NCBI GenBank assembly: GCA_024231955.1
Contig: JAAEPZ010000538.1
Location: forward strand, 435,340-499,339
Reading direction: 5' to 3'
DNA from: a bacterium
GTDB taxonomy: Bacteria; Krumholzibacteriota; Krumholzibacteriia; JACNKJ01
DNA length: 64,000 bases
Part shown: one piece after another, positions 1-64,000 of the stretch
Numbering within the stretch: the stretch's first letter is position 1
How the letters are laid out: every line of letters begins with the position of its first letter
Position numbers and translations under genes: made by a program
The notes under the pieces: generated by a model
What the model was told of the DNA's origin: nothing
The model's database searches: none
The model's input: only the letters and a program-made list of their open reading frames with translations

Positions 1-1591
1 CGTTCCGCTTTTTCGTCCCCTCGTCGAGTAGCGCGGCGGTGAGGGAGGCCGTGCCCGGCTTGTCGTCCGCGGCCCAGCCGCTCATGATCACGAGGTTGAT
101 GTCCACAAGCGGCAGATTGTGCTTCTCGACCAGGTAGAGTTCGAGGCCGTTGTCGAGTCGAGCCCTCTGGATCGAGGGGACGTTGAAATCCGACAGGGGG
201 CCATCCCCCGGCTTGACGCTACGGTCGAATTCCATCTCGGCGGCGCTGAGCGTGCCCTGGGGCAGCACGTGGATGATGACGCGCTGGTCCAGATGGAGAT
301 ACTCCCGCGCGTATCCCTGGATACCCTTGGTCGTGGCGTCACGGAAACGGGCCATGTCCCCGGCCAGATAGCCGGGATCGCCGGTCAGGGTGTTGTAGTT
401 GTTGAGGCGGTCGGCCTTGCCGCCGAAACCTCCGACCCGCTGCAGACTGCGGATGAAGTTCGCCTCAATCGTCGTCTTGGCCAGCTTCAGCTCACCCTTG
501 TTGATCCCCTTGTCGAAGATCTTCCGCAGCTCGGCATCGATCAGCTCCTCCAGCTCCTCGAGAGTGTGCCCCTCGGTGGGCGACGCCTCGATGATGTAGT
601 CGCCGGCCACCTCGCGCGACTCCTGGTAGGCATCCACATCCTGGGCGACCTGGAGATCGTAGACGAGAGTCTTGTAGAGGCGCGAGGTCTTGCCGCCGAC
701 CAGGATCTCGCTGAGGAGATCGAACTCGGCGTCACCGGGCTGATACCAGCCGGGCGTGTGCCAGGCCATGAACAGGCGGGGGACCTCGACGTTGTCCTCG
801 GCCACCATCCGCCGCACCTGGGTCAGACGGGGAACCCAGATCTCGGTGCGGTCGATCTTGCGGCCGGGGGGGAGCGTCGCGAAGTACTTGTCGATCCAGG
901 CCTTGACCTGCACGGGATCGAAGTCGCCCGCGACACAGAGCGATGCGTTGTTGGGCGCGTAGTAGAGACGGAAGAATTCCGACACATCCTCTTTGGACGC
1001 GGCGCCCAGATCCTCCATGCTGCCGAGCACCGTCCACGAATAGGGATGCTCGTTGGGGTAGAGCATGCCGGGGATCAGATCGTAGGCGACGTTGTAGGGG
1101 TTGTTCATCCCCTCGCGCTTTTCGTTGCGCACGACGTCCTTCTGGTTGGCCAGCTTCTCCTCGGTCATCGCGTCGAGCAGGAAGCCCATGCGATCGGCCT
1201 CCAGCCAGAGGGCCGTCTCCAGCTGATCGCTGGGCACGTTCTCCCAGTAGTTGGTGCGGTCCTCGGTCGTGGAGCCGTTGACTACGCCGCCCATCCGCTC
1301 GATCGGGTTGAAGTAGTCGTCGTCGTTGTTCTTGGAGCCCTGGAACATCATGTGTTCGAAGAGGTGGGCGAAACCCGTGCGGCCGGGCTTCTCGTTCTTG
1401 GAGCCCACGTGATACCAGATGTTCACCGAAGCCATCGGGATGCTGTGGTCCTCGTGCAGGATCACCTGGAGTCCGTTGTCCAGCGTGTATTTCTCATATT
1501 CGATCGTGAGTTCGTCCTGGGCCTGCGTCGCCGGGACGAAGATGCCCATACATACGAGCATCAGGATTACGGTTTTAGTGAATCGGATCAC
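1..1591 (-). CDS. M16 family (pitrilysin/insulinase-like) zinc peptidase, N-terminal ~530 aa; the C-terminus runs off the window start
   Basis: Reverse-strand translation from GTG at 1589-1591 (GGAGG 6 nt upstream) gives MIRFTKTVILMLVCMGIFVPATQA (signal peptide), then ...GRTGFAHLFEHMMFQGS..., the inverted zinc motif HxxEH of M16 peptidases. The frame stays open to position 1. It is absent from the ORF track because the ORF is open at the window edge. Track ORF 119..1621 + is its antisense shadow. Confidence 0.8.
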   Translation of the reverse strand, partial: MIRFTKTVILMLVCMGIFVPATQAQDELTIEYEKYTLDNGLQVILHEDHSIPMASVNIWYHVGSKNEKPGRTGFAHLFEHMMFQGSKNNDDDYFNPIERMGGVVNGSTTEDRTNYWENVPSDQLETALWLEADRMGFLLDAMTEEKLANQKDVVRNEKREGMNNPYNVAYDLIPGMLYPNEHPYSWTVLGSMEDLGAASKEDVSEFFRLYYAPNNASLCVAGDFDPVQVKAWIDKYFATLPPGRKIDRTEIWVPRLTQVRRMVAEDNVEVPRLFMAWHTPGWYQPGDAEFDLLSEILVGGKTSRLYKTLVYDLQVAQDVDAYQESREVAGDYIIEASPTEGHTLEELEELIDAELRKIFDKGINKGELKLAKTTIEANFIRSLQRVGGFGGKADRLNNYNTLTGDPGYLAGDMARFRDATTKGIQGYAREYLHLDQRVIIHVLPQGTLSAAEMEFDRSVKPGDGPLSDFNVPSIQRARLDNGLELYLVEKHNLPLVDINLVIMSGWAADDKPGTASLTAALLDEGTKKRN

Positions 1592-2049
1592 AACGTGCCT
1601 CCGGGCTGGGGGTTTTATTGAATGGATGAGGAACATACGGAGATAGGGTACTCCGGTTTCTATCCATCAGCTGGAGAGGGTGTTTTGGAGAGGGTGTGTC
1701 GATGGTCGAGGGCCTTGATGGGCATTCGACCTCCGCGGCGCCGGGCGATGCGCTCGCGGGAGTGCAGGGTCGCGGTGGGCGACCATGAGCGGATCATAGA
1801 GATTCTCGGAGCGGAGTGCAAAAGAAATCGGATGGGAGTCTGCGATTCGACAAGGGGCACCCTCATCCTGCTCCCGTCACGCCGCATTGGCAGGGCCCCC
1901 CGCTCGATCCCCTTGACCTCGTTGCGGCTCCCGATGTCGGCTATAGCGGGCTGCTTTCCCGAGATCCGAGCCCCCTTGAACAGCGATCCCGATTCTGTTA
2001 TTGTTGCTGCGTCAACATGGCAAGCCCTGACCAGAATCCGGGAGCACAA

Positions 2050-4293
2050 ATGTCATCTGATGCCGAATCCCCCAGGATCCGAAGATGGGAGACCCCGATC
2101 GTCTTCCATGACGAGCCGCTCCGTCATGCCGATGAAGCCTACTTCCGTTTCGACGAATACGCCACGACGCTGGCCCGTCTGATCGCGCGCAAGGACGCCC
2201 GCACGCCGATGGTGATTTGTATCGATGGTTCCTGGGGTTCCGGTAAAACCACACTGCTCCGTCGCCTCGAAAAGCAGCTTGGCACCGCGGCCGACTCCAA
2301 CGTTGCGGGCGATGTGCTGTTCCTTGATCCGGACGAACGGAATGGGAGCTTCTATCTCAACGAGTGGCGCCGTGTGCGCACCGTCCGGTTCGACGCCTGG
2401 AAATACTCCGGCGAGGATCAGTTGCTGGCGGCGCTGCTCCGGGTGATCCTGATGGAGATGAGTCGGACGGGGTCTTTTTGGGAGAAGGTCAAAGCCCGTC
2501 TCTCCGACGAGGGCAACAGGGGGATCGATCTCTTCGGCGGGATGCTCCACTGCGCATCGCAGGTCATCGGCAGGGTATTGCCCGATCTCGATCTCGAGAA
2601 GTTCGCGAAGGAGACGCCGCTGCAGGGGGCCACTGCCTTCTTCGATTACTTCCAAGTGGCCTTCAATCGTCTGATCGCCGGTTGGATCAAGGGGGAGATC
2701 GCCGATGAGGGGGGGATCGATGAGACCGCGGGGGTCATGGTGATCCTCGTGGATGATCTCGATCGATGCCTCCCCGCCAAGACGGTGCAGGTGCTTGAGG
2801 CGATCAAGCTCTTCCTGGATCAACCGGGCTGCGTCTTCGTCTTGGGCGCCGACACCGACATCGTGCAGCAGGCCGTCGAAAGCCACTACCGCAACACCGG
2901 CATCATGGAGAGGGCGGCCGGGGATTATCTCGACAAGATCATCCAGCTCCGCTTCCCGCTCCCGGCCATCGACGATCCTCAGATGCAGAGGTTCCTGGCC
3001 GACGAGGAGTTCGCCAGGATCGTCGGCGGGGGGCTGCTGGAGGACTGGGAGATTTTGATCGCCGGGGCGGACAACAATCCGCGCAAGGTCAAGGGGATCA
3101 TCAACGATCTCAACCTGCAGTGGGCCATGCTCGCCAACGCAGGGCAGGCCGACGGGGTGGAGCGCACCGATTTCCTCCGGCTGCAGATGCTGTTGCGGGC
3201 CGCGCCGACCGATTTCAGGAAGGATCTGCGTCGGTGGGGCGGCGAGAGACGGATGAACTACCTGAAGACGGTTTTCCAGGTCGTCAGGGGGAGGGCCTCG
3301 GATGCCGACCGGAAGAGCGTGGAGAAGCACCTGGAGGACTGGCGCTTTCGGAAGGTGTTCGAGACGCTCGCCACAGCTGGTTTCGAGGGCAGGATGGATG
3401 CGGCGCTCATCGAGACCTGCCTTTCGATGAGGAGCGTGGACAGCGCCGAGTCTCCGTCTGGCGATAAGCCGAAAACCCGACCCGGCGGTTGGATCAAGGG
3501 CCCGGATGGATCTGCTCCCCGGAGCGTCGAGACCGGAGCCGACAGCCGGTTTGTCGGCGACCTCGAGCTCCTCAGGGTGCCCGCCGGCGACTTCATCATG
3601 GGGAGCGAGACATCGAACGCAATGGCCGACAGCAATGAGCATCCTCAACATACGGTGACCTGCCTGGACAGAGACTACTGGTTGGCGCGCCATCCGGTGA
3701 CGAACCGGCAGTTCAACATCTACCTGGCGGCGGAGGGGCCGGAGGTTCTGAACCCCGTCTCCGACGACGACCTGCTGGATCACCCGGTTACAAACGTCTC
3801 CTGGCGGCAGGCCATGGCCTATTGCGAATGGCTGAACGGGATTGCGGCAAGCGCAGGTCTTGATTCCGGCAAAGAGCGGATCTCTCTGCCCAGCGAAGCG
3901 GAGTGGGAGAAGGCGGCGCGGGGCACACAGGCCAACGAGTGGCCCTGGGGCAACGAATTCGATGCCGGTAGAGCCAACTGTGCGGAGAATGGACCGAACC
4001 GGACAACACGGGTGGGAGCTTTCTCCCCGGACGGCGACGGGGTCTTCGGTCACGCTGATCTGAGCGGCAACGTTTGGGAGCTTACCCGGAGCTCCATGAG
4101 GGATTATCCCTATGACCCGGAGCCGGATCGTCCGGACAACCTGGACCTGGCCAAGGCCGACCAGTACGTTCTTCGCGGTGGCACGTTCTACGACATGGGT
4201 GAGAATGTGCGCTGCGCGCTCCGCGGCGGGAGCCTCGCTGGCAGTCGCACCAGGAACATAGGGTTTCGTGTTGTTTTGTCCCCGTTTCTCTGA
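2050..4293 (+). CDS. KAP family P-loop NTPase fused to a C-terminal FGE-sulfatase (SUMF1/formylglycine-generating-enzyme-like, FGS) domain
   Basis: Walker A MVICIDGSWGSGKTTLLRRL; KAP signature VMVILVDDLDRCLPAKTVQVLEAIKLFLD. A low-complexity linker is followed by FIMGSE...HPVTNVSWRQAMAYCEWLNG...LPSEAEWEKAARG...GNVWELT...YVLRGGTFYD...RCALRGG, typical of the FGE-sulfatase/DUF323 fold. Start chosen at ATG 2050 (GGGAG 8 nt upstream); the track ORF starts earlier at 1816 with no RBS. Confidence 0.75.
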   Translation: MSSDAESPRIRRWETPIVFHDEPLRHADEAYFRFDEYATTLARLIARKDARTPMVICIDGSWGSGKTTLLRRLEKQLGTAADSNVAGDVLFLDPDERNGSFYLNEWRRVRTVRFDAWKYSGEDQLLAALLRVILMEMSRTGSFWEKVKARLSDEGNRGIDLFGGMLHCASQVIGRVLPDLDLEKFAKETPLQGATAFFDYFQVAFNRLIAGWIKGEIADEGGIDETAGVMVILVDDLDRCLPAKTVQVLEAIKLFLDQPGCVFVLGADTDIVQQAVESHYRNTGIMERAAGDYLDKIIQLRFPLPAIDDPQMQRFLADEEFARIVGGGLLEDWEILIAGADNNPRKVKGIINDLNLQWAMLANAGQADGVERTDFLRLQMLLRAAPTDFRKDLRRWGGERRMNYLKTVFQVVRGRASDADRKSVEKHLEDWRFRKVFETLATAGFEGRMDAALIETCLSMRSVDSAESPSGDKPKTRPGGWIKGPDGSAPRSVETGADSRFVGDLELLRVPAGDFIMGSETSNAMADSNEHPQHTVTCLDRDYWLARHPVTNRQFNIYLAAEGPEVLNPVSDDDLLDHPVTNVSWRQAMAYCEWLNGIAASAGLDSGKERISLPSEAEWEKAARGTQANEWPWGNEFDAGRANCAENGPNRTTRVGAFSPDGDGVFGHADLSGNVWELTRSSMRDYPYDPEPDRPDNLDLAKADQYVLRGGTFYDMGENVRCALRGGSLAGSRTRNIGFRVVLSPFL

Positions 4294-4428
4294 GCTCCGG
4301 CAAGATCCCCGGGGCTCATCGCCACACCTGCACCCGCGACCCCTTTCGCCGGGCCTCCCGTTTGTGTAGATTGCCGCCGTCAACCGGCCGATCGGCCGAG
4401 CTCAGAGATCCAACAGAAAGGTCAGGCA

Positions 4429-5232
4429 ATGACGCTGGAAAAAGGGAAGGTTCAGAACATTCTGGTCATGGGCAAGAGCGGCGCGGGCAAGCAGCCCCGC
4501 ATCGACGTGCTGGTGGATGAGTTCGGCCTCGAGCAGCTTTCGACGGGGAATATCTTCCGCGACTATCTTGGTCAATACACCGCCATCGGATTCGAGGGCG
4601 ATATCGCGCAGTTCTTCGACGAGGCGCGGGACGCCTTCGTGGCCGACGACGAGATCAGGGCCGGCCTGGGCGACAAACTCACGGGCCACGACGCCGACGG
4701 CGTGCTGCTCGGCCTGAAGGCCAAGTACTTCATGGAGAGCGGCAAGTTCGTCCCCGACAGCATCACCAACGCGCTGTTCGAATCGTTCTTCGCCCGCTCC
4801 GGCTACAAGGGGATGGTCCTCGACGGCTACCCCCGCACACCGGACCAGTCCGCCTTCCTGCAGGGGCTCGTCGAGGGCAAGGGGACGAAGCTCGACGCCA
4901 TCGTGCTGGTGGATGGCGAGAACGACGCCATCGTCGCCCGCACCATCGGTCGCCGCATCTGCCCCGACTGCAAGAAGGTCTTCCACCTCGAATTCAAGCC
5001 CCCGCGGGACGGCAAGCTCTGCACCGAGTGCGGCGCAGAGGTCATCCTCCGCTCCGACGACTCCGAGGAGAAGATCAAATCGCGTCTGCAGGAGTTCCAG
5101 GACAAGGCCGTGCCCGCCATGGACGCGCTGACGGCCAAGGGGATCCCCGTGGCCACCGTGCCCGGCAACCTGCCCGTCTTCACCGATGAGGCCGTGCGCG
5201 CGAGCGTCATGGAGGCGCTGGAGAAACTGTAG
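4429..5232 (+). CDS. adk: Adenylate kinase family protein with a Cys4 zinc LID and a ~50-aa insertion
   Basis: ILVMGKSGAGKQ (P-loop), LSTGNIFRD, MVLDGYPRT, LID GRRICPDCKKVFH...KLCTECGAEVILRSDDSEEKIKSRLQEF. These align with the canonical ADK NMP-binding and LID segments. It is longer than the usual ~215 aa. Confidence 0.6.
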   Translation: MTLEKGKVQNILVMGKSGAGKQPRIDVLVDEFGLEQLSTGNIFRDYLGQYTAIGFEGDIAQFFDEARDAFVADDEIRAGLGDKLTGHDADGVLLGLKAKYFMESGKFVPDSITNALFESFFARSGYKGMVLDGYPRTPDQSAFLQGLVEGKGTKLDAIVLVDGENDAIVARTIGRRICPDCKKVFHLEFKPPRDGKLCTECGAEVILRSDDSEEKIKSRLQEFQDKAVPAMDALTAKGIPVATVPGNLPVFTDEAVRASVMEALEKL

Positions 5233-5266
5233 ATCCGCCAACTGACCAATGCCGACCAATCGATAC

Positions 5267-5299
5267 GCCCCCGCCGGTTCACGGCGGGGGCCTCTTTGT
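5267..5299 (+). terminator. Rho-independent terminator after the adk-like gene
   Basis: GCCCCCGCCGG-ttca-CCGGCGGGGGC stem-loop followed by CTCTTTGT. Confidence 0.5.
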
Positions 5300-5391
5300 A
5301 CCCGTTTCTCACGCACTCTCTTGGCAAGCCGCCGCCGTTCGGGCATACTGTCGGAAGCTCCACCACCGATAGCGTCCGCAAAGGAGAACTG

Positions 5392-6786
5392 ATGCATATC
5401 CGACAGAAATGGACATGTCTAGTGCTGATTCTGTTCATCCTGGTGATGTCCTGCATAAAGAGCGATCCGCCCACGGCGGTCACCCCCGTCGGCATCATCA
5501 CGGCATTCGCTTTCCTCAAGGCCTACAATCCGGAATTGCCTTTCGATGTGGTCGGACGCATCGACCAGGATACGGGGATCATCTACGCGGATCTGTCCAA
5601 CATGCCCCCCTGCCACAACTCGACGCTGGTCGCAACCTTCACCGCCTCGGTGGAGCGGGTCGAGAGCGGGGGGAAGATCGTAACCAGCGGCGAGACCCCC
5701 CTCCGTTATCTCCCCTGGCGCACGTTGATCGCCGTGGCCGGAGACAGGAGCGTCGAGTACGAGGTGCGTTTGCGGCAGCGTCTCGACGCCTATGTCTGCA
5801 ACCTCGACGTCAACAGGGTCTGGCTCAATACGATGCAGGGGCTGTTCGCGACGACATCGCAGGAGTTGGGGGATGTCCAGACTTTCAGCGCGGCCCTCGG
5901 TGATTTCGACGGGGACGGCGACCTTGATGTCCTGGCCAACAACTACACCGACGTCAAGAGTGTGTGGTTCAACAACGGGCAGGGCCTGTTCACCGACAGC
6001 GGCCAGAGTCTGGCCTCCTCAAACGGATACGATATAGCCCTCGGCGATCTCGATGACGATGGCGACCTGGATGCCTTCATCGCCAATCTGGAGAACTACG
6101 CCGACAACGTTCTGCTCAACGACGGCACCGGTCACTTCTCCGATAGCGGTCAAAATCTCGGCGTCACCTCCTCCTACGGTGTCGCCCTGGGTGATCTGGA
6201 TGATGACGGCGATCTCGACGCTTTCATCACCAACATGGATGTGGGCGATCTGGTGTGGCTCAACGACGGTCATGGCAATTTCACCGACAGCGGTCAGATT
6301 CTGGGCTTCTCAACCTCGTTCAAATCCGATCTGGGGGATCTGGACAATGATGGTGATCTCGACGCCTTCATCTGCGGCGAGAACGGTTGCACCGTCTGGC
6401 TGAACAGCGGGTCGGCCACTTTCAGCGATACGGGGCAAAGTCTGGGGGAGCGCGGCATCATGGATGTCGAACTCGCCGACCTCGACGGCGATGGTGATCT
6501 GGACGCCTTTTCCGTGCACAACGGAGAGGCGGCCCTGATCTGGCTGAATGACGGCTCCGGCGTCTTTACCGACAGCGGCCAGGCGCTGGGCGCATCCTGG
6601 TCGCTGGGAGTTGCTCTGGGAGATCTGGATATAGACGGCGACATCGACGCTTTCGTGGCCAACGGGGTCAATCAGTCGAACGTCGTCTGGCTCAACGACG
6701 GCAATGGTCTCTTCCAGGCCACCAGCCAGAATATCGGCGACAGCTCCTCCACCTCTGTCCTGCTGGGGGGGTTGATCGGTTACTGA
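5392..6786 (+). CDS. FG-GAP/VCBS-repeat lipoprotein (calcium-binding beta-propeller-like)
   Basis: Start ATG 5392 with AAAGGAGAA RBS. Signal peptide plus lipobox-like LVMSC. Seven repeats of the type ALGDLDDDGDLDAF...N(D)G.G.F.DSGQ.LG (FG-GAP / DxDxDG Ca-binding). Confidence 0.7.
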   Translation: MHIRQKWTCLVLILFILVMSCIKSDPPTAVTPVGIITAFAFLKAYNPELPFDVVGRIDQDTGIIYADLSNMPPCHNSTLVATFTASVERVESGGKIVTSGETPLRYLPWRTLIAVAGDRSVEYEVRLRQRLDAYVCNLDVNRVWLNTMQGLFATTSQELGDVQTFSAALGDFDGDGDLDVLANNYTDVKSVWFNNGQGLFTDSGQSLASSNGYDIALGDLDDDGDLDAFIANLENYADNVLLNDGTGHFSDSGQNLGVTSSYGVALGDLDDDGDLDAFITNMDVGDLVWLNDGHGNFTDSGQILGFSTSFKSDLGDLDNDGDLDAFICGENGCTVWLNSGSATFSDTGQSLGERGIMDVELADLDGDGDLDAFSVHNGEAALIWLNDGSGVFTDSGQALGASWSLGVALGDLDIDGDIDAFVANGVNQSNVVWLNDGNGLFQATSQNIGDSSSTSVLLGGLIGY

Positions 6787-7079
6787 ACCTCGGGTGATGT
6801 GCCGCCTTTACCTCCGACTGCGCAACAGATTGAGAACCTCCCGGAAAATATCGGGGAGACGGGCAGACCCCGAGGGCGACCTGCGGGGTTCCGCTTTGTC
6901 CGTTTCCATGAGCAGGCTGTCCGTAGTCGGACGTCTTCGTACCGCCCCCTTTACCTAACCCGTGTATCGACAACGGCAGTTGAGATGGTCGGTATTTTGC
7001 AATACGCTGCCGTTACGGTTACATCCCCTCGCAGACGTCCCGCAACCTGTCCATCCGGATGGACCCCAAGGAGAATGTA

Positions 7080-8909
7080 ATGAGACGGCATGTTCGAACC
7101 CCCTCCGTCAGGCTGATCCTGGTATCGCTGACGCTGATTCTGTTGACCGCCACCGCTTTCGCCCGCGTACCGGGCGAGCACTGGCGGATGTACGCCAATC
7201 CGGAAGACGCCGGCTTCTCGACCGCAAAACTGGCCGAGGCCAGGGCCTACTGGGAGTCCATCGATTCGGCGGCGGCCTTTCTGGTTTACGACGGCGCCGT
7301 CGTTGTCGCGTGGGGCGATTATGAGCGCCGCTTCCTGCTCCACTCCGCCCGCAAGAGCGTGATGAGCGGCGTCTACGGCATCCATGTGGATGCCGGGAAC
7401 ATCGACACCGAAAAGACACTGGCCGAGCTGGGTATCGATGACGAGAACTTCTCGCTCAACGACACCGAGAAGGGGGCGCGGATCATCGACCTGCTGCGCG
7501 CCCGCTCGGGGGTCTATCACTTCGCTGCGGCCGAACCCCGGCAGAATCCCAAACCCGAGCGGGGCGCCTACCCGCCGGGGGAGCACTGGTGCTACAACAA
7601 CTGGGATTTCAACGCGCTCTGCACGATCATCGAACAGGAGCTGGGGATCAGGTTCTTCGACGAGGTCGACAAGCGTTTCGCCAAGCCGCTGCGGATGGAG
7701 GATTACCATCCGCGCCACGGCATCTATCAGTTCGAGCCGGACATGTCGATTCACCCCGCCTATCACATCCGGATGTCCGCCCGCGATATGGCGCGCTACG
7801 GGTTGCTCTACCTGGAGGAGGGCAAGTGGGGCGGAAAACGGATTCTGTCCAAACAGTGGGTTGCGGACAGCTCCTACCCCTTCTCCGACGACGCCTGGGG
7901 CGACGGCTACGGTTACATGTGGTGGGTCTCTTTTCGGGAGGGGCTCAGGGAACTGGGAATGTATTCGGCGTTGGGCGTCGGCAATCAGTCCATAGACGTG
8001 ATTCCCGGCGCGGACATGGTGTTCATCAATCGCACCAATACCTTCATCGGCAACCGCGTCACCAATGATGAGCGCTGTCGGTTGATAGAGCTTCTGGTCG
8101 ACGCCCGCACCGGCAAGGCGAAGCGGCGACCCAGGCTGATCGATCTGCCCGTGATCGAGCGCGAACGGGAGGTGGTGGAGCTTTCTCTGGAGAGGAAGCG
8201 GGACATCCTCGAAGCCGACACCGGGACGGATCGCTGGAGCATCGTCCTGCAGGGGGAGGATCTCGTCTACCGCAACGGCGAGGAGACCATGGATCTGATC
8301 GCCCTGGCCGACAACGGATTGCTGATCGACGATACATTCGAGATGCTGTACATCGAGAACAGCGACGATGGCGCCGGGCTGAACATCATCAGCGAGGATC
8401 TCCTCAACGGACGCGGTTACGGGCTACTCGAAGAGGGGCATCCCGACGAGGCCATCGCCATGTTCAGGAGGGCGCTGGCCTACTACCCCGAGGCGACCAA
8501 CGTCTGGGACAGCCTGGCCGACGCCTACCTGGCCAAACAGGAATACGACAGGGCAATCGGATGCTTCGAGAAGATCCTGACCATCGATCCGGGCGATCGT
8601 CGCGCCGCCAGTCGGATAGCGGAGGTCGAACTCTGGCGCAACCCGGTCATTGTCGATGAGTCCGTGCTCGCAACCTACGTCGGCGAGTACGAGGATCTGC
8701 GGATCGATCTGGAGGATGACGGGCTGCATGCGACCCATATCCCAAGCGGTCAAAGTTTCGGGACGATGGCGCGGTCGGAGATCGAGTTCATCATCGTCGG
8801 AGTGGGCTTCTCCGCCCGTTTCGAAAAGGGTGACGACGGCATCGTGCGGAATATCACCCTTGTCTTTCCCGACGGTCGGGAACAGGTGCAGCAGAGGACG
8901 GCCGATTGA
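7080..8909 (+). CDS. Serine hydrolase of the beta-lactamase/transpeptidase-like family with C-terminal TPR repeats
   Basis: AAGGAGAA RBS before ATG 7080. Signal/TM segment LILVSLTLILLTATAFA. SxxK motif (HSARKSV). C-terminal TPR-like helices (AIAMFRRALAYYPEATNVWDSLADAYLAKQEYDRAIGCFEKILTIDPGD). Confidence 0.7.
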   Translation: MRRHVRTPSVRLILVSLTLILLTATAFARVPGEHWRMYANPEDAGFSTAKLAEARAYWESIDSAAAFLVYDGAVVVAWGDYERRFLLHSARKSVMSGVYGIHVDAGNIDTEKTLAELGIDDENFSLNDTEKGARIIDLLRARSGVYHFAAAEPRQNPKPERGAYPPGEHWCYNNWDFNALCTIIEQELGIRFFDEVDKRFAKPLRMEDYHPRHGIYQFEPDMSIHPAYHIRMSARDMARYGLLYLEEGKWGGKRILSKQWVADSSYPFSDDAWGDGYGYMWWVSFREGLRELGMYSALGVGNQSIDVIPGADMVFINRTNTFIGNRVTNDERCRLIELLVDARTGKAKRRPRLIDLPVIEREREVVELSLERKRDILEADTGTDRWSIVLQGEDLVYRNGEETMDLIALADNGLLIDDTFEMLYIENSDDGAGLNIISEDLLNGRGYGLLEEGHPDEAIAMFRRALAYYPEATNVWDSLADAYLAKQEYDRAIGCFEKILTIDPGDRRAASRIAEVELWRNPVIVDESVLATYVGEYEDLRIDLEDDGLHATHIPSGQSFGTMARSEIEFIIVGVGFSARFEKGDDGIVRNITLVFPDGREQVQQRTAD

Positions 8910-8935
8910 GCGCCGGATCAGTCCAGTGATTGCAG

Positions 8936-8972
8936 GCGTCCCGGAGAGCTCTTCGGGACGCTTTATTTATTG
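8936..8972. terminator. Bidirectional intrinsic terminator between convergent genes
   Basis: GCGTCCCGGAGAGCTCTTCGGGACGC near-perfect palindrome followed by TTTATTTATT. An A-rich run on the other side is weaker. It sits between the 3' ends of the 7080..8909 (+) and 9016..9849 (-) genes. Confidence 0.6.
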
Positions 8973-9015
8973 CGGGGAAGAGTCATGTTCGATCCCCCGG
9001 CGGCCATCCGGAGAT

Positions 9016-9849
9016 CTAATCCTCAAACAGCCGCGCGGCGATCTCCTTGATGAGTTTGGCGCAGACCGCGGCGGTCATCCCGTTCAGATCGCGGGTGGGG
9101 TTGTACTCGACGATGTCAGCGCCGATGAAGCCGGGGGCTTTGATCCCCTGGATCATTTCGATCGCTTCGCCCGTGGAGAATCCACCCGGCTCGAAGTGCG
9201 ATACGCCGGGCGCATGGGCGGGATCGAGAGCGTCGAGATCGAAGGAGATATACAACGGGCCGGTGAAGCACAGCTCTATCCCCGGTTGCCAGTCCTTCAT
9301 CTCGATCATCTCAACGCCAAAACGCTCCGCCTGCTCCCGCTGATGCCCGTTGGCCGTACGGATGCCGACCTGAACCAGACGCTCGACCAGACCCTCCTCC
9401 ATGATGCGGGCAAAGGGGCAGGCGTGCGAATCCTGCTTCCCCTCCAGATTGTCGTAGAGGTCCGGATGGGCATCGAAGTGGAGGATGTTCAGATTCTGAT
9501 GCTCCTTCCGCAACGCCCTGACTATCGGCCAGGTGATCGAATGATCGCCCCCCAGCCCGAGGGGGATGAATTGCCGACTCAGCAACAGGCCCATGGCCTG
9601 CTCGATCTTCGCCAGCGGATCATCAACCCCCACCAGGGGCAGGTCGCCCAGGTCGTGCAGGTCGGCAGCCCCGATGTCCAGTCCCGATTCCGTCCAGAGG
9701 TTCGTGGCGCTGCTATGGAGCGCCTTTCTGATCAGGGGCGGCGCGGTTGCGGCGCCCGTCAGGAAGGATGAATTGAGGTCGAGAGGGAATCCGATCAGAC
9801 CAACGCCTGTTCCCGTCACCTCATTCAATCTGGTTTCTAGAGTTTTCAT
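9016..9849 (-). CDS. Arginase/agmatinase (ureohydrolase) family protein, agmatinase-like
   Basis: Manganese-binding motifs GGDHSIT, DAHPD, SFDLDALDP. Confidence 0.8.
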   Translation of the reverse strand: MKTLETRLNEVTGTGVGLIGFPLDLNSSFLTGAATAPPLIRKALHSSATNLWTESGLDIGAADLHDLGDLPLVGVDDPLAKIEQAMGLLLSRQFIPLGLGGDHSITWPIVRALRKEHQNLNILHFDAHPDLYDNLEGKQDSHACPFARIMEEGLVERLVQVGIRTANGHQREQAERFGVEMIEMKDWQPGIELCFTGPLYISFDLDALDPAHAPGVSHFEPGGFSTGEAIEMIQGIKAPGFIGADIVEYNPTRDLNGMTAAVCAKLIKEIAARLFED

Positions 9850-10088
9850 ACCTACAGGATACCCCGCTTTTCCGTAATGGCAAAGGGGGAATGCCTCCGA
9901 TCATTTGCCGGCGCCGGTTGGCGGGATTTGCCGTCCCGATGGTTGCGGTCGGCCATTAGTTCGTCACATTCTCTCTCCGTTCGTAGATTTGTAGTGATAA
10001 TGCCGGAGCATTTATTTACAGTGTTCCTGCAATATTACGGTAAGGGACCCATCGTGTATCTGCCTGGATCGGCTGCAGGGGGACTGTT

Positions 10089-10619
10089 GTGAGCAGAGTT
10101 AATCAGGTGACTTGGGACTGGAGATCCGCAAGCGTCGGCGGGAGCCGGAGCGTTGATCGGATCGGCGTAATGCGGCGCGCCGCACTGATTCAGGTTGTGG
10201 TCATGGGATTGGTCGGCGTGGTGCTCCACCTCCTGTTGCACCATATCCTCTTCGCCCGGATCATCTGGGGGCTGGCTGCGGTGATCCTGATTCTGGGATT
10301 GACTGCGCCGCGGCTCTACCGCCCGATATATCGGTTCGGTCACTGGCTGGGGCAACTGGTCGGCAAGCTCATGCTCTATGTTCTCCTGGTGCCGTTCTAC
10401 TTTGTCCTTTTCGTTCCGGTCAGTCTCTACCTCAAATTGCGCGGGCGGGATCCGCTGCAGCGCACTCGCCGCGAACCAGGCCTGACCTACTGGATTCCCC
10501 GGCGACCCAAGGCGCGGGACGCCAACATCGCGGATCAGTTCCTCCGCGAAGACAAAGCCGCCCGCAATCTGAACCGCCCCGAGGGCGCATCCGGCTTCGG
10601 CGAGGGTGGTGCATCATGA
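10089..10619 (+). CDS. SxtJ-like small integral membrane protein (carbamoyltransferase-associated)
   Basis: Three to four predicted TM helices. The stop overlaps the carbamoyltransferase start (ATGA). The start is uncertain: GTG 10089 (GGGGGA 6 nt upstream) or ATG 10170. Family assignment is by context and size only. Confidence 0.5.
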   Translation: MSRVNQVTWDWRSASVGGSRSVDRIGVMRRAALIQVVVMGLVGVVLHLLLHHILFARIIWGLAAVILILGLTAPRLYRPIYRFGHWLGQLVGKLMLYVLLVPFYFVLFVPVSLYLKLRGRDPLQRTRREPGLTYWIPRRPKARDANIADQFLREDKAARNLNRPEGASGFGEGGAS

Positions 10620-12445
10620 ACATACTCGGGATCTCCGCCTACTATCACGACTCCGCCGCCTGTCTGGTGCAGGACGGCAGCATCACCGCCGCCGCTCAGG
10701 AGGAGCGGTTCACCCGCCGCAAACACGATTCCGGCTTCCCCCTGAATGCCGTGCGCTATTGCCTGGCCGCAGGGGATGTCGGTGAGGGCCAGGTGGATGT
10801 CGTCGTGTTCTACGACAAGCCGCTCACCAAATTCAGCCGCATCCTGAAAACCAGTTTCGCCGTCGCACCCCGCGGGCTCGATGCCTATCTGATGGCCATC
10901 CCCCTCTGGTTGCGTGAGAAACTCTGGATTCCGGCCGACATCGAACAGGCCCTCGCCACGGCGGGCGCCGGCAAGCCGGGCAAACTCTGCTTCACGGAGC
11001 ATCACGAATCGCACGCCGCCGGAGCCTTCTTCCCCGGACCCTTCGAGAGCGCTGCCGTACTCACGCTGGACGGTGTGGGTGAATGGGCCACCAGTTCGCT
11101 CAGTCGGGGCGAGGGCAACCGACTGACCATGCTGGAGGAGCTGCACTTTCCCCATTCACTCGGACTGCTCTATTCGGCCTTCACCTATCACACCGGCTTC
11201 CGGGTGAACTCGGGCGAGTACAAGCTGATGGGGCTGGCGCCCTATGGACGGCCCGTCTACGCGGAGCGGATCCGCGAGCACCTCGTCGATATCCGCTCCG
11301 ACGGCTCCTTCCGTCTCAATATGGATTACTTCGGTTTTGCCGATAGCCTGACCATGACCAACGACCGCTTCTCCACAATGTTCGATGGTCCGCCGCGCGC
11401 GCCCGAATCGGATCTGACCCAGCGCGAGATGGATCTTGCCCGCTCCGTGCAGGTGGTCGTCGAGGAGATCGTCCTGTTGCAGGCTCAATACGCCGCCAGG
11501 GTGACCGGCGAGAAACGGCTCTGTCTGGCGGGCGGCGTGGCGCTCAATTGCGTCGCCAATGGTCGACTGCTGCGCGAGAGCCCTTTCGAGGAGATCTGGA
11601 TCCAACCCGCGGCCGGTGACGCCGGCGGCGCTCTGGGTGCGGCGCTGTACCACTGGCACCAGGTGCAGGATCAGCCGCGTGCGCTTCAAAACGGCGGCGA
11701 TGCGATGTCCGGCGCCTACCTGGGTCCGGCCTACGACGACGATGAGATCACGGCCTGGCTGGATGCTCAAAAACTGCCCTACCGCCGTTTGCCGGATGGC
11801 GATCTGGAGTGCGAAGTGGCGCGACTGATCGATGAGCAGAATGTCGTCGGCATGTTCCAGGGACGGATGGAGTTCGGCCCGCGGGCACTGGGCAACCGCT
11901 CGATTTTGGGCGATGCCCGTTCGCCGAAAATGCAGTCGGTGCTCAATCTCAAGATCAAGTACCGGGAATCGTTCCGCCCCTTCGCCCCCTCCTGCCTGGA
12001 GGAGCGGATCGGCGATTTCTTCGATATCGATCGGCCGTCACCCTACATGCTGCTGGTGGCCCAGGTGCGGCCGGAGCGCTGCCTGCGGCCCGAAGCGGGC
12101 GAGCGGGGGATTCATGAGATGGTGAACCAGGTGCGGTCGGACGTGCCGGCGATTACCCACGTGGACCACTCGGCGCGGATCCAGTCGGTGTCGCGGGAGA
12201 CCAATCCCCGCTACCACCGCATCATCAAGGAGTTCGAGAAGCGCACCGGTTTCGGGATCATCATCAACACCTCCTTCAATGTGCGCGGGGAGCCGATAGT
12301 CTGCACGCCGGAGGATGCCTACCGCTGTTTCCGCCGCACGGAGATGGACTACCTGGTGCTGGGCAATCAGATACTGGACAAAAGCGATCAACCGCAGTGG
12401 GCGGAGCGGGGCGAGGCCTGGCAGGAGGAGTTTCCACTCGATTAG
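10616..12445 (+). CDS. Carbamoyltransferase (NodU/CmcH/TobZ/SxtI family)
   Basis: N-terminus MNILGISAYYHDSAACLVQDGSITAAAQEERFTRRKHDSGFP is the family hallmark. Length 609 aa. Confidence 0.85.
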   Translation: MNILGISAYYHDSAACLVQDGSITAAAQEERFTRRKHDSGFPLNAVRYCLAAGDVGEGQVDVVVFYDKPLTKFSRILKTSFAVAPRGLDAYLMAIPLWLREKLWIPADIEQALATAGAGKPGKLCFTEHHESHAAGAFFPGPFESAAVLTLDGVGEWATSSLSRGEGNRLTMLEELHFPHSLGLLYSAFTYHTGFRVNSGEYKLMGLAPYGRPVYAERIREHLVDIRSDGSFRLNMDYFGFADSLTMTNDRFSTMFDGPPRAPESDLTQREMDLARSVQVVVEEIVLLQAQYAARVTGEKRLCLAGGVALNCVANGRLLRESPFEEIWIQPAAGDAGGALGAALYHWHQVQDQPRALQNGGDAMSGAYLGPAYDDDEITAWLDAQKLPYRRLPDGDLECEVARLIDEQNVVGMFQGRMEFGPRALGNRSILGDARSPKMQSVLNLKIKYRESFRPFAPSCLEERIGDFFDIDRPSPYMLLVAQVRPERCLRPEAGERGIHEMVNQVRSDVPAITHVDHSARIQSVSRETNPRYHRIIKEFEKRTGFGIIINTSFNVRGEPIVCTPEDAYRCFRRTEMDYLVLGNQILDKSDQPQWAERGEAWQEEFPLD

Positions 12446-12519
12446 TTGGGGACGTGAGACCCGATTGGTGATAACGTCAACGAATATCGTAGGACCGGAA
12501 TGCGAAGGAGGAGATCGGA

Positions 12520-12684
12520 GTGAAGAAATTCCACCATCTGGGCAACCTGCTGCGTGAGGTCTGGCGCTTCGCCAGACAGAACAAGGCCTGGTGGATCGTG
12601 CCGACGATTCTGGCATTGCTGATCCTGTGTCTGCTGATCATCTCGGGTCAGACCATCGCTCCCTTCATCTATACGCTGTTCTAG
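12520..12684 (+). CDS. DUF5989/SxtK-like 54-aa membrane mini-protein; not in the ORF track because it is under 60 aa
   Basis: GTG 12520 with GGAGGAG RBS. Product VKKFHHLGNLLREVWRFARQNKAWWIVPTILALLILCLLIISGQTIAPFIYTLF: a basic N-terminus plus one TM helix, the usual partner of carbamoyltransferase/SxtJ. Confidence 0.55.
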   Translation: MKKFHHLGNLLREVWRFARQNKAWWIVPTILALLILCLLIISGQTIAPFIYTLF

Positions 12685-12729
12685 CAGATCTGCCTTGCGG
12701 TCGCCCGCGCCGCAGTAAAGGGGATACCG

Positions 12730-13602
12730 ATGCCGCTAGCCTGGGTACGACTGATGCCGCTGCTGCTGTTGACGCTGCTCGGTTTGTTGCTGGCCGCCGC
12801 GCGACTGAGTCGCGGTCGATTCGTTCTGCCCGGCTACCTGGGCTACCTGTGGGCATTCCTCGTGGTATTCGCCATCGCGGATCACATCTCCTTCACGCCC
12901 GCCGTCTGGCTCATGGCCCTGATCTCCTTCCGCGCCCTGCGCGAATACTTCTCGCTGGTCGATCTCCGTCTCGAAGATCGCTGGGGGATGATCGGCGCCT
13001 ACCTCTCGATCCCCTTCATGATCCTGCTCATCCAGATCGACTGGTACGGCTTCTTCATCGTCTCCATCCCCGTCTACGCGTTCATCGTCATCCCCTTCCT
13101 CGTCGCTCTGGGTGACCGTGAGGGGCGCGGCAGCCTGCTGTCGATAGGCGCCATCGACTTCGGCCTCTTCTTCTTCGTCTACTGCCTGGGGCACATCGCC
13201 TATCTGGCCCTCTTCTCGACCTGGTTGACGCTGCTGCTGCTCCTGGGCGTCGTAGTGTGCAATGTCGCCATCTCACTGACTGCTCGCCTGGGCCGCATCC
13301 CCGGATTTCTGCTGGCGACCGCGGCCACGGTCGGGCTGTCTCTGCTCCTGCGCCCCTGGACCACGGTGCCCTTCGGCCCGAGTATCTTCGTCGGCGTATT
13401 GATCCCCGTGCTGGTGCACATGGGCGAGTATACGGTCGGCGTGCTGGAGCGGGACCTGGGGATCAGCTCGGATGACCTCGAGCCGGGGCGCGGGCATGTT
13501 CTCGATTCGATGAAGTCATATCTCTTCGCGGCGCCGATCGTTTTCCACTATCTGCGTTGGGTCATGAAATTCGGCGAATTGCTCCTCGGTCATGGCAACT
13601 AG
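12730..13602 (+). CDS. Phosphatidate cytidylyltransferase (CdsA/CTP_transf_1) family membrane protein
   Basis: Polytopic membrane protein whose C-terminal motif GRGHVLDSMKSYLFAAPIVFHYL matches the CdsA GHGGxLDRxDS..F segment. Confidence 0.7.
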   Translation: MPLAWVRLMPLLLLTLLGLLLAAARLSRGRFVLPGYLGYLWAFLVVFAIADHISFTPAVWLMALISFRALREYFSLVDLRLEDRWGMIGAYLSIPFMILLIQIDWYGFFIVSIPVYAFIVIPFLVALGDREGRGSLLSIGAIDFGLFFFVYCLGHIAYLALFSTWLTLLLLLGVVVCNVAISLTARLGRIPGFLLATAATVGLSLLLRPWTTVPFGPSIFVGVLIPVLVHMGEYTVGVLERDLGISSDDLEPGRGHVLDSMKSYLFAAPIVFHYLRWVMKFGELLLGHGN

Positions 13603-15031
13603 ACTCCGCAATCTCCCCCGGCTGCTGCTCCACCTTCTGGTGCTGCGGCCGCTGCTCCATCTGATCTTCGGACTCAGTGTGCGGGGGCAGGCAAACCTGC
13701 CCGAGCGGGGGCCGTTCATCCTGGCGGCCAACCACAACAGCCATCTGGATATCCTCATGCTCTGCGCCGCCCTGCCGGTGCGGTTGCTGGGGAGCACCCA
13801 TGTGGTTGCGGCTCGCGACTACTTCAGCCGTTTCCCCCGCCTTTTCGCGGTGATCGACTACCTGTTGCGGCCGGTCTGGGTGGACAGGGGGACCGGGGGC
13901 AAGGCGGCGCTGGAGAAGATGGGCGAACTCCTGGATCGGGGCGAGAATATCATCATTTTCCCGGAGGGCACCCGGGGCGAGGCGGGCAAGCTCGCACGGT
14001 TCCATTCGGGTGTGGGGCGGCTGGTCGTCACCCATCCGGAGGCGCAACTGGTGCCGGCCTTCCTGCTCGGCAGCGAGCGGGCGCTGCCCCGCAACACCGC
14101 CCTGCCGCTGCTGCTCTGGCACCATGTCAATATCGGTCCGCCGCAGTCGATCAGCGGCGATGGCGGGGATATCACGCAGGCGCTGCGCGAGAGCATCATC
14201 GACCTGGGCAGCTCCCGGACGGCCGCGCGGCACAGGAGGCGACCGGAGCGACGGAGAGGGCTAACCATAGCCGTATTGGGCATCGACGGCTCCGGCAAGA
14301 GCACCCTGTCGCGTCGTCTGTGCGCCGAGCTTTCGGTCGGAGGGGGTACCTGCCTGATCGGCGACAGCCTTGATCTTTACTCCGACGGCGAACCCCGCGC
14401 GGCGCAGCCTCTAGTGAAGGAGAAGCTGCGGCGCTGGATGAGCGCTCAGGCCAAGGATGCGAAATCGCTGGCTCGCTACAAGATTCCCAAGCTGGCCGAA
14501 CTGCTGCTTCGCGACGCGCTCCTCGGCGAGGCGAAACGGTGGTATGGTCCCGATCTGATATTCATGGACGGCTCGCCGCTGCTCAACATGACGGCCTGGT
14601 CCGTCCTCTACCGTCCCCAGCAGTTGAGCGTTGATTTCTGCGCCCGCGCCATGTCGATACTGGCCGGGCGGGGGAGTGTTCGCGATCCGCTCTACGCCGA
14701 GTTTCCCGAACTCCGTCACCTGCGGCGACTGGGGCTCACCCGTCTCAAGCTGCCCGACCTGATACTGTTCCTGGATGTCGATCCTGCGGTAGCCATCGAG
14801 CGGATCATGAGCAGGGGAGAGCGTGTGCAGGTGCATGAAACGGAGGAGAAGCTGGGCCGATTGCGCGAAGCCTACCTGCTGACGGTGCGGGCGGCCCGCG
14901 AGAAACTCGACCTGCCCGCCCATGTCATCGAGGGCGGCAGGGAGCCGGATGTCATAACCGCCGAGGCGCGTGGGCTGGTGACGGCTCTGCGCGCGGAGAG
15001 AGTGACCGCAAGCGAGGAGGTATCCAGGTGA
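13592..15031 (+). CDS. Fusion protein: PlsC-like lysophospholipid acyltransferase (N-terminal) plus thymidylate-kinase-like P-loop kinase domain (C-terminal)
   Basis: HX4D acyltransferase motif (ANHNSHLD) and FPEGTRG. Then AVLGIDGSGKSTLSRRL (Tmk-like Walker A). The start overlaps the CdsA-like gene by 11 nt. Confidence 0.65.
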   Translation: MATRLRNLPRLLLHLLVLRPLLHLIFGLSVRGQANLPERGPFILAANHNSHLDILMLCAALPVRLLGSTHVVAARDYFSRFPRLFAVIDYLLRPVWVDRGTGGKAALEKMGELLDRGENIIIFPEGTRGEAGKLARFHSGVGRLVVTHPEAQLVPAFLLGSERALPRNTALPLLLWHHVNIGPPQSISGDGGDITQALRESIIDLGSSRTAARHRRRPERRRGLTIAVLGIDGSGKSTLSRRLCAELSVGGGTCLIGDSLDLYSDGEPRAAQPLVKEKLRRWMSAQAKDAKSLARYKIPKLAELLLRDALLGEAKRWYGPDLIFMDGSPLLNMTAWSVLYRPQQLSVDFCARAMSILAGRGSVRDPLYAEFPELRHLRRLGLTRLKLPDLILFLDVDPAVAIERIMSRGERVQVHETEEKLGRLREAYLLTVRAAREKLDLPAHVIEGGREPDVITAEARGLVTALRAERVTASEEVSR

Positions 15032-16026
15032 GTAAGCCGATTGAGGTGATCGCGACTACGATCTCGGGATCGATAAGCGACTGGAGCAAAGTGGAGAGGG
15101 TGGAGCCTCTCTTCGCGGAGCATGGTTTCACCGACCTGCGTCTGCATGTCGTCGATACGCACCTGGCCGCGCGGGGCAAGGCGCTGGAGCTGCTGGGAGA
15201 GGGCAGCCGCCTGCTGATCTCCGCCGGCGGATCGGGCACGTTCAACGCCGTGCTGGAGGGGTGTTGCGATTCGGGGCTCCCGCTGGGCGACCTGCAGCTG
15301 GGCTTCCTCCGCAAGGGGTCGGCCGACCTGCTCGGGAAGGTGCTGGGGATGCCCGATGAAATCGAGGCGGCTGTGGCCGTTTTCGCCGAGGCGATTCGGG
15401 GGGGGCACGTCATGTCCTGCGATGTCCTGCAGGCCGTGAACGATGGCTCTCGCGGGTTGCCGCGTCATTTCGTCGGCTACGGCGGCGGTGAGATCTTCGG
15501 GCGGATTCCCCACTTCACGGAGAACCGGTTCATGAAGTGGTACAAGGGTGTGCTCAGTCAGGCCTTCGGCGATCTCGGCCCTTTCACCACCGGCATGACG
15601 CTGGCGCTGTGCGAGAAGATCCTGCGCGGACCGTTCGGGCGACGCGAGTGGCGGATCGAGATCGATGGGGCCGAGGCGACGCAGGGGCGCTACCAGGCGC
15701 TGATCATCGTCAACGGTTACCTGGGTCCCGACATGGGCTATTCGGACGACCCTCTCGGCTCCGGACGTTTCCATCTCTTCGCGCTGCGTGATCAGGGGAT
15801 CGGCCGTCTGCTCAAGCAGGCGGGCAAGGCGCGCAGCGGCGCGATCATGGAGAATCCCGAGCGGTGGGGTATGGAGCACTATGTCGTTGGCGACACGCTT
15901 CACCTGACCACCGCAAGTGAGCGGCCGTTTCCGCTCAACGTGGACGGCTCCACCCTCATCTGCGACCACGCGGCGACGATCCGCCTGGTGGACAGCATCA
16001 ACCTGATCGCCGCACCCGGCAGCTGA
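15028..16026 (+). CDS. Lipid kinase of the DAGK_cat (YegS/LCB5/diacylglycerol kinase catalytic domain) family
   Basis: GTG start with GGAGG RBS; 4-nt overlap with the upstream gene. Motif LLISAGGSGTFNAVLEG matches the GGDGT signature of DAGK_cat. Confidence 0.7.
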   Translation: MSKPIEVIATTISGSISDWSKVERVEPLFAEHGFTDLRLHVVDTHLAARGKALELLGEGSRLLISAGGSGTFNAVLEGCCDSGLPLGDLQLGFLRKGSADLLGKVLGMPDEIEAAVAVFAEAIRGGHVMSCDVLQAVNDGSRGLPRHFVGYGGGEIFGRIPHFTENRFMKWYKGVLSQAFGDLGPFTTGMTLALCEKILRGPFGRREWRIEIDGAEATQGRYQALIIVNGYLGPDMGYSDDPLGSGRFHLFALRDQGIGRLLKQAGKARSGAIMENPERWGMEHYVVGDTLHLTTASERPFPLNVDGSTLICDHAATIRLVDSINLIAAPGS

Positions 16027-16086
16027 CTTCAGGGCATGCCCGGAGATCAATCTGCTTACATTTTCGCTGTACCACGGCCAGGCGTG

Positions 16087-16095
16087 TGATATAAT
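16087..16095 (+). promoter_or_regulatory. Extended -10 promoter element TGaTATAAT upstream of the 16130 gene
   Basis: TGATATAAT at 16087-16095, 35 nt upstream of the start codon. No good -35 seen. Confidence 0.35.
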
Positions 16096-16129
16096 TATGA
16101 CATATTCTCAATCAATCCAGGAGGCCTCC

Positions 16130-17152
16130 ATGAACGAGCAGCACCCTGACGGTATTCGCCCCGTATTCACCGCTCTTCTGATCCTGATCCTTGGACTGGT
16201 TCTGTCGCCGCAGTTCGCCGCCGCCGAATGGCGCGAGGGGGATTACAGGATCATGTCGCTCTCGGAGCTGTTGCCCCATCTAGGCGCGACCGCTTCCAGC
16301 GATCTGCCCGTCGATACGCCCGTGCTGCTGGCGCGGGGAACCGTTCCCGATGATATCGTCGCCATCCAGGGTGGGCTCGTGCGCAGCGGTCTGGCGCTGA
16401 AACCGACAGCGAGGGGGCGCGAGGTCGTCAGACCCGCTGTCGATGAGGCCGCCCGTGCGGCGGCGCGGCTGCTGGCCGTCACCCCCCTCCTGGTCAACAC
16501 GCGCGCCGAGGGTGTCATCGCCACAGGCGGCGCGGTGCTCTACGGACAGATTGTCGAGCCGCCCTACCTCGTCGAAAACGACGGCGAGGAGGTGCTGGTC
16601 AACGGTGTGCTGGTGTTCCCCTCTCCGGGCGTCCCTGTTGCGGTGCCCGCTGCGGATGCCGAGAGCATCCGGGAGTTCGAACTGGTGAAGACTGCGCGAA
16701 TGAGCTATCGCCGGGATCTGGAATCCCTGGGCGGCGAGGAGGCGCGCAGCCGCTTTCGCGAGACGGTGCTGACGCTTACCCATTTCGTGGAGGCCGAGTG
16801 GCGGAGTGAAAACTCCCTGCATGTCCTGCTCGCCAATGGCCAGCGCAAATCGATCATCATGTCCAACGTGGGGCGGGAGCCCGAGGAACCGACCTCCGCT
16901 CAGCTGAACGGGTATGGCGCGATGATGGCGCGCAATCTGCGCGAGATGCTCAGGCTGGATATGACCATTGTCGCCGGAGCCACCTACCTGATCTGCGAGG
17001 ACAACGCCTCGGGCGCGCACATGCGCGATCGTCTGCGGGAGGTTCTCGATTCCGTCGAGCCGGAGGCGCTGATTCTCGCGCGTCTGCAGGCTCGCCTCGG
17101 CAACAGGGCAGCCGCCGCCGATCTCTACTACTCGCACAGGGGGGGGAGGTAG
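16130..17152 (+). CDS. Hypothetical secreted/membrane-anchored protein
   Basis: ATG 16130 with AGGAGG RBS. N-terminal hydrophobic segment VFTALLILILGLVLSPQFAAA. No recognisable motifs. Its stop lies 4 nt before the next gene. Confidence 0.5.
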   Translation: MNEQHPDGIRPVFTALLILILGLVLSPQFAAAEWREGDYRIMSLSELLPHLGATASSDLPVDTPVLLARGTVPDDIVAIQGGLVRSGLALKPTARGREVVRPAVDEAARAAARLLAVTPLLVNTRAEGVIATGGAVLYGQIVEPPYLVENDGEEVLVNGVLVFPSPGVPVAVPAADAESIREFELVKTARMSYRRDLESLGGEEARSRFRETVLTLTHFVEAEWRSENSLHVLLANGQRKSIIMSNVGREPEEPTSAQLNGYGAMMARNLREMLRLDMTIVAGATYLICEDNASGAHMRDRLREVLDSVEPEALILARLQARLGNRAAAADLYYSHRGGR

Positions 17153-17155
17153 ATC

Positions 17156-20100
17156 ATGCGCAATCTAATCGGGATCGGCCTTTTGGCCCTGCTCATCTCC
17201 GTCCAGTTCGCACAAACCGCACTTGCCGGAGCCAATGAAACCCCCGGCAAGAATTATCAGCCGCACCGGTTCGGCAGCTTCCACGGGAACCTGTTCGAGT
17301 TCGGCTACCAGGATCTGCAGCTTTTCAAAATCCATGTCGTCGAGGATCAGCACTATCGCGTTGGAGCCTGTTACGCCGATTCCAAACGGGACAACTCCCC
17401 CGGCGGCGCCGGTCTGTTCAATTTTCAGGATTTCATCAGCGACAATAAGTACGATGTCATGTTGTTCACCTCCCATGGTACCGCGGATTGGGAAACGGTG
17501 ATCGAATTCTATGAATTCACCGCGCCCGGCTTTCTGATCCGCGCTCAGCAACTGGCGCTATATCACCTAATCTACGATCCCGATGAGGTCATTGCCGTGG
17601 ATGGGGAGGACTGGTTGGGGATCGCCGTCACGGAGAGCTTCTATGACAGGTTCATGAGGACCCCCGACGCCCTGGCCTGGTGGGCCTCCTGCTACTCGAT
17701 CGATATCGAACTGGTCGATCCGGGGCAGGCCCGGGCCTATGTCGGTTATGACGACTATGTCGTGAACATGAAGGTCAACTGCGATGAGCGGTATGTGCTG
17801 GGCCGGATGGACGGCCAGATGGGGCAGCAGTGGCGACCCCTGAAAAAGGCGATCGAGGGGGTCAACTCGCAATGTCCGCCCAACGACGCCTCTCTGGAGG
17901 CCCTGGGGAAGTTGAATACGACTCTCTCCCCCTCCGTGATCGAGTGGGAGCCTACCGGCGTCGTCTGCGTGGTCACGCCGGGACACGTCAAATTAGATAC
18001 GAGTCTCGACGTGAGCATCGATCCCCGTTCGGTGGTCAAGGCCTACGGGGACGCCGACCTCATCAACCATTCCTGGTCCGGCGACGACCGGATCGATTTC
18101 ACGGTCGTCCCGACCAGGCCCTATCCGAATATCGAGTACAGGGTCAAGGAGGCGAAGGCGGTAAGCAAGGCCGATCATGCCCGTCTGGACGGCAACACCT
18201 GGCCGGGGCCGCAGAACGCCTATGGTCCCAACCGCGACGACTTCGTCTGGAACACCACCTGCCCCGGCGGTTCCACACCGCCGTCGACGCCATCGACGCC
18301 GACGCCCGTATCCCCGCCGTCGACACCGACCACTCCGGGCGGCACCACCCGCGTGCCCACACCTGTCACCAACGGCGGGACCACCGATCAGGTGATCACC
18401 ATCACGCTTTACGATGTCCTGACCTGGTGCAGCAATCCCGACACCACGTTCCTCTCCCGCGGCGGCGGCAGCGACATCCTGTTCTGGGATTTCGAGGTGC
18501 CGACGGATGCGCTGCCGGGTACGATCAACACCTTCACCATCACAATCGAGGGGGAGGGTGAACCCTTCGTCGCCCACGGCGAGATCGTCGTGCCGAGTCT
18601 GGTGGCGGCCGCATTGCTGGACAACCCGGCGGTTCTCACCGGCCAGATCCAGGAGAAGAGATTGATTGTGGAGAACAACCGTGAGGTGCCGGTCGATGTC
18701 GATAACCTGACGCTGCTGAGCAGTGAACCGATCATGATCACCCCCGACCTGCCCGGCTTCACGCTGGAGGCGGGGGGGGAGATCGAACTGCTCCTGATGG
18801 TTGACGTCCCCCCGGGGCCCGACAATATGGTCTTCCCAGTTCAGGTGACTGCCGACCTGACCGGTGAAACCTGCGAGATCGGCGGCTTCGATCTCGTCAG
18901 CGGATTGACGATCGTGCTGCCCGGCCAGGACCTTGAGGTGCCCACGGGCTCTCCCGGTACTCCCCGGCCGCTGCCGATCGAGAACACCAGCGGAGTGCCG
19001 TTCGATGTGCAGGTCCTGGCCGTGGATTCGCACGGCTGGCCCGTCTCCGTGCCGCCGGCCCTGCCGCTGGGGCCATTGGAGACGGCCGAGATACCTCTCG
19101 GTTTGAGTGTTCCGCCCGATCCCCTCTTGATCGGTCAGACCGGCAATATCACTCTGGAGCTGGAGGATCCGATCCTGGCCTTGTCATCCACCCATACGAT
19201 CCACTATACGATCGGGCCGGCTCTGGAGATTGTCCTGGGGAGCAGACAGATGGAGAATGTCTATACGGGCTGCGCCGGTTGCCCATTTATGTGGCACCTG
19301 GACCTTCAAAACTCCTCAATCGAGATGATCGAAGGTGAAATCGAGTTGCTCATCGACAGCGGTGGAGCGTTGCCCCTTCTGGCACCCATACCCATCATGA
19401 TGGGACCCGGCGAAATATACCCATTCGATTTCGCACTGCCCGAATTGCCGCCGGGTTTCGCGCCGGGGCTCTACCCGGTGACGATTGAGGCCACGACATC
19501 AAGCGGACTCGGCGATTTCTCGCTGAATACGGAGATGAAGATCACCACACCGGTAACGGCTACCATGATCCAGCGAGCTGTCGCGGGCTATCCGGGCGAG
19601 GAGGCCGTCGTCTCCGCCGTGATCGGGAATCAACGTTCCGACATGCCCATGAACGGCGAGTACGAGATAACGGACTCGATGGGTTGGCTGCCGGAACCGG
19701 TTCTAGGCATATACGATTTCGAGCCGGAGGGCTTGGAAACCCTGGATGTCTTTTTGAGTCCACCGCCCAGGGGGGCGCTGGATTCGACCGAGGTCACGTT
19801 GCGTATCACCATGCTGGATGATTTCGGCGGTCTGCTGGAGGATATGGCGTCAACCTGGCTGAAGGTTTTCGAGGAGCCTGTCGGTATTGAGGATGGTCCG
19901 CCGCCGGCCCACACGGATCTGATGGGCAACTATCCCAATCCGTTCAATCCGCGTACATCCGTCGAGTTCAACCTGGAGCGTGCCGGGGATATTCGGCTGA
20001 GTGTCCACGATGTGGCCGGACGGGTGGTCTCGGTGCTCCACGAGGGCTACGCCGGGGCCGGACGGCACAGTCATATCTGGGAGGGTATGACGGACGACGG

Positions 20101-20182
20101 GGTGGCATCCAGCGGCGTCTACTTCATCAGGTTGGAGACGGCCGACGGAATCTGGTCGAGCAAGGCGGTGCTGATCAGATAG
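17156..20182 (+). CDS. Large secreted protein (1008 aa) with a C-terminal type IX secretion (T9SS, Por_Secre_tail type A) sorting domain and a Pro/Thr/Ser-rich linker
   Basis: GGGAGG RBS; signal peptide LLALLISVQFAQTALA. Last ~80 aa: NYPNPFNPRTSVEFNLERAGDIRLSVHDVAGRVVSVLHEGYAGAGRHSHIWEGMTDDGVASSGVYFIRLETADG match the T9SS CTD consensus (NYPNPFNP...V.L.V.D..GR.V..L....AG.H...W.G.D..G..V.SGVYF.RL). PT-rich linker TPPSTPSTPTPVSPPSTPTTPGG. Confidence 0.8.
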   Translation: MRNLIGIGLLALLISVQFAQTALAGANETPGKNYQPHRFGSFHGNLFEFGYQDLQLFKIHVVEDQHYRVGACYADSKRDNSPGGAGLFNFQDFISDNKYDVMLFTSHGTADWETVIEFYEFTAPGFLIRAQQLALYHLIYDPDEVIAVDGEDWLGIAVTESFYDRFMRTPDALAWWASCYSIDIELVDPGQARAYVGYDDYVVNMKVNCDERYVLGRMDGQMGQQWRPLKKAIEGVNSQCPPNDASLEALGKLNTTLSPSVIEWEPTGVVCVVTPGHVKLDTSLDVSIDPRSVVKAYGDADLINHSWSGDDRIDFTVVPTRPYPNIEYRVKEAKAVSKADHARLDGNTWPGPQNAYGPNRDDFVWNTTCPGGSTPPSTPSTPTPVSPPSTPTTPGGTTRVPTPVTNGGTTDQVITITLYDVLTWCSNPDTTFLSRGGGSDILFWDFEVPTDALPGTINTFTITIEGEGEPFVAHGEIVVPSLVAAALLDNPAVLTGQIQEKRLIVENNREVPVDVDNLTLLSSEPIMITPDLPGFTLEAGGEIELLLMVDVPPGPDNMVFPVQVTADLTGETCEIGGFDLVSGLTIVLPGQDLEVPTGSPGTPRPLPIENTSGVPFDVQVLAVDSHGWPVSVPPALPLGPLETAEIPLGLSVPPDPLLIGQTGNITLELEDPILALSSTHTIHYTIGPALEIVLGSRQMENVYTGCAGCPFMWHLDLQNSSIEMIEGEIELLIDSGGALPLLAPIPIMMGPGEIYPFDFALPELPPGFAPGLYPVTIEATTSSGLGDFSLNTEMKITTPVTATMIQRAVAGYPGEEAVVSAVIGNQRSDMPMNGEYEITDSMGWLPEPVLGIYDFEPEGLETLDVFLSPPPRGALDSTEVTLRITMLDDFGGLLEDMASTWLKVFEEPVGIEDGPPPAHTDLMGNYPNPFNPRTSVEFNLERAGDIRLSVHDVAGRVVSVLHEGYAGAGRHSHIWEGMTDDGVASSGVYFIRLETADGIWSSKAVLIR

Positions 20183-20199
20183 GTCAGGAGAGGATCAGG

Positions 20200-23040
20200 T
20201 CAATCCGCAGCCGGCTCATCGGTTGAACTCGCCAGTCTGGCTCGCCATGCGGCGGCTTCGGCATCGTAACCGCCGTCCGGCTCCGCCGCATGCCGGGTGT
20301 CGTAGAGGTCGATGATGGCCCGTACGATGCCGATCGTGTGGCGATGGCTCTCTCCGACCAAGGCCACCACTCTATCATACGCCTCAAGCAACGCGGCAGA
20401 GGCCTCGTCGAACCGTTCGAGCTTCGACAGCGTTACTCCGTAGCTGGCCAGAAACGCCGCCGCATCCTGGTGTCTCTCCGGTTGAGTCTCTCTCGCCCAG
20501 TTGACGGCCTGGGCCCCACAAATTGCGGCCTCCTCGAATTGCCCCAGATCGCGCAGCAGTCGGCCCATGTTGTGGATCGAGGTGATGGTGCTGGGGTGGT
20601 CGTCTCCCAGCATGCGGCGGTTACCCTCCAGCGATTCGCGGAAGTAGGGTTCGGCCTCTTCCAGATTCCCCAATTTCTTGAGCAGAATACCCACATAGCT
20701 GATCGCAACCAGCGTGTTGGGATGGTCATCGCCAAGCGTTCGCCGCGACCCGGCCAGGACCTCCCGGAACATCTTGAGAGCCTCCTCGTATTTTCCCATC
20801 CCTATGAGCAGACTGGCCATGTTGCTGAACGAGACCAGGGTTTCGGGATGATCATCGCCGTTGATTCGGCGACGAATCTCCAGGACTTCACGAAAGTAGG
20901 ATTCAGCCTCGTCGAGCCGCCCTAGCGCATGATACAGGTCACCCAGATTGTTGATCACTACCAGCGTATTCGGGTGATTGTCGCCAAGCACCCGTCGGTT
21001 GCCGACCAGGGCCTCGTTGAAGTAGATCAGAGCCTCATCGTACTGCTCCATCGCTTTGAGCAGGCTGCCCATGTTGAGGACGGAGGTCAATGTCTCCACA
21101 TCATCATTGCCCAGAACACGTCGGTAACCCTCCAGCGCCTCCCGGTAGTAGACCTGTGCCTCCTCCAATCTTCCCATCTTGCTGACGATAAGACCCATGT
21201 TGTTGATCGCCGCTAACGTCTCGGGATGATCGTTGCCCAGAGTGCGGCGACGTCCCTCCAAACCCTCCTCGTAGTAGGTATGGGCCTCATCGAAACGCCC
21301 CATCGATTCGAGCAGATAACCCATGCGGTCAATCGATTTCAACGTATCCTGATGATCGTCGCCCAGCTCTGCGCGCCGGGTACTCAGGGCGGACTCCTGC
21401 AATGGCTTCGCCGGTTGGAAGCGTCCGATCCGACAGTACGTCTCCGCGACGGTTTGCTGAAGCGCCGCGCGGACCAGCGGCTGATCGATGAAATCCGAAC
21501 CTATCGCCCTCACCGCTCGGTCGAGCACCTGTTTGTCCATCAGATTCAACGCAACATCCGTTGCGTTCGCCTTGAGGAGCATCCGCTCAAACCCGGCTGC
21601 GGCGGATTCGCTCTCCTCGGGCGACAGCCCCTCCGCCTCCAGCGCTTCACGTATGCGGGAGCGGAGATCGCCGTACAGAGCCTGACCCATGGCCTCAACA
21701 TCGATATCGCTCAGCATCGACTGCTGGAACTCGGTGAGAATCTCCAGCTCATCAGCCCGCTCCTCGGCCAATGTCCGTTGCACCTCTTCGGCAATCTGCG
21801 CCGCCTCCGCCTCCCGGCGAGCACGGCTCTGGTTCTGGTACATGATCGACAGGGCGAATGTCGATCCGGTCAGGATGAGAATGAAGGCGGCGATCACACC
21901 GACGGCGAGACGATAACGCCGCAGCGATTTCCGGAGAACATACCAGGGGCTGTTCCGCTTGGCGTCGAGAGGTTCCCCGGCCAGATAGCGACCGACATCC
22001 CGGGAGAGGGCGTGCGCCGATTGGTAGCGACGCTCCTTCTCCTTCGCCAGGGTTTTGAGAACGATCGTCTCGATCTCGTTGTCGATCCGGGGATTGACCG
22101 ACGCTGGCCTCCTCGGTTCGACCTTGGCGATATTGCCGAGAACCTCGGCCACGTGGCCGACAACCCCGTAGGGGAAATCCCCCGTAAGCATTTCGTAGAG
22201 GATCATGCCCAGCGAATATACATCCGCGCGAGTATCGATCAATCGAGGGTCGCCGCAAGTGTGCTCCGGCGACGCATAGGCGAGTGTACCCATGAACTCG
22301 CCCAGGACCGTTACCGGCTGACCATCCTGTATGTCGGGCCCCGCCGCTTTCGCCAGGCCGAAATCCAGAACGTGCGGCTCGCCCTCCGCATTGACGCGAA
22401 TGTTGCCGGGTTTGAGATCACGGTGAATCACACCGCGCTGGTGGGCGGAGTTGACCGCGGAGCAGATCTTCCGGAACAGCCTCAACTTCGCCTTGGTGTC
22501 CAGCGTCGTGTTCTTCAGATACTCATCAAGGGAATGGCCATGGATGTACTCCATCGCGAAGTAATAGCGCCCCTGCGCCAGGCCGCTGTCGTAAACCGTA
22601 ACGATGTTGGGATGCTGAATACTGGCGATGAGGTCAATCTCGCGTTCGAAACGGTGTTGCTGTTTCGCCGAGGCGAATGGACCGTGCAGCAGTACTTTGA
22701 GGGCCACCGTCCGCTTCGTCGCCAGCTGCACGGCCTTGTACACGACACCCTGACCACCGCGATGAATCTCATGAAGGATATCGTAGCCTTCGATGTGATT
22801 TGCCGGTGCGGGATCTGCGCCCGAACCTGAATCACATGTCATGTCCGGATCGAAATCCACGGTCTTTCCGCAATCCTGCCGATTGCTCAGCCCGAATTGC
22901 GTAGTGAGTTTACGATTGGTGATGGTCTTGCGGCAACTCAGGCAGGAAGCAAGATGTGCCTCGAAGCGCTCCTTGTCCTCCGTCGACAGCTCCCCGGCAA
23001 TGAGCGCTTCAACCTCGTCAAACTTCAGACAGATATCCAT
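20200..23040 (-). CDS. Serine/threonine protein kinase with an N-terminal zinc-finger-like segment, a TM helix and C-terminal TPR (TPR_10/12-type) repeats
   Basis: Hanks kinase motifs: GGQGVVYKA...ALK (VAIK-like), HRDLKPGN, DFGLAKA, ASPEH. N-terminus CLSCRK. TM segment LAVGVIAAFILILTGSTFALSI. Then at least 8 repeats of the type LGDDHPNTLVAISYVGILLKKLGNLEEAEPYFRESLE. Confidence 0.85.
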   Translation of the reverse strand: MDICLKFDEVEALIAGELSTEDKERFEAHLASCLSCRKTITNRKLTTQFGLSNRQDCGKTVDFDPDMTCDSGSGADPAPANHIEGYDILHEIHRGGQGVVYKAVQLATKRTVALKVLLHGPFASAKQQHRFEREIDLIASIQHPNIVTVYDSGLAQGRYYFAMEYIHGHSLDEYLKNTTLDTKAKLRLFRKICSAVNSAHQRGVIHRDLKPGNIRVNAEGEPHVLDFGLAKAAGPDIQDGQPVTVLGEFMGTLAYASPEHTCGDPRLIDTRADVYSLGMILYEMLTGDFPYGVVGHVAEVLGNIAKVEPRRPASVNPRIDNEIETIVLKTLAKEKERRYQSAHALSRDVGRYLAGEPLDAKRNSPWYVLRKSLRRYRLAVGVIAAFILILTGSTFALSIMYQNQSRARREAEAAQIAEEVQRTLAEERADELEILTEFQQSMLSDIDVEAMGQALYGDLRSRIREALEAEGLSPEESESAAAGFERMLLKANATDVALNLMDKQVLDRAVRAIGSDFIDQPLVRAALQQTVAETYCRIGRFQPAKPLQESALSTRRAELGDDHQDTLKSIDRMGYLLESMGRFDEAHTYYEEGLEGRRRTLGNDHPETLAAINNMGLIVSKMGRLEEAQVYYREALEGYRRVLGNDDVETLTSVLNMGSLLKAMEQYDEALIYFNEALVGNRRVLGDNHPNTLVVINNLGDLYHALGRLDEAESYFREVLEIRRRINGDDHPETLVSFSNMASLLIGMGKYEEALKMFREVLAGSRRTLGDDHPNTLVAISYVGILLKKLGNLEEAEPYFRESLEGNRRMLGDDHPSTITSIHNMGRLLRDLGQFEEAAICGAQAVNWARETQPERHQDAAAFLASYGVTLSKLERFDEASAALLEAYDRVVALVGESHRHTIGIVRAIIDLYDTRHAAEPDGGYDAEAAAWRARLASSTDEPAAD

Positions 23041-23169
23041 GCGCCGCTCCCCGCCGCGAATGTGATCGGCAATAAAACCATCCAGGTGCGATATAGAGCT
23101 TACAGATATGCAACAGCGGGAGTCAAATCAAACATATATGTAACCGGGCAAACATGGACAATAAGCAGC

Positions 23170-24816
23170 CTACCCATTGATCATCCGAAGTCTGATCGTG
23201 AATGTCGCACCTTTGTCCGTATTGTTCTCCGCGCTGATCTTGCCGCCGTGACGTTCGACGATCTGCTTCACAAGCGCCAATCCGAGACCGGTTCCGTCTT
23301 TGGCGAACGCCACGGCATTGCTGGCTCGAAAGAACTCGTTGAAGACCTTGTCGATCTCGTCATGCGGTATCCCGATGCCGGTGTCCCGGATGGCGATAAC
23401 GATGTGATCGCTCTCCATCACTGCGCGGAGAGCAACACTCTCCCGCTCCGGCGTGTATTTGATCGCATTGAAGAGCAGGTTCGTCACGACCTCGGTTATG
23501 GAGAGTTCGTCCCCGACCATCGTGTCGATTTCAGGGGCGACATCCGCCTCGAGCGTGATGTGCTTGTCCACGGCTTGAGGTTCAACCGCCTCCAGGGATT
23601 TCGCGATCGACTCTTTGAGGGAGAAAGCCTGCACCTCCATCCGGCCGCTCAGACGGAGCTTCGTCAGGCGCAGCAACTCGGCGATGAATGCCGAGAGCCG
23701 GGCGGTGCGGAGGGAGGCCCGCTCCATGAACTCGGCCTTCTCTGCGGGCGATCCCACACCGGACTTCACATCGGCTATCGAGAGGCAACTGGTGATGGCC
23801 GCCAAGTGCCCTTTGATATCGTGGGTGACCCGGAACACATATTCATCCTTGATGCGGTCCTTCTCCTCGAGCTCCCTGTTTGCCTCTCGCAGAGCCTGCC
23901 CCTTTTTCTCCAGCTCCATGAAGAAGAGACTCTTCTGAATGAAATTGATCTGCCGAGATACCGCCTCAATGAAGTCGAACATACCATCCACCATGTTCGC
24001 CGCCGGCAGATCGACGTAGAGCAGATCAATGTCGTCGCCGATTTTGTTCACTTGAGCTGCGAAGACCACGCGGGGGGTATCGGCATCGATGATGGTCAGG
24101 TTTATGGTCTGATCGGTCAAAGGGTGGCTATGGACCATGACCGGCCCCTCCCCGGAGACGGCGGCATTCAGCACACGCCGGGAGAATTGCGTGGAGGGGA
24201 CGCTTATGAAACCGGCGTCTCCCACCACAACCCGGTAGGCGAGTACTTCGGGTTGGTCGGGGAATTTCCCGGCTTGAGCGGAGAGCCGCAGGATGCCGAC
24301 GAACCCCTGAATCGATTCGGCAAGATGATGACAGGCCTGGGCGTAGAGATCCGCCGAACTCGACAGTTTCAACAGTTTTTCGGTGAAGGTGTTGAAGGTG
24401 GGCAACAGCGCCGGTCCCAGCAGCGCGACCGGTTCCGCTCGATAGGGGATCACCTCTTCGCCGGGGCCTTGATCGATTACGGAAAAGGTCCGACAGGGCG
24501 GGCAGCCCGCGCCGCGCCCCTCCGATTCATCATCCAGGATCAGGGTGAAGCCGGAGATCGTGACTTTGAGTCCGGTGATCATCGCCTGTGATTTGACGCG
24601 CCGGCCATTGATGACGACACCGTTGTGGCTGTCGAGGTCCTCGATGATCCAACTGCCGAAGGTATTGCGATAGATCCGTGCATGCTGCCGCGATACGCTC
24701 CCATGGTTGAGCAGGATGTCACACTGCGGATCCCGTCCCAGAATGTTGCCCTTGGGATCAAGGGCAACCACGGCCTTCCCATCGGGACCGGCAATGTTCA
24801 GGAATACATCCGGCAT
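23170..24816 (-). CDS. Cytoplasmic sensor histidine kinase with an N-terminal FHA domain (FHA - GAF-like - HisKA - HATPase_c)
   Basis: FHA core GRDPQCDILLNHGSVSRQHARIYRNTFGSWIIEDLDSHNGVVINGRRV. H-box RVTHDIKGHLAAI. N/G boxes LLFNAIKYT, DTGIGIP, GTGLGLALVKQIVERHGG. GGAGAGG RBS. Confidence 0.85.
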   Translation of the reverse strand: MPDVFLNIAGPDGKAVVALDPKGNILGRDPQCDILLNHGSVSRQHARIYRNTFGSWIIEDLDSHNGVVINGRRVKSQAMITGLKVTISGFTLILDDESEGRGAGCPPCRTFSVIDQGPGEEVIPYRAEPVALLGPALLPTFNTFTEKLLKLSSSADLYAQACHHLAESIQGFVGILRLSAQAGKFPDQPEVLAYRVVVGDAGFISVPSTQFSRRVLNAAVSGEGPVMVHSHPLTDQTINLTIIDADTPRVVFAAQVNKIGDDIDLLYVDLPAANMVDGMFDFIEAVSRQINFIQKSLFFMELEKKGQALREANRELEEKDRIKDEYVFRVTHDIKGHLAAITSCLSIADVKSGVGSPAEKAEFMERASLRTARLSAFIAELLRLTKLRLSGRMEVQAFSLKESIAKSLEAVEPQAVDKHITLEADVAPEIDTMVGDELSITEVVTNLLFNAIKYTPERESVALRAVMESDHIVIAIRDTGIGIPHDEIDKVFNEFFRASNAVAFAKDGTGLGLALVKQIVERHGGKISAENNTDKGATFTIRLRMING

Positions 24817-25056
24817 GGCTCGCCTCTCCGTTCGGTCTTGTCAGACAGATGGTTGCATCGTCGCCCGATTCAGCATACCCGCCTGCAAACGAACAGACAA
24901 GGGCCAAACAACGGCGATGAGCAGCCTTCAGGCGAGATACTGATCAGTCGCATCATGGAGCTGTTTGAGACCTGAATGGAGCGGAGGCGGCATTGGGAGA
25001 TATAGAGCGACCGGGAGTGTTAAGTGCTCACCCGTTTTGATTCCGGAGTAGGCGTC

Positions 25057-25461
25057 CTAGTCATTGATGAGGTTGGCCAGGGTCGTCTGGGCGAAGTGCT
25101 TCCGGGTTTCCTCGATCATGCGGGTGACCAGATTGCCGAGAACGCAGTTCTGCAACTGACATACCGGGTTGCTCATAAGGCAATCGTGATCCGTCAGGGG
25201 GCCATCGATAGCCTCGTATATTTCGAGGAGAGTGATCTCCGCCGGGTCTTTCGCCAGACGGAATCCTCCGCCGGGTCCGCGAGTCGATTTCACGAAGCCC
25301 TGCTTCTTTAGCCTTTGCAGCACCTTGTTGAGATGGTCCCTGGATATCTGGAACGCATCTGTGATCTCGGCAACCGAGATCAGACCATCCTGGCTATGAC
25401 CGGCCAGATAGGTCATGGCGTGCATCGCCAGGTTCGCTGCTTCCGAAATATTGAGAATCAC
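25057..25461 (-). CDS. Rrf2 family transcriptional regulator (NsrR/IscR-like, 3-Cys cluster ligands)
   Basis: Start reassigned to GTG 25459-25461 (GGAGG 7 nt upstream), giving (M)ILNISEAANLAMHAMTYLAGH..., the canonical Rrf2 N-terminus. wHTH ISRDHLNKVLQRLKKQGFVKSTRGPGGGFRLAK. Cys triad CLMSNPVCQLQNC. The track ORF 25057..25533 extends 24 codons upstream without an RBS. Confidence 0.75.
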   Translation of the reverse strand: MILNISEAANLAMHAMTYLAGHSQDGLISVAEITDAFQISRDHLNKVLQRLKKQGFVKSTRGPGGGFRLAKDPAEITLLEIYEAIDGPLTDHDCLMSNPVCQLQNCVLGNLVTRMIEETRKHFAQTTLANLIND

Positions 25462-25548
25462 ATTCCGACCTCCGTGAGAATGCACAGAATTCCCCCATCG
25501 GAAGGAAGTTACTTTTTTCAGTGTCGGCAACACCTGACACCATATTTC

Positions 25549-26307
25549 TTACAAAGATCTGCTATCCAGGATGTCTCCCCGTATCCCGGCCACGATCAGT
25601 GTCGCAGGCACCTTGCGTGAAGCCTGAGCCAAAGCTTGCTGGGCCAACTGGGCGAGTCCGCCGCAGCAGGGGACCTCCATGATCATTACCGTGAGACTCT
25701 TGATATTCCCCTGGTCGATCATGGCGATGAGTTTGTCAAGATAGACATCCATACCCTGATCCAGTTTGGGGCAGGCAATGGCCAGCGCCTTGTTCTTGAG
25801 GTGAGTACCGTGGAAATCACCTAGGGAGTAGGCGGTGCAATCGGCGGCCAGCAGCAGATCGGCATCATTGAAGTAGGGGGCCGTCGGGGGCACCAGATGC
25901 AACTGGACGGGCCACTGCTGAAGCGTCGAGGGCGCGGGGGCATGGTCACCCGCTGTTGGTGCTTTCTCCTCAGTGAAGTTCAGCGTGCGGGAACCGGGAC
26001 ATCCCTGGAACATCGGTTCGGCGGCCGGGGTCGGTTTGGCCCGACCCCGGTCCTGAGATTCATCTATTGCTGTCAGGTGTTTGGCGACCGCATCCTCGTC
26101 AAATTCGTCGGCCTCCCTCTCCTCGATGGTGATCGCGTCCACCGGGCAGTTGCCCAGACAATCACCCAGACCATCGCACAGGTTTTCCCCAACCAGACGC
26201 GCCTTGCCGTCGATAATCTGAATGGCGCCTTCGTGGCAGGAGGGTACACATTCACCGCAACCGTCGCAAAGCTCCTCATCGATTTTGACAATCTTCCTGA
26301 CAGCCAT
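25549..26307 (-). CDS. Two-[4Fe-4S] ferredoxin-domain protein (Hcp-associated)
   Basis: Two CxxCxxCxxxCP motifs (CDGCGECVPSC, CDGLGDCLGNCP) plus a C-terminal Cys-rich domain (CCGG). The start codon is 3 nt after the hcp stop. Confidence 0.75.
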   Translation of the reverse strand: MAVRKIVKIDEELCDGCGECVPSCHEGAIQIIDGKARLVGENLCDGLGDCLGNCPVDAITIEEREADEFDEDAVAKHLTAIDESQDRGRAKPTPAAEPMFQGCPGSRTLNFTEEKAPTAGDHAPAPSTLQQWPVQLHLVPPTAPYFNDADLLLAADCTAYSLGDFHGTHLKNKALAIACPKLDQGMDVYLDKLIAMIDQGNIKSLTVMIMEVPCCGGLAQLAQQALAQASRKVPATLIVAGIRGDILDSRSL

Positions 26308-26310
26308 GAC

Positions 26311-27960
26311 TTACTTTCCCTCCATCATTGCGGCAATGTCCGACTCCGCGTCCGTGATCCCCTTGATGTCGAAATTCTCGACCAGGACCTTGGCGACGTT
26401 CGGAGAGAGGAATGCAGGCAGGGTCGGTCCCAACCTGATACCCTTTACGCCAAGGTGGAGCAGGGCCAGCAACACGGCAACGGCTTTCTGCTCATACCAG
26501 GCGATATCGAAAGAGAGCGGCAGATCGTTGATGTCATCCAGAGCGAAGACCTCTTTGAGCTTCAGTGCGATTACGGCCAGCGAGTAGCTGTCGTTGCACT
26601 GACCCGCATCGAGCACGCGGGGGATGCCTCCGATGTCGCCCAGCTCCAGTTTATTATAGCGGTACTTGGCGCAGCCTGCGGTGAGGATGACGGTGCCCTC
26701 GGGCAGCTTCTCGGCAACCTCGGTGAAGTAGCTGCGTGTCTTCTGGCGACCGTCACAGCCGGCCATGACGACGAAGCGCTTGATCGCGCCGGTCTTGACG
26801 GCGTCCACCACCTTGTCGGCCAGAGCCAGCACCTGATTATGGGCGAAGCCGCCGACGATCTTGCCGGACTCCAGCTCGGAGGGAGCCTGGCAGCCTTTGG
26901 CCCGCTTGATGATGGCCGAGAAATCTTTCCGTTGCCCTTTTACCGCATCGGCGATGTGGGGGACATCGGGATAGGCAACCATGCCGGTCGTGAAGATACG
27001 ATCGGCGTAGGCGGCGGTGATCGGAACCATGCAGTTGGTGGTCATCAGGATCGGCCCGTTGAAGGAGGCGAACTCTTTCTTCTGGTCATACCAGGCGCCG
27101 CCGTAGTTGCCGACGAGATGATCGTACTTCTTGAAGGTGGGATAGTAGTGGGCGGGGAGCATTTCGCTGTGGGTGTAGACGTCGATACCAGTGCCCCTCG
27201 TCTGCTCGAGCAGATCCTCCAGATCCTTCAGGTCATGACCGGAGATCAGAATGCCGGGCTTGTCGCCGACACCGATGTTGACCTCGGTGATCTCGGGGTT
27301 GCCGTAGGTGGAGGTGTTGGCCGTGTCGAGCAAAGCCATGGTGGTGACGGCCACCTCACCGGCGCGGAGGTTGAGTCCGACGAGTTCATCGGCGGTGTGC
27401 TCGGCCGTCGTGGCCGCCAGCGCTTCGGACAGGAAGCTGTAGATTGTTTCGTCCTCGTGTCCCAGGGCCGCAGCGTGGTGGGAGTAGGCGGCGATGCCCT
27501 TGAGACCGTAGATCAGCAGTTCGCGGAGGGAGCGAACATCCTCGTGAGAGGTGGACAGGACGCCGATGGTCAGCGCCTTCCCGGCATACTCGTCCCTGTT
27601 TCCGGTCCAGGTGGCGGCTTCAGTGAGATTGTCCACGGCATCATCGCCCAGTTTGGCCATGATCAGGGATTTGAGTTCATCACGAATCGCGAAGGCCTGC
27701 TCAATCAGACTCACCAGCGATTCGTCGCTGAAATTGGCGTTGGTGATGGTCGTGAAGAGAGCGTCGGTGATGAAGCGGCCGGTGCCCTCTCTTGTGATAT
27801 CGTTTTCTCCGGCCAGTTTCTCGATCACCGAGATCCCTTTAAGGGCGAAGATCAGGAGATCCTGCAGGTTGGATGTGGTGTCAGCTTTGCCGCAAACACC
27901 CTTGATTTTGCAGCCGGTGTTGCCGGCGGCCTCCTGGCACTGGAAGCAAAACATGCTCAT
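26311..27960 (-). CDS. hcp: Hybrid cluster protein / hydroxylamine reductase (prismane protein)
   Basis: N-terminus [17 protein letters not shown]...GVCGK (Hcp cubane-cluster Cys motif). Length 549 aa. Conserved blocks throughout. Confidence 0.9.
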
Positions 27961-28012
27961 ATTTGGAAACCCCTATTAGATGGCTTGTAAGGTTCGTTTA
28001 ACCGGATGCTTG

Positions 28013-28036
28013 ATTGTGGCATCCGAATACCACAAT
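28013..28036. promoter_or_regulatory. 24-bp palindrome ATTGTGG-N10-CCACAAT in the AT-rich hcp promoter region; candidate operator
   Basis: Perfect 7-bp inverted repeat centred ~65 bp upstream of the hcp start, inside the most AT-rich stretch of the window (28000-28140). Confidence 0.3.
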
Positions 28037-28390
28037 AGCAAGGATCAGGGAATATTCAATAGTCTGCAGGTGGTTTTTTTAATAATTTTCATGTAAAGTA
28101 TGGATGGTTGTTCCCAATAATCCCACGAAATGAATCAAGTCGGAATAATTGCGATAGCCCGGTGCGATTTGGGTTCCGTGGGGCTGAGGGTTCGATTAAG
28201 ATAACGGCAAAAAAGGGGGCTCCCAGGGGGATCGCTTGCTTCAGGCGTCGAAACGGGGGCACCTGCCGGTGAAATGCGGACCCGCGATCGCATCTCTTGC
28301 ATCTTGACCGGTCCTGGGATTGCATTGTGGAGGAGGAGCCCCCAGGAGGATGGGGGCTCGTAGTATTAAAGAATGATGCAGGCGTCAAAG

Positions 28391-28552
28391 ATTACTCTGC
28401 CGGTGAGAAATCATCTTTCCCGACGGCGCAGAGGGGACATTCAAAGTCGTCCGGGAGATCTTCGAAGGCTGTTCCCGGTGCGATCCCCTGCTCAGGCGCG
28501 CCGATCTCCGGATCGTAAACCCAGTCGCAAACGTCGCAAATGTATTTCTTCA
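28391..28552 (-). CDS. Rubredoxin (53 aa); not in the ORF track
   Basis: Reverse translation gives [53 protein letters not shown], with the two CxxC knuckles and WVYDP/GxxF motifs of rubredoxin. Confidence 0.85.
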
Positions 28553-28596
28553 TAATGACTCTCTTTCGAACAGATTGATAGTTGCGTCGGATCTCG

Positions 28597-29094
28597 TTAC
28601 CGCTTCACCGTGTCGGCCAGACTGGCCAGATAGCGTACATGGCTCATCTCCTCGGCAATAATCTCCTTAACATGCTCCCGTCCTTGACCCTCGGGTACTA
28701 TCTCCAGCAACGCCTGGTAGAAAATCACGGAATCCTTCTCCCGTTCGATCGCCGCGTGGATGATCTCTGCGGCATCCTCAACCATTACCGAGAAGTCCTC
28801 CGCCACCTCATCGATCTTGAAGATCTTGCCGTCGGCAATTGCCTGCAAATAGAGTGCGGCCTCTCCGTTGGGGTCGAATTGGGTCCCCTCCGCCAGTGCG
28901 CCGGTCAGGCTCTCCTTCAGATTCGTGAAGTGGTTGATATGACTGATCTCCCAATCCGCGAGTTGGAAAAAGAGCTTCTTTGCTTCCTGGTCATGAACGG
29001 TGTCCGCGGCTTTCAGATAGAAAGCCCGTGCGTTCTCTTCAAGTCGAACAGCGATTTGCAGTACTTCCTGTGCGTTAAACATTGTCATCTCCAA
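28597..29094 (-). CDS. Ferritin-like diiron protein of the rubrerythrin family (no rubredoxin domain)
   Basis: Four-helix-bundle-type ExxH motifs (EISH, EEMSH) and E-rich helices. Overlaps the 3' end of fprA by 20 nt. Confidence 0.6.
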
Positions 29095-30319
29095 CCTGGT
29101 TCGTGGACTCCGTTGCTGAATATCCCTTGCTCATAAGTGTGGCTCTGCGCGCCAGATCCATTCCGGCCAGTCGGCACCGCTCCAGGATCTCCGGAGTGGG
29201 GCGGAACTGAGCCTTGACGGGCTCATGTGTTATCTCCCAACGCATCTGCTCCAGCACATCGTTGATGGCCTCCGGTCCGCCTCGACTCCAACCGTAGGAC
29301 CCGAACGAGAAACCAGCCTTGTTGGACGGACGCAAGCCCTTCAGATAGGTCAGTGCGGCGGCGGCCATGGGCATCATCCCCGTGTTCAGGGTCGGGGAGC
29401 CGAAGGCGATTGCCGCGGCATCGAGCACCTCGGTCACCAGCCTGGTCAAGCTGGTGTGGCGGATGTGGAGCAGGTGCGTCTCGACCCCGGGTTGAGTCGC
29501 ACCCTCCAGGATCGCCTTGGCCATCTCCCCGGTACTGTTCCACATCGTGTCGTAGATGATCAGCACCTTGGGTTTCGGCTTGTAGGATGCCCAGTCGTGA
29601 TAGGCGGCGATGATCTTATCGATATGGCTGCGCCAGATGATGCCGTGACTGGGTGCGATCATCTCGATATCCAACCCTGCCGCCGCGGTCAGGACCTTCT
29701 TGACCCGCTGCCCGTAGGGCATGACGATGTTCGCGTAGTAGGCACGGGCCTCCTCCATTACCGTGGGCAGATCGACCTCATCGTCGAAACGTTGGGAGGA
29801 GGCGTAGTGCTGCCCGAAGGCATCCATTGAGAAAAGGATCTTCTCCTCGGGAACATAGGTGAACATGGATTCCGGCCAGTGCACCATCGGCGTGTTGATG
29901 AATTGAAGAGAGCGTTTGCCCAGAGGGAGGCGATCCCCGGTTGTCACCTCGTGAAACCGCCAGTCGCTCGTATCGAAATGTCTCCCGAGCGCCAGGCGAC
30001 ATTTGCTGTTGCAGACAACGGTGGCGTTGGGGAGAGCGGCCATGATCACGGGCATCGCGCTGGCGTGATCCGGCTCGGCGTGATTGCAGATGACATAGTC
30101 TATTTTGTCCGGGGTGGTCAGTGCGGCTATGTGCGCCAGCAGATCTTCGGCAAAGGGTGCCTTGACCGTGTCTATCAGGGCGACCTTTTCATCCCGTATC
30201 AGATAGGCATTGTAGGTGGCCCCCAGCTCGGTGTCGTAACCGTGAAAATCACGGACGATCCAGTCGACATGGCCTACCCAGTCAATTCCGTCACATAGCG
30301 TTGCTTTCATCGGCTCCAA
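29075..30319 (-). CDS. Flavodiiron protein (FprA / rubredoxin:oxygen oxidoreductase-like; metallo-beta-lactamase plus flavodoxin domains)
   Basis: Diiron site HAEPDH (HxExDH) in an MBL fold. C-terminal flavodoxin-like domain (KVLIIYDTMWNSTGEMAKAI...). Length 414 aa. Confidence 0.85.
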   Translation of the reverse strand: MEPMKATLCDGIDWVGHVDWIVRDFHGYDTELGATYNAYLIRDEKVALIDTVKAPFAEDLLAHIAALTTPDKIDYVICNHAEPDHASAMPVIMAALPNATVVCNSKCRLALGRHFDTSDWRFHEVTTGDRLPLGKRSLQFINTPMVHWPESMFTYVPEEKILFSMDAFGQHYASSQRFDDEVDLPTVMEEARAYYANIVMPYGQRVKKVLTAAAGLDIEMIAPSHGIIWRSHIDKIIAAYHDWASYKPKPKVLIIYDTMWNSTGEMAKAILEGATQPGVETHLLHIRHTSLTRLVTEVLDAAAIAFGSPTLNTGMMPMAAAALTYLKGLRPSNKAGFSFGSYGWSRGGPEAINDVLEQMRWEITHEPVKAQFRPTPEILERCRLAGMDLARRATLMSKGYSATESTNQVGDDNV

Positions 30320-30343
30320 CTCCTTGACCGTTGCCGTGGTTCA

Positions 30344-30799
30344 TCAATTTTCAGAGAGGATGTAGTCGTCGTATTCGATCTCGAAGCGCAGCTTATGCTT
30401 GGCCTCCTCCTGGGCAAGGGCCTGCAGCAGTTTCCTGAGTTTGGGATCATCGGCTTTGCCGGCCAGCCTGGTATAGAGGGCGAAAGCCGCCTTCTCCCGC
30501 TTCATGGCCAGGATCAGCACCTTCCTGTAGTTAAGGTCCTCCGTCGGGTCAACCTCGACCAGATAGTCGACAATTTTCAGGTCGACTATCTCCTCATCGG
30601 AGGGAACCGCCATGTTCGATTCCCTGATGCTCTCCAGAATCGCTTTGTGCCCATCCTCCTCGACCGCAAACTCCTCCAGAGCCGCTGCCATGTCCGCGTT
30701 GTCCGATTTTGCGGCCAGATCGCGGTAAAACGCGGCCGCATTCTCTTCACTGTTGATGGCAAAGGTGAGGATATCTTCGAATGAGTTCCACTGTTTCAT
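30344..30799 (-). CDS. Ferritin-like diiron domain protein (rubrerythrin-like)
   Basis: ExxH motifs EEDGHKAI and QEEAKHKL. Length 151 aa. Confidence 0.55.
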   Translation of the reverse strand: MKQWNSFEDILTFAINSEENAAAFYRDLAAKSDNADMAAALEEFAVEEDGHKAILESIRESNMAVPSDEEIVDLKIVDYLVEVDPTEDLNYRKVLILAMKREKAAFALYTRLAGKADDPKLRKLLQALAQEEAKHKLRFEIEYDDYILSEN

Positions 30800-30851
30800 G
30801 GAGGTCCTTTCCTGCGCCGGGCGCCAGGCGCCCGGCGGTCAAAAATAGTAT

Positions 30852-31427
30852 CTACCAGTTTTCCGCAAGTAATTCGAAGTGGGCTCGAGCATGCGCGCAA
30901 GCCGGGCAGACAGCAGGGGCTTCAGACCCGTCGTGAACATAACCGCAGTTGCGGCAGATCCAACGGCCGCCGTCGTCACTGCTGAACACCTTGTCGGCGC
31001 GGACATTGGTCAACAGCGCCTTGAAGCGCTTCTCATGCTGTTTCTCGGCAACGGCAATCGCTCTGAAGACATCGGCGATGGCTCCGTAGCCCTCCTCATC
31101 GGCGACCTGGGCGAACTCGGGGTACATGCTTTCCCACTCATGCAGTTCACCGGCGGCCGAGGCCTCCAGATTCTCGGCGGTATCGCCGATAGTACCGGCC
31201 GGGAATGATGCGGTTATCGCCAGTTCGCCCCCCTCCAGGAACTTGAACAACCGCTTGGCGTGTTCCCGCTCCTGGTTCGCCGTCTCCTCGAAAATCGCCG
31301 CGATCTGAATGAAACCCTCTTTACGCGCCTTGCCGGCAAAGTAGGTGTAGCGATTCCGCGCCTGGGATTCACCCGCAAAGGCTGTCAGCAGGTTGGATTC
31401 GGTACGACTGCCTTTGATACTTTTCAT
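30852..31427 (-). CDS. rbr: Rubrerythrin (diiron ferritin-like domain plus C-terminal rubredoxin-like domain)
   Basis: ESQARNRYTYFA...EREHAKRLF...EGYGAIADVFRAIAVAEKQHEKRF. C-terminal CRNCGYVHDG...CPACAHA. Confidence 0.9.
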   Translation of the reverse strand: MKSIKGSRTESNLLTAFAGESQARNRYTYFAGKARKEGFIQIAAIFEETANQEREHAKRLFKFLEGGELAITASFPAGTIGDTAENLEASAAGELHEWESMYPEFAQVADEEGYGAIADVFRAIAVAEKQHEKRFKALLTNVRADKVFSSDDGGRWICRNCGYVHDGSEAPAVCPACAHARAHFELLAENW

Positions 31428-31445
31428 GGTTGCCCTCCGAACGGT

Positions 31446-31829
31446 TTACATCTCGGCTTGCCACAGACCGTGCAGGTTGCAGTAGGCCAGAACAGTTATC
31501 TTGTCGCCATCGATTGCGAAGAATGCTTCGGGCGTGCCGGTAGGCTTGAGGAACTCCCGGTAGGCCTTCCCGTCCACGATGACCTCAATCCACTCGATGA
31601 AGTGATCGAATCCCATGGGGTGCACAACCGAACCGACGGTGACCTTGACGCCCCCTTCGACCTTTTCGATTACCGGGATATGCTTTTCGGTGGCGGCCTC
31701 GGTGACATTGCCCTCAACGTGCGTCATCGGTTTGCCGCAGCATATCAGAGCTCCGTTGCCCTCCCGAACGACCTCCGTCATCATACCGCAAATCTCGCAA
31801 CGGTAAACCTGTAATTTCTCGACAGCCAT
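31446..31829 (-). CDS. dfx: Desulfoferrodoxin (2Fe superoxide reductase: desulforedoxin plus neelaredoxin domains)
   Basis: Start reassigned to ATG 31827-31829 (GGAGGT 8 nt upstream), giving MAVEKLQVYRCEICGMMTEVVREGNGALICCGKPM...KHIPVIEKVEGGVKVTVGSVVHPM...HFIEWIEV...AYCNLHGLWQ. Confidence 0.85.
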   Translation of the reverse strand: MAVEKLQVYRCEICGMMTEVVREGNGALICCGKPMTHVEGNVTEAATEKHIPVIEKVEGGVKVTVGSVVHPMGFDHFIEWIEVIVDGKAYREFLKPTGTPEAFFAIDGDKITVLAYCNLHGLWQAEM

Positions 31830-31903
31830 CTTAATTACCTCCATTACTTGCTGGGTTTGATTCCATGCGGCCCCCGCCTGGATGACGGGGGCCGGCAACT
31901 GGT

Positions 31904-32497
31904 TTACTCTTTGTGCGTGGCCAGGTATTCGGCGACACCCTCGGCGGTCGGCTTCATGGCATCATCACCTTCACGCCAGTTGGCGGGGCAGACTTCGCCG
32001 TGCTTTTCGGTGAACTGCAGGGCGTCAAGCATGCGCAGGGCTTCGTCCACGTTCCGGCCCAGAGGCAGATCATTGATTACCGCGTGACGCACGACCCCCT
32101 CTTTGTCGATCAGGAACAGTCCGCGCAGGGCCACGGAGTCGCCGAAGAGTACGCCGTAATCGCGCGAGATCTGCTTGGACAGATCGGCGACCAGAGGGAA
32201 GCGGATTTGTCCGATGCCCCCCTCTTCGACGGGTGTGTTCTTCCAGGCGTAGTGGGAGAACTGGGAGTCGACGGATACGCCCACCAGTTCGCAATTCTTG
32301 CCCTGGAACTTCTCGTATGCTCGATCAAAGGCGATTATCTCACTGGGGCAGACGAAGGTGAAATCCAGTGGGTAGAAGAACAGAACAGTGTACTTGCCGC
32401 GCAGGTCGCTCAGCTTGTACTCCTCATTGAAACTGTTATCGCCCATGACGGTCACGGCCGTGAAATCGGGTGCTTCCTTCGTAACGAGAGTGCTCAT
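31904..32497 (-). CDS. Typical 2-Cys peroxiredoxin (AhpC/Prx1 family)
   Basis: Start ATG 32495-32497 (AGGAG 6 nt upstream), giving [12 protein letters not shown]. Peroxidatic FTFVCPSEI and resolving EVCPANW motifs. Confidence 0.85.
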
Positions 32498-32537
32498 TTT
32501 CAACTCCTTTGGGGCCAGTGGCCCTGATTGTTATTTA

Positions 32538-33059
32538 CTACTGATTATCCGCAATGTTGGCGATACTGACAGTCTGGCGTTCCCCCAGCTCCTTGTCCAG
32601 CATGTAGAGAAAGCCGGGGTGCTCCTGTCCCAGTTCGAACTTGTCCACGATCTCCTTGAATGTGGACTCCTCCTCGACCTGCTCATTGATGAACCACTGT
32701 AGGAAGGTCGAGGCTGCGTGGTCACGCTCTTCGAGAGCGATATCGACCAGATCGTTGATCATGGACGTGACCTTGTACTCGTGCTCAAGTGCATCCTTGA
32801 AAACGTTTATCGGGGAATCCCAATCGGTGGGTGGCGCGTCGATGGTGTCGAGCAGAACGCGGCCGCCCCGTTCGTTCAGGTAGTTGACGAAACGGATGGC
32901 GTGTCCGGCCTCCTCCTCGTAGTGAGCAAGTAACCAGCGGGCCATGCCGGAGAGCCCTTTGGACTCCATCCAGGCGGACATCGACAGATACAGGTAGTTG
33001 GAGTAGAACTCCGCGTTGATCTGGCGATTGATCGCTTCCTGAATCCTCGGCTTAATCAT
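32538..33059 (-). CDS. Non-heme ferritin (Ftn)
   Basis: Start at second ATG (AGGGAG 6 nt upstream): MIKPRIQEAINRQINAEFYSNYLYLSMSAW...EEAGHAIRF...LEHEYKVT.. (ferroxidase-centre residues). Confidence 0.8.
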   Translation of the reverse strand: MIKPRIQEAINRQINAEFYSNYLYLSMSAWMESKGLSGMARWLLAHYEEEAGHAIRFVNYLNERGGRVLLDTIDAPPTDWDSPINVFKDALEHEYKVTSMINDLVDIALEERDHAASTFLQWFINEQVEEESTFKEIVDKFELGQEHPGFLYMLDKELGERQTVSIANIADNQ

Positions 33060-33107
33060 CATTGACTCCCTTTCATCGAGTTTGGTTTGTCTGATGTGAT
33101 TCACTAA

Positions 33108-33506
33108 CTAGTGCTTCCGTAAGCAGTTGTGGCAGGTGCCCGTGTATTCCAGCCGCCATGAGTCGATTTCAAATCCGTCCAGCTCCTCAACATGACGGTC
33201 GAGCAACTCCTGCGCGGGAGCTGGAGCGTCGTAGACACTGCCGCATTTGGTGCACTCAAGGTGGCAGTGAGGGACAGTGTTACCGTCGAAACGGCTCTGG
33301 CCCGAGTTGCTGTCCAGCTTAAGAATCAGCCCCTGCCGCGCCATGACCTCCAGGTTGCGATACACCGTGCTCAGGCTGATTTTTGGCATCTCGGACCGAA
33401 CCATATCCAGGAGCTCTTGAGCGGTGGGGTGTGTAGTCACGCTACACAACTCCTTTAGAATCAGTGATCTCTGCTTGGTGTTTCTCTGGAAAGTATCATT
33501 ACTCAT
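33108..33506 (-). CDS. perR: Fur family regulator, PerR-like
   Basis: QRSLILKEL...HPTAQEL (DNA-binding), HCHLEC, TGTCHNC (structural Zn Cys4). The PerR assignment rests on its position heading a peroxide-stress gene run. Confidence 0.65.
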   Translation of the reverse strand: MSNDTFQRNTKQRSLILKELCSVTTHPTAQELLDMVRSEMPKISLSTVYRNLEVMARQGLILKLDSNSGQSRFDGNTVPHCHLECTKCGSVYDAPAPAQELLDRHVEELDGFEIDSWRLEYTGTCHNCLRKH

Positions 33507-33514
33507 GTTATCCC

Positions 33515-33545
33515 CTTATCGCTAATGAATATTATTAGCAATAAG
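33515..33545. promoter_or_regulatory. Fur/PerR-box-like inverted repeat in the divergent perR / hao promoter region
   Basis: CTTATCGCTAAT-gaatatt-ATTAGCAATAAG (11 of 12 arm matches), AT-rich, 9 bp upstream of the perR start codon. Confidence 0.4.
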
Positions 33546-33725
33546 GATCAGTTTGTCAACCATGTTTTTGGGATTATCTCCATTTTGAGACCCCGTATTA
33601 CGAAACCGGGAGATAATAGTGGTAATGTGGTACGGAAAAGGCTAAGGTCGATTCTGGCCAAGATCTCTCTCTTATATTCAACAGGCGTAGTCCTGATCAA
33701 TTATGCTCAGAAAAGGAGTCCTTCC

Positions 33726-35057
33726 ATGCGTAGAGCCTTAGTTGTCATGGTTCTGTTCATGTTTGTGTTGCCCGTCATAGCAATGGCGGCGACGGATGAG
33801 TCTGCCGTCGCCGGGGAATGTATGACCTGCCATAAAGAGAAAACACCCGGTTTGTACAAGCAGTGGTTCCAGTCGAATCATGCGCAGAACAACGTCTCTT
33901 GCCTGGATTGCCACGAGGCGAAACGTAATGAAAGTGATGCCTTCGAACATGAAGGTGCCTGGATCGCTACTTTGGTGACCCCAAAGGACTGCGGCTCCTG
34001 TCATGAAAAAGAGGCTGATCAGGTCGGCAACTCCTATCACGCCCATGCAGGTGAGATCCTGGAGTCGAAGGACGCTTACCTGGCCCACGCTGCCGGCGGT
34101 GATCCCGCTGCAATTGCCGGGTGTGCCAGCTGTCACGGCGCCAAGGTTGAGATTGATGAGAACTCACCCAACAAGCTGAGCCTGAAATCGTGGCCCAACT
34201 CGGGTATCGGACGGATCAATCCCGATGGCAGCAAGGGCTCCTGCACCGCGTGCCATACCCGCCATGCTTTCAGCAAAGCGCAGGCTCGTAAGCCCGAATC
34301 CTGCAGCAAGTGTCACCTCGGTCCCGATCATCCGCAAAAGGAGATCTACGAGGAGTCCAAGCACGGCAACGCTTACTACACGCATCTTGATGAAATGAAC
34401 ATCGATGCCGACCGCTGGGTTGTCGGACAGGACTACTGGGAGGCGCCCACCTGCGCCACCTGCCATATGTCCGCCACCATGAAGCAGGAGCTGACTCACG
34501 ATGTCGGCGAGCGGATCAGTTGGACACTTCGTCCTCCGGTATCGAAGATGAAGGACAACTGGGAGCAGAAGCGGGAGAATCTCAAGGATGTCTGTCACGC
34601 CTGCCATACGGTCTACTTTGTCGATGGCCATTACGCCCAGTTCGACGGTCTGGTGAACCTGTATAATGAAAAATTCGCCAAACCCGCCGGTGCGATCATC
34701 GCCAAGATCAAGGAGAAGAAGCTGCTGGAGAACCAAGCGGCCTTCAGTAATGAGATCGAGTGGGAGTACTGGGAGCTGTGGCACCATGAAGGTCGCAGGG
34801 CCCGTCACGGCGCAGCCATGATGGCCCCGGACTACACCTGGTGGCATGGCATCTACGATGTCGCTCACACCTTCTACTTCAAGTTCATACCGTCCGCGCT
34901 CGAGCTGGATGATCCGGAGGTCAATGCGATGATCGAGGAGATCATGCAGAGCCCGATGCACAATTGGGCGAAGAGGCCGACGGGTGAAATCAAGGCCGAT
35001 ATCAAATCGGGCAAGATGCAGAAGATGTATGAGGACTTCTACGGCGTGCATAAGTAG
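33726..35057 (+). CDS. HAO-family (hydroxylamine oxidoreductase-like) octaheme cytochrome c
   Basis: ATG 33726 with AAAGGAG RBS; signal peptide. Eight CXXCH: CMTCH, CLDCH, CGSCH, CASCH, CTACH, CSKCH, CATCH, CHACH. The size and spacing are typical of the HAO/epsilon-Hao family. Confidence 0.75.
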   Translation: MRRALVVMVLFMFVLPVIAMAATDESAVAGECMTCHKEKTPGLYKQWFQSNHAQNNVSCLDCHEAKRNESDAFEHEGAWIATLVTPKDCGSCHEKEADQVGNSYHAHAGEILESKDAYLAHAAGGDPAAIAGCASCHGAKVEIDENSPNKLSLKSWPNSGIGRINPDGSKGSCTACHTRHAFSKAQARKPESCSKCHLGPDHPQKEIYEESKHGNAYYTHLDEMNIDADRWVVGQDYWEAPTCATCHMSATMKQELTHDVGERISWTLRPPVSKMKDNWEQKRENLKDVCHACHTVYFVDGHYAQFDGLVNLYNEKFAKPAGAIIAKIKEKKLLENQAAFSNEIEWEYWELWHHEGRRARHGAAMMAPDYTWWHGIYDVAHTFYFKFIPSALELDDPEVNAMIEEIMQSPMHNWAKRPTGEIKADIKSGKMQKMYEDFYGVHK

Positions 35058-35068
35058 GGGGCGCGGAC

Positions 35069-36532
35069 ATGACGCGTTTCTACAACTTCTTGCGCGGTGT
35101 AATGGTGAACGGATTGGGCAGGACGGGGGTGCGGCTGTGCACCTCCGTCATCGCCCTGTATCTGATTTTTGAATTTACCCGCCTCACGGGCATCCTGGTT
35201 CACGCCGGTGTTGAGATGCTCACCTTCATGCTGTTGATTCCGCTCTTCCTGCTGGGAATTCTGCTGATCATCCTCGGCTGGCTGCGCTACGTCAAGAGGT
35301 CGGACAAAAGCAGTGAGGTGCTTCTGCGCGGGCGCTTCGGCGCTGATGCCCTGAAGTCGGGATTGACCGGCAGTGCGGTCTCCCTGGGCTTCCTGGGTGT
35401 GGTCGTCATCGGTCTGCTCTTCCTCGGGACGAGCACCGGCAGCATGCTGCACTTCATGGAGTCGCCCCGCTTCTGCGGCACCGCCTGTCACAGCACGATG
35501 CACCCGGAGTGGGCAGCCTACCAGAATTCACCCCACGCACACGTCGATTGCGTCGAGTGCCACGTGGGCGAGGGTGTGGGCAACCTGGTGCAATCGAAGC
35601 TGGATGGCCTGCGGCAGATGGTTGCGCTGGCGACCAGGAGCTACGAGAAGCCGATTCCGACGCCGATCCACAATCTGCGTCCGGCGCGGGAAACCTGCGA
35701 GGAGTGCCACTGGCCGGACAAGTTCTACGCCACCCGCCTCAAGGTCATCCCGCACTTCGGCATGGATGAGGCTTCAACGCCGACCTACAATGCGCTCAGT
35801 ATCAAGATAGGCTCCGGTCTCGATGACGAGGGGGCGATCCACTGGCATGTGGGTGAGGAGAATGAGGTGCGTTACGCCTCGGAGGGCAACGCCAGGGAGA
35901 AGATGTTGTGGGTGGAGTGGCGTCAACCGGATGGGAGCTTCAAGCGCTTCAATCGCATGACTCCGCCGATCGGTGAGCTCGAGCACACGGAGATCCGCAC
36001 CATGGATTGTGTGGATTGCCACAACCGGGCGACCCATATCTACCAGGAGCCGGAGCAGGTCGTTGACCGGCTGCTGGCTTCCGGCGATCTGGACATCGAG
36101 TTGCCGTTCATCAAACAGCATGCCTATGGCGCGCTGATCGACAACTACAAATCCAGCGAGGCGGCGAACGTCGGCATCGAACGGCGGCTGCTGAATTACT
36201 ATTCGCGCAACTACCCCACGATTTTCACCGCCAAACAGGTCGAACTCGATCGCGCAGTCGATCTGCTGCAGGAGGCGTGGGCCAGGAATGTCCATCTCGG
36301 TATGGAGGTCACCTGGGGCACATATCCCGACTTCGCGAACCACCATGGTGATGGCGGTTGTTTCCGTTGCCACAACGAAAACTTTGTGGATGACCAGGGT
36401 GAAACCATCTCTTATCAATGCTCGCTGTGCCACGATCTGTTGACCCAGGACAGCCCCGAACCCTTCAGTTTCAAGGCCACACCTGACGCCGAAGCCGAAG
36501 GCGAGGAGGTCGATGAGGTGGCGGAGGGCTAG
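35069..36532 (+). CDS. Membrane-anchored multiheme cytochrome c (six CXXCH; NapC/NrfH-like quinol-interacting partner)
   Basis: Two or three N-terminal TM helices, then CGTACH, CVECH, CEECH, CVDCH, CFRCH, CSLCH. Starts 12 nt after hao. Confidence 0.7.
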   Translation: MTRFYNFLRGVMVNGLGRTGVRLCTSVIALYLIFEFTRLTGILVHAGVEMLTFMLLIPLFLLGILLIILGWLRYVKRSDKSSEVLLRGRFGADALKSGLTGSAVSLGFLGVVVIGLLFLGTSTGSMLHFMESPRFCGTACHSTMHPEWAAYQNSPHAHVDCVECHVGEGVGNLVQSKLDGLRQMVALATRSYEKPIPTPIHNLRPARETCEECHWPDKFYATRLKVIPHFGMDEASTPTYNALSIKIGSGLDDEGAIHWHVGEENEVRYASEGNAREKMLWVEWRQPDGSFKRFNRMTPPIGELEHTEIRTMDCVDCHNRATHIYQEPEQVVDRLLASGDLDIELPFIKQHAYGALIDNYKSSEAANVGIERRLLNYYSRNYPTIFTAKQVELDRAVDLLQEAWARNVHLGMEVTWGTYPDFANHHGDGGCFRCHNENFVDDQGETISYQCSLCHDLLTQDSPEPFSFKATPDAEAEGEEVDEVAEG

Positions 36533-36567
36533 CCGACAAGTATCTGAATTGGTCTGCAATCGTTTCG

Positions 36568-36598
36568 GGGCTCGGTTATAACCGGGCCCTTGTTGTTT
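36568..36598 (+). terminator. Rho-independent terminator after the cytochrome pair
   Basis: GGGCTCGG-ttataa-CCGGGCCC followed by TTGTTGTTT. Confidence 0.5.
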
Positions 36599-36705
36599 AC
36601 AGCTATTGGCGATTGGCCCATATTCAAACCCCACAGGAGGTGACTGCGATTCTGTCCAACGGTGATGATATCCGTCTCCCCTTTCTGGGGGCGTTCGGCC
36701 GCCGC

Positions 36706-38457
36706 ATGTTTCTGTCGCTGGCCCTGGTCAGTCTGCTGCTCGTGGCCGCAGTCGGCGGCATGGGTTATCGGCAAACGCGCCAGGCTTTGATGAAGGAGGC
36801 GCGTGAGCATCTGGGTGAGGTGGCGCGTGCCCGTCGAGTCCGGCTGGAGATCTGGTTTGATGAACGACGAGAGGACATGGTTCTGCTCTCGGCGCACATA
36901 GACAAGACCCTGAGCGATGATCTGGAGACTGCCGCCGTGATCGAGGAGTTGCTGGACATGCAACTGGAGGCGCAGCCGGCCTATCGTCATTTCGCCGTAT
37001 TCGATACTGAGGGTTCGCTGATTGCGTCCGCCGGAGAACCTGTGCACGAAGAGTGCATGAACTCGGAATGCCCCGAGGTCAGAAACGCCATGACGTCCGG
37101 GGAGATCGTACTGGGGCGTTTCATCCTGGACGCCGATGACGAACCCACCATGCGGCTCAGCGCCCCCCTCAGCCTGGGTGACGAATTCACCGGAGCTCTG
37201 CTCGCCGTATTGCGCCCGGCCGCATCTATCAATCCCATACTTGCCGATACATCAGGTCTGGGACGCAGTGGCGAGACCTACCTCGTGGGTGCCGACATGA
37301 CCATGTTGACCCCGTCCCGCCATATGAATCACCCGCCTGCCCTGACCCACAAGATGCCGACGCCCGGCGTATTGGCCTGCCTCGAAAGCGGCAGCGGCAT
37401 CAGTCTGTATACGAGTTACATGGGTGAGGAGGTTCTGGGCGCCTACGAATGGCTGCCTGCGCAGCGTTGGGCGTTGATCGCCGAGATCCGGACCGCCGAA
37501 GCGTTCGCGCCGCTGCGGGGAATCGCACACAACACGGTACTGATCGCCTGCGTGGCTCTGCTCCTGGCGCTGCTGATCAGCATCACGTTGTCGCGGCGTC
37601 TATCCAGTCCGATCGGTCGTTTGGCGGTGGCCAGTGATCGTGTGGCTGCCGGTGACTGGTCCCCGCTCCCCGTCATCAGGGGGCCGGGCGAGATAGGCAT
37701 CCTGGCGCGCCATTTCGCAATCATGGTGGCATCGCTCTCCCGCTCGCGAACGGAACTTGAGCAATCGAGCCGGCAATTGGCCCAGGCCGAAAAGCTGGCG
37801 GAGATAGGCCGCCTGGCCGCGGGTCTGGTGCATGAGATGCGCAATCCCCTGGCCGCGATCAAGATGAATCTGAGTAACCTCACCCGCAGCCGCTCCCTGA
37901 CCGCCATCGAGGAGGAGCAGCTGCAGATCGCCTGCGAGGAGGGGGAGCGTCTCGAGCTGATGCTGGCCGAATTCCTCGCCTTCAGCCGCCCTGTCGAATT
38001 GAAGCGGGCACTGGTGAGCCTGGAATATCTGCTCGGTAAAGTCGAGCAGTTGACCGAGGCGGAGCGGGCTCCCCGCGGCATCCTCCTGAAGTTTGAGCGC
38101 CAGACGACGGATCGTGAGATCCTGGTCGATTCCGAGATGCTGCTCAGGGCGATCATCAACCTGGTGTACAATGCCGCCCAGGCGTTGCCGGAGAACGGGA
38201 TCGTCCGTCTGGTTGCGGGTGAGGATGAGGGCGCCCTGGTTATCGACATTGAGGATGAGGGGCGCGGCATGCCGCAGCCGGAACTCGACAGGATCTTTGA
38301 TCCTTTCTTCACGACGCGTGAGGGGGGAGTCGGTCTGGGAATCTGCAACGCGCGCAAGTATGTCGAACTGCATGAGGGGCGGCTGACGATCGCCAGCCGC
38401 GAGGGCGAGGGGACGCGAGCTCGCATCACACTGCCTGCGGGGGAGAGCAATGCTTGA
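36706..38457 (+). CDS. Sensor histidine kinase (periplasmic Cache-like sensor, HAMP, HisKA, HATPase_c)
   Basis: Two TM helices flank a ~280-aa periplasmic domain. H-box LVHEMRNPLAAI. N/G boxes LVYNAAQAL, DEGRGMP, GVGLGICNARKYVELHEG. Start is uncertain: ATG 36706 or TTG 36613. Confidence 0.8.
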   Translation: MFLSLALVSLLLVAAVGGMGYRQTRQALMKEAREHLGEVARARRVRLEIWFDERREDMVLLSAHIDKTLSDDLETAAVIEELLDMQLEAQPAYRHFAVFDTEGSLIASAGEPVHEECMNSECPEVRNAMTSGEIVLGRFILDADDEPTMRLSAPLSLGDEFTGALLAVLRPAASINPILADTSGLGRSGETYLVGADMTMLTPSRHMNHPPALTHKMPTPGVLACLESGSGISLYTSYMGEEVLGAYEWLPAQRWALIAEIRTAEAFAPLRGIAHNTVLIACVALLLALLISITLSRRLSSPIGRLAVASDRVAAGDWSPLPVIRGPGEIGILARHFAIMVASLSRSRTELEQSSRQLAQAEKLAEIGRLAAGLVHEMRNPLAAIKMNLSNLTRSRSLTAIEEEQLQIACEEGERLELMLAEFLAFSRPVELKRALVSLEYLLGKVEQLTEAERAPRGILLKFERQTTDREILVDSEMLLRAIINLVYNAAQALPENGIVRLVAGEDEGALVIDIEDEGRGMPQPELDRIFDPFFTTREGGVGLGICNARKYVELHEGRLTIASREGEGTRARITLPAGESNA

Positions 38458-39793
38458 ACTTCTGATTATCGACGATGATCGCGCCTTTCGACGCAGCCTA
38501 GAACTGCACATGCAGGGTCGCGGATTTTCGGTGCGTTGCGCATCCAATCTCGCCGAGGGCGAGTCCGCCTGGCGAGAGAAGTTGCCGAATCTGGTATTCC
38601 TGGATCTGATGCTGCCCGACGGCGAGGGGACCTGGTTGCTGGAGCGGATGACCGAGGAGGGACTCGGCACCAAGGTGATCATCATCACCGGGCATCACGA
38701 GATGGAACGTGCGGTAACGGGTATGCGCGCCGGCGCCTTCGATTTCGTGCACAAGCCGCTATCCGCCGACGAACTCGACAAGGTGGTCGACCAGGCGATC
38801 GGGCAGTTGCAGGTCGAGGAGAGTATGGGGCTGGAGGCCGGCAGCGCGGCCGAGCTCTCGCCGATGGGCTCCATCATCGGTCGCAGCAGGTCCATTCTCG
38901 CGTTGCATAAAACCATTGGTCTCGCCAGTCGTGGCCGGGCCAATGTTCTCATCCTGGGGGAATCCGGCACGGGCAAGGAGCTGGTGGCCAGAGCCATTCA
39001 CCGACTGGTTACGCCGCGTGAACCTTTCCTGGCCGTCAACTGCAGCGCCTTGGTGCCGTCGCTTCTGGAGAGCGAGCTGTTTGGTCACGAGCGGGGTGCA
39101 TTCACCGGGGCGGCGCAGCAGCGGCGGGGGCGCATGGAGCTGGTCGGCGAGGGTGTTCTGTTTCTCGATGAGATCGGCGACCTGCCGCTCGATCTCCAGG
39201 CCAAACTTCTGCGGGTCATCCAGGAGCGGGAGTTCGAGCGGGTAGGCGGGACTCAATCGCTGCCGTTCAAGGCGATGCTGATCTCCGCCACACACAGGGA
39301 TCTGTCGGCCATGGTGGCAGCGGGCGATTTTCGCGAGGATCTCTTCTACCGCCTCAAGGTTGTGGAGATCGAGGTCGAACCGCTGCGGGATCGCGTCGAG
39401 GATATCCCTCTACTCGTCGAGCATTTCCTCACATTGTATAACGGCGAGTTCCACCGCAATGTCACCCGCGTGCCGCAACAGGTGCTGGCCGATCTGCAGG
39501 CGTACCACTGGCCCGGCAATGTGCGGGAGCTGGAGAACAGGATCCAGGCCGGCATCATGGCCAGTCCAGGGGATGTGCTGACCGTGGAGATCCCCAGTAC
39601 CGTTACCGCGACCGGGGATGGCGGCAGTTGGCGCCGCCCGCTGCGCGATGTCGAGTGCGCGCATATCGCCCGGGTTCTCGAGCACTGCAACTGGGTGCAG
39701 GGTGAAGCGTGCAGTATCCTGGGTGTCAGTCGACCTACTCTGCGCAAGAAGATTCAGGACTTTGGACTCAAGCGGCCGGGTAAGGAATCGTAG
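38450..39793 (+). CDS. Sigma-54-dependent response regulator (NtrC family: REC, AAA+ sigma54-interaction, Fis-type HTH)
   Basis: REC LIIDDD...DLMLPDG. Walker A GESGTGKELVARAIH. GAFTGA motif (HERGAFTGAAQ). ELENRIQ. C-terminal HTH. Confidence 0.85.
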   Translation: MLELLIIDDDRAFRRSLELHMQGRGFSVRCASNLAEGESAWREKLPNLVFLDLMLPDGEGTWLLERMTEEGLGTKVIIITGHHEMERAVTGMRAGAFDFVHKPLSADELDKVVDQAIGQLQVEESMGLEAGSAAELSPMGSIIGRSRSILALHKTIGLASRGRANVLILGESGTGKELVARAIHRLVTPREPFLAVNCSALVPSLLESELFGHERGAFTGAAQQRRGRMELVGEGVLFLDEIGDLPLDLQAKLLRVIQEREFERVGGTQSLPFKAMLISATHRDLSAMVAAGDFREDLFYRLKVVEIEVEPLRDRVEDIPLLVEHFLTLYNGEFHRNVTRVPQQVLADLQAYHWPGNVRELENRIQAGIMASPGDVLTVEIPSTVTATGDGGSWRRPLRDVECAHIARVLEHCNWVQGEACSILGVSRPTLRKKIQDFGLKRPGKES

Positions 39794-40038
39794 CGGGATC
39801 CTTTCGGCGATTTGACCCTGTTCAGTTATCTCCACACCTGGTTATCGAAACGCCCCCCCTCTGCCGGGGGAGCGTCGCCCGGTGATGCCCATTCCTCACT
39901 ATTTACATCGGATGCCAACCTGAAAGCCCTTTTCAACCATTGAAAGGAGCTTTCCCGTATTCGTGGGTAAGGCTGAAAGTGGTAGTCGCTAACCGCTTGT
40001 TATTACATGCATTACGGGCTTGGCTCTGCGCGAGGTCA

Positions 40039-40053
40039 TGGCACGGCTGTTGC
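40039..40053 (+). promoter_or_regulatory. Sigma-54 (-24/-12) promoter: TGGCAC-ggctg-TTGC
   Basis: Perfect match to TGGCAC-N5-TTGC, ~80 nt upstream of the efflux-operon lipoprotein gene and directly downstream of the NtrC-family regulator. Confidence 0.6.
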
Positions 40054-40131
40054 GCTGAAGGGGTCAGCCCGGAGATCATGTCGGACGGAAAATCAAAAGG
40101 GATCCCCGGATAACCCGAGAATACCAAGAGG

Positions 40132-40680
40132 TTGATCATGATGAAAATCACCCGCAATTTGATCCTGTTGATTCTGGTGGCAGGCGTAAGCGCACTCCTC
40201 GCAGGCTGTGGCGACGCAAATGGTGAGGATAGTGTTTCGGCTATGGCGACCGCCGCCGATGTCTCCTGCTCCACGGTTGCCCCGGCCTGCGCCGGAGGCA
40301 CGAGCTGCAGCGAAGATGCGGACATCGCCGACGTCTCCTGCTCGGCAGGTGAGTCGATCAGCAGTGGCGGTTCATCATGTTGCCCAAGTAAGGGTGGCAT
40401 GAGCGCCAAAATCACGGAGTCCGCGACCATGGGTAAGGTCTACACCAGTGAGAAACTGTACACCTGCCCCGGACACCCCGCCCTTGTCGACACCGATCCC
40501 GATGACAAGTGCCCGCTGCACAAAGCTCCCCTGCGCGAGATGACGGCTGCCGATGTCACGGAGCTGCGCAGCGAGGAGTTGCTCGGCTGCACGATGTGTC
40601 CCGTCGTCAAACCGGCGACGGCCGAGAAACCGGATTGCATTCTCTGCGGCATGAAGCTGATCGAAATCAAAAAGGGGTAG
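40132..40680 (+). CDS. Cys-rich putative heavy-metal-binding lipoprotein (YHCP/CPxHP-type metal-binding motifs)
   Basis: Lipobox LLAGC. 17 Cys. YTCPGHPALV...DKCPLH and GCTMCPVV...CILCGM resemble the metal-binding domain found at the N-termini of CusB-like adaptors. Confidence 0.55.
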   Translation: MIMMKITRNLILLILVAGVSALLAGCGDANGEDSVSAMATAADVSCSTVAPACAGGTSCSEDADIADVSCSAGESISSGGSSCCPSKGGMSAKITESATMGKVYTSEKLYTCPGHPALVDTDPDDKCPLHKAPLREMTAADVTELRSEELLGCTMCPVVKPATAEKPDCILCGMKLIEIKKG

Positions 40681-40686
40681 GACGCA

Positions 40687-42072
40687 ATGAGGTCCAGCAT
40701 CAACGGTCACTCACCGGACGGAATCTCGGGGTCGGCAAATCCGGGGAGGTATCTCCTCGGATTTCGCCCCCTGGTTCTGGTCGCCCTGTTTCTCGGTCTG
40801 TGTTCGCCGCCGGCATTCGCCGATCCCGATGCCCGAGCGATAGGCGGTCAACAGACATCGACCTCACTGTCCCCCTTGGCAGCGATCGCCGACTACCAGG
40901 CTTTCGCGCTGGCCAACAACCCCGGGCTCCTGTCCGCCGGAGAATCCTGGCACGCTGCGCGGAGCGGAGCGGACCATGCGGGCGCCTGGCCCGATCCGAA
41001 ACTGAGTTTCGGCTATCTGGCCGAGGGGGTAGAGACGAGAGTCGGTGCCCAGCGCTGGAAAGTGGGTGTGAATCAGAGCATCCCCTGGTTCGGCAAGCGG
41101 GCTCTGAAAAGGGGCATGGCGGAGGCGCAGGCGACGGCACGTGAGCATCTATGGGGGCAGAAGAGAAGGCAATTGAGCTTTGATGTCTACAGGGCCTGCG
41201 TGGAATATGCCTATCTCGGCGAGGCTATCGCCAGCAAGAGGCGCGGCCTCGAACTGCTGACCTCACTTGAGGAGGTGGCGGTTATCCGCTATCGCAACGG
41301 CGGCTTGTCCTGGACAAACATGCTCCGATTGCTGAATCGGAAAGCGTTGCTCGGCGAGGATGTCAACCGCCTGACTGATCGACGGCATGCGCAGGTGCTC
41401 GTCATCAACTCCCTGCTGGGGCGTGATCTCTCCGCAGCGATAAGCACACCCTTGACGATTCCCGATGCTGATCCGTCATTCAGGATTGCGACCCACGCCG
41501 ATCTTCTCGCCGACAATCCCACCATGCGCGCCCAGGCGGCGCGGGTCGACGGTGGGCGTCGCGGCGTCGCGCTTGCCCGGAAACGGGCGCGTCCCGATCT
41601 CAATCTCGGTGTCGAGTATATAGCCACCGATGAAGCCTCCATGCCCGGCGTCGTGGACTCCGGCAAGGATCCGATCATCTTCAAGTTGGGGATCAGCGTG
41701 CCTCTTTGGCGCGGGAGCTACTCGGCCGCGGAGCAGGAGGCCGCCGCCCGGCTGCGGTCGATCGAGGCCGCCGGGCTGGACCTGACCAACCGGCTGCTGT
41801 CACGTCTGGACAGGGTGATCCTGGAGCGCAGGGAGGCCGCCAGACGGGTGAAGCTGTACGAGGTCGAATTGATCCCCCGTACCCACGAAGCGTTGGTCGC
41901 GCTTGCAGCCGACTTCCGCACCGGCGGCGCTGACTTCAGCGAACTGCTCCAGACAGAGGAATACCTGCTCGAATTCCAGTTGAAAGAACTCCGTGCCCGG
42001 GCCGATCTGGCCCTGGGGCGGGCGGAGATCGAACTACTTGTCGGCTCCCGACGAGGGGGGGATCAGCAATGA
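40687..42072 (+). CDS. TolC-family outer membrane efflux protein (CusC/CzcC-like)
   Basis: Signal peptide; two-repeat OEP architecture; length 461 aa; contiguous with the adaptor and RND genes. Confidence 0.75.
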   Translation: MRSSINGHSPDGISGSANPGRYLLGFRPLVLVALFLGLCSPPAFADPDARAIGGQQTSTSLSPLAAIADYQAFALANNPGLLSAGESWHAARSGADHAGAWPDPKLSFGYLAEGVETRVGAQRWKVGVNQSIPWFGKRALKRGMAEAQATAREHLWGQKRRQLSFDVYRACVEYAYLGEAIASKRRGLELLTSLEEVAVIRYRNGGLSWTNMLRLLNRKALLGEDVNRLTDRRHAQVLVINSLLGRDLSAAISTPLTIPDADPSFRIATHADLLADNPTMRAQAARVDGGRRGVALARKRARPDLNLGVEYIATDEASMPGVVDSGKDPIIFKLGISVPLWRGSYSAAEQEAAARLRSIEAAGLDLTNRLLSRLDRVILERREAARRVKLYEVELIPRTHEALVALAADFRTGGADFSELLQTEEYLLEFQLKELRARADLALGRAEIELLVGSRRGGDQQ

Positions 42073-43899
42073 CCGAATCCAGACGTCCCCGATTTTTCCA
42101 TTCCCGCAACCAGGCCATAGCGACCCTCCTGATTCTGGTTGCGGTCTTCGTGCTTGGTTTTCTGACTCGCGGAGGCGGAGCGGGTGGAGACCGGCAACAG
42201 GCAGCGGCGATCGCCTCCGAGTGGACCTGCTCCATGCACCCGCAGGTGCGGCAACCGGAATTCGGTCTGTGCCCGCTCTGCGCCATGGATCTGATCCCCG
42301 TGGGTGAGGATACTGGCGGCGATCTGGGGCGCAGGGAGCTGCGACTGTCGGCGCATGCCCGTAAACTGGCTTCTCTGGAGACGGCGCTGGTCGAGCGGCG
42401 GCATGTCGATGTGGAGTTGCGGTTGCCCGGTACGGTGGAATTCGACGAGACGCACGTGAAGCGGATCACCGCCTGGGTCGCCGGCCGCCTGGAGGAGGTG
42501 CATGTGAACTCCACCTACGAAACGGTCGCTGCGGGGCAGGCGCTGGTGGATGTCTACAGTCCCGGTTTGATCGCCGCCCAGGAGGAGTTGCTGCAGGCGC
42601 TCCGTGCCGTGGAGCGGACCGGTGGGCAAGGCGCTTCGGTTCTGGCGCAGCGCACGTTGGCCGCCACGCGGGAGAAACTGTCGCTGCTGGGTTTGACCTC
42701 CGAACAGATCCTGACGCTGGAGCGGACACGGACGACGAACGATCGGGTCAGTATCCCGGCGCCGCTGGGTGGGGTAGTTCTGGAGATGAACGCGATCGAG
42801 GGGCGCTTTGTAGATCGGGGTACGCCGCTCTACACCATTGCCGACCTGTCGCAGGTCTGGGTGCAGTTGGCTGCATACGAATCGGACCTGAGCCTGATCG
42901 CTACGGGGCAGACGGTCACTTTCGAGTCCCGCGCCTGGCCCGGGGAGATCTTCGCCGGGCAGGTGGACTTCATCGATCCGGTGCTTGATGAACAGACGCG
43001 GACGACCCGATTGCGGGTTGTGGCGGACAACAGCGACGGGCGTCTGAAACCGGGGATGTTCGTGCACGCCACGTTGCTCGCCGGTGTCGATCCCACGGAT
43101 TCCGACGACGAGCCGCCGCTGGTGATTCCGGCTTCGGCACCGCTGATCACGGGGCGACGGGCCGTGGTCTACGTGGCGCATCCACGGGAGGAGGGGCGTT
43201 ACGAGGGGCGAGAGGTTGTGCTTGGAGCCCGGCGGGGCGACTTCTATGAAGTACAATCCGGGCTGTTTGCCGACGAACGGGTCGTGACCCGGGGCAACTT
43301 CAAACTCGACAGCGCCCTGCAGATTCTGGCCAGGCCGAGCATGATGAATCCCCCTGCGGTTCAGGATGCCGCAAGGGTCGAACTGATTGCGCTGGCGCAA
43401 AGCGGCGTCCGCCTGCCGATCAGTGACCCGTCCCTGGCCGAACTTGAAAATATCTATGTCGCCTATTTCGCGCTGCAGTTCGCCCTGAGTCATGATGACT
43501 ATCCCGGCGCGCTGTCCGCCGGTTCGCAGCTCAAGGCTGCCCTCTCGCTGGTTGATCCGCAACGGTTCGTCGTCGAGTCCAAGCCGGTCTGGCAACTCGT
43601 GCATCGGACACTTGTCGGGGAGACCGGGATGCTGGCCGACAGCGGAGACATGGCGACCGCCCGCGCCGGATTCGAGATGATCTCCTTTGCCGTCACCGCA
43701 CTTGCACGCAGTTTCGGCCGCCAGGCGGATCGACCTCTGCTCACCTACTTCTGCCCAATGGCCTTCGATTACGAGGGGGCATCCTGGTTGCAGGAAAAAG
43801 AGGGGACGGAGAATCCCTACTACGGTTCGCAGATGTTCAAGTGCGGTTCGCAGCTGGAGACGCTGAGTACGCCGGAGAGCAAAGCCGGAGGCGAGGATC

Positions 43900-43907
<8 letters not shown>
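42069..43907 (+). CDS. Efflux RND periplasmic adaptor subunit (CusB/CzcB family) with an N-terminal metal-binding motif and a C-terminal DUF3347-like extension
   Basis: WTCSMHPQV...CPLCAMDL metal-binding domain. Membrane-fusion-protein core. 4-nt overlaps with both neighbours. Confidence 0.8.
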
Positions 43908-47673
<3,766 letters not shown>

Positions 47674-47746
47674 AGGTATTCGGACTTGCAAAATATCCGG
47701 GTCGTTTCTATGATCGGGGAATCCACCAAACACAAGGAGACGGGAT

Positions 47747-48502
47747 ATGGTTGATCTTTCAGGAAAGACTGCGCTGGTGACTGGCGGCTCGCGCGGCATC
47801 GGCAGGGCCATCTGCCTGCAACTGGCCGAAGCTGGTGCCAATGTGGCCATCAATTACTGGCGCAATCGCAAGGCGGCGGAGGAGGTTGCCGAGGGGATTC
47901 GGGCACACGGTTGCCAGGCGGCTGTCTACAAGGCCAATGTCGCCAATGAGGGGCAGCTTCATGACATGTTCGAGTCCCTTAAAGGCGATTTCGGCAAGCT
48001 GGACATCCTGGTCTCCAATGCCGCATCCGGCGTCCTCAAACCTGCGATCGAGCTCACGAGGAAGCACTGGCAGTGGACGCTCGACATCAATGCGGCCACT
48101 CTGCTGCATCTGGTGCAGCACGCATTGCCCCTGATGGGTGATGATGGCGGCAAGGTGGTGGCCATCTCCTCGATCGGTTCCGTGCGGGCGATACCGAACT
48201 ACTCGGCTGTCGGGGCCTCCAAGGCGGCGCTGGAATCCCTGGTGCGTCACCTGGCGGTGGAGCTGGCGCCGCAGGGGATCAACGTGAACATCGTCTCTGC
48301 GGGTGTGGTGGATACCGACGCGCTTAAACACTTCCCCAACCGTGACGATCTCCTGGGCAACAGCCGGATCAAAACTCCGGCCGGCCGTCTCACCTCACCG
48401 GAGGATGTGGCCGACGTGACCCTGTTCATGGTCAGCCCCCAAGCGAAGATGATTCATGGACAAACCGTGGTCGTCGACGGGGGATACTCAATAGTTGCCT
48501 GA
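47747..48502 (+). CDS. SDR family NAD(P)-dependent oxidoreductase (FabG/FabL-like)
   Basis: TGGSRGIGRAI (cofactor motif), NAAS, YSAVGASKAAL (YxxxK). AAGGAGA RBS. Confidence 0.85.
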   Translation: MVDLSGKTALVTGGSRGIGRAICLQLAEAGANVAINYWRNRKAAEEVAEGIRAHGCQAAVYKANVANEGQLHDMFESLKGDFGKLDILVSNAASGVLKPAIELTRKHWQWTLDINAATLLHLVQHALPLMGDDGGKVVAISSIGSVRAIPNYSAVGASKAALESLVRHLAVELAPQGINVNIVSAGVVDTDALKHFPNRDDLLGNSRIKTPAGRLTSPEDVADVTLFMVSPQAKMIHGQTVVVDGGYSIVA

Positions 48503-48583
48503 GGACGGTTGCTGGGATCCCGCTCCGGTCGATCGGCACGAGGGTGCGGGCCGGCGCGGGTGACAATTCAGGGCACAAAAAAA

Positions 48584-48620
48584 AGCAACCGTGCCAGTCA
48601 GTGCATCGGTTGCTCTTTTA
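48584..48620 (+). terminator. Intrinsic terminator after the SDR gene
   Basis: AGCAACCG-15 nt loop-CGGTTGCT followed by CTTTTAC. Confidence 0.4.
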
Positions 48621-48848
48621 CTACCCCTGCTTGCTCCCATACGTAGCAGGGTGGATGCCAGCCTTCAATATCCTCCGAACTCTTTGCGGGAAATCTCTAA
48701 CTGGCTTCTTGTCAATGAGATGGGTGGTGGGTGAATTGCCCCGCCGGGAGTGGGAGCACGGAATCCCCCCTGGATGTTCAACGTGTCGTCTTCTGACGGG
48801 GACAGTGTCCTCTTTAAAAAAGGACACTGCCGGGTCCCCTTCGGGGGG

Positions 48849-48877
48849 AACAACAAGGCCCGCCTGCGGGGCGGGCC
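48849..48877 (-). terminator. Intrinsic terminator after the 48907..49368 gene (minus strand)
   Basis: On the minus strand GGCCCGCC-ccgca-GGCGGGCC followed by TTGTTGTT. Confidence 0.45.
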
Positions 48878-48906
48878 GATAGATAAACGGTTCGATGTTG
48901 ATCCGG

Positions 48907-49368
48907 TCAGTAGAGGGCCTTGAGTGTGCTCCAGACGATGCTCTCCTCGGAACCCTCCGGAATCCCCGTGACCCATCCGCCGCAATCGCTCTGCGCCACG
49001 GTGATGAGAGGGCGGAAGTCGATGACCTCATCGATAGTGAACTGGAACTCGGCGATCGGCACTCCAACCAGATCGAACAAGACCAGCGTGTAGTCTCCCG
49101 CCTCGGGGACGTCGAACTCGAATTCCAGATCGAACCTGCATATACAATACGCTGCCCACTCAGCCAGATCGATCTCGTAGGCGGCGATCGCCGTGCAGAA
49201 GAACTGGACCTCAAGATCAACCTCGGCGGCGCAGTGATATTGGGCGTTACTGTGATGCAGGGTGACTGTGTTGCCGGTTATATCCAGCCAGATCTCATCA
49301 GCCAGTCCGTTGCCTGCACCGAGGAGCGAAAGAGTCAGGATGAGAGTGATCAGGAGCAATCTGTTCAT
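48907..49368 (-). CDS. Small secreted protein (153 aa) ending in the conserved tail ...VWSTLKALY
   Basis: ATG 49366-49368 with GGAGG RBS. SPase-I-type signal peptide MNRLLLITLILTLSLLGAGNGLA. Acidic, beta-strand-patterned body with 5 Cys. The C-terminal octapeptide is shared with three other proteins in this window. Confidence 0.6.
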   Translation of the reverse strand: MNRLLLITLILTLSLLGAGNGLADEIWLDITGNTVTLHHSNAQYHCAAEVDLEVQFFCTAIAAYEIDLAEWAAYCICRFDLEFEFDVPEAGDYTLVLFDLVGVPIAEFQFTIDEVIDFRPLITVAQSDCGGWVTGIPEGSEESIVWSTLKALY

Positions 49369-49508
49369 GGGTTTACCTCCCTTTTCCGTTGAAGTCGAAT
49401 AGGTTGGTTCGCTGATGATACGATATTCAGTTTCATGAATGCAACATCTTGTGTCGGAAATTGGGCCGCCGGTAATTGCGACGGTGGGAGTGCACACTCA
49501 GTTGCCGC

Positions 49509-50310
49509 TTGAATATAATTCAGTACAGGCTCCTGATGCCGCTCCAGGTATTGCTCTCGGTGGGAACGATTATGACGGTGTTCAGGGTCACATTGCATCC
49601 AACCACTTCAAAGGCTTCGTACTCATCATCCACAAGTTGGAGCATACCGGAGTCTTGAGCTTCCTGGACGGCAATACACAGATTGTCAAAGAGATACCCG
49701 CCGAAATCCGTCAGGTCGACCGTGCCCAGCAGCACGACGGGTCCCGGTTGAACCGATGACCAGGCGAGTGTAATACCGGAATTGATATCACCTATAAACA
49801 AGTCGGTTGTCCACGTTACGTTCATTGAGCCGAGAGGAGCTCCCCCCAGGTCTACAGGCATATCGGGAATGCTGAATTCCGCTGCGGTTATGGCATCGAG
49901 ATCGTAATTATCCAGCCACGCTAAAATGAAAAGCTGGCGCGGTTGATTAAGAACAACTTCGACTATATGCGGGGGAGTGCAGTCACCATCGGTAGCAACC
50001 GGAATCATATCACCAGATATCCCGATGAAACTGGTGGATTGGGCCTGCACAGCTCCGCAGGCAGCGAACAGCAGGAGTGCGGCGATAACAAATACTAATT
50101 TTCGCATAGGGAGCTCCTTATGTCGTCAAGATAGTGTCCGGCGGCAGATCTCGTCATGTCGGTCAAAATAGATGATCTCCCGCCAGGTGGTACGGGCGGT
50201 TATATGAAATCCAATTGTATGAGTGTTCATCCATAAGATGAACATTGTAATTATAATTGGGGAAGGTATGAATGTCGAGTGAAATAGAGCTTATTAGGGA
50301 AAGTCCCCAT
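49509..50310. repeat. Copy 1 of a ~0.8-kb duplicated unit (gene A plus ~200 bp of 5' region)
   Basis: Long near-identical stretches shared with 52938..53720. Examples: ttgaatataattcagtacaggctc, ttgtcaaagagatacccgccgaaatccgtcag, and the upstream block catagggagctccttatgtcgtcaagatagtgtccggcggcagatctcgtcatgtcggtcaaaatagatgatctcccg. Confidence 0.6.
49520..50107 (-). CDS. Secreted (possibly lipo-)protein paralog A (195 aa) ending ...TWSGIRSLY
   Basis: AAGGAG RBS. Signal peptide MRKLVFVIAALLLFAACGAVQA. Paralog of 52949..53521 (conserved blocks AEFSIPDMP.DLGGAPLGSM.VTW, QPGPVVLLGTV.LTDFGGYLFDNL, SNTWSGI(K/R)SLY). More AT-rich than its surroundings. Confidence 0.65.
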   Translation of the reverse strand: MRKLVFVIAALLLFAACGAVQAQSTSFIGISGDMIPVATDGDCTPPHIVEVVLNQPRQLFILAWLDNYDLDAITAAEFSIPDMPVDLGGAPLGSMNVTWTTDLFIGDINSGITLAWSSVQPGPVVLLGTVDLTDFGGYLFDNLCIAVQEAQDSGMLQLVDDEYEAFEVVGCNVTLNTVIIVPTESNTWSGIRSLY

Positions 50311-50324
50311 CCAACAGAGGGTTC

Positions 50325-51551
50325 CTACAGCAACTCCGTTATCTCGTCGCTCGTATCGGAGTCGATCCGAATCGGTTTCCCCGCCTCTATCTCAACCGTC
50401 TCCACACCCTCGACGCAGGCATTGATCAGATGTTCCCATTCGAAACGGGACTCGTACTCGTCGCACTTCTCGGGTCTGGGGGCCGTGGCGGGGCTCTTGG
50501 GTACGAAGATCGTGCAGCAATCCTCGTAGGGACGGATCGAGATGTCGTGCGTCCCTATCCGGCGCGCTATATCGATGATCTCGGTCTTGTCCATGCAGGC
50601 GACCGGACGGATCACCGGCATGGTGGTGACGCAGTTGATCGACAGCATGCTCATCGGCGTTTGCGACGCCACCTGGCCGAGGCTTTCGCCGTTGGCCAGA
50701 AGCGCGCAGCCGATCCTCTCCGCGACCCTGGCGGTCACGCGGTACATCATGCGCCGCATCACCGTCATCCCGTAGCTCTCCGGAACCTGTTCGAAGATCG
50801 CCCTCTGCAGATCCGTGAAGGGGACGATGTGCACCGCAAACTTTCCCGAGGGCAGGTAGTGGGCCAGCTTCTCCGCCAGGTCGAACACCTTCTGCCGGGC
50901 GCGCGGCGACGTGTAGGGGGGGGAATCGAAGTGCAGACCGTCCACCGCCAGACCCCGCTTCATCATCAGGTAGCCCGCCACCGGAGAATCGAGCCCGCCC
51001 GAGAGCATCAGCAGCGAGGTGCCGTTGACTCCGATGGGCAGCCCCCCCTGCCCCGGAATCACCCGGGAGACGATGCGGGTTCTCCCCCTCTGGATATGGA
51101 GCGTGATCTTCAGATCGGGATTTTCGAGATCGACCGCGACGGCGGAGTGCTCGGCCACGTAGCGCCCGACGATGTTGGCCACCTCAGGGGAGCTTGGGCG
51201 GAACCCCTTGTCCGACCTCTTGGCGACCACCTTGATGCTCCGGCCACACCCCTCCAGCTCCCGGGCCACCTCGAGCGTAGCGCTCTTGATCGCCTCGATC
51301 TCGCTTGCGCAGGCGGAATAGAACCGATAGCTCTGAATGCCGAAGACGAAATCGAGCTGCTCGATCACCAGCGTGGGATCGGTGTCGTGCAGTTCGATGT
51401 CGATATTGGCGGGGCCCTTGACGAAGGTCAACCGATCCAGCCCCGCGAGTCTCCGTTTCACCGCGTGGAGGATCGAGTTGGTGAAGCGGTGCCTGTTTCT
51501 CCCCTTGAGGAAGGCCTCGCCGAAGGTCGCGATTATGCCGTCGTATTTCAT
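50325..51551 (-). CDS. thiI: tRNA 4-thiouridine(8) synthase / tRNA sulfurtransferase ThiI
   Basis: THUMP domain N-terminus and PP-loop SGGLDSPVAGYL. Length 408 aa. Confidence 0.85.
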   Translation of the reverse strand: MKYDGIIATFGEAFLKGRNRHRFTNSILHAVKRRLAGLDRLTFVKGPANIDIELHDTDPTLVIEQLDFVFGIQSYRFYSACASEIEAIKSATLEVARELEGCGRSIKVVAKRSDKGFRPSSPEVANIVGRYVAEHSAVAVDLENPDLKITLHIQRGRTRIVSRVIPGQGGLPIGVNGTSLLMLSGGLDSPVAGYLMMKRGLAVDGLHFDSPPYTSPRARQKVFDLAEKLAHYLPSGKFAVHIVPFTDLQRAIFEQVPESYGMTVMRRMMYRVTARVAERIGCALLANGESLGQVASQTPMSMLSINCVTTMPVIRPVACMDKTEIIDIARRIGTHDISIRPYEDCCTIFVPKSPATAPRPEKCDEYESRFEWEHLINACVEGVETVEIEAGKPIRIDSDTSDEITELL

Positions 51552-51559
51552 TCCATGTC

Positions 51560-52684
51560 CTATCGGAGCTTGCTGATCGTCGCGTTGAAAATATCCAGGA
51601 AACGTCGAATCTCCTCGCTCGTGGTCCGATGCGAGAGTGAGATCCTGATAGTCTGACCCGCCCGCTCCCGGTCACCGGTGAGGGCCAGGATCGCCGGCGA
51701 GATCATGGCCTTTCTGGATGAGCAGGCGGACACGGTGGCGATGTAAACCTCCTCGGCCGAGAGCCCCTGCAGCATGGTCTCCGGTTTGATGCCGACAAGC
51801 GAGTAGTTCAGGATAAACGGGGAGGCCGACTCCGGCGAGTTGCAGACGATGTCGGGGATGTCGCCAATTCCCGTCCGGAGCATTCGGTTGAGGGTCTTTG
51901 CCCGCTCCAGCTTGCTCTCCAGATCCTCCGTGGCCAGACGCAGCGCTTTGGCGAAGGCCGCCGCCCGCGGCACATCGGCCGTGCCCGAACGCAGTTCGAA
52001 CTCCTGCCCCCCGCCGTGAAGTTGCGGCGAGAGTTGCTGCCGTTCCCGCAGGAGAAGCGCACCACTGCCCTTCAGGCCGAAGAACTTGTGCGCCGACAGG
52101 GAGAGAAGATCCACCGGCGTTTCCGCCAGGGAGAACGGCAGCTTGCCTACGCCCTGCACTCCGTCGACATGGAAGAGGGCCCGGTGATTCGCGAGTCGCC
52201 GGGAGATCTCGCCGATGGGATTGACGGCGCCCGATTCGTTGTTCACGAACATGATGGACACCAGAATCGTGTCGGCGGTCAGGGCTTCCTCCACCTGATC
52301 GGGCGTGACCGCTCCGTCGGGACCGACCGGCAATCGGGTCACCACGAAACCCTGCGCCTCCAGCCACACCATCACCTGCTCCACCGACGGATGCTCGCTG
52401 TTGGTGGTCAGGATATGGTTCCCGCGAGCTTTGTAGAATTCGGGGATCCCCTTCAGGGCCAGGTTGTTGCTCTCGGTGGCGCCGGAGGTGAACAGGGTCC
52501 GGTATCCGCTCCCGCCCAGCACCTCCGCCACCTGGGCGCGAGCTTGCGCCAACAGCTGCTCCGCCCGCTCCCCGGGACGATGCAGCGAGTGCGGATTGGC
52601 CCAGAAGGTCGCGTAGACGTCGTTGAAGGTCTCGAGCACCAGCGGGTCGGGCGGCGTGGTGGCGGCGTTGTCCAGATAGATCAT
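51560..52684 (-). CDS. Cysteine desulfurase (NifS/IscS-like class V aminotransferase)
   Basis: MIYLDNAATTPP start, PLP-lysine motif SLSAHKFFGLKGSGAL, and active-site loop ...SACSS. The alternative upstream start at 52744 adds 20 aa. Its stop lies 8 nt before the thiI start. Confidence 0.8.
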   Translation of the reverse strand: MIYLDNAATTPPDPLVLETFNDVYATFWANPHSLHRPGERAEQLLAQARAQVAEVLGGSGYRTLFTSGATESNNLALKGIPEFYKARGNHILTTNSEHPSVEQVMVWLEAQGFVVTRLPVGPDGAVTPDQVEEALTADTILVSIMFVNNESGAVNPIGEISRRLANHRALFHVDGVQGVGKLPFSLAETPVDLLSLSAHKFFGLKGSGALLLRERQQLSPQLHGGGQEFELRSGTADVPRAAAFAKALRLATEDLESKLERAKTLNRMLRTGIGDIPDIVCNSPESASPFILNYSLVGIKPETMLQGLSAEEVYIATVSACSSRKAMISPAILALTGDRERAGQTIRISLSHRTTSEEIRRFLDIFNATISKLR

Positions 52685-52937
52685 GAGCGGTTCCAGGTTC
52701 GACCTGCTTGAATGAAGGTTCGGTTCGGCGAGCCGGGAAACCATCCGGATCCTGCTCCCCGAATCGATCCCAGTGTAGCACAGCTCAGTAATTGATGACG
52801 CTTGAACTTCACTGCTTTGACCGAATCGTCTTGAGCTATCCGGCCTCTACCAGGGTACCTCCGGGTGATCCGTCCCCTGCTCGATTGGGCACAAGAATGG
52901 GGAACCCATCGGCTCCCCATTTTCAACTCATATAAGT

Positions 52938-53720
52938 TTGAATATAATTCAGTACAGGCTCTTGATGCCGCTCCAGGTATTGCTCTCGGACGGAACGAAT
53001 ATGACGGTGTTCAGGATCACATCGAAGCCGTACGCATCATGGTATTCGTACTCATCATCTACAATGCCAAGGTTACCGGTTATTGGATGGGGCTGGAAGG
53101 TGATAAGCAGATTGTCAAAGAGATACCCGCCGAAATCCGTCAGTTCGACCGTGCCCAGCAGCACGACGGGTCCCGGTTGTGGCGACTGCCAGGCTAGTGA
53201 AATACTGAAACCGGTCTCAACTATTACCAGGTCGGTTGCCCACGTTACGCTCATTGAGCCGAGAGGAGCTCCCCCCAGGTCTTCAGGCATATCGGGAATG
53301 CTGAATTCAGCACCTGTCAAGGCATCGATCGCATACATGTCCAGAATCGCCAAGATATATATCTGACGCGGTTGATTGAGATCAACTTCGACGATATTCG
53401 GGTAGTGCCATTCGGGGATGGGGTCACCAAACATACCGATATAATTCTCGTACTGGGCTTGCACAGCTCCGCAGGAAGCGAACAGCAGCAGTGCAGCGAT
53501 AACAATTACCAGTTTACGCATAGGGAGCTCCTTATGTCGTCAAGATAGTGTCCGGCGGCAGATCTCGTCATGTCGGTCAAAATAGATGATCTCCCGACAG
53601 ATGGTACGGGCGGTTATGCAAAATCCAATTACATGAGTGTTCATCATAAGGTGAACAATATAATTATGACATAGGGGGGTGGGGATGTCGAGTGAAACAA
53701 TGCTTATTGGGACTTGAAAC
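52938..53720. repeat. Copy 2 of the ~0.8-kb duplicated unit (gene B plus ~200 bp of 5' region)
   Basis: See copy 1. The upstream blocks of the two copies match over ~80 consecutive nt with only a few substitutions. Confidence 0.6.
52949..53521 (-). CDS. Secreted (possibly lipo-)protein paralog B (190 aa) ending ...TWSGIKSLY
   Basis: Signal peptide MRKLVIVIAALLLFASCGAVQA, with the same RBS context as paralog A. Second copy of the duplicated unit. Confidence 0.65.
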   Translation of the reverse strand: MRKLVIVIAALLLFASCGAVQAQYENYIGMFGDPIPEWHYPNIVEVDLNQPRQIYILAILDMYAIDALTGAEFSIPDMPEDLGGAPLGSMSVTWATDLVIVETGFSISLAWQSPQPGPVVLLGTVELTDFGGYLFDNLLITFQPHPITGNLGIVDDEYEYHDAYGFDVILNTVIFVPSESNTWSGIKSLY

Positions 53721-54171
53721 CGTCTGGTGGATTCCCTCCATCATACAGAATCTCAGGAGGCCAATTCCGTAGCAATGGAATCGCAGCAACCTGCCGCCGT
53801 CCCGCATACGGCGGCGAGTGTCTCCCGGATCGCAATCATTTGTCTGGGGTGAGATGTACTCGAATGAGTGAAAACGGCTGCCGGCCAATAGCGTAGGTCG
53901 GGCTGGATACAAAAAGAGCGGGGAGCTCCGCGCAACAGCGGATTGAAGGAAAGCAGACCCAGAGCCAAGTGACCCATCCCTGAGGAACCAAAGTCTCGGA
54001 ACCTTTCGATTCCCATCCCATGTCCGGAGTCACTCAGGCCTTCCTCTTACCGCCTGTGTTGTGCTCGACTCCCCGCTTGGAGAGCGGGACCTTCCCGCTT
54101 AAATGATACTCATCTTACCTGCAAGTGGAGTATAGACCCATTTCCGGGACAGTCAATTTTGCCGGCGGGAT

Positions 54172-54198
54172 ATAAAAAACCCCGGTCCGGGACCGGGG
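54172..54198 (-). terminator. Rho-independent terminator of the fad operon (minus strand)
   Basis: On the minus strand CCCCGGTCC-g-GGACCGGGG followed by TTTTTTAT, 40 nt after the acyl-CoA dehydrogenase stop. Confidence 0.6.
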
Positions 54199-54238
54199 TG
54201 CAGTGTCGAATCGAGCGGACGAATAGGGACCTGATCGC

Positions 54239-56047
54239 CTAAAGTGGCCAGATTTCCCTGTCGACAAGCATGTCCGCCACCTTGCGCCGCAGCGCCACCG
54301 TGTTGATCGGCGTATGCTTGACGACTCGCCTCAAACCGGCCAGCGATGTGGTCAGCATGTCACCTTCACAAACGGCCGCCAGTGTTTCGCGCCCTCTGAT
54401 TTCGAGTCTGTTCATCGCGTCGTTGCAGTAGATGCGCGTCAGGTCTCCGGCCATCTCGGCCGCGACGGCATCATCGCGCTGCTGCAGTTTCAACGCACGC
54501 AGCACGGAGGACTCCATGGCGTAGACATCCATGATCATGTCCGAGAGCAGCGCGATCACCTCTTCATGATCCATGGGCGCCTTCAACTTTTCACCCATCT
54601 CCTGGGCGACCGTCCCGAGCGCCAGAAGCACGGTCTTCTTGGCCTGCGCGATGAACTTCTGCTCCGGCGCCAGGAAGCCGTCTCCGGCTTCACCGGTGTC
54701 CAGCGCAGGTGGGCTGGTCAGTTCATCCACAACCTCCTTGGCCCTGGCAAAGATCGGCAACTGGTTCTTGGCGGCCTTCTTGAGGACATCACCCGAGATG
54801 ATGAACCGGTTGATCTCGTTGGTGCCCTCGAAAATGCGGTTGATGCGGCTGTCGCGGTAGAAACGCTCGGCCGGATATTCCTGCGTGTAGCCGTAACCAC
54901 CGTGGATCTGCACACATTCGTCGGCGCAGTAATCCAGGGCTTCCGAGCAGAACACCTTCATCATGGAGCATTCGGTCATGTATTCGCGGATACCCACATC
55001 GATCATCTTGTTGTCGTAGGCCTCATCGCTCTTGTCGAGGCGGCCGATGTTCCGATCGATATAGCCTGCGGTGCGATAGACCATGCTCCTGCCGGCATAC
55101 ACTCTTGCCGCCCCCTCGGCGATCTTGTGTTTGATCATGCCGAAGTCGGTGATGGGACGCTTGAACTGCTGCCGGCCCTTCCCGTATTTCACGGATTCCA
55201 TCACGCACAACTCGGCGGCGCCGACAGCCCCCGCGCCCAGCTTGAAGCGGCCGACGTTGAGAATGTTGAACGCGATGGCCGCGCCGCGGCCGATCCTGCC
55301 CAGCAGATTCTCGACCGGCACCTTGACGTCCTCCATGATCAGCGTGCGGGTCGAGGAGCCCTTGATCCCCAGCTTCTTCTCTTCGGGACCGACGCTGAGT
55401 CCCTCCATATCCTTGTCCATGATGAAGGTGGTGAACTTGTCGCCGTCCACCTGCGCGAAGACGATGAAGATGTCGGCAAAGCCGGCGTTGGTGATGAACA
55501 TCTTCTCGCCGTTGAGCACGTAGTGGGTGCCATCCTCGCTGAGGATCGCCTTGGCTCGAGCCGCGACGGCATCGCTGCCGCTGCCGGCTTCGGTCAATGC
55601 GTAGGCGCCGAGCCATTCACCCATCGCCAGCTTGGGCAGATATTTCTCTTTTTGCTCAGGTGTGCCGAAATACACGATCGGCAACGTGCCGATACCGGTG
55701 TGGGCGCCATGCCCCACCTGGAAAGAGCCGCTTGCGCCCAGCTTCTCGGCGACCAGCATGCCCACCGCTTTGGAGAGAGCCATGCCGCCGTACTGCTCGG
55801 GGACATCGACGGCCAACAGCCCCTGCATGCCCGCCTCTTTGAGGAGGCCGGGCATGACGCCATCCTCCAGAGCCTCCAGGCCGTCCAGCTTCGGGAGTAC
55901 GGAACCCTCGACGAATTTCAGAACCAGGTCGCCGATCATCTTCTCTTCCTGGGAGAACTCTTCGGGGATGAACACCATATCCAGCGGATGCTCCTCCACC
56001 AGGAAGCTGCACCCACGGATCAAATCGCTGTTGTTGCCCTCTGCCAT
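54239..56047 (-). CDS. fadE: Acyl-CoA dehydrogenase (long FadE-type, ~600 aa)
   Basis: ACAD N, middle and C domains (GSGSDAVAARAKA, YGGYGYTQEYPAERFYRDSRINRIFEGTNEI) plus a C-terminal extension. AAGGAAAA RBS. Confidence 0.8.
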   Translation of the reverse strand: MAEGNNSDLIRGCSFLVEEHPLDMVFIPEEFSQEEKMIGDLVLKFVEGSVLPKLDGLEALEDGVMPGLLKEAGMQGLLAVDVPEQYGGMALSKAVGMLVAEKLGASGSFQVGHGAHTGIGTLPIVYFGTPEQKEKYLPKLAMGEWLGAYALTEAGSGSDAVAARAKAILSEDGTHYVLNGEKMFITNAGFADIFIVFAQVDGDKFTTFIMDKDMEGLSVGPEEKKLGIKGSSTRTLIMEDVKVPVENLLGRIGRGAAIAFNILNVGRFKLGAGAVGAAELCVMESVKYGKGRQQFKRPITDFGMIKHKIAEGAARVYAGRSMVYRTAGYIDRNIGRLDKSDEAYDNKMIDVGIREYMTECSMMKVFCSEALDYCADECVQIHGGYGYTQEYPAERFYRDSRINRIFEGTNEINRFIISGDVLKKAAKNQLPIFARAKEVVDELTSPPALDTGEAGDGFLAPEQKFIAQAKKTVLLALGTVAQEMGEKLKAPMDHEEVIALLSDMIMDVYAMESSVLRALKLQQRDDAVAAEMAGDLTRIYCNDAMNRLEIRGRETLAAVCEGDMLTTSLAGLRRVVKHTPINTVALRRKVADMLVDREIWPL

Positions 56048-56059
56048 TTCTTTTCCTTT

Positions 56060-57247
56060 CTAGGATTCTGCTCTTGTGAAAATCCCTGCGGCACCCATGC
56101 CGCCACCGATACACATGGTAACCATGGCGTTTTTCCCTTTGCGCCGGTTCAATTCGTGAATAACCTGCACCGTCAATTTGGCGCCTGTACAACCCAGGGG
56201 ATGTCCCAGCGCGATTGCGCCACCGTTGACGTTGACCTTTTCGGTATCCAGACCCAGCGTACGGATAACCGCAAGGCTCTGGGATGCGAAAGCCTCATTC
56301 AGTTCGACAAGATCAATGTCGTCCAGATGCAAACCGGCTCGGTTCAGCGCAAGCGGCACGGATTTGATCGGACCCAGCCCCATCAGTTCCGGTGCGACGC
56401 CCATCGTTGCATATGTCACGTAGCGAGCCAAGGGCTTTAACCCGTGTTTCCTGGCAAAATCCGCCGAAGTGACGATCACTCCCGCCGCGCCGTCACTCAT
56501 CTGACTGGTGTTCCCCGCCGTCACCGAACCGCCCGTTTTGAATGCGGGCCTCAATTTGGCCAATGCCGCCGGTGTTGTTTCCGGGCGCGGGCCCTCGTCC
56601 TGCTCGAAGAGTATCTCCCGGCTGTTCGTCCGGGTCAGTTTCCCCGCCGGCGACACCTGCCGCACCTGCAGGGGCGTGATCTCCTCAGCGAACAGTCCGT
56701 TCGCCTGCGCCGTCAACGCCCGGCTATGACTGGTGCAGGCGAAGAGGTCCTGATCCTCACGGCTGATCCCCTCCTGCTCGGCCACCCGCTCCGCGGTCAG
56801 TCCCATGTTCATGTAGATCTCGGGGTACTCCGCCGTCAGTGTGGGGTTGGGCATGATCTTGCCGCCCCCCATGGGGATCAGACTCATGGATTCCACACCC
56901 CCGGCAATCACGCAATCGGCGGCACCGCATGCTATCTTCAGCGCGGCGATGTGAATCGCCTCCAGCCCGCTGGCACAGAATCGGTTGAGGGTCATGGCCG
57001 ACACCGCTTCAGGCAGACCAGCCAGCAGTACGACCTGTCGCGCCATGTTCATACCCTGCTCCCCCTCGGGGAAAGCGCAACCCAACACGAGATCGTCGAT
57101 GAGATCGGGCGTCAACCCGGGCGCCCGTTTCAGCAAGCCCCGCACGACTGTAGCCGCCATGTCGTCGGGACGCGTATCCGCCAGAGTCCCCTTGAGCGCC
57201 CGCCCGACCGCCGTGCGTGTCGCCGCAATGATCACTGCTTCCTGCAT
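56060..57247 (-). CDS. fadA: Acetyl-CoA C-acyltransferase (3-ketoacyl-CoA thiolase)
   Basis: [15 protein letters not shown]. Active-site Cys in NRFCASGL. C-terminal [20 protein letters not shown]. Confidence 0.9.
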
Positions 57248-57284
57248 CGTCTCATCTCCCTGTTGGTGAGTCGGTTGATCGGCG

Positions 57285-59675
57285 TCAGTTACGCAACGGT
57301 TTGCCCGTTTTCAGCATATGCTGCATCCGTTCGAGCGTTTTCCGCTCGCCCAACAGCGAGAGGAAGGCCTCACGCTCCAGGTCCAGCAGGTACTGCTCGC
57401 TCACATTCTGCGTGCCGCTGAGGTCGCCGCCGCACAACACATGGGCCAGCTTGAGGCCTATCAGGCGATCGTGTGCGCTGATGAAGTTGCCCTCCAGCAT
57501 ATTGAAGAGCCCGGCCTCAAGCACCGCTCTCCCCGCACGACCCGCAACCGGGATATCCATACGTGGACTGCCGGGGTCGAACCCCGCATTGGCCAGACCC
57601 AGGACAGTCGCTTTGGCATCGCTGATCTGGCGGTCCCGGTTCATGGTGACATCATCGGTAGCGCGGAGAAAGTTGAGATTGCGCGCATCGACCGCACTTG
57701 TAGCCACCTTCGCCATGCCTATGGTCTCGAATGTCTTGCGCAGGGGCGGGATCAGGTTATCGCCCCCGTCCCAATGCTCCAGATTGCGCAGGTAGAGCTC
57801 TTTGCTCCCTCCGGCGGCGGGGATCACGCCAACGCCCACCTCCACCAGACCGATGTAGGTTTCGGCATGGGGGCGGGCACGAGTGCCGTGAAGCGTGAAC
57901 TCGGCGCCACCGCCCAGTGTCAAACCGAAGGGGGCGACGACAACCGGCTTGCGCGAGTACTTGATCGCCTGCGTGGTGTTCTGAAAAGCGGCGATCATCA
58001 GATTCAGATCCTCCCAGTTCCCCTCCAACGCCTCGAGCAGGACCAGCATCAGGTTGGCGCCGACCGAGAAGTTCTCCCCCTGGTTGCCGATGACCAGACC
58101 CGCCCAGTCACCCTCCTCCATCTTCTTCAGAGACTGGTTCGTCAAGCCCATGATGTCGCCGGCGATGGTGTTCATCTTGGAGTGGAACTCCAGATTGAGC
58201 ACACCCTCACCCAGATCGATGAGACTGGCGCCGGCATTGCCTTGCAACTCGGCGCCCGCCTGCTTGAGATATGTGAGCCGAATCTTGCCCGGCTCCACCG
58301 GCGGGGTTTCGTATTCGCCGCGCCCGGGATGCCAGACACCGCGACTGCCATCCTGCAGGCGATAGAAACTCTCGCCGCCCGCGGCCAGCATCGCGTCGAC
58401 CCAGGGTGGAGGCGTCAGGCCGTCGCTCTTCATCCGCTTGAGCACCTGCCCGACACCCATGGCGTCCCAGAGCTCGAAGGGGCCGACCTCCCAGCCGAAG
58501 CCCCACGTCAGGCCATCGTCGATTGGGACCGGTGTGGCGCAAATCTCTCCGACGCGGTTGGCGCAGTAGATGAACAGGCGGCTCAGGGTCCGCCAGGTGA
58601 ACTCGGCGGCGCGTCCGCGTCCCAGGGCGAGGGCAGCCGTTCGCTTCTTGACGTCCTGGATCAACTTGAACGATTCCAGTTCCGGGAATTTCGGTTTCAG
58701 TCGATCGCGGTATTTCAGCGTGGCGAGATCCAGCGTCAGGATCTTGCGTTTGCCCCGTTCGTCGCGACTCTTCTTGTAGAAGCCGCCGCCCGATTTGTCG
58801 CCGAGGAGATTCGCCTCAATCATCTTCTGCAGAAGAGGATGTGTGCGGAACAGATCGCGTGCTTCATCATCGGGACACCCGTGATAGACATTGCCCGCCA
58901 CGGCCATGAATGTGTCGAGGCCGACGAGGTCGGCGGTGCGGAAGCTGGCGCTCCGGGGGCGCCCGACCAGCGGGCCGGTGAGTCGATCCACCTCTTCGGG
59001 CGTGAGATCCAGTTCGATCATGGCGGTTATCGCATCCAGCAGCCCGAAAACACCAACGCGGTTGGCCACGAAATTAGGCGTGTCGGCGGCCAGAACCACC
59101 CCTTTGCCCAGCCGGCGGTCGACAAAGTCGTGCAGTAATTCGGTTACGGCCGGATCGGTGTCCGGCGTTGCGATGATTTCAAGCAGCTTGAGATAGCGGG
59201 GCGGATTGAAGAAGTGGGTGCCCAGGAAGCAGCGGCGGAAATCAGCGTCCAGCCCCTCGGCCATGGCCGCGATGGAGAGCCCCGACGTGTTGCTGCTGAC
59301 GATGCTGCCCGGGCGTCGCCGCCTGGCGACCTCCGTCAGAATCTGACGCTTGATCTCGGGATCCTCCTTCACGACCTCGATGATCCAGTCGACCTCGCCG
59401 ATCCGGTGGAGGTCGTCATCGAAGTTGCCGACCTCGATCATCTCCGCCAACGCGTTGTCGAAGAGGGGGGCGGGTTTTGCCCGCAGACATCGATTCAGAG
59501 CTTCACGCGCCAGGCGGTTGCGCGCCGCCGGCTGGCTCTTTTGCTCCTCCGGCAGATCGGGCGGCAGAATATCAAGCATGATTGAGGGGACACCGGCATT
59601 GGCGAGATGGGAGGCGATCGCACTGCCCATCACTCCGCTTCCAAGAACCGCCGCTCTCTTGATTGTGGTCACCAT
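57285..59675 (-). CDS. fadN: Bifunctional 3-hydroxyacyl-CoA dehydrogenase / enoyl-CoA hydratase (FadN-type order: HCDH N-terminal, ECH C-terminal)
   Basis: Start ATG 59673-59675 (GGAGG 5 nt upstream), giving MVTTIKRAAVLGSGVMGSAIASHLA (Rossmann GxGxxG). C-terminal crotonase fold (VVVAPFGLTLGGGAEF). Confidence 0.85.
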   Translation of the reverse strand: MVTTIKRAAVLGSGVMGSAIASHLANAGVPSIMLDILPPDLPEEQKSQPAARNRLAREALNRCLRAKPAPLFDNALAEMIEVGNFDDDLHRIGEVDWIIEVVKEDPEIKRQILTEVARRRRPGSIVSSNTSGLSIAAMAEGLDADFRRCFLGTHFFNPPRYLKLLEIIATPDTDPAVTELLHDFVDRRLGKGVVLAADTPNFVANRVGVFGLLDAITAMIELDLTPEEVDRLTGPLVGRPRSASFRTADLVGLDTFMAVAGNVYHGCPDDEARDLFRTHPLLQKMIEANLLGDKSGGGFYKKSRDERGKRKILTLDLATLKYRDRLKPKFPELESFKLIQDVKKRTAALALGRGRAAEFTWRTLSRLFIYCANRVGEICATPVPIDDGLTWGFGWEVGPFELWDAMGVGQVLKRMKSDGLTPPPWVDAMLAAGGESFYRLQDGSRGVWHPGRGEYETPPVEPGKIRLTYLKQAGAELQGNAGASLIDLGEGVLNLEFHSKMNTIAGDIMGLTNQSLKKMEEGDWAGLVIGNQGENFSVGANLMLVLLEALEGNWEDLNLMIAAFQNTTQAIKYSRKPVVVAPFGLTLGGGAEFTLHGTRARPHAETYIGLVEVGVGVIPAAGGSKELYLRNLEHWDGGDNLIPPLRKTFETIGMAKVATSAVDARNLNFLRATDDVTMNRDRQISDAKATVLGLANAGFDPGSPRMDIPVAGRAGRAVLEAGLFNMLEGNFISAHDRLIGLKLAHVLCGGDLSGTQNVSEQYLLDLEREAFLSLLGERKTLERMQHMLKTGKPLRN

Positions 59676-59811
59676 CTGAACCTCCACTCGGGATATTACG
59701 TATTTGATATTCTGCTGTCAGGTCGGGGTGTTCGTCAATGGCTCATTCAATTTGCGATACATGTTGCTGCGCCTGGACTCTATCTGGCCTTGTGTGGGGC
59801 CTCCATCCTGA

Positions 59812-59843
59812 AATGAAAAAGGTCCGGGATGAACTCCCGGACC
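59812..59843 (-). terminator. Rho-independent terminator after the 59878..61071 gene (minus strand)
   Basis: On the minus strand GGTCCGGGAG-ttcat-CCCGGACC followed by TTTTTCATTTC. Confidence 0.6.
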
Positions 59844-59877
59844 CGTCCTGTACCTGATGTCTGTTAGCGGTGAACCG

Positions 59878-61071
59878 TCAGTACAGACTTTTGATCGTGC
59901 TCCAGTTCTGCTTCTGGGCGGCGATTTCGCCGCAATCGACAATGCGTGAACCCATCAGTTCGCCGCAAGCGCCGGATGCTCTGCATGGGGAATTGCTCTG
60001 CAGGTAGTAATTGCCGCTGCTGTTTGTGCCGCAGAATCGGGGATTGAGGCAGAGATTGCTGTTGGTGTCCTTTTGCGCGACAATTGCCGGAACCCAGTTA
60101 TAGGTGTCCGTCTCGTTGACGTTGCCGAAGATGTCGGTGCAGGTGATCGTCGCCGTTCCCGAACCGAGGTATAGACCCTCAACCAATGTGTTGTAGGCAA
60201 TGATGCATTTCGTGATCTCCACTGCGGACGCACCGGTGATCGACAGACCGGATCCAGGATTGGATGATCCGTTTTCGACGATCGTGCAACTGGTGATCGT
60301 GGGTGACGATGACTCGCATCTGATGCCGCCGCCAAAACCGCCGCCGTAGTTGCCGTAGATAGTCAGCAACGTCATCTGGGCATCGCTGTCGCTGTTGAGG
60401 TAGAACGCCGCGCCGTCACCGGTGGATGTGTTCTCGTTGATGTTGCTGTGATTGAACGTGAACGGGGAGTTGTCGGCATAGATGCCGCCACCGGCGCTGC
60501 TGGTGGTGTTGTTCTCGATGATGCAGTCCTGGATTGACGGTGTCGAACCTTCAATCAGTATGCCGCCGCCATTGCCGGCTCCGGTTGTCGTGTTCGTGGT
60601 GATGGTCGTCAGAGACAGTGTGGGAGTCGAACCGTTGATGCAGGCCATCCCGCCACCACCACCCGCGGATGTGTTGTTGCGAATGATGCAGTTTTCGATG
60701 CTCGGTGAGCTGTTGTCCAGCAGGATGCCGGCACCCTTGTCGGCACCTGTGGTCACACCGCCTTTGATGGTGAAGCCGACGATGCTGGCGGTATTGTCGA
60801 CTGCAGTACAGATGATGGCTCGCCCCGCGCCGTTGGCGTCAATGGTCGCACAGTAAGCGCCGCCCGTGTTGCTGGTCAGCGTGACGCCGGATTTCATCAC
60901 AAGGTCATTTTCCAGGTAGACGCCGCAAGCTACGAGGACAATGTCACCCGAGGTTGCGGCTGCCAGAGCCGCAGCGATTGTGCCGTAGGTACCGGGAACA
61001 TCGAGGGTAGCTGCAGAACCTGCAGTCGCCAGGCAGAGAAGCAATAGAGTCATGATAGCTTTGAAGCGCAT
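59878..61071 (-). CDS. Secreted right-handed parallel beta-helix (PbH1/pectate-lyase-like) repeat protein ending ...NWSTIKSLY
   Basis: GGAGG RBS. Signal peptide MRFKAIMTLLLLCLATAGSAA. Repeated I..C.I.NN.....GGG units (CIIRNNTSAGGGGG, CIIENNTTSSAGGG, CTIVENGSS). C-terminal tail shared with three other proteins. Confidence 0.65.
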   Translation of the reverse strand: MRFKAIMTLLLLCLATAGSAATLDVPGTYGTIAAALAAATSGDIVLVACGVYLENDLVMKSGVTLTSNTGGAYCATIDANGAGRAIICTAVDNTASIVGFTIKGGVTTGADKGAGILLDNSSPSIENCIIRNNTSAGGGGGMACINGSTPTLSLTTITTNTTTGAGNGGGILIEGSTPSIQDCIIENNTTSSAGGGIYADNSPFTFNHSNINENTSTGDGAAFYLNSDSDAQMTLLTIYGNYGGGFGGGIRCESSSPTITSCTIVENGSSNPGSGLSITGASAVEITKCIIAYNTLVEGLYLGSGTATITCTDIFGNVNETDTYNWVPAIVAQKDTNSNLCLNPRFCGTNSSGNYYLQSNSPCRASGACGELMGSRIVDCGEIAAQKQNWSTIKSLY

Positions 61072-61256
61072 TTCAGCCTCCAGGGTGATCAGTTACAGGA
61101 CCGGCCACACTCAGGCAAACGCCATGAATCGAAGTACCGGCTTTTGTGAAATCGGCACTTATTCAGAACGGGTTGAGCGCTTTGTTGGCAAATAGAGTGG
61201 CTGAAACAGAGATTCTATGACCGGCGGAAACGATAAGGAAGAATGGGGAAGGGGGA

Positions 61257-63065
61257 TCAGGGCTTGCGGGGAATTTCGCCATGTACTTCCGGTTTGACGA
61301 AAACCGTTTTCTCCCGAGTACACTGCGCCAGACCCGGAACGGCCTTGCGGGGTTTGCGCACATAGCGCTTCTCCGTGTAGATGACCGGCACCAGATCCGA
61401 GTGCCGAGCCCGGCTGTGGAAGGCTGCAATTGCTGCAGTAGCCTCGATTATGGCTGCGGGCGGACCGCTTTTGTGCCCTCCGGTTCTCAGGATCACGTGA
61501 CTTCCCGGTACGCCCGCCGCGTGAAACCACAGGTCGTGCTGTGCGGCGTGCTTGTGGGTGAGAGTATCGTTCTCCTTGTTGTTCCGTCCAACGAGAACCA
61601 CCCAGTCGCCGCGCAACGTGTAGCGACGGAATGGCGTCGGGACGGGTGCCGCGGCCGGCTTAGAACGGGGACTGGGTGCATCGAGCAGAGAGGTTCTGGC
61701 CCCCAGGTCGAGCAGGGCGTCCCGCAGGGCGGCGATATCGTCGGTTTCCAGACTCCGGCTGGCGGCCAGTGCGGGCAACTCCTGATGCAGGCACTCCTCA
61801 TCCTCGGCGATGCGTGTGCGGACCTCCTCCAGCCTGAGCTCGATTGTCTGCAACCCTCGCTCGCCCTTGGCCGCCTGTTTGTATAGACGGTCGAGATTGT
61901 CCTGGGGGCTCTTGGCCGGATTGAGTTTGATCTCCAGCAGTTTGTCGCCGCCATGGATGTCCTCCAGTCGAACTGCCGATTCTCCCCTGGGGATATTCAT
62001 CAGATGAGCGGCGAGAGTGTCCGCCTTGCGCCGCATGTCGCCGGCGTCGGCGGCCTTCTCCCAATCCAGTTCCATATTGGCCTGCAGCCGCTTGTTGCGC
62101 GCCAGGCGCTGATGAAGCGCCTTTTCGATTGTGAGCAGCAGTTCATTCATCTGCAGGCGCGCCAGACAATTCCGTCCCATGAAGTTGATCGCCTCGACGA
62201 AATCGGGGAAACAGGCGTTGTCAATCGCCTGCTCAATCAGATTTTTGGAAAGGTACTTGTCGATGTTGAAGGGGTAGACCTGGCAGCTGCGATTGACTCC
62301 GGGTGCGTAGGAGAGAATATGAACCGGCAGTCGGCCCTGGCGGCTTTTGTCGATCCAGCGGGCCAGGCGTCGAGCCAGCACACCCTCCGGTTCCCGGTTG
62401 AGATGTGAGCGCTCTCTCTGCGCCAGAAAACGGACGGAGTCGGATTTGAAACCGCGGATGCCGCGGCAGACATCATCCGCCAACGGCTTGTCGCCACCGA
62501 TGCGGACCCGATCCAGCACCTCATGAGGCCATTCGGAGAAGTATGAGGCGGGAAGAGGCAATTCTTGCCCGAATTCAGTCAAATCGGTCGCACCACTCAA
62601 GTACTGGGCACCCGGTTTGTAGTGCTTGCCCCCCTTCCGGCTGGCCCTGATTACGGTGTGGTCACTATCGGTGAGGATGATGCGGCCGCCGGCGAAGAAT
62701 TCGACGAAAAGGTGTAAGGGGCTGTCGTCTTTGAAGTTGCCGCCTCCGGCAAAGTCAAGGCGCAGCAAGCTTTGTCCAACAGGCACTCCTGCGCCCAGAA
62801 AGATTGAACCCTCGAGATGGGGCGGGAGAAAGGAGAAGTCGTGGCGAGTGTCTTGGAATTGAATATGCTCAAATTCCTGTTTGAGCGTCGTATCAAGATG
62901 AAATCCCTGCACGCTTTGATGCAGGTGGATCACCAGATTTTCAGATTCTCGATGTGTATTGAAGACAATGACTGCGACGGGTCCATTCCATGTCACCCTG
63001 TCTACCCGCATGCCCTGCAGACGGTCGAACAATGGGGAGGCCATTAAAAGGCTTGGGAAGTCCAT
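61257..63065 (-). CDS. NFACT-family RNA-binding protein (RqcH/FbpA homolog; ribosome quality control)
   Basis: Start ATG 63063-63065 (GGAGA 8 nt upstream). N-terminal NFACT-N, central coiled coil, C-terminal DUF814/NFACT-R (LWFHAAGVPGSHVIL). Length ~600 aa. Confidence 0.7.
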   Translation of the reverse strand: MDFPSLLMASPLFDRLQGMRVDRVTWNGPVAVIVFNTHRESENLVIHLHQSVQGFHLDTTLKQEFEHIQFQDTRHDFSFLPPHLEGSIFLGAGVPVGQSLLRLDFAGGGNFKDDSPLHLFVEFFAGGRIILTDSDHTVIRASRKGGKHYKPGAQYLSGATDLTEFGQELPLPASYFSEWPHEVLDRVRIGGDKPLADDVCRGIRGFKSDSVRFLAQRERSHLNREPEGVLARRLARWIDKSRQGRLPVHILSYAPGVNRSCQVYPFNIDKYLSKNLIEQAIDNACFPDFVEAINFMGRNCLARLQMNELLLTIEKALHQRLARNKRLQANMELDWEKAADAGDMRRKADTLAAHLMNIPRGESAVRLEDIHGGDKLLEIKLNPAKSPQDNLDRLYKQAAKGERGLQTIELRLEEVRTRIAEDEECLHQELPALAASRSLETDDIAALRDALLDLGARTSLLDAPSPRSKPAAAPVPTPFRRYTLRGDWVVLVGRNNKENDTLTHKHAAQHDLWFHAAGVPGSHVILRTGGHKSGPPAAIIEATAAIAAFHSRARHSDLVPVIYTEKRYVRKPRKAVPGLAQCTREKTVFVKPEVHGEIPRKP

Positions 63066-63197
63066 GGAATCATTCTCCACGCTTCAGCCGGACGAGAAAC
63101 CGGCCGAAACAATAAACAGGACGGTTTGCACTTCGGAGCACCCGAAGATGCGCACCTGGCCTGATCCGATGTTAGAGACAGGAGAAGCTAGCACGCA

Positions 63198-64000
63198 ATG
63201 AAATTGATCGCAAGCGAACGTCGTCGGTTTACTTTGCTGAACTCGGCATTATTCGGATGTCTCTTTCTCATTCTTCTGGTAGCGGTTTCGCCGGCGCTGG
63301 GCCAGGAAGATGATGATGGCGACGGGCTGACCGATATCGAAGAGGCTGCCGTGGGTACCGATTCACTGGATGTCGATTCCGATGACGACGGTGTTTTCGA
63401 CGGCGATGAGATTCAATGGAGCACCGATACCGATCTTGACGGACTAGTGAATGCCCTGGACCCGGACAGCGATAACGACGGGCTGACCGACGGCGAGGAG
63501 GTCAACGGCCTCGGCACGAATATGGTGCAGAGCGACAGCGATTCCGACGGACTCGACGATTACTTCGAGGTTCATGTCTCGGGTACGAATCCCGCCAGCA
63601 ATGACAGCGATGGCGATGGCATGGACGATGCCGAGGAGATTATCGCAGGCACCGATGGACTCGTGACCAACCCCTGGCTAGCCGACACCGATGGGGACGG
63701 TCTCACGGACTTCGATGAAAGACCCGTAGCTATCGGGACGAACGCGACGCTCTGGGATACCGACGCCGATGGACTCAGCGATTACGAGGAGATCTATACT
63801 GCGGCCGATGGCTATGTCACCAATCCGCTGATCAGCGATAGCGATGCCGACGGCCTGTCCGATGGCCGGGAATTCAATTACGGCACCGATCCCATGTCGG
63901 CCGATACGGACACAGACGGACTCAATGACCTCCAGGAGATCTCCACTTACGGTACTAGTCCTCTGCTTGTCGATACCGATGGCGATGGTCTGGATGACCG
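63198..64000 (+). CDS. Thrombospondin type 3 (TSP3) repeat calcium-binding secreted protein, N-terminal part; runs off the window end
   Basis: Signal peptide LFGCLFLILLVAVSPALG followed by at least 14 D.D.DGL.D..E repeats (DSDDDGVFDGDE, DSDNDGLTDGEE, DTDGDGLTDFDE...). The ORF is open at position 64000. Confidence 0.7.
   Translation, partial: MKLIASERRRFTLLNSALFGCLFLILLVAVSPALGQEDDDGDGLTDIEEAAVGTDSLDVDSDDDGVFDGDEIQWSTDTDLDGLVNALDPDSDNDGLTDGEEVNGLGTNMVQSDSDSDGLDDYFEVHVSGTNPASNDSDGDGMDDAEEIIAGTDGLVTNPWLADTDGDGLTDFDERPVAIGTNATLWDTDADGLSDYEEIYTAADGYVTNPLISDSDADGLSDGREFNYGTDPMSADTDTDGLNDLQEISTYGTSPLLVDTDGDGLDD

Follow-up and report, generated by a model that had tools for sequence, protein, structure and literature searches.

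A KAP NTPase fused to a lectin-type domain in a Krumholzibacteriota contig: a probable sensor from an apparent target family of diversity-generating retroelements

We describe a gene on the plus strand of a 64-kb stretch of DNA from a Krumholzibacteriota contig (the whole analysed stretch is hereafter called the window) that encodes a KAP family P-loop NTPase followed by a C-terminal domain of the FGE-sulfatase fold. Taken as a whole, the gene is best explained, with moderate confidence, as that of a sensor NTPase belonging to the 'NTPase-FGS' class, soluble and located in the cytoplasm, whose C-terminal domain would be a lectin scaffold of the type diversified by diversity-generating retroelements (DGRs), here in a copy without the cassette. 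The open reading frame runs from an ATG at 2050, a start consistent with the family alignment, to a stop codon at 4291-4293, and its product is 100% the same as the NCBI protein MCP4547690.1, encoded on a MAG contig of 856,869 bp. A preliminary description made from the letters alone had reported a KAP NTPase, a disordered linker and a complete FGE-sulfatase fold, in a gene flanked by a divergent M16 peptidase upstream and an adenylate-kinase-like gene downstream. Pfam, AlphaFold2 (AF2) and Foldseek agree on this succession of parts, both flanking genes are seen, and all the descriptive statements on the gene, its domains and its neighbours hold. The features are the following.

1..1561, minus strand: gene of an M16 zinc peptidase (5' part), divergent from the KAP-FGE gene; the N-terminus of the product is signal-peptide-like (translation)
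2050..4293, plus strand: complete gene for a fusion of a KAP NTPase and an FGE-fold (C-type lectin) domain, 747 aa plus stop (open reading frame and translation)
2050..2148, plus strand: N-terminal 33 residues with the family motif ETPxxxHDxPL (family alignment)
2149..3114, plus strand: KAP family P-loop NTPase, residues 34-355 (Pfam PF07693)
2227..2253, plus strand: Walker A, GSWGSGKTT, residues 60-68 (sequence reading)
2743..2769, plus strand: Walker B region, ILVDDLDRC, residues 232-240 (sequence reading)
3115..3441, plus strand: all-helical region after the NTPase core, residues 356-464 (AF2)
3442..3537, plus strand: disordered, weakly conserved linker, residues 465-496 (pLDDT below 50, entropy)
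3568..4275, plus strand: FGE-sulfatase / C-type-lectin fold, predicted non-catalytic, residues 507-742 (Pfam PF03781)
4189..4260, plus strand: variable-region (VR) equivalent segment, residues 714-737, YDMGENVRCALRGGSLAGSRTRNI (family entropy)
4294..4428, plus strand: 135-bp spacer where DGR-bearing relatives have the RT gene, with no RT, Avd or template-repeat remnant
4429..5232, plus strand: adenylate-kinase-like gene, 267 aa (Pfam ADK, 2.7e-26 in two stretches; ADK_lid, 1.1e-11)

The 33 residues ahead of the NTPase hold five positions that are invariant or nearly so in the family alignment (T15, P16, D21, P23 and L24), have no Pfam domain and show no secondary structure in the AF2 model, where residues 11-30 reach a pLDDT of about 80-85 (the mean for the whole protein is 81.3); because the segment is so short, it holds no effector or adaptor domain. 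The KAP domain matches PF07693 (KAP_NTPase) over positions 1-287 of the 293 in the profile (E=1.4e-43, with a score of 149.7 bits where the cutoff is 20), and the Pfam matches to nSTAND_NTPase5 and NACHT are sub-threshold P-loop matches only. The Walker A and DDLDRC motifs first read from the translation are both intact, and across 40 aligned family members G60, W62, G63, G65, K66 and T67 of the former and D235, L237, D238 and C240 of the Walker B region are invariant. Many KAP proteins, though not all of them, typically have transmembrane helices within the NTPase domain; since the highest 19-residue Kyte-Doolittle mean of the window protein is 1.34, no such helices are inserted here and the KAP domain is taken to be soluble. 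The core is followed by helices that AF2 places between residues 344 and 459 (pLDDT about 82-92), with a conserved NPRKVK...N..L.W motif in the family alignment. Among PADLOC profiles, the KAP domain matches PifA (7e-33), QatA (1e-29) and PDC-S20 (5e-26), and the PifA match, of residues 108-429 to profile positions 71-376 of 720, extends into the helical region and leaves the C-terminal half of PifA unmatched. A sequence search of the PDB gave no solved relative of the KAP half. The linker that joins the two halves has a column entropy of 2.64 bits, as against 1.35-1.46 in the two domains.

For the C-terminal domain the FGE fold is borne out by profile search (PF03781, E=1.1e-44, with 153.4 bits where the cutoff is 23.3, and with 5-254 of the 255 profile positions covered). 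Its sequence matches in the PDB include ToxD, CalU17, PorK, FGE, PvdO and TvpA, and the top Foldseek matches against the PDB are all of the FGE fold (ToxD, CalU17, FGE, PvdO and TvpA, with E from 1e-14 to 1e-11). TvpA, the DGR variable protein of Treponema denticola (PDB 2Y3C), shares with the window protein the FGE-type C-type-lectin fold and a C-terminal VR, and is matched at E=3.3e-8 by sequence and at E=9.5e-12, with a TM(target) of 0.69, by structure. TvpA is a surface lipoprotein with no NTPase, whereas the window protein is predicted to be cytoplasmic and is fused to a KAP NTPase. The preliminary description was right on the fold and on the lack of catalysis, and missed that the fold is the DGR variable-protein type of C-type lectin; judged by its sequence, the domain is a DGR-type C-type-lectin ligand-binding scaffold and not an enzyme.

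The KAP-FGE family is large and mostly found in Chloroflexota. It includes at least 120 full-length homologs with both domains among 915 matches at E<=1e-10, and 1,990 representative clusters were obtained at E<=1e-30; 39 homologs with the same architecture align over their full length at 39-46% identity to the window protein. A scan of genome contigs with the full-length alignment gave mostly FGE-only loci among the matches listed, metagenome contigs were then scanned with a KAP-only alignment, and in a scan of viral contigs the query was matched, contig by contig and at the level of matches, in its KAP part only or in its FGE part only. In the DGR-bearing relatives, RVT_1 and bAvd genes lie directly 3' of the KAP-FGE gene together with a template repeat (TR), and the partner of each TR is the KAP-FGE gene at its 3' end, with the mismatches between the two lying almost all at adenines of the TR: 18 of 18 in L007/L008 and likewise in L073, 15 of 15 in L216, 12 of 12 in L024, 18 of 20 in L090, 19 of 22 in L218 and 16 of 21 in L140. 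At four loci (L041, L049, L059 and L073) there are two or three VRs for each TR. Within clusters at 90% identity, 13-14 of 13-15 differences lie inside the 24-aa VR in P0110, 11-13 of 13-18 in P0111 and 11 of 13 in P0046, and two of these three clusters have an intact DGR adjacent. Of 13 unbiased close-family loci, only 3 have an intact DGR beside the gene, and RT fragments lie directly 3' of intact KAP-FGE genes at L009 (E=7e-14) and L003 (E=9e-12). On sequence grounds, the KAP-FGE family is a DGR target family in which the VR forms the last ~25 residues.

We read residues 714-737 of the window protein as the VR equivalent, with 17 specificity positions set on an invariant frame. The 17 hypervariable columns of the family alignment correspond to residues 714-719, 724, 726-729, 731-732 and 734-737, with entropies of 2.7-3.4 bits, and match those codons of the L007 TR that contain adenine. 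The scaffold that holds them, RGG...R.A.R...P..R....GFR, has entropies below about 1 bit at R709, G710, G711, R721, A723, R725, P730, G738, F739 and R740, and of about 1.6 bits at R733. In the window VR, 12 of 18 codons are of the form NNY, against a background of 0.53, an excess that is weak and not significant alone; for the VR codons of DGR-less family copies as a class the fraction is 0.76 against 0.52.

No DGR accompanies this copy in the window. Tblastn searches of the 64 kb for RT and Avd gave matches at chance level only, an RT profile HMM of eight sequences, run with --max on the six-frame translation of the window, gave no match, blastn of 4101-4300 against the 64 kb for a template repeat gave chance-level matches only, and a scan of the 64-kb window for A-biased self-repeats found nothing. 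RT, Avd and TR are thus absent from the 64 kb, and either the copy is an orphaned receptor of fixed specificity or it serves as target for a DGR at another place in the genome. Most likely it has a frozen, germline-encoded specificity that remained after loss of the DGR. We regard it as rather unlikely that the copy is still an active target into whose positions 4189-4260 a remote DGR, elsewhere on the 857-kb contig or in the genome, retrohomes in trans, in which case the protein would be hypervariable in the population. A passage of Kaur et al. (PMC8195603) counts in favour of such a remote DGR, as do the several or remote targets per DGR at L041, L049, L059 and L073 and the NNY signature of the DGR-less copies as a class, but every DGR cassette in the close family lies directly 3' of the gene, the RT relics show cassettes decaying in place, and no TR-like sequence occurs within the 60 kb that follow the gene or the 2 kb that precede it. 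Several codons of the window VR are moreover not NNY (they include ATG, GAG, GGG, AGG and ATA), and a 15-billion-protein collection holds a single sequence of the protein, so that no variants of it are known.

The frozen-specificity reading can be extended, tentatively, from the window copy to the cassette-less majority of the family: these proteins may all be former DGR-diversified receptors, their specificity fixed when the retroelement decayed, that have long been kept vertically and in which the KAP NTPase, without a separate effector, would suffice as output. Long vertical retention is suggested by the closest homolog of the window protein (P0002 at locus L001, 45% identity), as it has the same M16 neighbour.

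How such a protein might work can be outlined from its parts. In the family, on sequence grounds, the downstream cassette of RT, bAvd and TR rewrites the VR codons by adenine-specific mutagenic retrohoming, and the lectin domain would bind a ligand and be coupled through the flexible linker to the KAP domain, which has Walker A and B intact and may undergo NTP-dependent switching or oligomerisation. The output would probably be abortive infection or growth arrest that the KAP module brings about on its own, in the manner of single-protein systems of the PifA type; the window protein has no fused effector, and some relatives have a TIR domain fused at the N-terminus. We infer the ligand, the output and the NTP dependence of KAP-FGS proteins, and the window protein may serve in defence. 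The preliminary description had proposed a sensor of the kind found in biological conflict systems, and of this proposal the architecture, the non-catalytic domain and the literature class stand, and a defence island, an effector and a DGR are missing at this copy. Since the gene lies in no defence island, its product has no N-terminal effector or adaptor domain and no DGR occurs within the 64 kb, the role of conflict sensor is one that we infer from homology. The neighbours of the gene are housekeeping genes (the M16 peptidase, the adenylate kinase, an FG-GAP protein and others), PADLOC found no defence genes among them, and there is no mobile-element context at the locus. An Rfam scan of the window gave no match, and when 1500-4500 was scanned for promoters and terminators, nothing exceeded the shuffle expectation.

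The housekeeping genes around it count in favour of a different reading, which we consider improbable, namely that the protein is a ligand-sensing NTPase with a housekeeping or regulatory task, not directed against invaders, which would tune a signalling pathway or survey the envelope or proteostasis, possibly in connection with the neighbouring M16 peptidase. An ortholog of that peptidase (59% identity over 503 aa) lies beside the closest homolog, the KAP-FGE gene at L009 is also adjacent to an M16 gene, and PMC7517822 proposes that DGRs tune regulatory proteins in cyanobacteria. A link to the peptidase is nonetheless unlikely: its N-terminus is signal-peptide-like, as against the predicted cytoplasmic location of the KAP-FGE protein, the two genes are oriented to each other differently in the window and at L001, the M16 peptidase at L009 is no ortholog (21% identity, E=0.001) and ten other loci have no M16 peptidase. 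The M16 peptidase is thus probably outside the system, and the TIR-fused relatives, together with the KAP matches to PifA, QatA and PDC-S20, point to conflict. Vertical retention beside the same M16 gene would fit an immune sensor and a housekeeping sensor equally well. The adenylate kinase was also considered as a partner and was excluded, as it is not conserved beside any homolog, being absent from all the homolog neighbourhoods examined.

Least probable by far, and largely refuted, is the reading of the C-terminal domain as a catalytic enzyme of the SUMF1/EgtB/PvdO type (an FGE, a sulfoxide synthase or an 'iron(II)-dependent oxidoreductase') regulated by the ATPase. Database annotations that carry these enzyme names, the strong Pfam FGE-sulfatase match and partial NCBIfam matches to EgtB, SenA, PvdO and GldK all speak for it, but the NCBIfam matches all score 4-10 times under their cutoffs, those to EgtB (71 bits against 360, profile positions 273-412 of 413) and SenA (56 bits against 420) are confined to the C-terminal, lectin-fold part of the profile, and that to PvdO, although it spans most of the profile, reaches 50 bits against 500. 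No DinB domain, as expected for chemistry of the EgtB type, was found in the protein by Pfam or NCBIfam, nor was an iron-binding N-domain found by Pfam. In human FGE the catalytic, Cu-binding cysteine pair consists of C336 and C341 and follows a GGS[YW] motif. When the window protein is aligned with the human sequence, the identity is about 30% over 205 aa and a 3-residue gap takes the place of C336 and Gly or Met that of C341; the PDB titles 'C336S mutant' and 'C341S mutant' back up the residue numbers of the human sequence used. The preliminary description had pointed to the scarcity of cysteines as a possible sign of a non-catalytic binding domain, and the count agrees with it: the pair is missing, the domain has C538, C592, C644 and C722, and C722, a scaffold cysteine, is the only one in the segment equivalent to the catalytic loop. 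That loop is replaced by the hypervariable segment and, because conservation within the family is lowest there, its position is untenable as an active site. The fold is thus shared with FGE (SUMF1) and EgtB/OvoA, from which the window protein differs in having no Cys pair, Cu site or DinB domain and in having the VR block as its catalytic loop. Sulfatase and ergothioneine genes were found neither in the window nor beside homologs, and no sulfatase-maturation operon surrounds the homologs at the loci examined. The names 'SUMF1/EgtB/PvdO nonheme iron enzyme', 'hercynine oxygenase' and 'iron(II)-dependent oxidoreductase' are therefore misleading and are corrected here. Names of this kind are attached to hundreds of KAP-FGE-type proteins.

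Comparison with known systems places the gene more closely. PifA, of T7 exclusion by the F plasmid, is a single protein that is both sensor and effector; it and QatA of the Qat system share the KAP core and the helical region with the window protein, and differ from it in that the match is limited to the KAP module and that neither has an FGE/CLec domain or a link to a DGR. The match to the NCBIfam QatA profile is partial (124 bits, where the cutoff is 600), and no QatB, QatC or QatD neighbours (QueC-like or TatD-like) were found around the gene in the window. With Avs and the bacterial NLR-like STAND proteins the window protein would share an NTPase switch joined to a C-terminal variable sensor, and with them some KAP-FGE relatives would share an N-terminal TIR; its NTPase, however, is KAP and not STAND, its sensor is a DGR-type lectin and not TPR or other repeats, and it has no effector.

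The closest counterpart is the NTPase-FGS conflict class of Kaur, Iyer, Burroughs and Aravind (STAND, KAP or AP-GTPase with a C-terminal FGS; PMC8195603). KAP-FGS systems linked to DGRs have been described computationally before, by Kaur et al. 2021 in eLife (PMC8195603) and by Doré et al. 2024 in PNAS (PMC10907252), the latter on the targets of DGR clade 5D, and the suggestion that such fusions are discussed as NTP-dependent conflict systems is borne out by these papers. The window protein shares with the class a central P-loop NTPase, here KAP, that precedes one C-terminal FGS/CLec domain bearing a VR scaffold, a predicted cytoplasmic location and membership of a DGR-associated family enriched in filamentous Chloroflexota. 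The window copy differs in that its N-terminus has neither an effector nor an effector-associated domain, that it is not paired with an effector gene and that RT, Avd and TR are missing from the 64 kb; the class itself is known computationally only. The type of protein is thus already described, and the window copy adds one member to it and no new principle.

Its placement assigns the gene to a class of DGR-target NTPase-lectin receptors in which a bacterial counterpart to hypermutating immune receptors has been proposed. The family forms a natural series, from an intact DGR through an RT relic to no DGR, which could be used to ask what becomes of a hypervariable receptor once its diversifier is lost. 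If the account of frozen specificity is true, an 'adaptive' hypermutating receptor of bacteria would here have turned into a germline-encoded 'innate' one.

The KAP-FGE gene encodes a product identical to MCP4547690.1 of NCBI (856,869-bp contig), a record named 'SUMF1/EgtB/PvdO family nonheme iron enzyme'. The preliminary description had read it as a KAP NTPase joined through a disordered linker to an FGE-sulfatase-fold domain, flanked by a divergent M16 peptidase and an adenylate-kinase-like gene, and all of these elements were recovered. Pfam places KAP_NTPase at residues 34-355 (E=1.4e-43) and FGE-sulfatase at residues 507-742 (E=1.1e-44, profile positions 5-254 of 255), and Walker A (GSWGSGKTT, residues 60-68) and Walker B (ILVDDLDRC, residues 232-240) are invariant across the family. 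The AlphaFold2 model (40-sequence alignment, mean pLDDT 81.3) runs from an NTPase core through a helical region and a disordered linker at 465-496 to a well-folded C-terminal domain, which in a Foldseek search of the PDB resembles ToxD, CalU17, FGEs, PvdO and TvpA, the last being a variable protein of a Treponema diversity-generating retroelement (DGR; 2y3c, E=9.5e-12). No segment of the protein attains TM-like hydrophobicity, and the KAP module is therefore taken to be soluble. The features of the window, and two at loci bearing homologs, are:

1-1561 (start 1561), reverse strand: M16 peptidase, divergent from the KAP-FGE gene
2050-4293, forward strand: KAP-FGE gene, intact ORF of 747 codons
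4429-5232, forward strand: adenylate-kinase-like gene, 267 aa, Pfam ADK in two stretches, lid domain intact
13592-15031, forward strand: PlsC-type acyltransferase fused to a thymidylate-kinase-like P-loop domain
16097-17152, forward strand: 351-aa protein without Pfam match, preceding the 1008-aa gene
17156-20182, forward strand: 1008-aa protein, Pfam match to a C-terminal FlgD_ig-like module only
20200-23040, reverse strand: 946-aa protein, zf-HC2 (anti-sigma-like) with Ser/Thr kinase and long TPR array
23170-24816, reverse strand: FHA and HATPase_c protein, adjoining the 946-aa kinase gene
25897-27990, forward strand: candidate 697-aa ORF without Pfam match, overlapped by minus-strand ORFs of 549 aa and 252 aa
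Locus L001, 11503-14241: M16 peptidase beside P0002, the closest homolog of the window protein
Locus L005, 8001-10748 (also L006): TIR-KAP-FGE relative

A search of 5.8 billion proteins gave 915 matches at E<=1e-10, the best 120 of which are all full-length (38-45% identity), share the KAP plus FGE architecture and come mainly from Anaerolineae and other Chloroflexota MAGs; exhaustive phmmer against cluster representatives gave 1,990 matches at E<=1e-30. At L007/L008, the loci of homolog P0015, the KAP-FGE gene is followed directly by an RVT_1 reverse transcriptase (RT) gene and a bAvd accessory gene, and the 3'-terminal 135 nt of the KAP-FGE gene (L007 10084-10218) recur immediately 3' of bAvd (11725-11859), with all 18 mismatches sitting at adenines of the downstream copy. 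This arrangement of template repeat (TR), variable region (VR) and adenine mutagenesis is the diagnostic signature of a DGR. The same cassette occurs at L090, L140, L216 and L218, where 18/20, 16/21, 15/15 and 19/22 mismatches respectively fall at TR adenines, and in more distant KAP-FGE genes at L024 (12/12), L073 (18/18), L155 and L157, the last two also with the A-specific pattern. The KAP-FGE family is thus a DGR target family, a point absent from the preliminary description. At L041, L049, L059 and L073 one TR matches two to three distinct VRs lying as far as ~9.4 kb away, so that DGR action among FGE-type targets is multi-target and non-adjacent at these loci. A second, FGE-only gene lies 3' of the cassette at L007 (12958-13908) and L090 (12048-13061). 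Patches of its core show 75-98% identity to the lectin domain of KAP-FGE, but at about 61% its 3' end is a poor match to the TR; this gene could once have been a DGR target, or be an alternative one.

The mark of this process can be followed into the window protein, whose VR equivalent comprises residues 714-737. In the 40-sequence alignment mean column entropy is 1.46 bits for the KAP domain and 1.35 bits for the FGE core, while residues 714-719, 724, 726-729, 731-732 and 734-737 reach 2.7-3.4 bits, set among a near-invariant scaffold of R709, G710, G711, R721, A723, R725, P730, R733, G738, F739 and R740; these 17 hypervariable positions correspond exactly to the adenine-containing codons of the L007 TR. 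Within clusters at 90% identity, differences concentrate in the 24-residue VR of a protein of ~750 residues (13-14 of 13-15 in the P0110 cluster, 11-13 of 13-18 in P0111, 11 of 13 in P0046), and an intact DGR adjoins both of the variable clusters whose loci were examined. The fraction of variable codons ending in a pyrimidine is 0.82 where a DGR is linked, 0.89 in relic copies and 0.76 where no DGR is present, compared with ~0.52 in the rest of the genes, a bias left behind by AAY template codons; in the window VR it is weak, with 12 of 18 codons NNY against a background of 0.53. These analyses establish the lectin scaffold and VR in the family and the linkage to DGRs in the relatives.

The C-terminal domain is not an enzyme, in keeping with the earlier suspicion that its FGE catalytic cysteine pair might be missing. 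The two cysteines of human SUMF1 are C336 and C341, a numbering that agrees with PDB entries titled 'C336S mutant' and 'C341S mutant'. In the alignment to human FGE the catalytic loop (..GGSYMC336HRSYC341YRYRC..) falls on the first VR block, the window protein shows Gly or Met and a deletion of 3 residues at the two cysteine positions, and scaffold residue C722 is the sole cysteine of the aligned segment. Sulfatase or ergothioneine genes were found neither in the window nor beside any homolog inspected, so that these homologs do not lie in sulfatase-maturation operons, the outcome that the preliminary description had named as refuting its reading. Identity as EgtB, SenA, PvdO or GldK was rejected, all NCBIfam scores being far under cutoffs; EgtB and SenA match through their lectin-fold parts only, and Pfam finds no DinB domain in the window protein. 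Homologs are named in databases 'gamma-glutamyl hercynylcysteine S-oxide synthase', 'Hercynine oxygenase', 'iron(II)-dependent oxidoreductase' and 'formylglycine-generating enzyme'; none of the four names is likely to be correct for a lectin domain of the DGR type without catalytic function.

The 64-kb window itself yielded no RT or Avd gene by tblastn with the L007 proteins, no RT with an HMM of eight DGR RTs (--max, six-frame translation), and no TR, either when the VR region was compared with the entire window by blastn or in an A-bias self-repeat scan that recovered all positive controls. The position taken by the RT in relatives is occupied in the window by a 135-bp spacer, followed by the adenylate kinase gene. 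P0002 is likewise without a DGR, and the M16 peptidases beside the two genes are 59% identical, with the KAP-FGE gene in opposite orientation relative to M16. The adjacency could be conserved synteny or coincidence; the shared neighbour suggests that a copy without a DGR has been retained vertically for a long time. At L001 an IS200/IS605-type Y1 transposase lies between the M16 and KAP-FGE genes, and L009 also has an adjacent M16 gene, non-orthologous to that of the window. The window protein is known from one sequence only, and of ongoing diversification by a remote DGR and a specificity now frozen, the latter is somewhat more likely.

The 60 kb around the KAP-FGE gene has the content of an ordinary chromosome, with genes for an arginase-family enzyme, a carbamoyltransferase, lipid metabolism, a Ser/Thr kinase with TPR repeats, two-component systems, multihaem cytochromes, an RND efflux system, ThiI and beta-oxidation; an Rfam scan of the window returned zero matches. 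Canonical Adk has ~215 aa, and the adenylate-kinase-like protein carries an insertion or extension relative to it. The PlsC fusion, whose P-loop part has a weak PADLOC match to VakA (4e-7), is flanked by genes with CTP_transf_1 (CdsA-like) and diacylglycerol-kinase catalytic domains (12730-13602, 15028-16026), together an unusual lipid-metabolism cluster. The FlgD_ig-like module of the 1008-aa protein could act as a tag for secretion or sorting, and the zf-HC2/kinase/TPR and FHA/HATPase_c genes look like a phospho-signalling pair.

The earlier reading as a conflict sensor is upheld in part. In its favour are membership of the KAP-FGE class, PADLOC profile matches of the KAP half to PifA, QatA and PDC-S20, and the relatives P0084 and P0087, which add an N-terminal TIR_2 domain (TIR-KAP-FGE, 915-1059 aa); against it, PADLOC finds no defence genes among the ten neighbours. 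The window KAP scores only 124 bits against the QatA cutoff of 600, under equivalog level in NCBIfam, and the Qat partner genes are absent beside it. The TIR-KAP-FGE relatives, but not the effector-less window copy, share with NLR-like immune proteins the order effector, NTPase, sensor. Just 5' of the TIR-KAP-FGE gene at L005, a KAP_NTPase fragment is encoded by an ORF of its own (85 aa, 7696-7953), and in IMG/VR viral contigs each match covers the KAP part only or the FGE part only of the query. The analysis sharpens this partly supported reading to that of a variable lectin receptor of the DGR type, coupled to a KAP switch. In the proposed mechanism a ligand would bind at the VR surface, the KAP module would switch or oligomerise in an NTP-dependent manner, and the output would probably be an abortive or arrest response by that module itself. 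Since NTPase-FGS systems were described by Kaur, Iyer, Burroughs and Aravind (eLife 2021, PMC8195603) and Doré et al. (PNAS 2024, PMC10907252), the class is already known, computationally only; what is new here is an effector-less, locally DGR-less member.

Decay of the cassette can be seen among the relatives. Directly 3' of an intact KAP-FGE gene, L009 (10269-10556, E=7e-14) and L003 (10269-10609, also L004; E=9e-12) each carry short, frame-broken RT sequence (RT residues ~1-80). The cassette thus degrades in situ, and the target gene outlasts it. An Avd-like gene is still present upstream at L009 (7534-7890). Among 13 close-family loci, chosen without regard to DGRs and each with flanking sequence of 3 kb or more, the cassette is intact in three, a relic in two and absent from eight. 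These states are interspersed on a neighbour-joining tree, where the window protein branches deepest, and their interspersion indicates repeated loss or relocation. This family-level series, from intact through decaying to absent DGR, is the most interesting by-product of the analysis.

Follow-up and report, generated by a model that had tools for sequence, protein, structure and literature searches.

A six-gene run in a Krumholzibacteriota genome probably comprises two separately conserved modules, a carbamoyltransferase trio and a lipid-enzyme cassette

The window analyzed here, a 64,000-nucleotide stretch of DNA, holds a run of six genes that places a carbamoyltransferase next to members of lipid-enzyme families. 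The locus is probably two independently conserved three-gene modules lying side by side and probably co-transcribed, with no single dedicated pathway. The two modules, A and B, are very probably autonomous, and the six-gene set is most likely a lineage-specific juxtaposition. Among the 117 loci with the lipid cassette (module B) and the five with the carbamoyltransferase trio (module A) that we compared, the modules adjoin only in the source genome. Because each module is conserved without the other, a dedicated carbamoylated-lipid pathway is unsupported. The features of the locus are the following.

9850–10088, unstranded: divergent intergenic region between the agmatinase and SxtJ-like genes, likely the promoter region of the six-gene run (putative)
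10089–10619, plus strand: module A gene 1, SxtJ-like small membrane protein, 176 aa, GTG start (PF19588)
10616–12445, plus strand: module A gene 2, NodU/CmcH/TobZ-type O-carbamoyltransferase, 609 aa (Carbam_trans_N and Carbam_trans_C)
12520–12684, plus strand: module A gene 3, DUF5989/SxtK-like membrane mini-protein, 54 aa, GTG start (PF19451, 5.7e-16)
12730–13602, plus strand: module B gene 1, polytopic membrane protein, CdsA-like, active site degenerate, 290 aa (CTP_transf_1)
13592–15031, plus strand: module B gene 2, PlsC/Aas-type acyltransferase fused to a P-loop kinase of the Tmk/dNK fold, 479 aa (Pfam, AF2, Foldseek)
15028–16026, plus strand: module B gene 3, atypical DAGK_cat-family protein, 332 aa (DAGK_cat)

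The open reading frame listing of the window has all six genes on one strand at 10089–16026, and the overlaps and tiny or negative spacers described in the earlier note were confirmed in the sequence. The SxtJ-like and carbamoyltransferase genes share an ATGA overlap (10616–10619), 74 nt separate the carbamoyltransferase from the DUF5989 gene, and 45 nt separate the latter from the CdsA-like gene, at the boundary between modules A and B. The CdsA-like gene then overlaps the fusion gene by 11 nt, and the fusion gene overlaps the DAGK-like gene by 4 nt (GTGA). No terminator-like site lies between the six genes in a scan that found three in total, against 3.8 expected by chance; two fall within the run, both inside the CdsA-like coding sequence. 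Given the 45-nt gap and the lack of a terminator-like signal, the modules are probably co-expressed in the source genome, and co-transcription of all six genes is plausible from the sequence. A terminator or promoter dividing the modules was also considered, and simple scans yielded nothing above chance. The one promoter-like site that a simple scan gave in the upstream divergent region is on the minus strand, that of the agmatinase gene. The other neighbors in the window are a beta-lactamase-TPR protein and hypothetical proteins. Composition gave no sign of recent transfer of either module: GC and GC3 are uniform over the six genes and their flanks. The domain assignments made in the earlier note were checked by HMM search, and all Pfam matches of the six proteins exceed their gathering scores.

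The carbamoyltransferase trio

The enzyme of module A has both carbamoyltransferase domains at full length (Carbam_trans_N, 2.9e-92; Carbam_trans_C, 1.3e-72), and its translation contains HHESH, the HHxSH motif of the Kae1-like domain. The domain pair and the motif are shared with NodU, CmcH, and TobZ, and the enzyme is predicted to O-carbamoylate a hydroxyl group of its acceptor, using carbamoyl phosphate and ATP. The protein is not a NodU equivalog, scoring 152 bits with NF041651 against a cutoff of 1000. Unlike enzymes of the NodU/CmcH/TobZ type, it always has two small membrane proteins encoded alongside and is unusually conserved, with homologues in several phyla at 68–78% identity.

The first of these small proteins, the SxtJ-like one, is 46–53% identical to the gene 5' of the carbamoyltransferase in three other loci (L083, L084, and L085), and an N-terminal RV..TWNWR motif conserved in three homologues backs its GTG start at 10089. 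The second is the 54-aa mini-protein that the earlier note had recognized, an identification borne out by the PF19451 match and by 63–67% identity to ORFs 3' of homologous carbamoyltransferases. Its gene is preceded by a GGAGGAG ribosome-binding site, and its homologues share an invariant C-terminal SGQ..APFIYTLF. The order SxtJ-like, carbamoyltransferase, DUF5989 is kept in all five loci with 70–78% identical carbamoyltransferases. The flanks of these five vary (ETF genes, Chalcone_3, an ABC transporter, a GDSL lipase, and LPG_synthase_TM), and the lipid cassette is absent near the trio in every one. The trio is widespread; homologous sets occur in lineages that make no toxin, Krumholzibacteria and Verrucomicrobia among them.

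The same three families, an O-carbamoyltransferase of about 610 aa, SxtJ, and a 54-aa SxtK/DUF5989 protein, are adjacent as SxtI–SxtJ–SxtK in saxitoxin biosynthesis. The sxtI, sxtJ, and sxtK genes measure 1839, 405, and 165 bp, sizes that match the module A families, and their products have been proposed to act as a joint carbamoyl-transfer team (PMC2679770). The gene order differs, however, being J-I-K in module A and I-J-K in saxitoxin clusters, and the 176-aa SxtJ-like protein is longer than the 134-aa saxitoxin SxtJ and barely exceeds its Pfam cutoff (25.6 bits vs. 24.4). None of the other sxt genes listed for such clusters (PMC2679770, PMC2684587) is adjacent to module A, which consequently does not classify as a saxitoxin cluster. 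Literature searches on DUF5989 and on SxtJ/SxtK beyond saxitoxin found no description of the trio, and the remark in the earlier note that it is uncharacterized was correct. We suggest that a soluble carbamoyltransferase dependent on ATP and carbamoyl phosphate would team with the two small membrane proteins, and that the acceptor may be an envelope-associated or exported molecule.

The lipid-enzyme cassette

The CdsA-like protein belongs to CTP_transf_1 (3e-9; 37.5 bits vs. a cutoff of 24), its match being confined to the C-terminal 85 residues (profile positions 174–262), and its family profile matches TmCdsA (4q2g) at 6.8e-10 over TmCdsA residues 108–279. In TmCdsA, alanine mutants of D144, K167, D219, K226, D246, and D249 each lose more than 98% of activity (PMC4083444). 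The family and fold are common to the window protein and TmCdsA (4Q2E/4Q2G), but at these six positions the former has N, a deletion, E, E, D, and K, so that only D246 is kept; K167 is deleted along with the SPxKxxEG loop. The same catalytic residues are lost in 11 other aligned CdsA-like members of the cassette family, and the NCBIfam CdsA model gives no match to the window protein. The assignment of this gene as a CdsA-family cytidylyltransferase therefore stands as to family, whereas the residues for that chemistry are largely gone. With five of the six lost, a CDP-activated lipid is an unlikely product, and CDP activation by this protein is judged unlikely from its sequence. The paralogue retains the fold and a conserved N-terminal half, and would probably be a subunit embedded in the membrane for lipid binding or anchoring. 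Distant triads of CDP-OH_P_transf, CdsA, and PlsC keep the TmCdsA essential residues, as does the CdsA of an Omnitrophota sister locus (L166), but with N in place of D249.

The second protein joins an acyltransferase (approximately residues 1–210; Pfam Acyltransferase, 1.7e-21) to a P-loop kinase (approximately residues 220–479; Thymidylate_kin, 4.9e-9), and its AF2 model has a pLDDT of 83.9. Sixteen homologues share NHNSHLD, FPEGTRG, and GIDGSGKS without variation. The acyltransferase part shares the HX4D (NHNSHLD) and FPEGTRG motifs and the PlsC fold with Aas and PlsC, and matches PlsC 5kym both by profile (4.9e-15) and by Foldseek (2e-6). All Aas/PlsC equivalog cutoffs nonetheless lie far above its scores: the best NCBIfam match, an Aas-type acyl-[ACP]--phospholipid O-acyltransferase (2.7e-20), reaches 71.8 bits against a cutoff of 1221, and TIGR00530 gives 55.8 against 103. 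While Aas has ligase and ACP parts, the window acyltransferase lacks both and is joined instead to the kinase. That domain shares the Tmk/dNK fold and P-loop with thymidylate and deoxynucleoside kinases; its best Foldseek matches are 8puu, 4tmk, and 3hjn (TM-target 0.65–0.77), and it falls short of the dTMP-kinase equivalog TIGR00041 (32.4 bits vs. 83). An hhalign comparison with E. coli Tmk, run with an approximate query sequence, gave 82% probability, with the middle, nucleotide-monophosphate-binding region unreliably aligned; a suspected loss of the Tmk DRY-type motif was dropped for that reason. The kinase has a small, patchily distributed family: of 1.84 billion representatives, 309 match at E<=1e-3.

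For the third protein, the reading as a DAGK_cat lipid kinase holds at the level of the Pfam family (1.2e-8; 35 bits vs. 23.6), with profile matches to DgkB (2qv7, 8.3e-6) and to the acylglycerol kinase 7cgp (human AGK, 7.6e-4), but the protein is atypical. The DAGK_cat domain is common to DgkB, YegS, and AGK, whereas the GGDGT of known kinases, present in the same columns of DgkB and AGK, becomes GG[S/A/G]GT in the DAGK-like family, including its sister-clade members. SAGGSGTF is invariant in 17 sequences, and the Asp of the nucleotide-binding signature is missing. Glu never follows the C-terminal DG, and N.DGS is invariant in the family, as are ATTxSGS and FLRKGSADL, which are specific to it.

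In the window's clade, the kinase is joined to PlsC, and in a large sister clade it is joined to the DAGK-like protein. Sister-clade loci pair this second fusion with an Aas-like protein of AMP-binding, ACP, and acyltransferase parts, and one of them adds a canonical CdsA and a CDP-alcohol transferase. The latter enzyme, also seen in the distant CdsA/PlsC triads, is missing from the window's clade. We found no characterized member of the cassette family. From the domain content and the Aas-like sister clade, we tentatively propose that module B acts on glycerolipids in salvage or remodeling. In such turnover or salvage of membrane glycerolipids, the acyltransferase would re-acylate a lyso-lipid, and the kinases would phosphorylate a lipid alcohol or lipid phosphate in an ATP-dependent manner. 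As a counterpoint to this role, two of the three module B proteins depart from their families' catalytic signatures.

It is unlikely that the product of module B is an unusual activated or signaling lipid, made by two ATP-dependent phosphorylations in a row. In that scheme, a lipid alcohol would become a lipid phosphate through the DAGK-like protein and then a lipid pyrophosphate (e.g., diacylglycerol pyrophosphate) through the NMP-kinase-fold domain, with the remodeled CdsA paralogue keeping the lipid in the membrane. NMP kinases phosphorylate a phosphomonoester, the chemistry that the second step calls for, and the fusion of both kinases in the sister clade also speaks for the scheme. A CdsA paralogue that keeps its fold and N-terminal half and not the CTP-dependent catalytic set also fits, as does a clade without a CDP-alcohol transferase. 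However, the scheme is purely inferential, a literature search on bacterial phosphatidate kinase found no paper, and the kinase could equally take a nucleotide or another small molecule.

Distribution of the modules and the case for one pathway

The PlsC–kinase fusion is encoded at 117 loci, 107 of which have all four cassette parts. In all 107, the genes run CdsA-like, fusion, DAGK-like along a single strand, the DAGK-like gene always 3' of the fusion gene, and relatives show the 11-nt and 4-nt overlaps as well. A suspected CdsA–PlsC–kinase triple fusion at one locus (L008) was ruled out, as three separate genes are present there. The loci span at least ten phyla, with hosts in Gemmatimonadota, Acidobacteriota/Aminicenantes, Planctomycetota, a Prochloraceae cyanobacterium, Kiritimatiellales/Pontiella, Oceanospirillales, Bacteroidota, Zixibacteria, Verrucomicrobiota, KSB1, and Krumholzibacteriota. 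Searching the 117 loci by tblastn (E<=1e-3) for SxtJ, the carbamoyltransferase, and DUF5989 returned none of them at any locus, with at least 2.5 kb of flank available upstream in 56 and downstream in 57 of the 107 complete loci. ORF clustering within 10 kb of the cassette at 39 loci recovered as recurrent partners only the cassette genes and antisense shadow ORFs. The closest cassette relatives (62–76% identity; L081, L082, and L086–L095) have unrelated flanks. Literature searches on CdsA-like/acyltransferase/lipid-kinase clusters and on PlsC/CdsA/DAGK_cat operons found no description of the cassette.

These counts bear directly on the proposal of the earlier note that the six genes build and then O-carbamoylate a lipid. 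As a single pathway, a lipid or headgroup would be acylated, phosphorylated, CDP-activated, and then O-carbamoylated with the help of SxtJ and SxtK. The shared strand, the small or negative spacers, the lack of a terminator-like site between genes, and the membrane proteins in both modules speak for one pathway. At a distant cassette variant in Omnitrophota (L035), moreover, a gene for HypF, of the carbamoyltransferase superfamily, follows. However, HypF stands beside none of the other loci compared, and four further loci of the L035 clade lack any carbamoyltransferase; we consequently rejected this adjacency as a one-off and not an independent carbamoyl link. The combination occurs in 0 of 117 cassette loci and 0 of 5 trio loci, the closest relatives of either module lack it, and the residues lost from the CdsA-like protein undermine CDP activation. 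Adjacency confined to the source genome is the outcome that the earlier note had named as counting against its proposal, and we consider a single pathway quite unlikely.

It is very unlikely that module B is the organism's housekeeping phospholipid machinery, in which CdsA makes CDP-DAG, PlsC makes phosphatidate, and DagK recycles diacylglycerol, with Tmk fused by accident. Its Pfam families are those of the canonical enzymes and its PlsC motifs are intact, but no module B protein reaches an NCBIfam equivalog threshold (the dTMP-kinase score among them, 32 bits vs. 83), the essential CdsA residues are lost, GGDGT has become GGSGT throughout the DAGK-like family of the cassette, and a patchy family of 309 representatives is unlike the distribution of an essential gene. 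Highly improbable, too, is an unrecognized, phylogenetically broad lipid system in which the CdsA paralogue, no longer capable of CTP chemistry, joins the acyltransferase and the two ATP-dependent kinases of module B in making a non-canonical lipid, such as a lipid pyrophosphate (diacylglycerol pyrophosphate) or an ATP-activated phosphatidyl donor, that the co-transcribed trio decorates in this lineage to give a carbamoylated membrane lipid.

Both modules are membrane-associated and lie 45 nt apart, a counterpoint to their separateness, and a functional link between them in the source organism is possible.

Implications

A six-gene carbamoyl-lipid pathway, if true, would be a new class of lipid modification. 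With the locus read as two adjoining modules, each is of interest in its own right. The trio is notable for its very strong conservation, at approximately 70–78% identity across phyla. The cassette offers a natural example of a CdsA scaffold stripped of its cytidylyltransferase residues, and it is a target for studying lipid recycling or remodeling in uncultured Gemmatimonadota, Acidobacteriota, Planctomycetota, Krumholzibacteriota, and others.

The six-gene run and its surroundings

An earlier note had described six same-strand open reading frames (ORFs) with defined coordinates and overlaps, and all of them were found, as follows:

10089-10619, same strand as the other five, SxtJ-like protein (176 aa)
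10616-12445, same strand, carbamoyltransferase (CT; 609 aa)
12520-12684, same strand, DUF5989 protein (54 aa)
12730-13602, same strand, CdsA-like protein (290 aa)
13592-15031, same strand, PlsC plus P-loop kinase fusion (479 aa)
15028-16026, same strand, DAGK_cat protein (332 aa)

Along the run, the first two genes overlap by ATGA, spacers of 74 and 45 nt follow, and the last two junctions are overlaps of 11 and 4 nt. The domain assignments made earlier also held when checked against Pfam, each scoring above the family gathering score. SxtJ passed narrowly (25.6 vs 24.4 bits), and the CTP_transf_1 match is confined to the C-terminal 85 residues of the CdsA-like protein. The GTG start at 10089 is backed by an N-terminal RV..TWNWR motif common to three homologues, and the 54-aa ORF shares 63-67% identity with ORFs located 3' of homologous carbamoyltransferases. 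No terminator-like sites were found between the six genes, the scan total not being above chance, and GC and GC3 are even across the genes and their flanks. A divergent agmatinase gene precedes the run, and a 70-104-nt spacer with a TATAAT-like hexamer follows it.

Several features of the surrounding sequence are recorded here. The spacer 3' of the DAGK-like gene (16027-16135) contains GATATAAT, a -10-like hexamer. For the ORF that follows, the ATG near 16130, with its AGGAGG ribosome-binding site, is a likelier start than 16097; neither Pfam nor NCBIfam matches the 351-aa product. Other genes in the window include:

1816-4293, 825-aa ORF with a KAP-family P-loop NTPase (1.8e-43) and a C-terminal FGE-sulfatase (formylglycine-generating-enzyme-like) domain (1.4e-44), an unusual combination
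17156-20182, 1008-aa protein without a Pfam match at 1e-5, with a C-terminus resembling a sorting tail of the T9SS/FlgD_ig type
20200-24816, minus strand, adjacent signalling pair: a 946-aa protein with zf-HC2, a Ser/Thr protein kinase and a long TPR array, and a 548-aa FHA plus HATPase_c histidine-kinase-like protein

In a Krumholzibacteriota relative (locus L082), Por_Secre_tail and FlgD_ig proteins flank the lipid genes. Such a tail in the 1008-aa protein would fit an origin in the FCB group or a Krumholzibacteriota-like lineage.

Distribution of the two halves of the locus

For comparison, we used the PlsC-kinase fusion, the most distinctive protein, as the query and gathered 80 loci each from GTDB species representatives and metagenomes, plus two close-relative contigs, all of which were searched with the window's proteins. 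The fusion is encoded in 117 loci, and in 107 of these it occurs together with the CdsA-like and DAGK-like genes (module B, the lipid cassette), in constant order and strand and with median hit-to-hit gaps of 36 and 33 nt. Of the 10 incomplete loci, eight are truncated at a contig end or lie within ~700 nt of one; in L035 and L036, the most divergent variants, one part is missing although there is plenty of sequence on either side. Cassette loci span Gemmatimonadota, Acidobacteriota/Aminicenantes, Planctomycetota, a Prochloraceae cyanobacterium, Kiritimatiellales/Pontiella, Oceanospirillales, Bacteroidota, Zixibacteria, Verrucomicrobiota, KSB1, and Krumholzibacteriota.

The earlier note had joined all six genes into a unified carbamoyl-lipid pathway, and this is not what the comparison revealed. 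SxtJ, the carbamoyltransferase, and DUF5989 (module A) had no match (E<=1e-3) in any of the 117 cassette loci; among the 107 complete ones, 56 have at least 2.5 kb of sequence upstream and 57 at least 2.5 kb downstream. Even the nearest cassette relatives (62-76% identity) are without the three genes and have mutually unrelated flanks, and clustering of all flanking ORFs yielded no further recurrent cassette partner. Conversely, CT homologues at 68-78% identity occur in several phyla. In all five CT neighbourhoods inspected, the SxtJ-like, CT, and DUF5989 genes are intact in that order, the surroundings all differ, and the lipid cassette is absent. The closest relatives of both modules include Krumholzibacteriota. 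Because cassette loci lack the trio and trio loci lack the cassette, the two halves are autonomous units, and their adjacency is specific to the lineage of the window. The neighbourhood check proposed in the earlier note thus gave the result that the note had named as speaking against its own reading. The preferred view of the locus is a pair of conserved modules, adjacent only here, where they are probably co-transcribed; that they are also functionally coupled here is improbable. One candidate for an independent carbamoyl link was treated as a coincidence, since it is non-recurrent:

L035:7925-15013 (Omnitrophota MAG JAHJCU010000003.1), three-gene cassette variant without a CdsA-like gene: AMP-binding plus PP-binding plus acyltransferase (894 aa), Tmk-like plus DAGK_cat fusion (587 aa), then full-length HypF (865 aa)

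Like the CT of module A, HypF is a member of the YrdC/Kae1-like carbamoyltransferase superfamily. It is found in no other collected locus, and a carbamoyltransferase is absent from four further loci of the L035 clade.

Module A is the widespread SxtI/J/K-like trio. In the saxitoxin literature, SxtJ and SxtK are unknown proteins proposed to work with SxtI in carbamoyl transfer (PMC2679770, PMC2684587). Unlike saxitoxin sxtIJK, the trio here has the order J-I-K and no other sxt genes beside it, and its CT falls far under the NodU equivalog cutoff. Two of the five related loci have a gene for a GDSL/SGNH-type lipase close to the trio (the Verrucomicrobia contig of P0216, and L170:10032-10802), and on the Verrucomicrobia contig the trio is flanked by Acyl_transf_3 and LPG_synthase_TM genes. 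In saxitoxin clusters, sxtL is likewise a GDSL lipase. These neighbours hint at envelope chemistry for the trio but are too little to build on.

Enzymes and candidate role of the lipid cassette

Judged from their sequences, the three proteins of module B are homologous to lipid enzymes, two of them atypical. The CdsA-like protein aligns with Thermotoga maritima CdsA (TmCdsA; profile E 6.8e-10), in which Ala mutants of D144, K167, D219, K226, D246, and D249 each lose >98% of activity (PMC4083444). Only D246 is retained in the window protein: D144 is replaced by N, D219 by E, K226 by E, and D249 by K, and K167 is deleted together with the SPxKxxEG loop. Essential residues are lost throughout the cassette family, and a CDP-activated intermediate, part of the earlier proposal, is consequently unlikely. 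The canonical set is retained in the CdsA of an Omnitrophota sister locus (L166), except for D249 to N, and in distant triads (L038-L080). These triads, ~29-42 loci (e.g., L046:9032-10618 and L075:703-2924), consist of CDP-alcohol phosphatidyltransferase-like (CDP-OH_P_transf), canonical CdsA, and PlsC genes in that order and occur in Alphaproteobacteria (Kaistia, Kiloniella, Dongia), Planctomycetota, Caldilineaceae, and others. The first gene encodes 211 aa (best NCBIfam match archaetidylinositol-phosphate synthase, 2.3e-18), and the triad CdsA has a conserved N-terminal half in common with the degenerate window protein. Presumably, the triad resembles E. coli ynbA-ynbB.

The fusion has intact PlsC motifs (NHNSHLD and FPEGTRG) and an intact Walker A motif (GIDGSGKS), none of which varies among 16 homologues, and an AF2 model (pLDDT 83.9) matches the PlsC structure 5kym and Tmk/dNK structures. 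In NCBIfam, the acyltransferase half is matched best by the Aas-type acyl-[ACP]--phospholipid O-acyltransferase, and the kinase half scores well under the dTMP-kinase cutoff. The DAGK-like protein exceeds the Pfam cutoff, with profile likeness to DgkB and human acylglycerol kinase, but has GGSGT in place of the GGDGT of DAGK_cat enzymes. It also has a Ser after the C-terminal DG and the family-specific invariant motifs ATTxSGS and FLRKGSADL.

With 309 representatives among 1.84 billion (E<=1e-3), the family of the P-loop kinase domain is small. Three architectures are seen, in which the domain follows PlsC at its C-terminal side (~475 aa), precedes a DAGK-like domain at its N-terminal side (~580-640 aa), or apparently stands by itself. 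The kinase-DAGK fusion forms a large sister clade (Omnitrophota, Wallbacteria, Nitrolancea, and others), where it adjoins an AMP-binding, ACP, and acyltransferase protein of full Aas-like architecture. Three such loci look like larger lipid gene clusters:

L166:1-9646, with CDP-OH_P_transf, canonical CdsA, alpha/beta hydrolase, hexapeptide transferase, and methyltransferase genes, placing a CDP-alcohol transferase and canonical CdsA alongside the kinase-DAGK fusion in one locus
L167:4366-8755
L168:7001-13171, with 4HBT thioesterase and HAD phosphatase genes

As the kinase is fused to either partner, this Rosetta-stone evidence points to the acyltransferase, P-loop kinase, and DAGK-like enzyme acting together.

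Lipid turnover or salvage ranks as the most likely general role of module B, and we put it forward tentatively. The module would re-acylate lyso-lipids and re-phosphorylate neutral lipid by-products; an Aas-like context and a DAG/MAG-kinase-like enzyme are the expected content of such a module. Less probably, two successive phosphorylations could yield a lipid pyrophosphate, which would suit the chemistry of NMP kinases and the lost CTP chemistry. In either case, module B represents a widespread, uncharacterised variant of known lipid-enzyme operons that merits experimental follow-up.

Follow-up and report, generated by a model that had tools for sequence, protein, structure and literature searches.

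A cytoplasmic FHA domain histidine kinase and an adjacent Hanks-type Ser/Thr kinase are probable partners in a hybrid signaling pathway

INTRODUCTION

In the 64-kb stretch of bacterial DNA analyzed here, referred to as the window, the genes for a cytoplasmic histidine kinase (HK), whose N terminus is formed by an FHA domain, and for a membrane-bound Hanks-type Ser/Thr kinase (STK) are neighbors. This arrangement raises the question of whether the two kinases act in one pathway, in which a phosphothreonine (pThr) mark set by the STK would be read by the FHA domain of the HK, and which receiver would then accept the phosphoryl group. Such a hybrid circuit had been put forward in the original prediction for this locus, and it is supported by the gene context described below. 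The pair probably represents an unstudied hybrid signaling pathway of a kind that is known in outline.

RESULTS

The HK gene occupies positions 24816..23170 of the minus strand and encodes a cytoplasmic protein of 548 amino acids with the order FHA-GAF-DHp-CA, as deduced from the open reading frame and Pfam searches. It is followed on the same strand by a spacer of 129 bp (23041..23169) and by the STK gene (23040..20200; 946 amino acids), whose membrane-bound product is composed of a zf-HC2 motif, a kinase domain, a transmembrane (TM) helix, and a TPR array. The layout originally described for the pair, with both genes on one strand and a gap of 129 bp, was exact to the coordinate. A promoter and terminator scan of positions 19900 to 25700 gave no minus-strand terminator-like site or anything else in this gap, with counts equal to the shuffled expectation. 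Downstream of the STK gene lies a convergent gene on the plus strand (17156-20182). The genes upstream of the HK gene, coding for an Rrf2 protein (25533..25057), an Fer4 protein (26307..25549), and Hcp (27960..26311), are located on the minus strand, as is the HK gene. Rrf2 and hcp had been named as the next genes, and they are indeed near the pair and on its strand, but they are found upstream of the HK gene and not downstream. A tie to the upstream Rrf2/hcp/flavodiiron/rubrerythrin stress island was rejected because this context is not kept in relatives.

The HK belongs to a family with >1250 full-length homologues of ~550 amino acids each, and as it is devoid of any hydrophobic segment, it is cytoplasmic. 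Its AF2 model has a pLDDT of 78.7. The FHA domain spans residues ~3 to 96 (24529..24810, minus strand), and the Pfam FHA profile (PF00498) matches residues 25 to 76 with 61.2 bits, which is three times the gathering cutoff of 20.7, and Yop-YscD_cpl matches the domain with 47.8 bits. The GR, SxxH, and NG motifs define pThr binding by FHA domains (PMC1262709), and the corresponding residues, G27-R28, S42-R43-Q-H45, and N65-G66, are invariant among 74 orthologues sharing ~50% identity. The N-terminal domain is therefore the FHA domain that had been predicted, with its pThr-binding residues intact.

The FHA domain is joined to the remainder of the protein by a low-confidence, Ser/Thr-enriched linker (residues ~97 to 135; 24412..24528, minus strand), and within it the AF2 pLDDT falls below 50 at residues 98 to 108. 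Among the orthologues, Thr is found with a frequency of 39 to 51% at positions 102, 106, and 110, and the window HK carries the sequence T110-F-S-V113. In light of this, it is conceivable, although in our view rather unlikely, that the HK is switched in cis: the STK or another kinase would mark a linker Thr, for example in T110-F-S-V113, and the FHA domain would bind it intramolecularly, in the manner of GarA/OdhI and DgcB, so that no stable complex with the STK would be needed. The disorder and the Ser/Thr content of the linker fit such a switch, as does a T-x-x-[I/V] pattern present in the window HK and in ~40% of the orthologues. Moreover, the FHA domain is similar in sequence to that of OdhI (2kb3; E 5e-7), and the ligands of both DgcB and OdhI are self-derived pThr residues (PMC6733907). 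However, a search for an invariant linker Thr as a candidate FHA ligand gave none among the orthologues, and the FHA domain begins at residue ~3, so that there is no N-terminal tail of the type seen in OdhI and DgcB.

Residues ~136 to 300 (23917..24411, minus strand) form a divergent GAF-fold domain, which was absent from the original prediction. Pfam GAF profiles gave no match to residues 101 to 305 up to an E value of 10, and a weak GAF/GAF_2 match was obtained for 1 of 53 relatives. The following DHp helical hairpin (residues ~301 to 392; 23641..23916, minus strand) contains the putative phosphoacceptor H332, with AF2 helices at residues 279 to 348 and 357 to 390. The Pfam HisKA profile (PF00512) scored 13.5 bits (E 0.08) against the window HK, below its cutoff of 26.9, and some orthologues have a weak precomputed match to it. 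Despite this, a DHp domain is present, given the H-box T331-H332-D-I-K-G-H337, which is invariant in the 74 orthologues, the AF2 hairpin, and an alignment of residues 315 to 541 with the class I kinase HK853 (2c2a; E 6e-25). The C-terminal catalytic ATP-binding (CA) domain (residues ~393 to 548; 23173..23640, minus strand) matches HATPase_c with 96.6 bits (cutoff, 26.4), and its N (NLLFNAIKYTP), G1 (DTGIGIP), F (FFRA), and G2 (GTGLGL) boxes are kept in the 74 orthologues. Of the three profiles proposed for this protein, FHA and HATPase_c were thus confirmed outright, whereas HisKA fell short of its threshold.

The STK is a member of a much larger family, with >7899 homologues. Its kinase catalytic domain (residues ~83 to 352; 21985..22794, minus strand) matches Pkinase (PF00069) with 159.8 bits (cutoff, 31.7) and has all of the VALK, HRDLKPGN, DFG, and SPE motifs. 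The only segment with a Kyte-Doolittle value of >1.6 corresponds to a single TM helix (residues ~377 to 401; 21838..21912, minus strand). This helix is preceded by the basic sequence RKSLRRYR, which would fit a cytoplasmic kinase and an exterior C terminus. About eight 42-residue TPRs, predicted to be periplasmic on the basis of this topology, occupy residues ~546 to 905 (20326..21405, minus strand), with matches to TPR_12 (308.6 bits in 6 stretches) and TPR_10 (274.2 bits in 7 stretches) and a 42-residue register at residues 559, 601, 685, 769, and 811. The same topology has been described for planctomycete STK-TPR proteins (PMC11032199). The protein is accordingly the membrane-anchored, TPR-rich Hanks-type kinase that had been anticipated. 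A feature absent from the original prediction is an N-terminal zf-HC2 motif (residues 1 to 40; 22921..23040, minus strand; 31.1 bits versus a cutoff of 22.2), which has the ZAS-type HxxxCxxC arrangement (C4...H29-x3-C33-x2-C36) and is kept in the HK-adjacent STKs of Planctomycetota. The N-terminal linker of the STK has no invariant Thr, and a P-T-[KRQ]-[SA] motif common to the planctomycete STKs is missing from the window STK. Assignment to the PASTA kinases (PknB/Stk1, NF033483) was rejected, as the match (257 bits versus 450) covers the kinase domain only and there are no PASTA domains; identities as BREX PglW, MADS6, or lanthionine synthetase were also rejected, with all scores far under the cutoffs.

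Conservation of the two genes as neighbors had been named as a check on the pairing, and it was borne out. Of 25 distinct HK orthologue loci from Krumholzibacteriota-like bacteria and Planctomycetota, 13 have an STK gene directly beside the HK gene (the window, L003, L005, L006, L008, L017, L019, L020, L022, L023, L024, L095, and the P0008 contig). Among them are 3 of the 5 closest relatives (55 to 62% identity) and, at greater distance, 9 of 19 loci from Planctomycetota; in L003, an STK gene is found on both sides of the HK gene. In contrast, no STK was found within 10 kb in any of 37 loci of a sister HK family that lacks the FHA domain and shares 45 to 50% identity in DHp-CA (Fisher p = 3.8e-7). 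Three gene orders were seen, namely, divergent-upstream, same-strand-upstream, and same-strand-downstream; among close relatives, the STK is downstream in L006/L007 and upstream in L095, and on the P0008 contig the upstream STK gene overlaps the HK gene by 4 bp. The HK-adjacent STKs stem from at least two kinase lineages, with and without zf-HC2 (the latter in L095 and L022). The adjacency has therefore outlasted both rearrangement and replacement of the kinase, which argues for a function. It is nevertheless dispensable, as neither an STK nor a receiver is encoded near the HK in L001 (65%) and L002 (57%), the two closest relatives examined. A metagenome scan for further close relatives returned 3 loci, with one useful fragment (L092).

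The size of the STK family could suggest that one of many STK-TPR genes came to lie beside an FHA-HK gene by accident. Such genes are abundant, with the >7899 homologues noted above, and these kinases are expanded in Planctomycetota (PMC11032199); furthermore, the adjacency is missing in L001 and L002. However, it recurs in two phyla and in three gene orders, once with the 4-bp overlap, and it is missing in the FHA-less sister family, so that we consider a chance origin highly improbable.

On the STK side, three homologues indicated that members of this family are not generally linked to an HK, and the planctomycete STKs adjacent to HKs are 44 to 46% identical to the window STK, no closer than many family members outside the neighborhood survey. 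The close homologue P0126 has no HK, and the close homologue P0123 (L090) is followed by an ECF sigma factor gene (Sigma70_r2), again with no HK. It could thus be argued that the FHA domain reads some other phosphoprotein, that the STK has different targets, for example the receiver or an ECF sigma factor to which its zf-HC2 motif binds, and that the two kinases share a regulon without contact. ECF sigma factors under the control of Ser/Thr kinases are known (PMC7826278), and the FHA-HK is kept in L001 and L002 without an adjacent STK. On the other hand, a search for an ECF partner of the zf-HC2 motif gave no sigma-70 family open reading frame in the window and no sigma factor gene within 8 to 10 kb of any FHA-HK locus, and STK genes are adjacent only where the HK has an FHA domain (13 of 24 or 25 loci, versus 0 of 37 loci for the FHA-less family). 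We therefore regard this explanation as improbable.

The response regulator had been predicted to be encoded elsewhere. No receiver (REC) domain was found within 13 kb of the HK gene, and the only one in the window belongs to a sigma54 NtrC-type regulator (38450-39793), which is encoded directly behind its own dCache-HAMP kinase (36613-38457). The classical two-component arrangement, with a response regulator gene beside that of the kinase, is consequently absent from the window, but it is present in 16 of 25 orthologous loci, where a conserved stand-alone REC protein of 132 amino acids is encoded beside the FHA-HK. This receiver is also found beside the FHA-less sister HK family. In the window, a tblastn search for the 132-amino-acid receiver gave a weak match on the NtrC-type regulator alone, and a phmmer search with four REC queries returned only the same gene. 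Past the His, the DHp helix of the window HK (HDIKGHLAAITSCL) is almost the same as that of response regulator-linked orthologues (HDIKGHLAAIQSCL), and judging from these sequences, the 132-amino-acid receiver family is likely to provide the partner of the window HK. The relatives hence point to a specific type of receiver for which the window contains no gene, in keeping with the prediction.

The FHA-GAF module was also detected outside the HK family, where it is mostly fused to a PP2C phosphatase (48 of 53 cluster representatives). In L005, L012, and L019, the HK locus also contains an FHA-GAF-PP2C gene; the window contains none.

DISCUSSION

The data presented here lead us to lean toward the view that a hybrid Ser/Thr-to-His/Asp pathway starts with the STK and the HK as its first two steps. 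Both kinases have intact catalytic residues, and from domain function and gene linkage we infer which of them phosphorylates which, where the FHA domain docks, and what the stimulus, the sign of regulation, and the output might be. The STK would sense an extracytoplasmic signal via its TPR array, and perhaps an intracellular one via the zinc motif, and would phosphorylate a Thr, which could be one of its own or one in the Ser/Thr-rich linker between the FHA and GAF domains of the HK. This pThr would be bound by the FHA domain of the soluble HK, and the resulting docking or conformational change could be relayed by the GAF domain and the long helix that leaves it to the DHp hairpin, where, as the known function of these domains implies, autophosphorylation of H332 would change in response. 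The phosphoryl group may then be transferred to a stand-alone receiver of the 132-amino-acid family, which is the neighbor of the HK in most relatives and which, in this genome, would be encoded outside the 64-kb window. In relatives, a PP2C with the same FHA-GAF reader probably resets the pThr mark or competes for it.

We tentatively propose, as a possibility, that the pair is the local remnant of an undescribed cross-phylum module consisting of the STK, the FHA-GAF HK, the 132-amino-acid receiver, and the FHA-GAF PP2C. If this is true, a receptor Ser/Thr kinase, which in many cases has a ZAS-like zinc motif, would feed a pThr mark for which kinase and phosphatase outputs with the same reader compete, so that a Ser/Thr signal would be converted into a His-Asp signal with a built-in reset. 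The Krumholzibacteriota-like lineage would then have been rewired, with an STK-TPR gene in the slot of the receiver gene.

Cross-talk between Hanks kinases and two-component systems is known mostly from scattered cases, such as Myxococcus EspA and the PASTA kinases that act on WalR/CroS-type systems. The highly conserved family described here is of another kind, in that the proposed coupling is hard-wired: an FHA-GAF reader is fused to an HK in >1250 members with ~50% identity across phyla, and a kinase gene, a receiver gene, and at times a matching phosphatase gene are repeatedly linked to it. A conserved family of this type, with its linked genes, offers a clean and testable model for the conversion of a pThr mark into a His-Asp signal. 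The 132-amino-acid receiver family, in turn, supplies a predicted partner for a kinase that would otherwise be an orphan, in phyla that have been little studied. Nothing is overturned by these findings, and the logic is as expected for these domains.

One close parallel is EspA, which contains PAS domains and a C-terminal receiver and which reportedly has an N-terminal FHA domain, a description attributed to Cho and Zusman in 1999, Stein et al. in 2006, and Higgs et al. in 2008. In Myxococcus xanthus, EspA has been linked to the Ser/Thr kinases PktA5 and PktB8 (PMC4320627), which sets a precedent for a tie between an STK and a histidine kinase. Like EspA, the window HK combines an N-terminal FHA domain with a probable tie to membrane Hanks-type STKs and has no DNA-binding response regulator gene beside it. 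Unlike EspA, it has a GAF-fold domain and no receiver, a separate 132-amino-acid receiver being found in relatives, and the window STK differs from the partners of EspA in carrying zf-HC2 and TPRs. Orthology to EspA (NF052573) was rejected, with 100 bits versus a cutoff of 1400 and neither PAS nor REC found by Pfam.

[quoted passage not shown] The write-read-erase logic is the same as that proposed here; however, the window contains no T6SS genes, the reader is a histidine kinase, and the eraser in relatives has the same reader module.

FHA-gated signaling enzymes have a precedent in the FHA-GGDEF protein DgcB of Bdellovibrio (PMC6733907). In DgcB and OdhI/GarA, as proposed for the window HK, the FHA domain is a pThr-gated input downstream of a Hanks kinase (PMC6733907), but these proteins bind a pThr of their own N-terminal tail, whereas the window HK lacks such a tail and its output is a histidine kinase. 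The membrane STK-TPR proteins of Planctomycetota and Myxobacteria have the same cytoplasmic kinase, single TM helix, and C-terminal TPR array as the window STK (PMC11032199), which is set apart by zf-HC2 and a recurrent linkage to FHA-HKs, neither of which is described in that survey. Finally, the uncharacterized FHA-GAF-PP2C proteins (SpoIIE-type) of Planctomycetota and other phyla share the FHA plus divergent-GAF input, with 28 to 40% identity over residues 1 to 300, and differ in output, which is a PP2C phosphatase in these proteins and DHp-CA in the window HK.

Results

The histidine kinase (HK; 24816..23170, minus strand, 548 amino acids) is followed, after a spacer of 129 bp, by the ORF for the Ser/Thr kinase (STK; 23040..20200, minus strand, 946 amino acids), in agreement with the original prediction of an adjacent pair on one strand. 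Pfam searches recognized the FHA domain (residues 25 to 76; 61.2 bits, cutoff of 20.7) and the HATPase_c domain (residues 435 to 545; 96.6 bits) of the HK, and a hydropathy scan revealed no membrane helix in this protein. The HisKA domain that had also been expected remained below the Pfam threshold (13.5 versus 26.9 bits); however, the DHp domain is real, since the H-box T-H332-D-I-K-G-H is unchanged across 74 orthologs, residues 315 to 541 align with HK853 (E value of 6e-25), and the AlphaFold model contains a DHp helical hairpin. The phosphothreonine-binding residues of the FHA domain (G27-R28, S42-x-x-H45, and N65-G66) and all kinase boxes are likewise invariant among the HK orthologs. The H-box (residues 331 to 337; 23806-23826, minus strand) has a Gly at position H+4 in the 74 orthologs. 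HisKA kinases usually have Thr or Asn at this position, a feature tied to phosphatase activity, and because of the Gly, the HK may lack this usual function.

The STK has a zf-HC2 domain (residues 12 to 37; 31.1 bits), with a ZAS-like zinc motif, C4...H29-x3-C33-x2-C36, at its N terminus that adds to the original description, a Pkinase domain (residues 86 to 346; 159.8 bits), and strongly matching TPR_12/TPR_10 arrays from approximately residue 560 to 900. A hydropathy scan identified a single membrane helix (residues ~377 to 401) with a basic stretch on its N-terminal side, and the description of the protein as a membrane-anchored, TPR-rich kinase is therefore correct.

The family of the HK is large and unusually uniform: its more than 1250 matches are nearly all full-length and 545 to 560 amino acids long, with 55 to 65% identity in Krumholzibacteriota-like metagenome bins and ~50% identity in Planctomycetota (Phycisphaerae, Sedimentisphaerales, and Pirellulales). 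We annotated 25 distinct ortholog loci using phmmer queries for FHA, GAF, HK core, Pkinase, TPR, zf-HC2, REC, and PP2C. The co-conservation analysis proposed at the outset came out in favour of the pair: a Hanks kinase directly adjoins the HK in 13 of these loci. It lies downstream in the same orientation (the window, L006/L007, L003, and L019), upstream in the same orientation (L095 and, with a 4-bp overlap, the P0008 contig), or divergently upstream (L003, L005, L008, L017, L020, L022, L023, and L024). Like the window STK, most of these kinases carry an N-terminal zf-HC2 motif, together with the same kinase signature and juxtamembrane motif; the kinases of L095 and L022 belong to a separate lineage without the zinc finger. 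In contrast, none of 37 loci of a sister HK family, which served as internal control and has 45 to 50% identity in the DHp-CA core and no FHA domain, had an STK within 10 kb (P = 3.8e-7 by Fisher's exact test, leaving out L013, whose upstream flank is missing). No STK was found near the HK in L001 (65% identity) or L002 (57% identity), and the HK-STK linkage is thus recurrent yet not universal.

Several of these loci have further features. On the Phycisphaerales chromosome CP070806.1 (L003/L010), the HK lies between two different STKs: the upstream one is a divergent zf-HC2 kinase, the downstream one a kinase-TPR protein. No receiver adjoins this HK, and 4 kb downstream begins a cluster resembling chemotaxis genes (CheB, Hpt, CheX, CheY, CheD, and CheR). 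A 207-amino-acid signal-peptide protein without family assignment is encoded 5' of the STK-HK pair in L095 (4424-5047) and on the P0008 contig (3484-4107), with no homologue in the window or the remaining loci.

The STK family has more than 7899 matches, and two close homologues examined from the STK side, P0123 and P0126, showed no HK linkage. In L090 (6001-9851), P0123, a zf-HC2 protein with 68% identity over the N terminus and kinase domain, is followed 20 bp on by a gene for an ECF-type sigma factor (Sigma70_r2). This position directly after P0123 hints that some members of the STK family pair with sigma factors via the ZAS-like motif. No sigma factor gene was found near the HK in the window or in the other FHA-HK loci.

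Of the 25 ortholog loci, 16 have a conserved 132-amino-acid stand-alone receiver (RR132) directly next to the HK. The sister HKs of Planctomycetota (L026-L062; ~445 to 470 amino acids), in which a different N-terminal region of ~200 amino acids stands in place of FHA-GAF, are almost always preceded by an RR132-type receiver and never adjoin a Ser/Thr kinase. No RR132 receiver adjoins the HK in any of its five closest relatives, in several of which an STK-TPR gene holds the adjoining slot, and none is encoded in the 64-kb window. Work from the Laub laboratory reportedly places partner specificity usually in the DHp helix after the His. As this helix is nearly identical in the window HK and the receiver-linked orthologs, we predict that the genome encodes an RR132-family receiver elsewhere.

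That no response regulator lies near the pair was confirmed: four phmmer receiver queries found a single REC domain in 64 kb, at 38450-39793, in a sigma54 NtrC-type regulator directly 3' of its own dCache-HAMP kinase. These two genes are followed by those for an outer-membrane factor, a CusB-like fusion protein that carries a heavy-metal-binding domain, and a pump of the RND type; the whole stretch (36613-47673, plus strand) probably encodes a metal efflux system with two-component control of its own. The Rrf2 and hcp genes had been placed after the STK; instead, the gene 3' of the STK is convergent, and Rrf2, Fer4, and hcp are found directly upstream of the HK, in its orientation, followed by rubrerythrin and flavodiiron protein genes. 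Together, these five genes form an anaerobe-type nitrosative/oxidative stress island (25057-30319, minus strand; hybrid-cluster protein, Prismane, 576 bits; flavodiiron protein, ODP plus flavodoxin). The island is not kept beside HK orthologs, although the P0008 contig has an Rrf2 gene at a distance of 5 kb from its HK. Elsewhere, the window encodes two multihaem c-type cytochromes (33525-36532, plus strand; Multi-haem_cyto, NapC/NirT-like) and an 825-amino-acid protein with an uncommon pairing of a KAP-family P-loop NTPase and an FGE-sulfatase (SUMF1-like) domain (1816-4293, plus strand). At 16097-20182 (plus strand), a 351-amino-acid protein without a Pfam match precedes a 1008-amino-acid secreted protein, whose C terminus resembles FlgD_ig/Por_Secre_tail sorting domains at scores under the Pfam cutoffs; similar tails occur on HK neighbours in L001, L002, L004, and L006.

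Discussion

A full-library search with HK residues 1 to 305 matched the whole FHA-GAF module in ~70 representatives, which were clustered at 50% identity, so that counts reflect diversity and not abundance. The 53 scanned comprised 48 PP2C/SpoIIE phosphatases, 4 histidine kinases, and 1 sigma54 activator; this last fusion (Sigma54_activat plus HTH_8) recalls FHA-containing enhancer-binding proteins of Myxococcus. An FHA-GAF-PP2C gene shares the locus with the HK in L005, L012, and L019, and STK, HK, receiver, and phosphatase occur together in L005 and L019. The HK thus has the appearance of a fusion in which an FHA-GAF reader from a family of Ser/Thr phosphatases is joined to the DHp-CA core of the receiver-linked kinase family.

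In the best-supported reading, the membrane STK would write a phosphothreonine that is read by the FHA domain of the HK. From there, the signal would reach the DHp domain through GAF and the helix that leaves it, and would change H332 phosphorylation as well as phosphotransfer to the stand-alone receiver. This reading builds on the observed domains, residues, and linkage and takes its remaining steps from established FHA function and precedents. The FHA-GAF PP2C, where present, could erase the mark or compete for it. The FHA domain might dock in trans to the STK or in cis to the HK's own linker, which is disordered and rich in Ser/Thr (e.g., T110-F-S-V); no candidate Thr is invariant in this linker or in the N-terminal linker of the STK. 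A periplasmic location is predicted for the TPR array, in line with what is reported for planctomycete STK-TPR proteins (PMC11032199). On the cytoplasmic side, the zinc motif might provide a further input, by redox sensing or by binding a partner, but no sigma factor gene lies close by.

Precedents include DgcB, an FHA-gated diguanylate cyclase (PMC6733907), and EspA of M. xanthus, which is linked to PktA5/PktB8 (PMC4320627). Coupling of Hanks kinases to a histidine kinase with an FHA domain is of a kind already known, and the family described here, on which our literature search found no paper, is unsurprising, while being well suited as a model system and useful for annotation. The HK is not EspA itself, as it scores 100 bits against a cutoff of 1400 bits and has neither a PAS domain nor a receiver. 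What is distinctive of this family is its cryptic GAF domain, a reader module that it shares with PP2C phosphatases, a dedicated stand-alone receiver, and a zf-HC2 kinase partner.

Follow-up and report, generated by a model that had tools for sequence, protein, structure and literature searches.

Organization of the locus

The window, by which we mean the entire stretch of 64,000 nucleotides that was analyzed, contains two adjacent genes for multiheme cytochromes, separated by 11 nucleotides between the stop of the first and the start of the second. The features considered here are the following.

25057-25533: Rrf2 regulator gene
26311-27960: hcp
33108-33506: Fur/PerR-family gene (perR), divergent from the octaheme gene
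33514..33546, no strand assigned: palindrome with 13-nt arms, CCTTATCGCTAAT-gaatatt-ATTAGCAATAAGG, AT-rich and Fur/PerR-box-like, from a palindrome scan
33531..33559, minus strand: sigma-70-type promoter TTGACA-17-AATAAT of the divergent perR operon, 11/12 matches
33628..33643, plus strand: sigma-54-like element TGGTACGGAAAAGGCT, 3 mismatches, -12 box AGGC and not TTGC
33726..35057, plus strand: HAO-family octaheme cytochrome c gene, 443 aa, stop at 35057
35069..36532, plus strand: predicted ImcH-family inner-membrane hexaheme cytochrome gene, 487 aa
36567..36590, plus strand: intrinsic-terminator-like hairpin (10-bp stem, -20.2 kcal/mol, z = -3.5), then UUGUUGUUU
36596-36624: sigma-70-like element of the kinase and regulator genes
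36613-38457, plus strand: dCache-HAMP histidine kinase gene
38450-39793, plus strand: NtrC-family sigma-54 activator gene, GAFTGA present
40039..40054, plus strand: near-consensus sigma-54 site TGGCACGGCTGTTGCG, 1 mismatch, the only such site in 64 kb
40138-47673: operon for a lipoprotein, an outer-membrane factor, a CusB-CzcB-like protein and CusA-CzcA

Although the octaheme reading frame is listed from 33525, the ATG at 33726, with aaaaggag before it and a signal peptide after it, is the credible start. Between the gene and perR, the head of a divergent operon (perR-ferritin-ahpC-dfx-rubrerythrin), lie 219 bp of intergenic DNA, and the flanking island also holds genes related to NO, namely those for Hcp, a flavodiiron protein and the Rrf2 regulator. 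On the other side, the hairpin at 36567-36590 is predicted to end the two-gene unit. A preliminary description of this DNA had placed the hcp, Rrf2, Fur/PerR, kinase and NtrC-family genes where we find them.

The octaheme cytochrome

The product of the first gene begins with a Sec signal peptide (approximately residues 1-22) and contains eight CXXCH motifs (C32, C59, C89, C133, C173, C193, C243 and C290); the first is CMTCH at residue 32, the last is CHACH at residue 290, and the count agrees with that of the preliminary description. Its assignment to the HAO family, made there as well, is borne out by a match to PF13447 of 96.2 bits (cut-off 21.9), a domain present in all octaheme homologs among the matches listed, and by matches to solved structures and characterized enzymes: the best solved relative is IhOCC of Ignicoccus hospitalis (4qo5; E 5e-44, or 2e-57 with a profile), and the HAOs of Nitrosomonas and Kuenenia follow with E-values of 1e-16 to 1e-25. 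The top NCBIfam match is the model for hydrazine dehydrogenase, which belongs to the HAO family. In the hhalign alignment (probability 99.8) the eight motifs coincide with hemes 1-8 of NeHAO, and heme 4 (C133) is, by homology, the catalytic heme. All eight heme motifs and an Asp201-His202 pair after heme 6 are invariant among 14 homologs, the pair aligning with that of HAO (CHLGPDH in the octaheme protein vs CHSGVDH). Identity with MccA or Otr, a placement that would have overturned the earlier reading, was rejected because profile searches gave no match to TIGR04315 (Otr) or to the MccA family.

Members of the HAO family are homotrimers with three long C-terminal helices. The AlphaFold model of the octaheme protein has long helices at residues 296-330, 343-365 and 368-393 (pLDDT 72-95); the model is poor overall (pLDDT 53), and a Foldseek search with it retrieved Kustc0458 alone, at a TM score of 0.26.

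The cross-linking tyrosine of NeHAO (Tyr467 of the mature protein, Tyr491 of the precursor) bonds heme 4 of the neighboring subunit. The column that holds this residue in 10 canonical HAOs is occupied in the present family by an invariant Trp372, according to hhalign, MAFFT L-INS-i and a MAFFT profile merge alike. This replacement, which settles a check proposed in the preliminary description, indicates that the octaheme protein is a reductive-type member of the HAO family. Enzymes of the family that lack the cross-linking tyrosine act as reductases, and those that have been assayed all reduce nitrite or hydroxylamine (PMC8042395). Two residues before the cross-link position, an invariant Tyr370 falls in the W/Y column (GGWTYTEG vs PDYTWWHG); as far as sequence alone tells, it could form a shifted cross-link.

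Oxidative HAO and HDH share with the octaheme protein the Pfam family, the heme order and the Asp-His pair after heme 6, but differ from it, besides the change from Tyr to Trp, at Tyr358 of NeHAO (precursor numbering), which aligns with Arg269; identity is 27% over the aligned core, and haoB, cycA and cycB are absent from the present gene context. IhOCC is closer, with the same eight-heme order, no cross-link tyrosine and a common insert of about 30 residues between hemes 4 and 5 (WPNSGIGRxNPDGS vs YPNHGVGRVNPDGS), although it is archaeal, carries Thr at the position of Trp372, and is unaligned between hemes 7 and 8. We know of no ImcH-type partner for IhOCC. The protein has been called a nitrite reductase (PMC9250108).

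The membrane-bound partner

The heme-binding motifs of the second protein comprise a CX3CH at C136 (CGTACH, invariant in 14 homologs) and CXXCH at C161, C210, C314, C431 and C451. Transmembrane helices are predicted at approximately residues 15-40, 46-78 and 103-131 in the AlphaFold model (pLDDT 70-86 there, although that of the whole model is low at 58), and the hydropathy windows lie at 26-77, spanning two helices, and 97-129; a K/R-rich loop at 72-100 fits a periplasmic location of the heme domain. PF03264 matches residues 108-192 with 33 bits, above its cut-off, and the NrfH model TIGR03153 covers residues 110-214 only, that is, TM3 and hemes 1-3, with a score of 51.5 bits against an equivalog cut-off of 134.2; the match to NrfH in the PDB has an E-value of 0.009. 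A plain tetraheme identity of the NrfH, NapC or CymA kind was rejected in view of the three transmembrane helices, the six hemes and the score below the equivalog cut-off.

This architecture is that of the ImcH family, defined by three N-terminal transmembrane helices, a CX3CH motif by TM3 and a further 5-9 CXXCH motifs (PMC4251993, PMC6295460), in which similarity to NapC/NirT is limited to TM3 and the first three heme motifs (PMC6295460). The partner matches no ImcH model in NCBIfam, and the PDB has no ImcH entry; the comparison with ImcH of Geobacter sulfurreducens (GSU3259) uses published coordinates and residue numbers and is not a sequence alignment. Read in this way, the motifs start at 136/161/210/314/431/451 in the partner and at 132/156/205/311/428/448 in GSU3259, giving near-identical spacings of 25/49/104/117/20 and 24/49/106/117/20. 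The residues of ImcH proposed to form the quinol site and the His/Gln ligation of its heme 1 recur as well: E127, H137, K173, Q179 and Y188 reappear at a constant offset of +4 as E/D131, H141, K177, Q183 and Y192, with K, Q and H invariant among the homologs of the partner, and E131, K177, Q183 and Y192 are the candidate quinol-site residues. The partner has six heme motifs where the Geobacter protein has seven, the C-terminal one being missing; six-heme ImcH homologs are listed in the published Table S3 for Anaeromyxobacter, Gemmatimonas and Zixibacteria RBG-1. By predicted architecture, heme spacing and key residues, the partner matches the ImcH family. The membrane anchoring, six hemes and quinol link described at first are supported, and the type is refined to ImcH-like, as opposed to a generic hexaheme or NrfH-like protein.

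Conservation of the pair and its genomic associations

The partner gene lies directly downstream of the octaheme gene in 26 of 30 informative genomes, which represent at least nine phyla, and the reverse look-up found a PF13447 gene directly upstream of the partner homolog in all three cases (3/3). In the closest relative the pair stands alone. The two genes form a conserved two-gene module, and a literature search yielded no paper that connects ImcH with HAO.

Among relatives of the octaheme protein at 50% identity, the place of the partner is taken by a canonical NapC/NirT tetraheme protein (172 bits) or by a module of a tetraheme protein with NrfC-like and NrfD-like subunits. A gene for NapA, above the curated cut-off, adjoins the HAO gene in two loci (L036 and L059), and six loci have this same cluster; hcp adjoins the HAO gene in two others (L001 and L033), of which L001, from Zixibacteria, repeats the full perR / hcp / ahpC / dfx / ftn / rbr set of the window. 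An HcpR-type box, TTGAC-N4-GTCAA as described in PMC1274295, is found upstream of 14 of 68 HAO genes (21%), compared with 24 among 737 other genes (p = 5e-7, Fisher test). Taken together, neighbors of the NapC/NrfH and NrfCD-like types, NapA, hcp and the HcpR box support quinol-driven reduction of nitrogen oxides, and the link to genes of nitrogen-oxide metabolism and nitrosative stress that was first drawn from hcp and Rrf2 in the window recurs in other genomes. In the clade with ImcH-type partners, nitrogen-related neighbors occur in a minority of loci only, and the window itself lacks nap, nar and nrf genes as well as an HcpR box. The associations with HcpR boxes, NapA and NrfCD-like proteins come from more distant relatives.

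Proposed function

The observed family membership, conservation of motifs and residues, pairing across phyla and genomic associations lead us to favor, with a confidence somewhat above even, a module composed of an ImcH-type quinol dehydrogenase and a reductive HAO-like enzyme for nitrite, NO or hydroxylamine, the functional guess of the preliminary description, which the neighboring genes and HcpR boxes of relatives support. We infer from these data the substrate, the direction of electron flow and the physical contact of the two proteins. The partner, as a relative of NapC/NirT/NrfH, would oxidize menaquinol at its first heme, the CX3CH site just outside TM3, and its six hemes would carry the electrons on to the octaheme enzyme in the periplasm. 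At a five-coordinate heme 4, this enzyme would reduce nitrite and/or NO and hydroxylamine, yielding ammonium or, in part, NO. The two genes would be co-transcribed as a self-contained respiratory or detoxifying module. The AlphaFold models, with confidence as low as pLDDT 53 and 58, lend no structural support to a complex. The PerR-headed oxidative-stress operon and the nearby cluster of hcp, flavodiiron and Rrf2 genes suggest that the role in this organism is probably protection from nitrosative stress or the use of nitrite as an electron sink, and not ammonia oxidation.

Such a module would work like NrfH-NrfA, or like epsilon-Hao with its NrfH-type donor, except that the anchor would be of the ImcH type. 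NrfH has one transmembrane helix and four hemes, and NrfA is a pentaheme enzyme with a CXXCK motif. Common to NrfH-NrfA and the present pair are a NapC/NirT-family quinol dehydrogenase encoded beside a periplasmic multiheme reductase, heme 1 at the membrane surface and a conserved Lys near it; here, unlike there, the enzyme gene comes first and the anchor gene second. Epsilon-Hao of Campylobacterota, like the octaheme protein, is a Tyr-less periplasmic HAO-family octaheme cytochrome linked with hcp and nap; it reduces nitrite and hydroxylamine, is thought to receive electrons from a quinol dehydrogenase of the NapC/NrfH family, and stands alongside the reverse-HURM pathway of Nautilia profundicola (PMC8042395, PMC8940962, PMC5317091). 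This likeness is one of description, and the donor here is a six-heme ImcH-type protein with three transmembrane helices, not a tetraheme protein with one. Tyr-less hao together with hcp has been placed in the proposed reverse-HURM route of nitrite ammonification (PMC8940962, PMC6896113, PMC5317091).

More tentatively, and at slightly less than an even chance, the six-heme ImcH branch may serve a widespread clade of reductive HAO-like enzymes as its dedicated menaquinol dehydrogenase rather than act in extracellular electron transfer. If so, NrfHA/NrfABCD and epsilon-Hao/NrfH would be joined by a third kind of quinol:nitrite/NO/hydroxylamine reductase module, present across nine or more phyla whose members are mostly uncultured anaerobes, and the ImcH of Geobacter would be a derived, free-standing descendant of an enzyme anchor. 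Metal respiration has been deduced from the presence of ImcH homologs (PMC4251993, PMC6295460), and their reading as a marker of metal reduction would then be unsafe. Tyr-less hao genes rank with the most abundant nitrogen-cycle genes of anoxic mats and sediments, with a function assigned in Campylobacterota and anammox bacteria (PMC8940962, PMC9213671), and Levar et al. raised the question of the proteins with which ImcH interacts; a fixed operon of HAO and ImcH gives both families a concrete, testable partner. The module could also account for nitrite ammonification or for detoxification of NO and hydroxylamine in genomes without nrfA.

Alternative explanations and regulation

Function is known for the HAO clades of Campylobacterota epsilon-Hao and of the anammox and AOB enzymes, and some others have been suggested to use a sulfur compound as acceptor (PMC9213671). 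That the octaheme enzyme reduces sulfite, tetrathionate or polysulfide, as proposed for some Desulfobacterota, appears unlikely to us. The idea was argued for HAO clade I in nitrate-poor vent sediments (PMC9213671). Sulfur compounds are the substrates of MccA and Otr, which are related octaheme proteins (PMC9250108), and it is in sulfur-cycling lineages that the family occurs most often. Two loci (L038 and L044) have, after the HAO gene, one for a type-II DMSO-reductase-family molybdoenzyme with NrfC/NrfD-like subunits, for which assignment to nitrate is not clear. However, the octaheme protein has no MccA or Otr match, the assayed Tyr-less enzymes reduce nitrite or hydroxylamine (PMC8042395, PMC9250108), and the associations with NapA, hcp and HcpR boxes point to nitrogen oxides.

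The preliminary description had further raised the possibility that the pair is a sigma-54 operon switched on by the downstream NtrC-family system, which we regard as quite improbable. The element that it quoted, TGGTACGGAAAAGGCT, is present about 83 nt before the ATG with GG and GC at the correct spacing, and the activator has the GAFTGA motif. Under a score that weights GG and GC heavily, the element ranks 28th of 127,968 positions, a rank that equals a chance of about 5% of one such site per 219-nt intergenic strand; it has 3 mismatches, and its -12 box lacks both T's. Sites with 3 mismatches to TGGCAC-N5-TTGCW number 186 in the window as against 242 +/- 17 in shuffled sequences, and the element is probably a chance match. 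The region from 80 to 150 bp upstream of 33628 contains no enhancer-like repeat except the Fur-type palindrome of the perR promoter, and motifs common to the pair's upstream region and the probable target region of the regulator occur at chance level. Among 69 loci, sigma-54 sites upstream of HAO genes are not enriched (7 loci vs 6 expected). The terminator and a separate promoter-like element intervene before the kinase gene, and none of the other 26 loci with the pair has the two-component system. The near-consensus site lies instead just after the NtrC-family gene and 84 nt upstream of the CusA/CzcA operon, so the regulatory map of the window is corrected: the sigma-54 two-component system most likely serves metal efflux and not the cytochromes. 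The idea is reasonable in kind, as two loci (L079 and L040, 52% identity) combine an adjacent NtrC-type regulator with a sigma-54 site of 1-2 mismatches before the HAO gene, and a third (L067) has the gene order HAO, kinase, NtrC.

Less probable still is a place for the pair in an extracellular or metal-directed electron-transfer chain, with the octaheme protein as a periplasmic carrier and not an enzyme. ImcH is needed for high-potential extracellular acceptors in G. sulfurreducens (PMC4251993), and a gene for an Alginate_exp-family outer-membrane barrel adjoins the pair in about 9 loci. Yet the catalytic Asp-His pair and the enzyme features of heme 4 are invariant, and no genes for outer-membrane or extracellular cytochromes lie beside the pair in the loci examined. 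Geobacter imcH is monocistronic, encodes the seventh heme and feeds PpcA for extracellular electron transfer, whereas the partner gene here is in an operon with an enzyme; relatives of the octaheme protein use NrfH-type or NrfCD-type donors typical of periplasmic reductases.

Membership in the PerR regulon, with a role in peroxide or oxygen stress such as that of a quinol peroxidase, is the least probable explanation: the 219-bp region shared with perR holds the Fur-type palindrome, and the same ROS gene set recurs at the Zixibacteria locus, but only 2 of about 30 loci show this adjacency, we know of no HAO-family peroxidase, the flanking island includes NO-related genes as well, and the palindrome, a putative PerR site, is some 180 nt away from where hao begins and coincides in part with the perR promoter at its -10.

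The octaheme cytochrome and its membrane partner

The window contains a genuine pair of adjacent multiheme cytochrome genes, one for an octaheme protein resembling hydroxylamine oxidoreductase (HAO) and one for a membrane hexaheme cytochrome:

33726–35057 (+): octaheme protein gene (hao), 443 aa, ATG at 33726 with aaaaggag upstream
35069–36532 (+): partner gene, a 487-aa ORF 11 bases after the hao stop

In the ORF list the octaheme frame starts at 33525 (+); the credible start is 33726, given the aaaaggag just before it and the typical Sec signal peptide encoded after it, with cleavage predicted between MRRALVVMVLFMFVLPVIAMA and the next residue, A. The octaheme ORF contains eight CXXCH motifs (residues 32, 59, 89, 133, 173, 193, 243 and 290), and the partner has three hydrophobic helices and six heme motifs. 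The heme counts and the membrane location agree with the preliminary description, whose assignment of the octaheme protein to the HAO family was also borne out. The Pfam HAO-family model PF13447 scored 96 bits (cut-off 21.9), and the best match among solved structures was the octaheme cytochrome of Ignicoccus hospitalis (IhOCC; 4qo5, E = 5e-44, or 2e-57 with a profile), followed by Nitrosomonas HAO (4fas, 1fgj), Kuenenia HAO-like proteins and hydrazine dehydrogenase; MccA and Otr were rejected, a profile search giving no match to either family. Close homologs (67–75% identity) number in the thousands, are labelled "hydroxylamine dehydrogenase" or "multiheme c-type cytochrome" and belong to Krumholzibacteria, Zixibacteria, Ignavibacteria, Myxococcota and other groups. 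GY835_14745, from a MAG, is identical in sequence, and a separate exact-sequence look-up returned no record.

All eight heme motifs and the pair Asp201-His202 are invariant in an alignment of 14 homologs, the latter being the counterpart of the Asp-His pair that follows heme 6 in Nitrosomonas HAO. An insert of about 30 residues between hemes 4 and 5 is common to IhOCC and the octaheme family, and the family has Arg269 where Nitrosomonas europaea HAO has Tyr358. AlphaFold2 models from 14-sequence alignments reached a pLDDT of only 58 for the partner and 53 for the octaheme protein, and the single Foldseek match of the latter model in the PDB was Kustc0458 at TM 0.26; these being uninformative, residue mapping was based on sequence and profile alignments.

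The preliminary description had asked whether the cross-linking tyrosine of HAO is present. Canonical HAOs were retrieved with an N. europaea HAO query sequence, validated by a 95% match to an N. eutropha cluster; hundreds of HAOs from AOB and comammox organisms were returned, and only such database sequences were used in the alignments. A profile search of 1.84 billion representatives yielded 2,124 relatives of the octaheme protein, and no canonical HAO was among the best 150 of these. Three alignment methods (hhalign, probability 99.8; MAFFT L-INS-i; MAFFT profile merge) agree in placing HAO GGW-T-Y491-T-E-G over P-D-Y370-T-W372-W-H-G: the tyrosine is absent and its position is occupied by an invariant Trp372, while the invariant Tyr370 aligns with the HAO W/Y two residues upstream, a position that is also Y in comammox HAOs. 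The corresponding stretch of IhOCC reads DWTTF. The criterion adopted in the field is that HAO-family proteins without the cross-linking tyrosine are reductive, not oxidative (PMC8042395, PMC8940962), and by this criterion the tryptophan substitution classes the octaheme protein, on sequence grounds, as a reductive HAO-family enzyme.

The partner carries one CX3CH motif (C136-GTA-C140-H141) and five CXXCH motifs (161, 210, 314, 431 and 451), so that its earlier description as a membrane protein with six heme motifs stands, refined by the form of the first motif and by an assignment to the ImcH family. That assignment is suggested by five independent features, compared with Geobacter sulfurreducens ImcH (GSU3259) by published numbers. 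ImcH is described as having three N-terminal transmembrane helices, with an atypical CX3CH close to the membrane region and another five to nine CXXCH motifs; its similarity to NapC/NirT extends only over TM3 and hemes 1–3 (PMC4251993, PMC6295460). The partner's similarity pattern is exactly that described: it scores 33 bits with the Pfam NapC/NirT model (threshold 24) and 51 bits, against a cut-off of 134, with the NrfH equivalog model, which covers only residues 110–214, comprising TM3 and the first three heme motifs; NrfH is also its only PDB match (E = 0.009). The motif starts of GSU3259 are 132, 156, 205, 311, 428, 448 and 486 (PMC6295460 Table S3), and by these published coordinates its spacing of 24/49/106/117/20 compares with 25/49/104/117/20 in the partner (136/161/210/314/431/451). 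The seventh heme of GSU3259 is missing from the partner, as it is from the six-motif ImcH homologs of Anaeromyxobacter, Gemmatimonas and Zixibacteria RBG-1 (PMC6295460 Table S3). Furthermore, the conserved quinol-site residues of ImcH given in a 2023 preprint, E127, H137, K173, Q179 (the distal ligand of heme 1) and Y188, all recur, by published residue numbers, at a constant offset of +4 (E/D131, H141, K177, Q183, Y192), and K177, Q183 and H141 are invariant in 14 homologs. Six more histidines of the partner (156, 258, 260, 323, 409 and 425) are invariant and are candidate distal heme ligands. The use of ImcH as an iron marker in FeGenie was dropped from consideration, the term being absent from the FeGenie paper.

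Conservation of the pair and probable function

The scan for octaheme relatives took one genome per species and found a relative in at least 569 genomes. Of 35 fetched loci with at least 61% identity to the octaheme protein, 30 include enough downstream sequence to be informative, and an ImcH-like gene lies directly downstream of the HAO gene, on the same strand, in 26 of them. The paired loci belong to Zixibacteria, Marinisomatota, Fibrobacterota, Ignavibacteria/Bacteroidota, Acidobacteriota, Calditrichota, GN15, Delongbacteria and proteobacterial MAGs. A reverse look-up from the partner gave the same arrangement, with a PF13447 gene immediately upstream in all three homologs (45–47% identity), and the pair of the closest relative (75% identity) has only unrelated genes around it, PerR and the two-component system being absent. 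The pair is a variant within a known kind of module; the useful new point is that the gene of an ImcH-type protein is firmly tied to that of an HAO-like enzyme in many phyla, a link not found in the literature searched.

In about nine genomes an Alginate_exp (PF13372) outer-membrane β-barrel gene directly adjoins the pair (loci L004, L010, L015, L016, L019, L024, L078, L089 at 2173–3441 and L091 at 6559–7785). The barrel may let the substrate through as an anion porin; no gene of this family is present in the window.

Octaheme relatives of about 50% identity are without an ImcH-like gene and have other quinol-dehydrogenase modules at the same position: a canonical NapC/NirT tetraheme cytochrome in Gammaproteobacteria (PF03264, 172 bits), and a small tetraheme cytochrome with an NrfC-like ferredoxin and an NrfD-like membrane protein in Deltaproteobacteria. 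These alternative donors parallel NrfH versus NrfBCD for NrfA, and by this analogy the exchange of modules speaks for the octaheme protein being a terminal reductase of the periplasm that draws on the quinol pool. Family membership, motifs, residue conservation, pairing of the genes and genomic associations are observed; in the mechanism proposed, menaquinol would be oxidized at heme 1 of the ImcH-like anchor, a step presumably electroneutral by analogy with ImcH and NrfH; electrons would pass through the six anchor hemes to a surface heme of the octaheme protein and on to the five-coordinate heme 4, where nitrite, NO or hydroxylamine would be reduced.

The genomic context of the relatives points to nitrogen oxides as the substrates. 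NapA, above the NCBI equivalog cut-off, is encoded directly downstream of the HAO gene in two loci (L036, L059), and the same cluster is present in six; hcp adjoins the HAO gene in two Zixibacteria loci; and one of these two (L001) repeats the whole set of the window (perR, Fe-S protein, hcp, HAO, partner, ahpC, dfx, ferritin, rubrerythrin). Several more have a Crp/Fnr regulator and hcp-type Fe-S genes upstream. The sequence TTGAC-N4-GTCAA is the predicted box of the nitrosative-stress regulator HcpR in Geobacter, Desulfuromonas and cyanobacteria (PMC1274295). Allowing at most one mismatch, it precedes 14 of 68 HAO genes (those of L011, L013, L014, L018, L022, L041, L042, L045, L046, L049, L052, L056, L061 and L077) versus 24 of 737 other genes in these loci (p = 5e-7, odds ratio 7.7), a seven-fold enrichment that places many HAO-family genes in a nitrosative-stress regulon. 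No clear enrichment upstream of HAO genes was seen for the FNR box (TTGAT-N4-ATCAA; 4 versus 1.2 expected) or the CRP box (2 versus 0.9), and the window has no HcpR box, upstream of hao or elsewhere. The earlier suggestion of nitrite, hydroxylamine or NO detoxification, in keeping with the nearby hcp, is reasonable in the light of the NapA, hcp and HcpR-box associations, and published work on Tyr-less hao genes as a whole arrives at a matching view, a proposed reverse-HURM route with hao and hcp (PMC8940962, PMC6896113, PMC5317091). For some HAO clades, sulfur compounds have been put forward as acceptors by one group (PMC9213671).

Nitrospirota and Dissulfurispiraceae MAGs (L038 9724–12513, L044 9374–12082) have, after the HAO gene, a gene for a molybdoenzyme of the type-II DMSO-reductase family, which scores below the TIGR03479 cut-off and has NrfC-like and NrfD-like subunits.

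Regulation and neighboring genes

The following features bear on the control of the pair and its neighbors:

28392–33506 (−): oxidative-stress operon headed by a Fur/PerR-family gene, in the order perR, ferritin, peroxiredoxin, desulfoferrodoxin, rubrerythrin, two rubrerythrin-like genes, flavodiiron protein (29075–30319), rubredoxin
33559–33531 (−): strong sigma-70 promoter TTGACA-17-AATAAT preceding the perR operon
33514–33546: Fur-type palindrome with 13-nt arms, overlapping the −10 of that promoter
40039–40054 (+): near-consensus sigma-54 site TGGCACGGCTGTTGCG, the sole one-mismatch site in the whole window

On the minus strand perR starts at 33506, and 219 bp of AT-rich sequence (41% GC versus 60% for the window) separate it from hao. 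The palindrome in this interval is read as a candidate site of PerR autoregulation of the perR-ftn-ahpC-dfx-rbr-FDP-rubredoxin operon; the rubredoxin gene, from 28553 to about 28392, is missed with a 60-aa ORF cut-off.

A sigma-54 promoter had been proposed upstream of hao, at 33628–33643. This element has three mismatches to TGGCAC-N5-TTGCW and ranks 28th of about 128,000 positions with a score rewarding GG and GC; sites of its quality number 186 in the window versus 242 ± 17 in shuffles. It is a weak candidate rather than a demonstrable one, and the proposal should be dropped. The enhancer-like repeats that might have accompanied it were sought 80–150 bp upstream, and only the perR palindrome was found. 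Motifs common to the hao upstream region and that of hcp, or the regulator's target region, were chance-level 10–14-mers, one of them the perR −35 hexamer on the opposite strand. HAO genes as a whole show no enrichment of upstream sigma-54 sites. Two relatives of 52% identity have good candidate sites beside NtrC-type regulators, L079 a one-mismatch site (7914–7929) 66 nt upstream of the HAO ORF start with a divergent regulator and kinase, and L040 a candidate (2511–2526) before the HAO gene with an adjoining regulator; thus, some lineages may run HAO-like genes via sigma-54.

Nor does the idea that the downstream NtrC-family regulator drives the pair fare better. After the partner stop comes a GC-rich hairpin (10-bp stem, −20.2 kcal/mol, z = −3.5) with a U-rich tail, and a sigma-70-like element precedes the kinase gene. 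The TGGCACGGCTGTTGCG site lies between the NtrC-like regulator (kinase/regulator 36613–39793) and an efflux operon at 40138–47673, whose CusA/CzcA pump scores above the TIGR00914 cut-off and is encoded together with a lipoprotein, an outer-membrane factor and a CusB/CzcB-like adaptor. At 39929–39947, about 100 bp upstream of the site, is a small palindrome, CTTTTCAAccaTTGAAAGG. From this arrangement the CusA/CzcA operon would be the more economical target of the two-component system. A metagenome scan for neighbors of histidine-kinase orthologs recovered only relatives of the kinase core at 27–33% identity. The region 36613–47673 as a whole looks like a sigma-54, two-component-controlled metal efflux system.

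The hcp gene starts at 27960 on the minus strand, and about 55 bp upstream of that point, at 28013–28036, is the window's single copy of the perfect palindrome ATTGTGG-N10-CCACAAT, a candidate operator for the nearby Rrf2 regulator (25057–25533) or another NO sensor. Just beyond the Rrf2/hcp cluster, the stretch 20200–24816 (−) encodes two kinases: a Ser/Thr protein kinase of 946 aa that carries a long TPR array, and a histidine kinase of 548 aa with an FHA domain.
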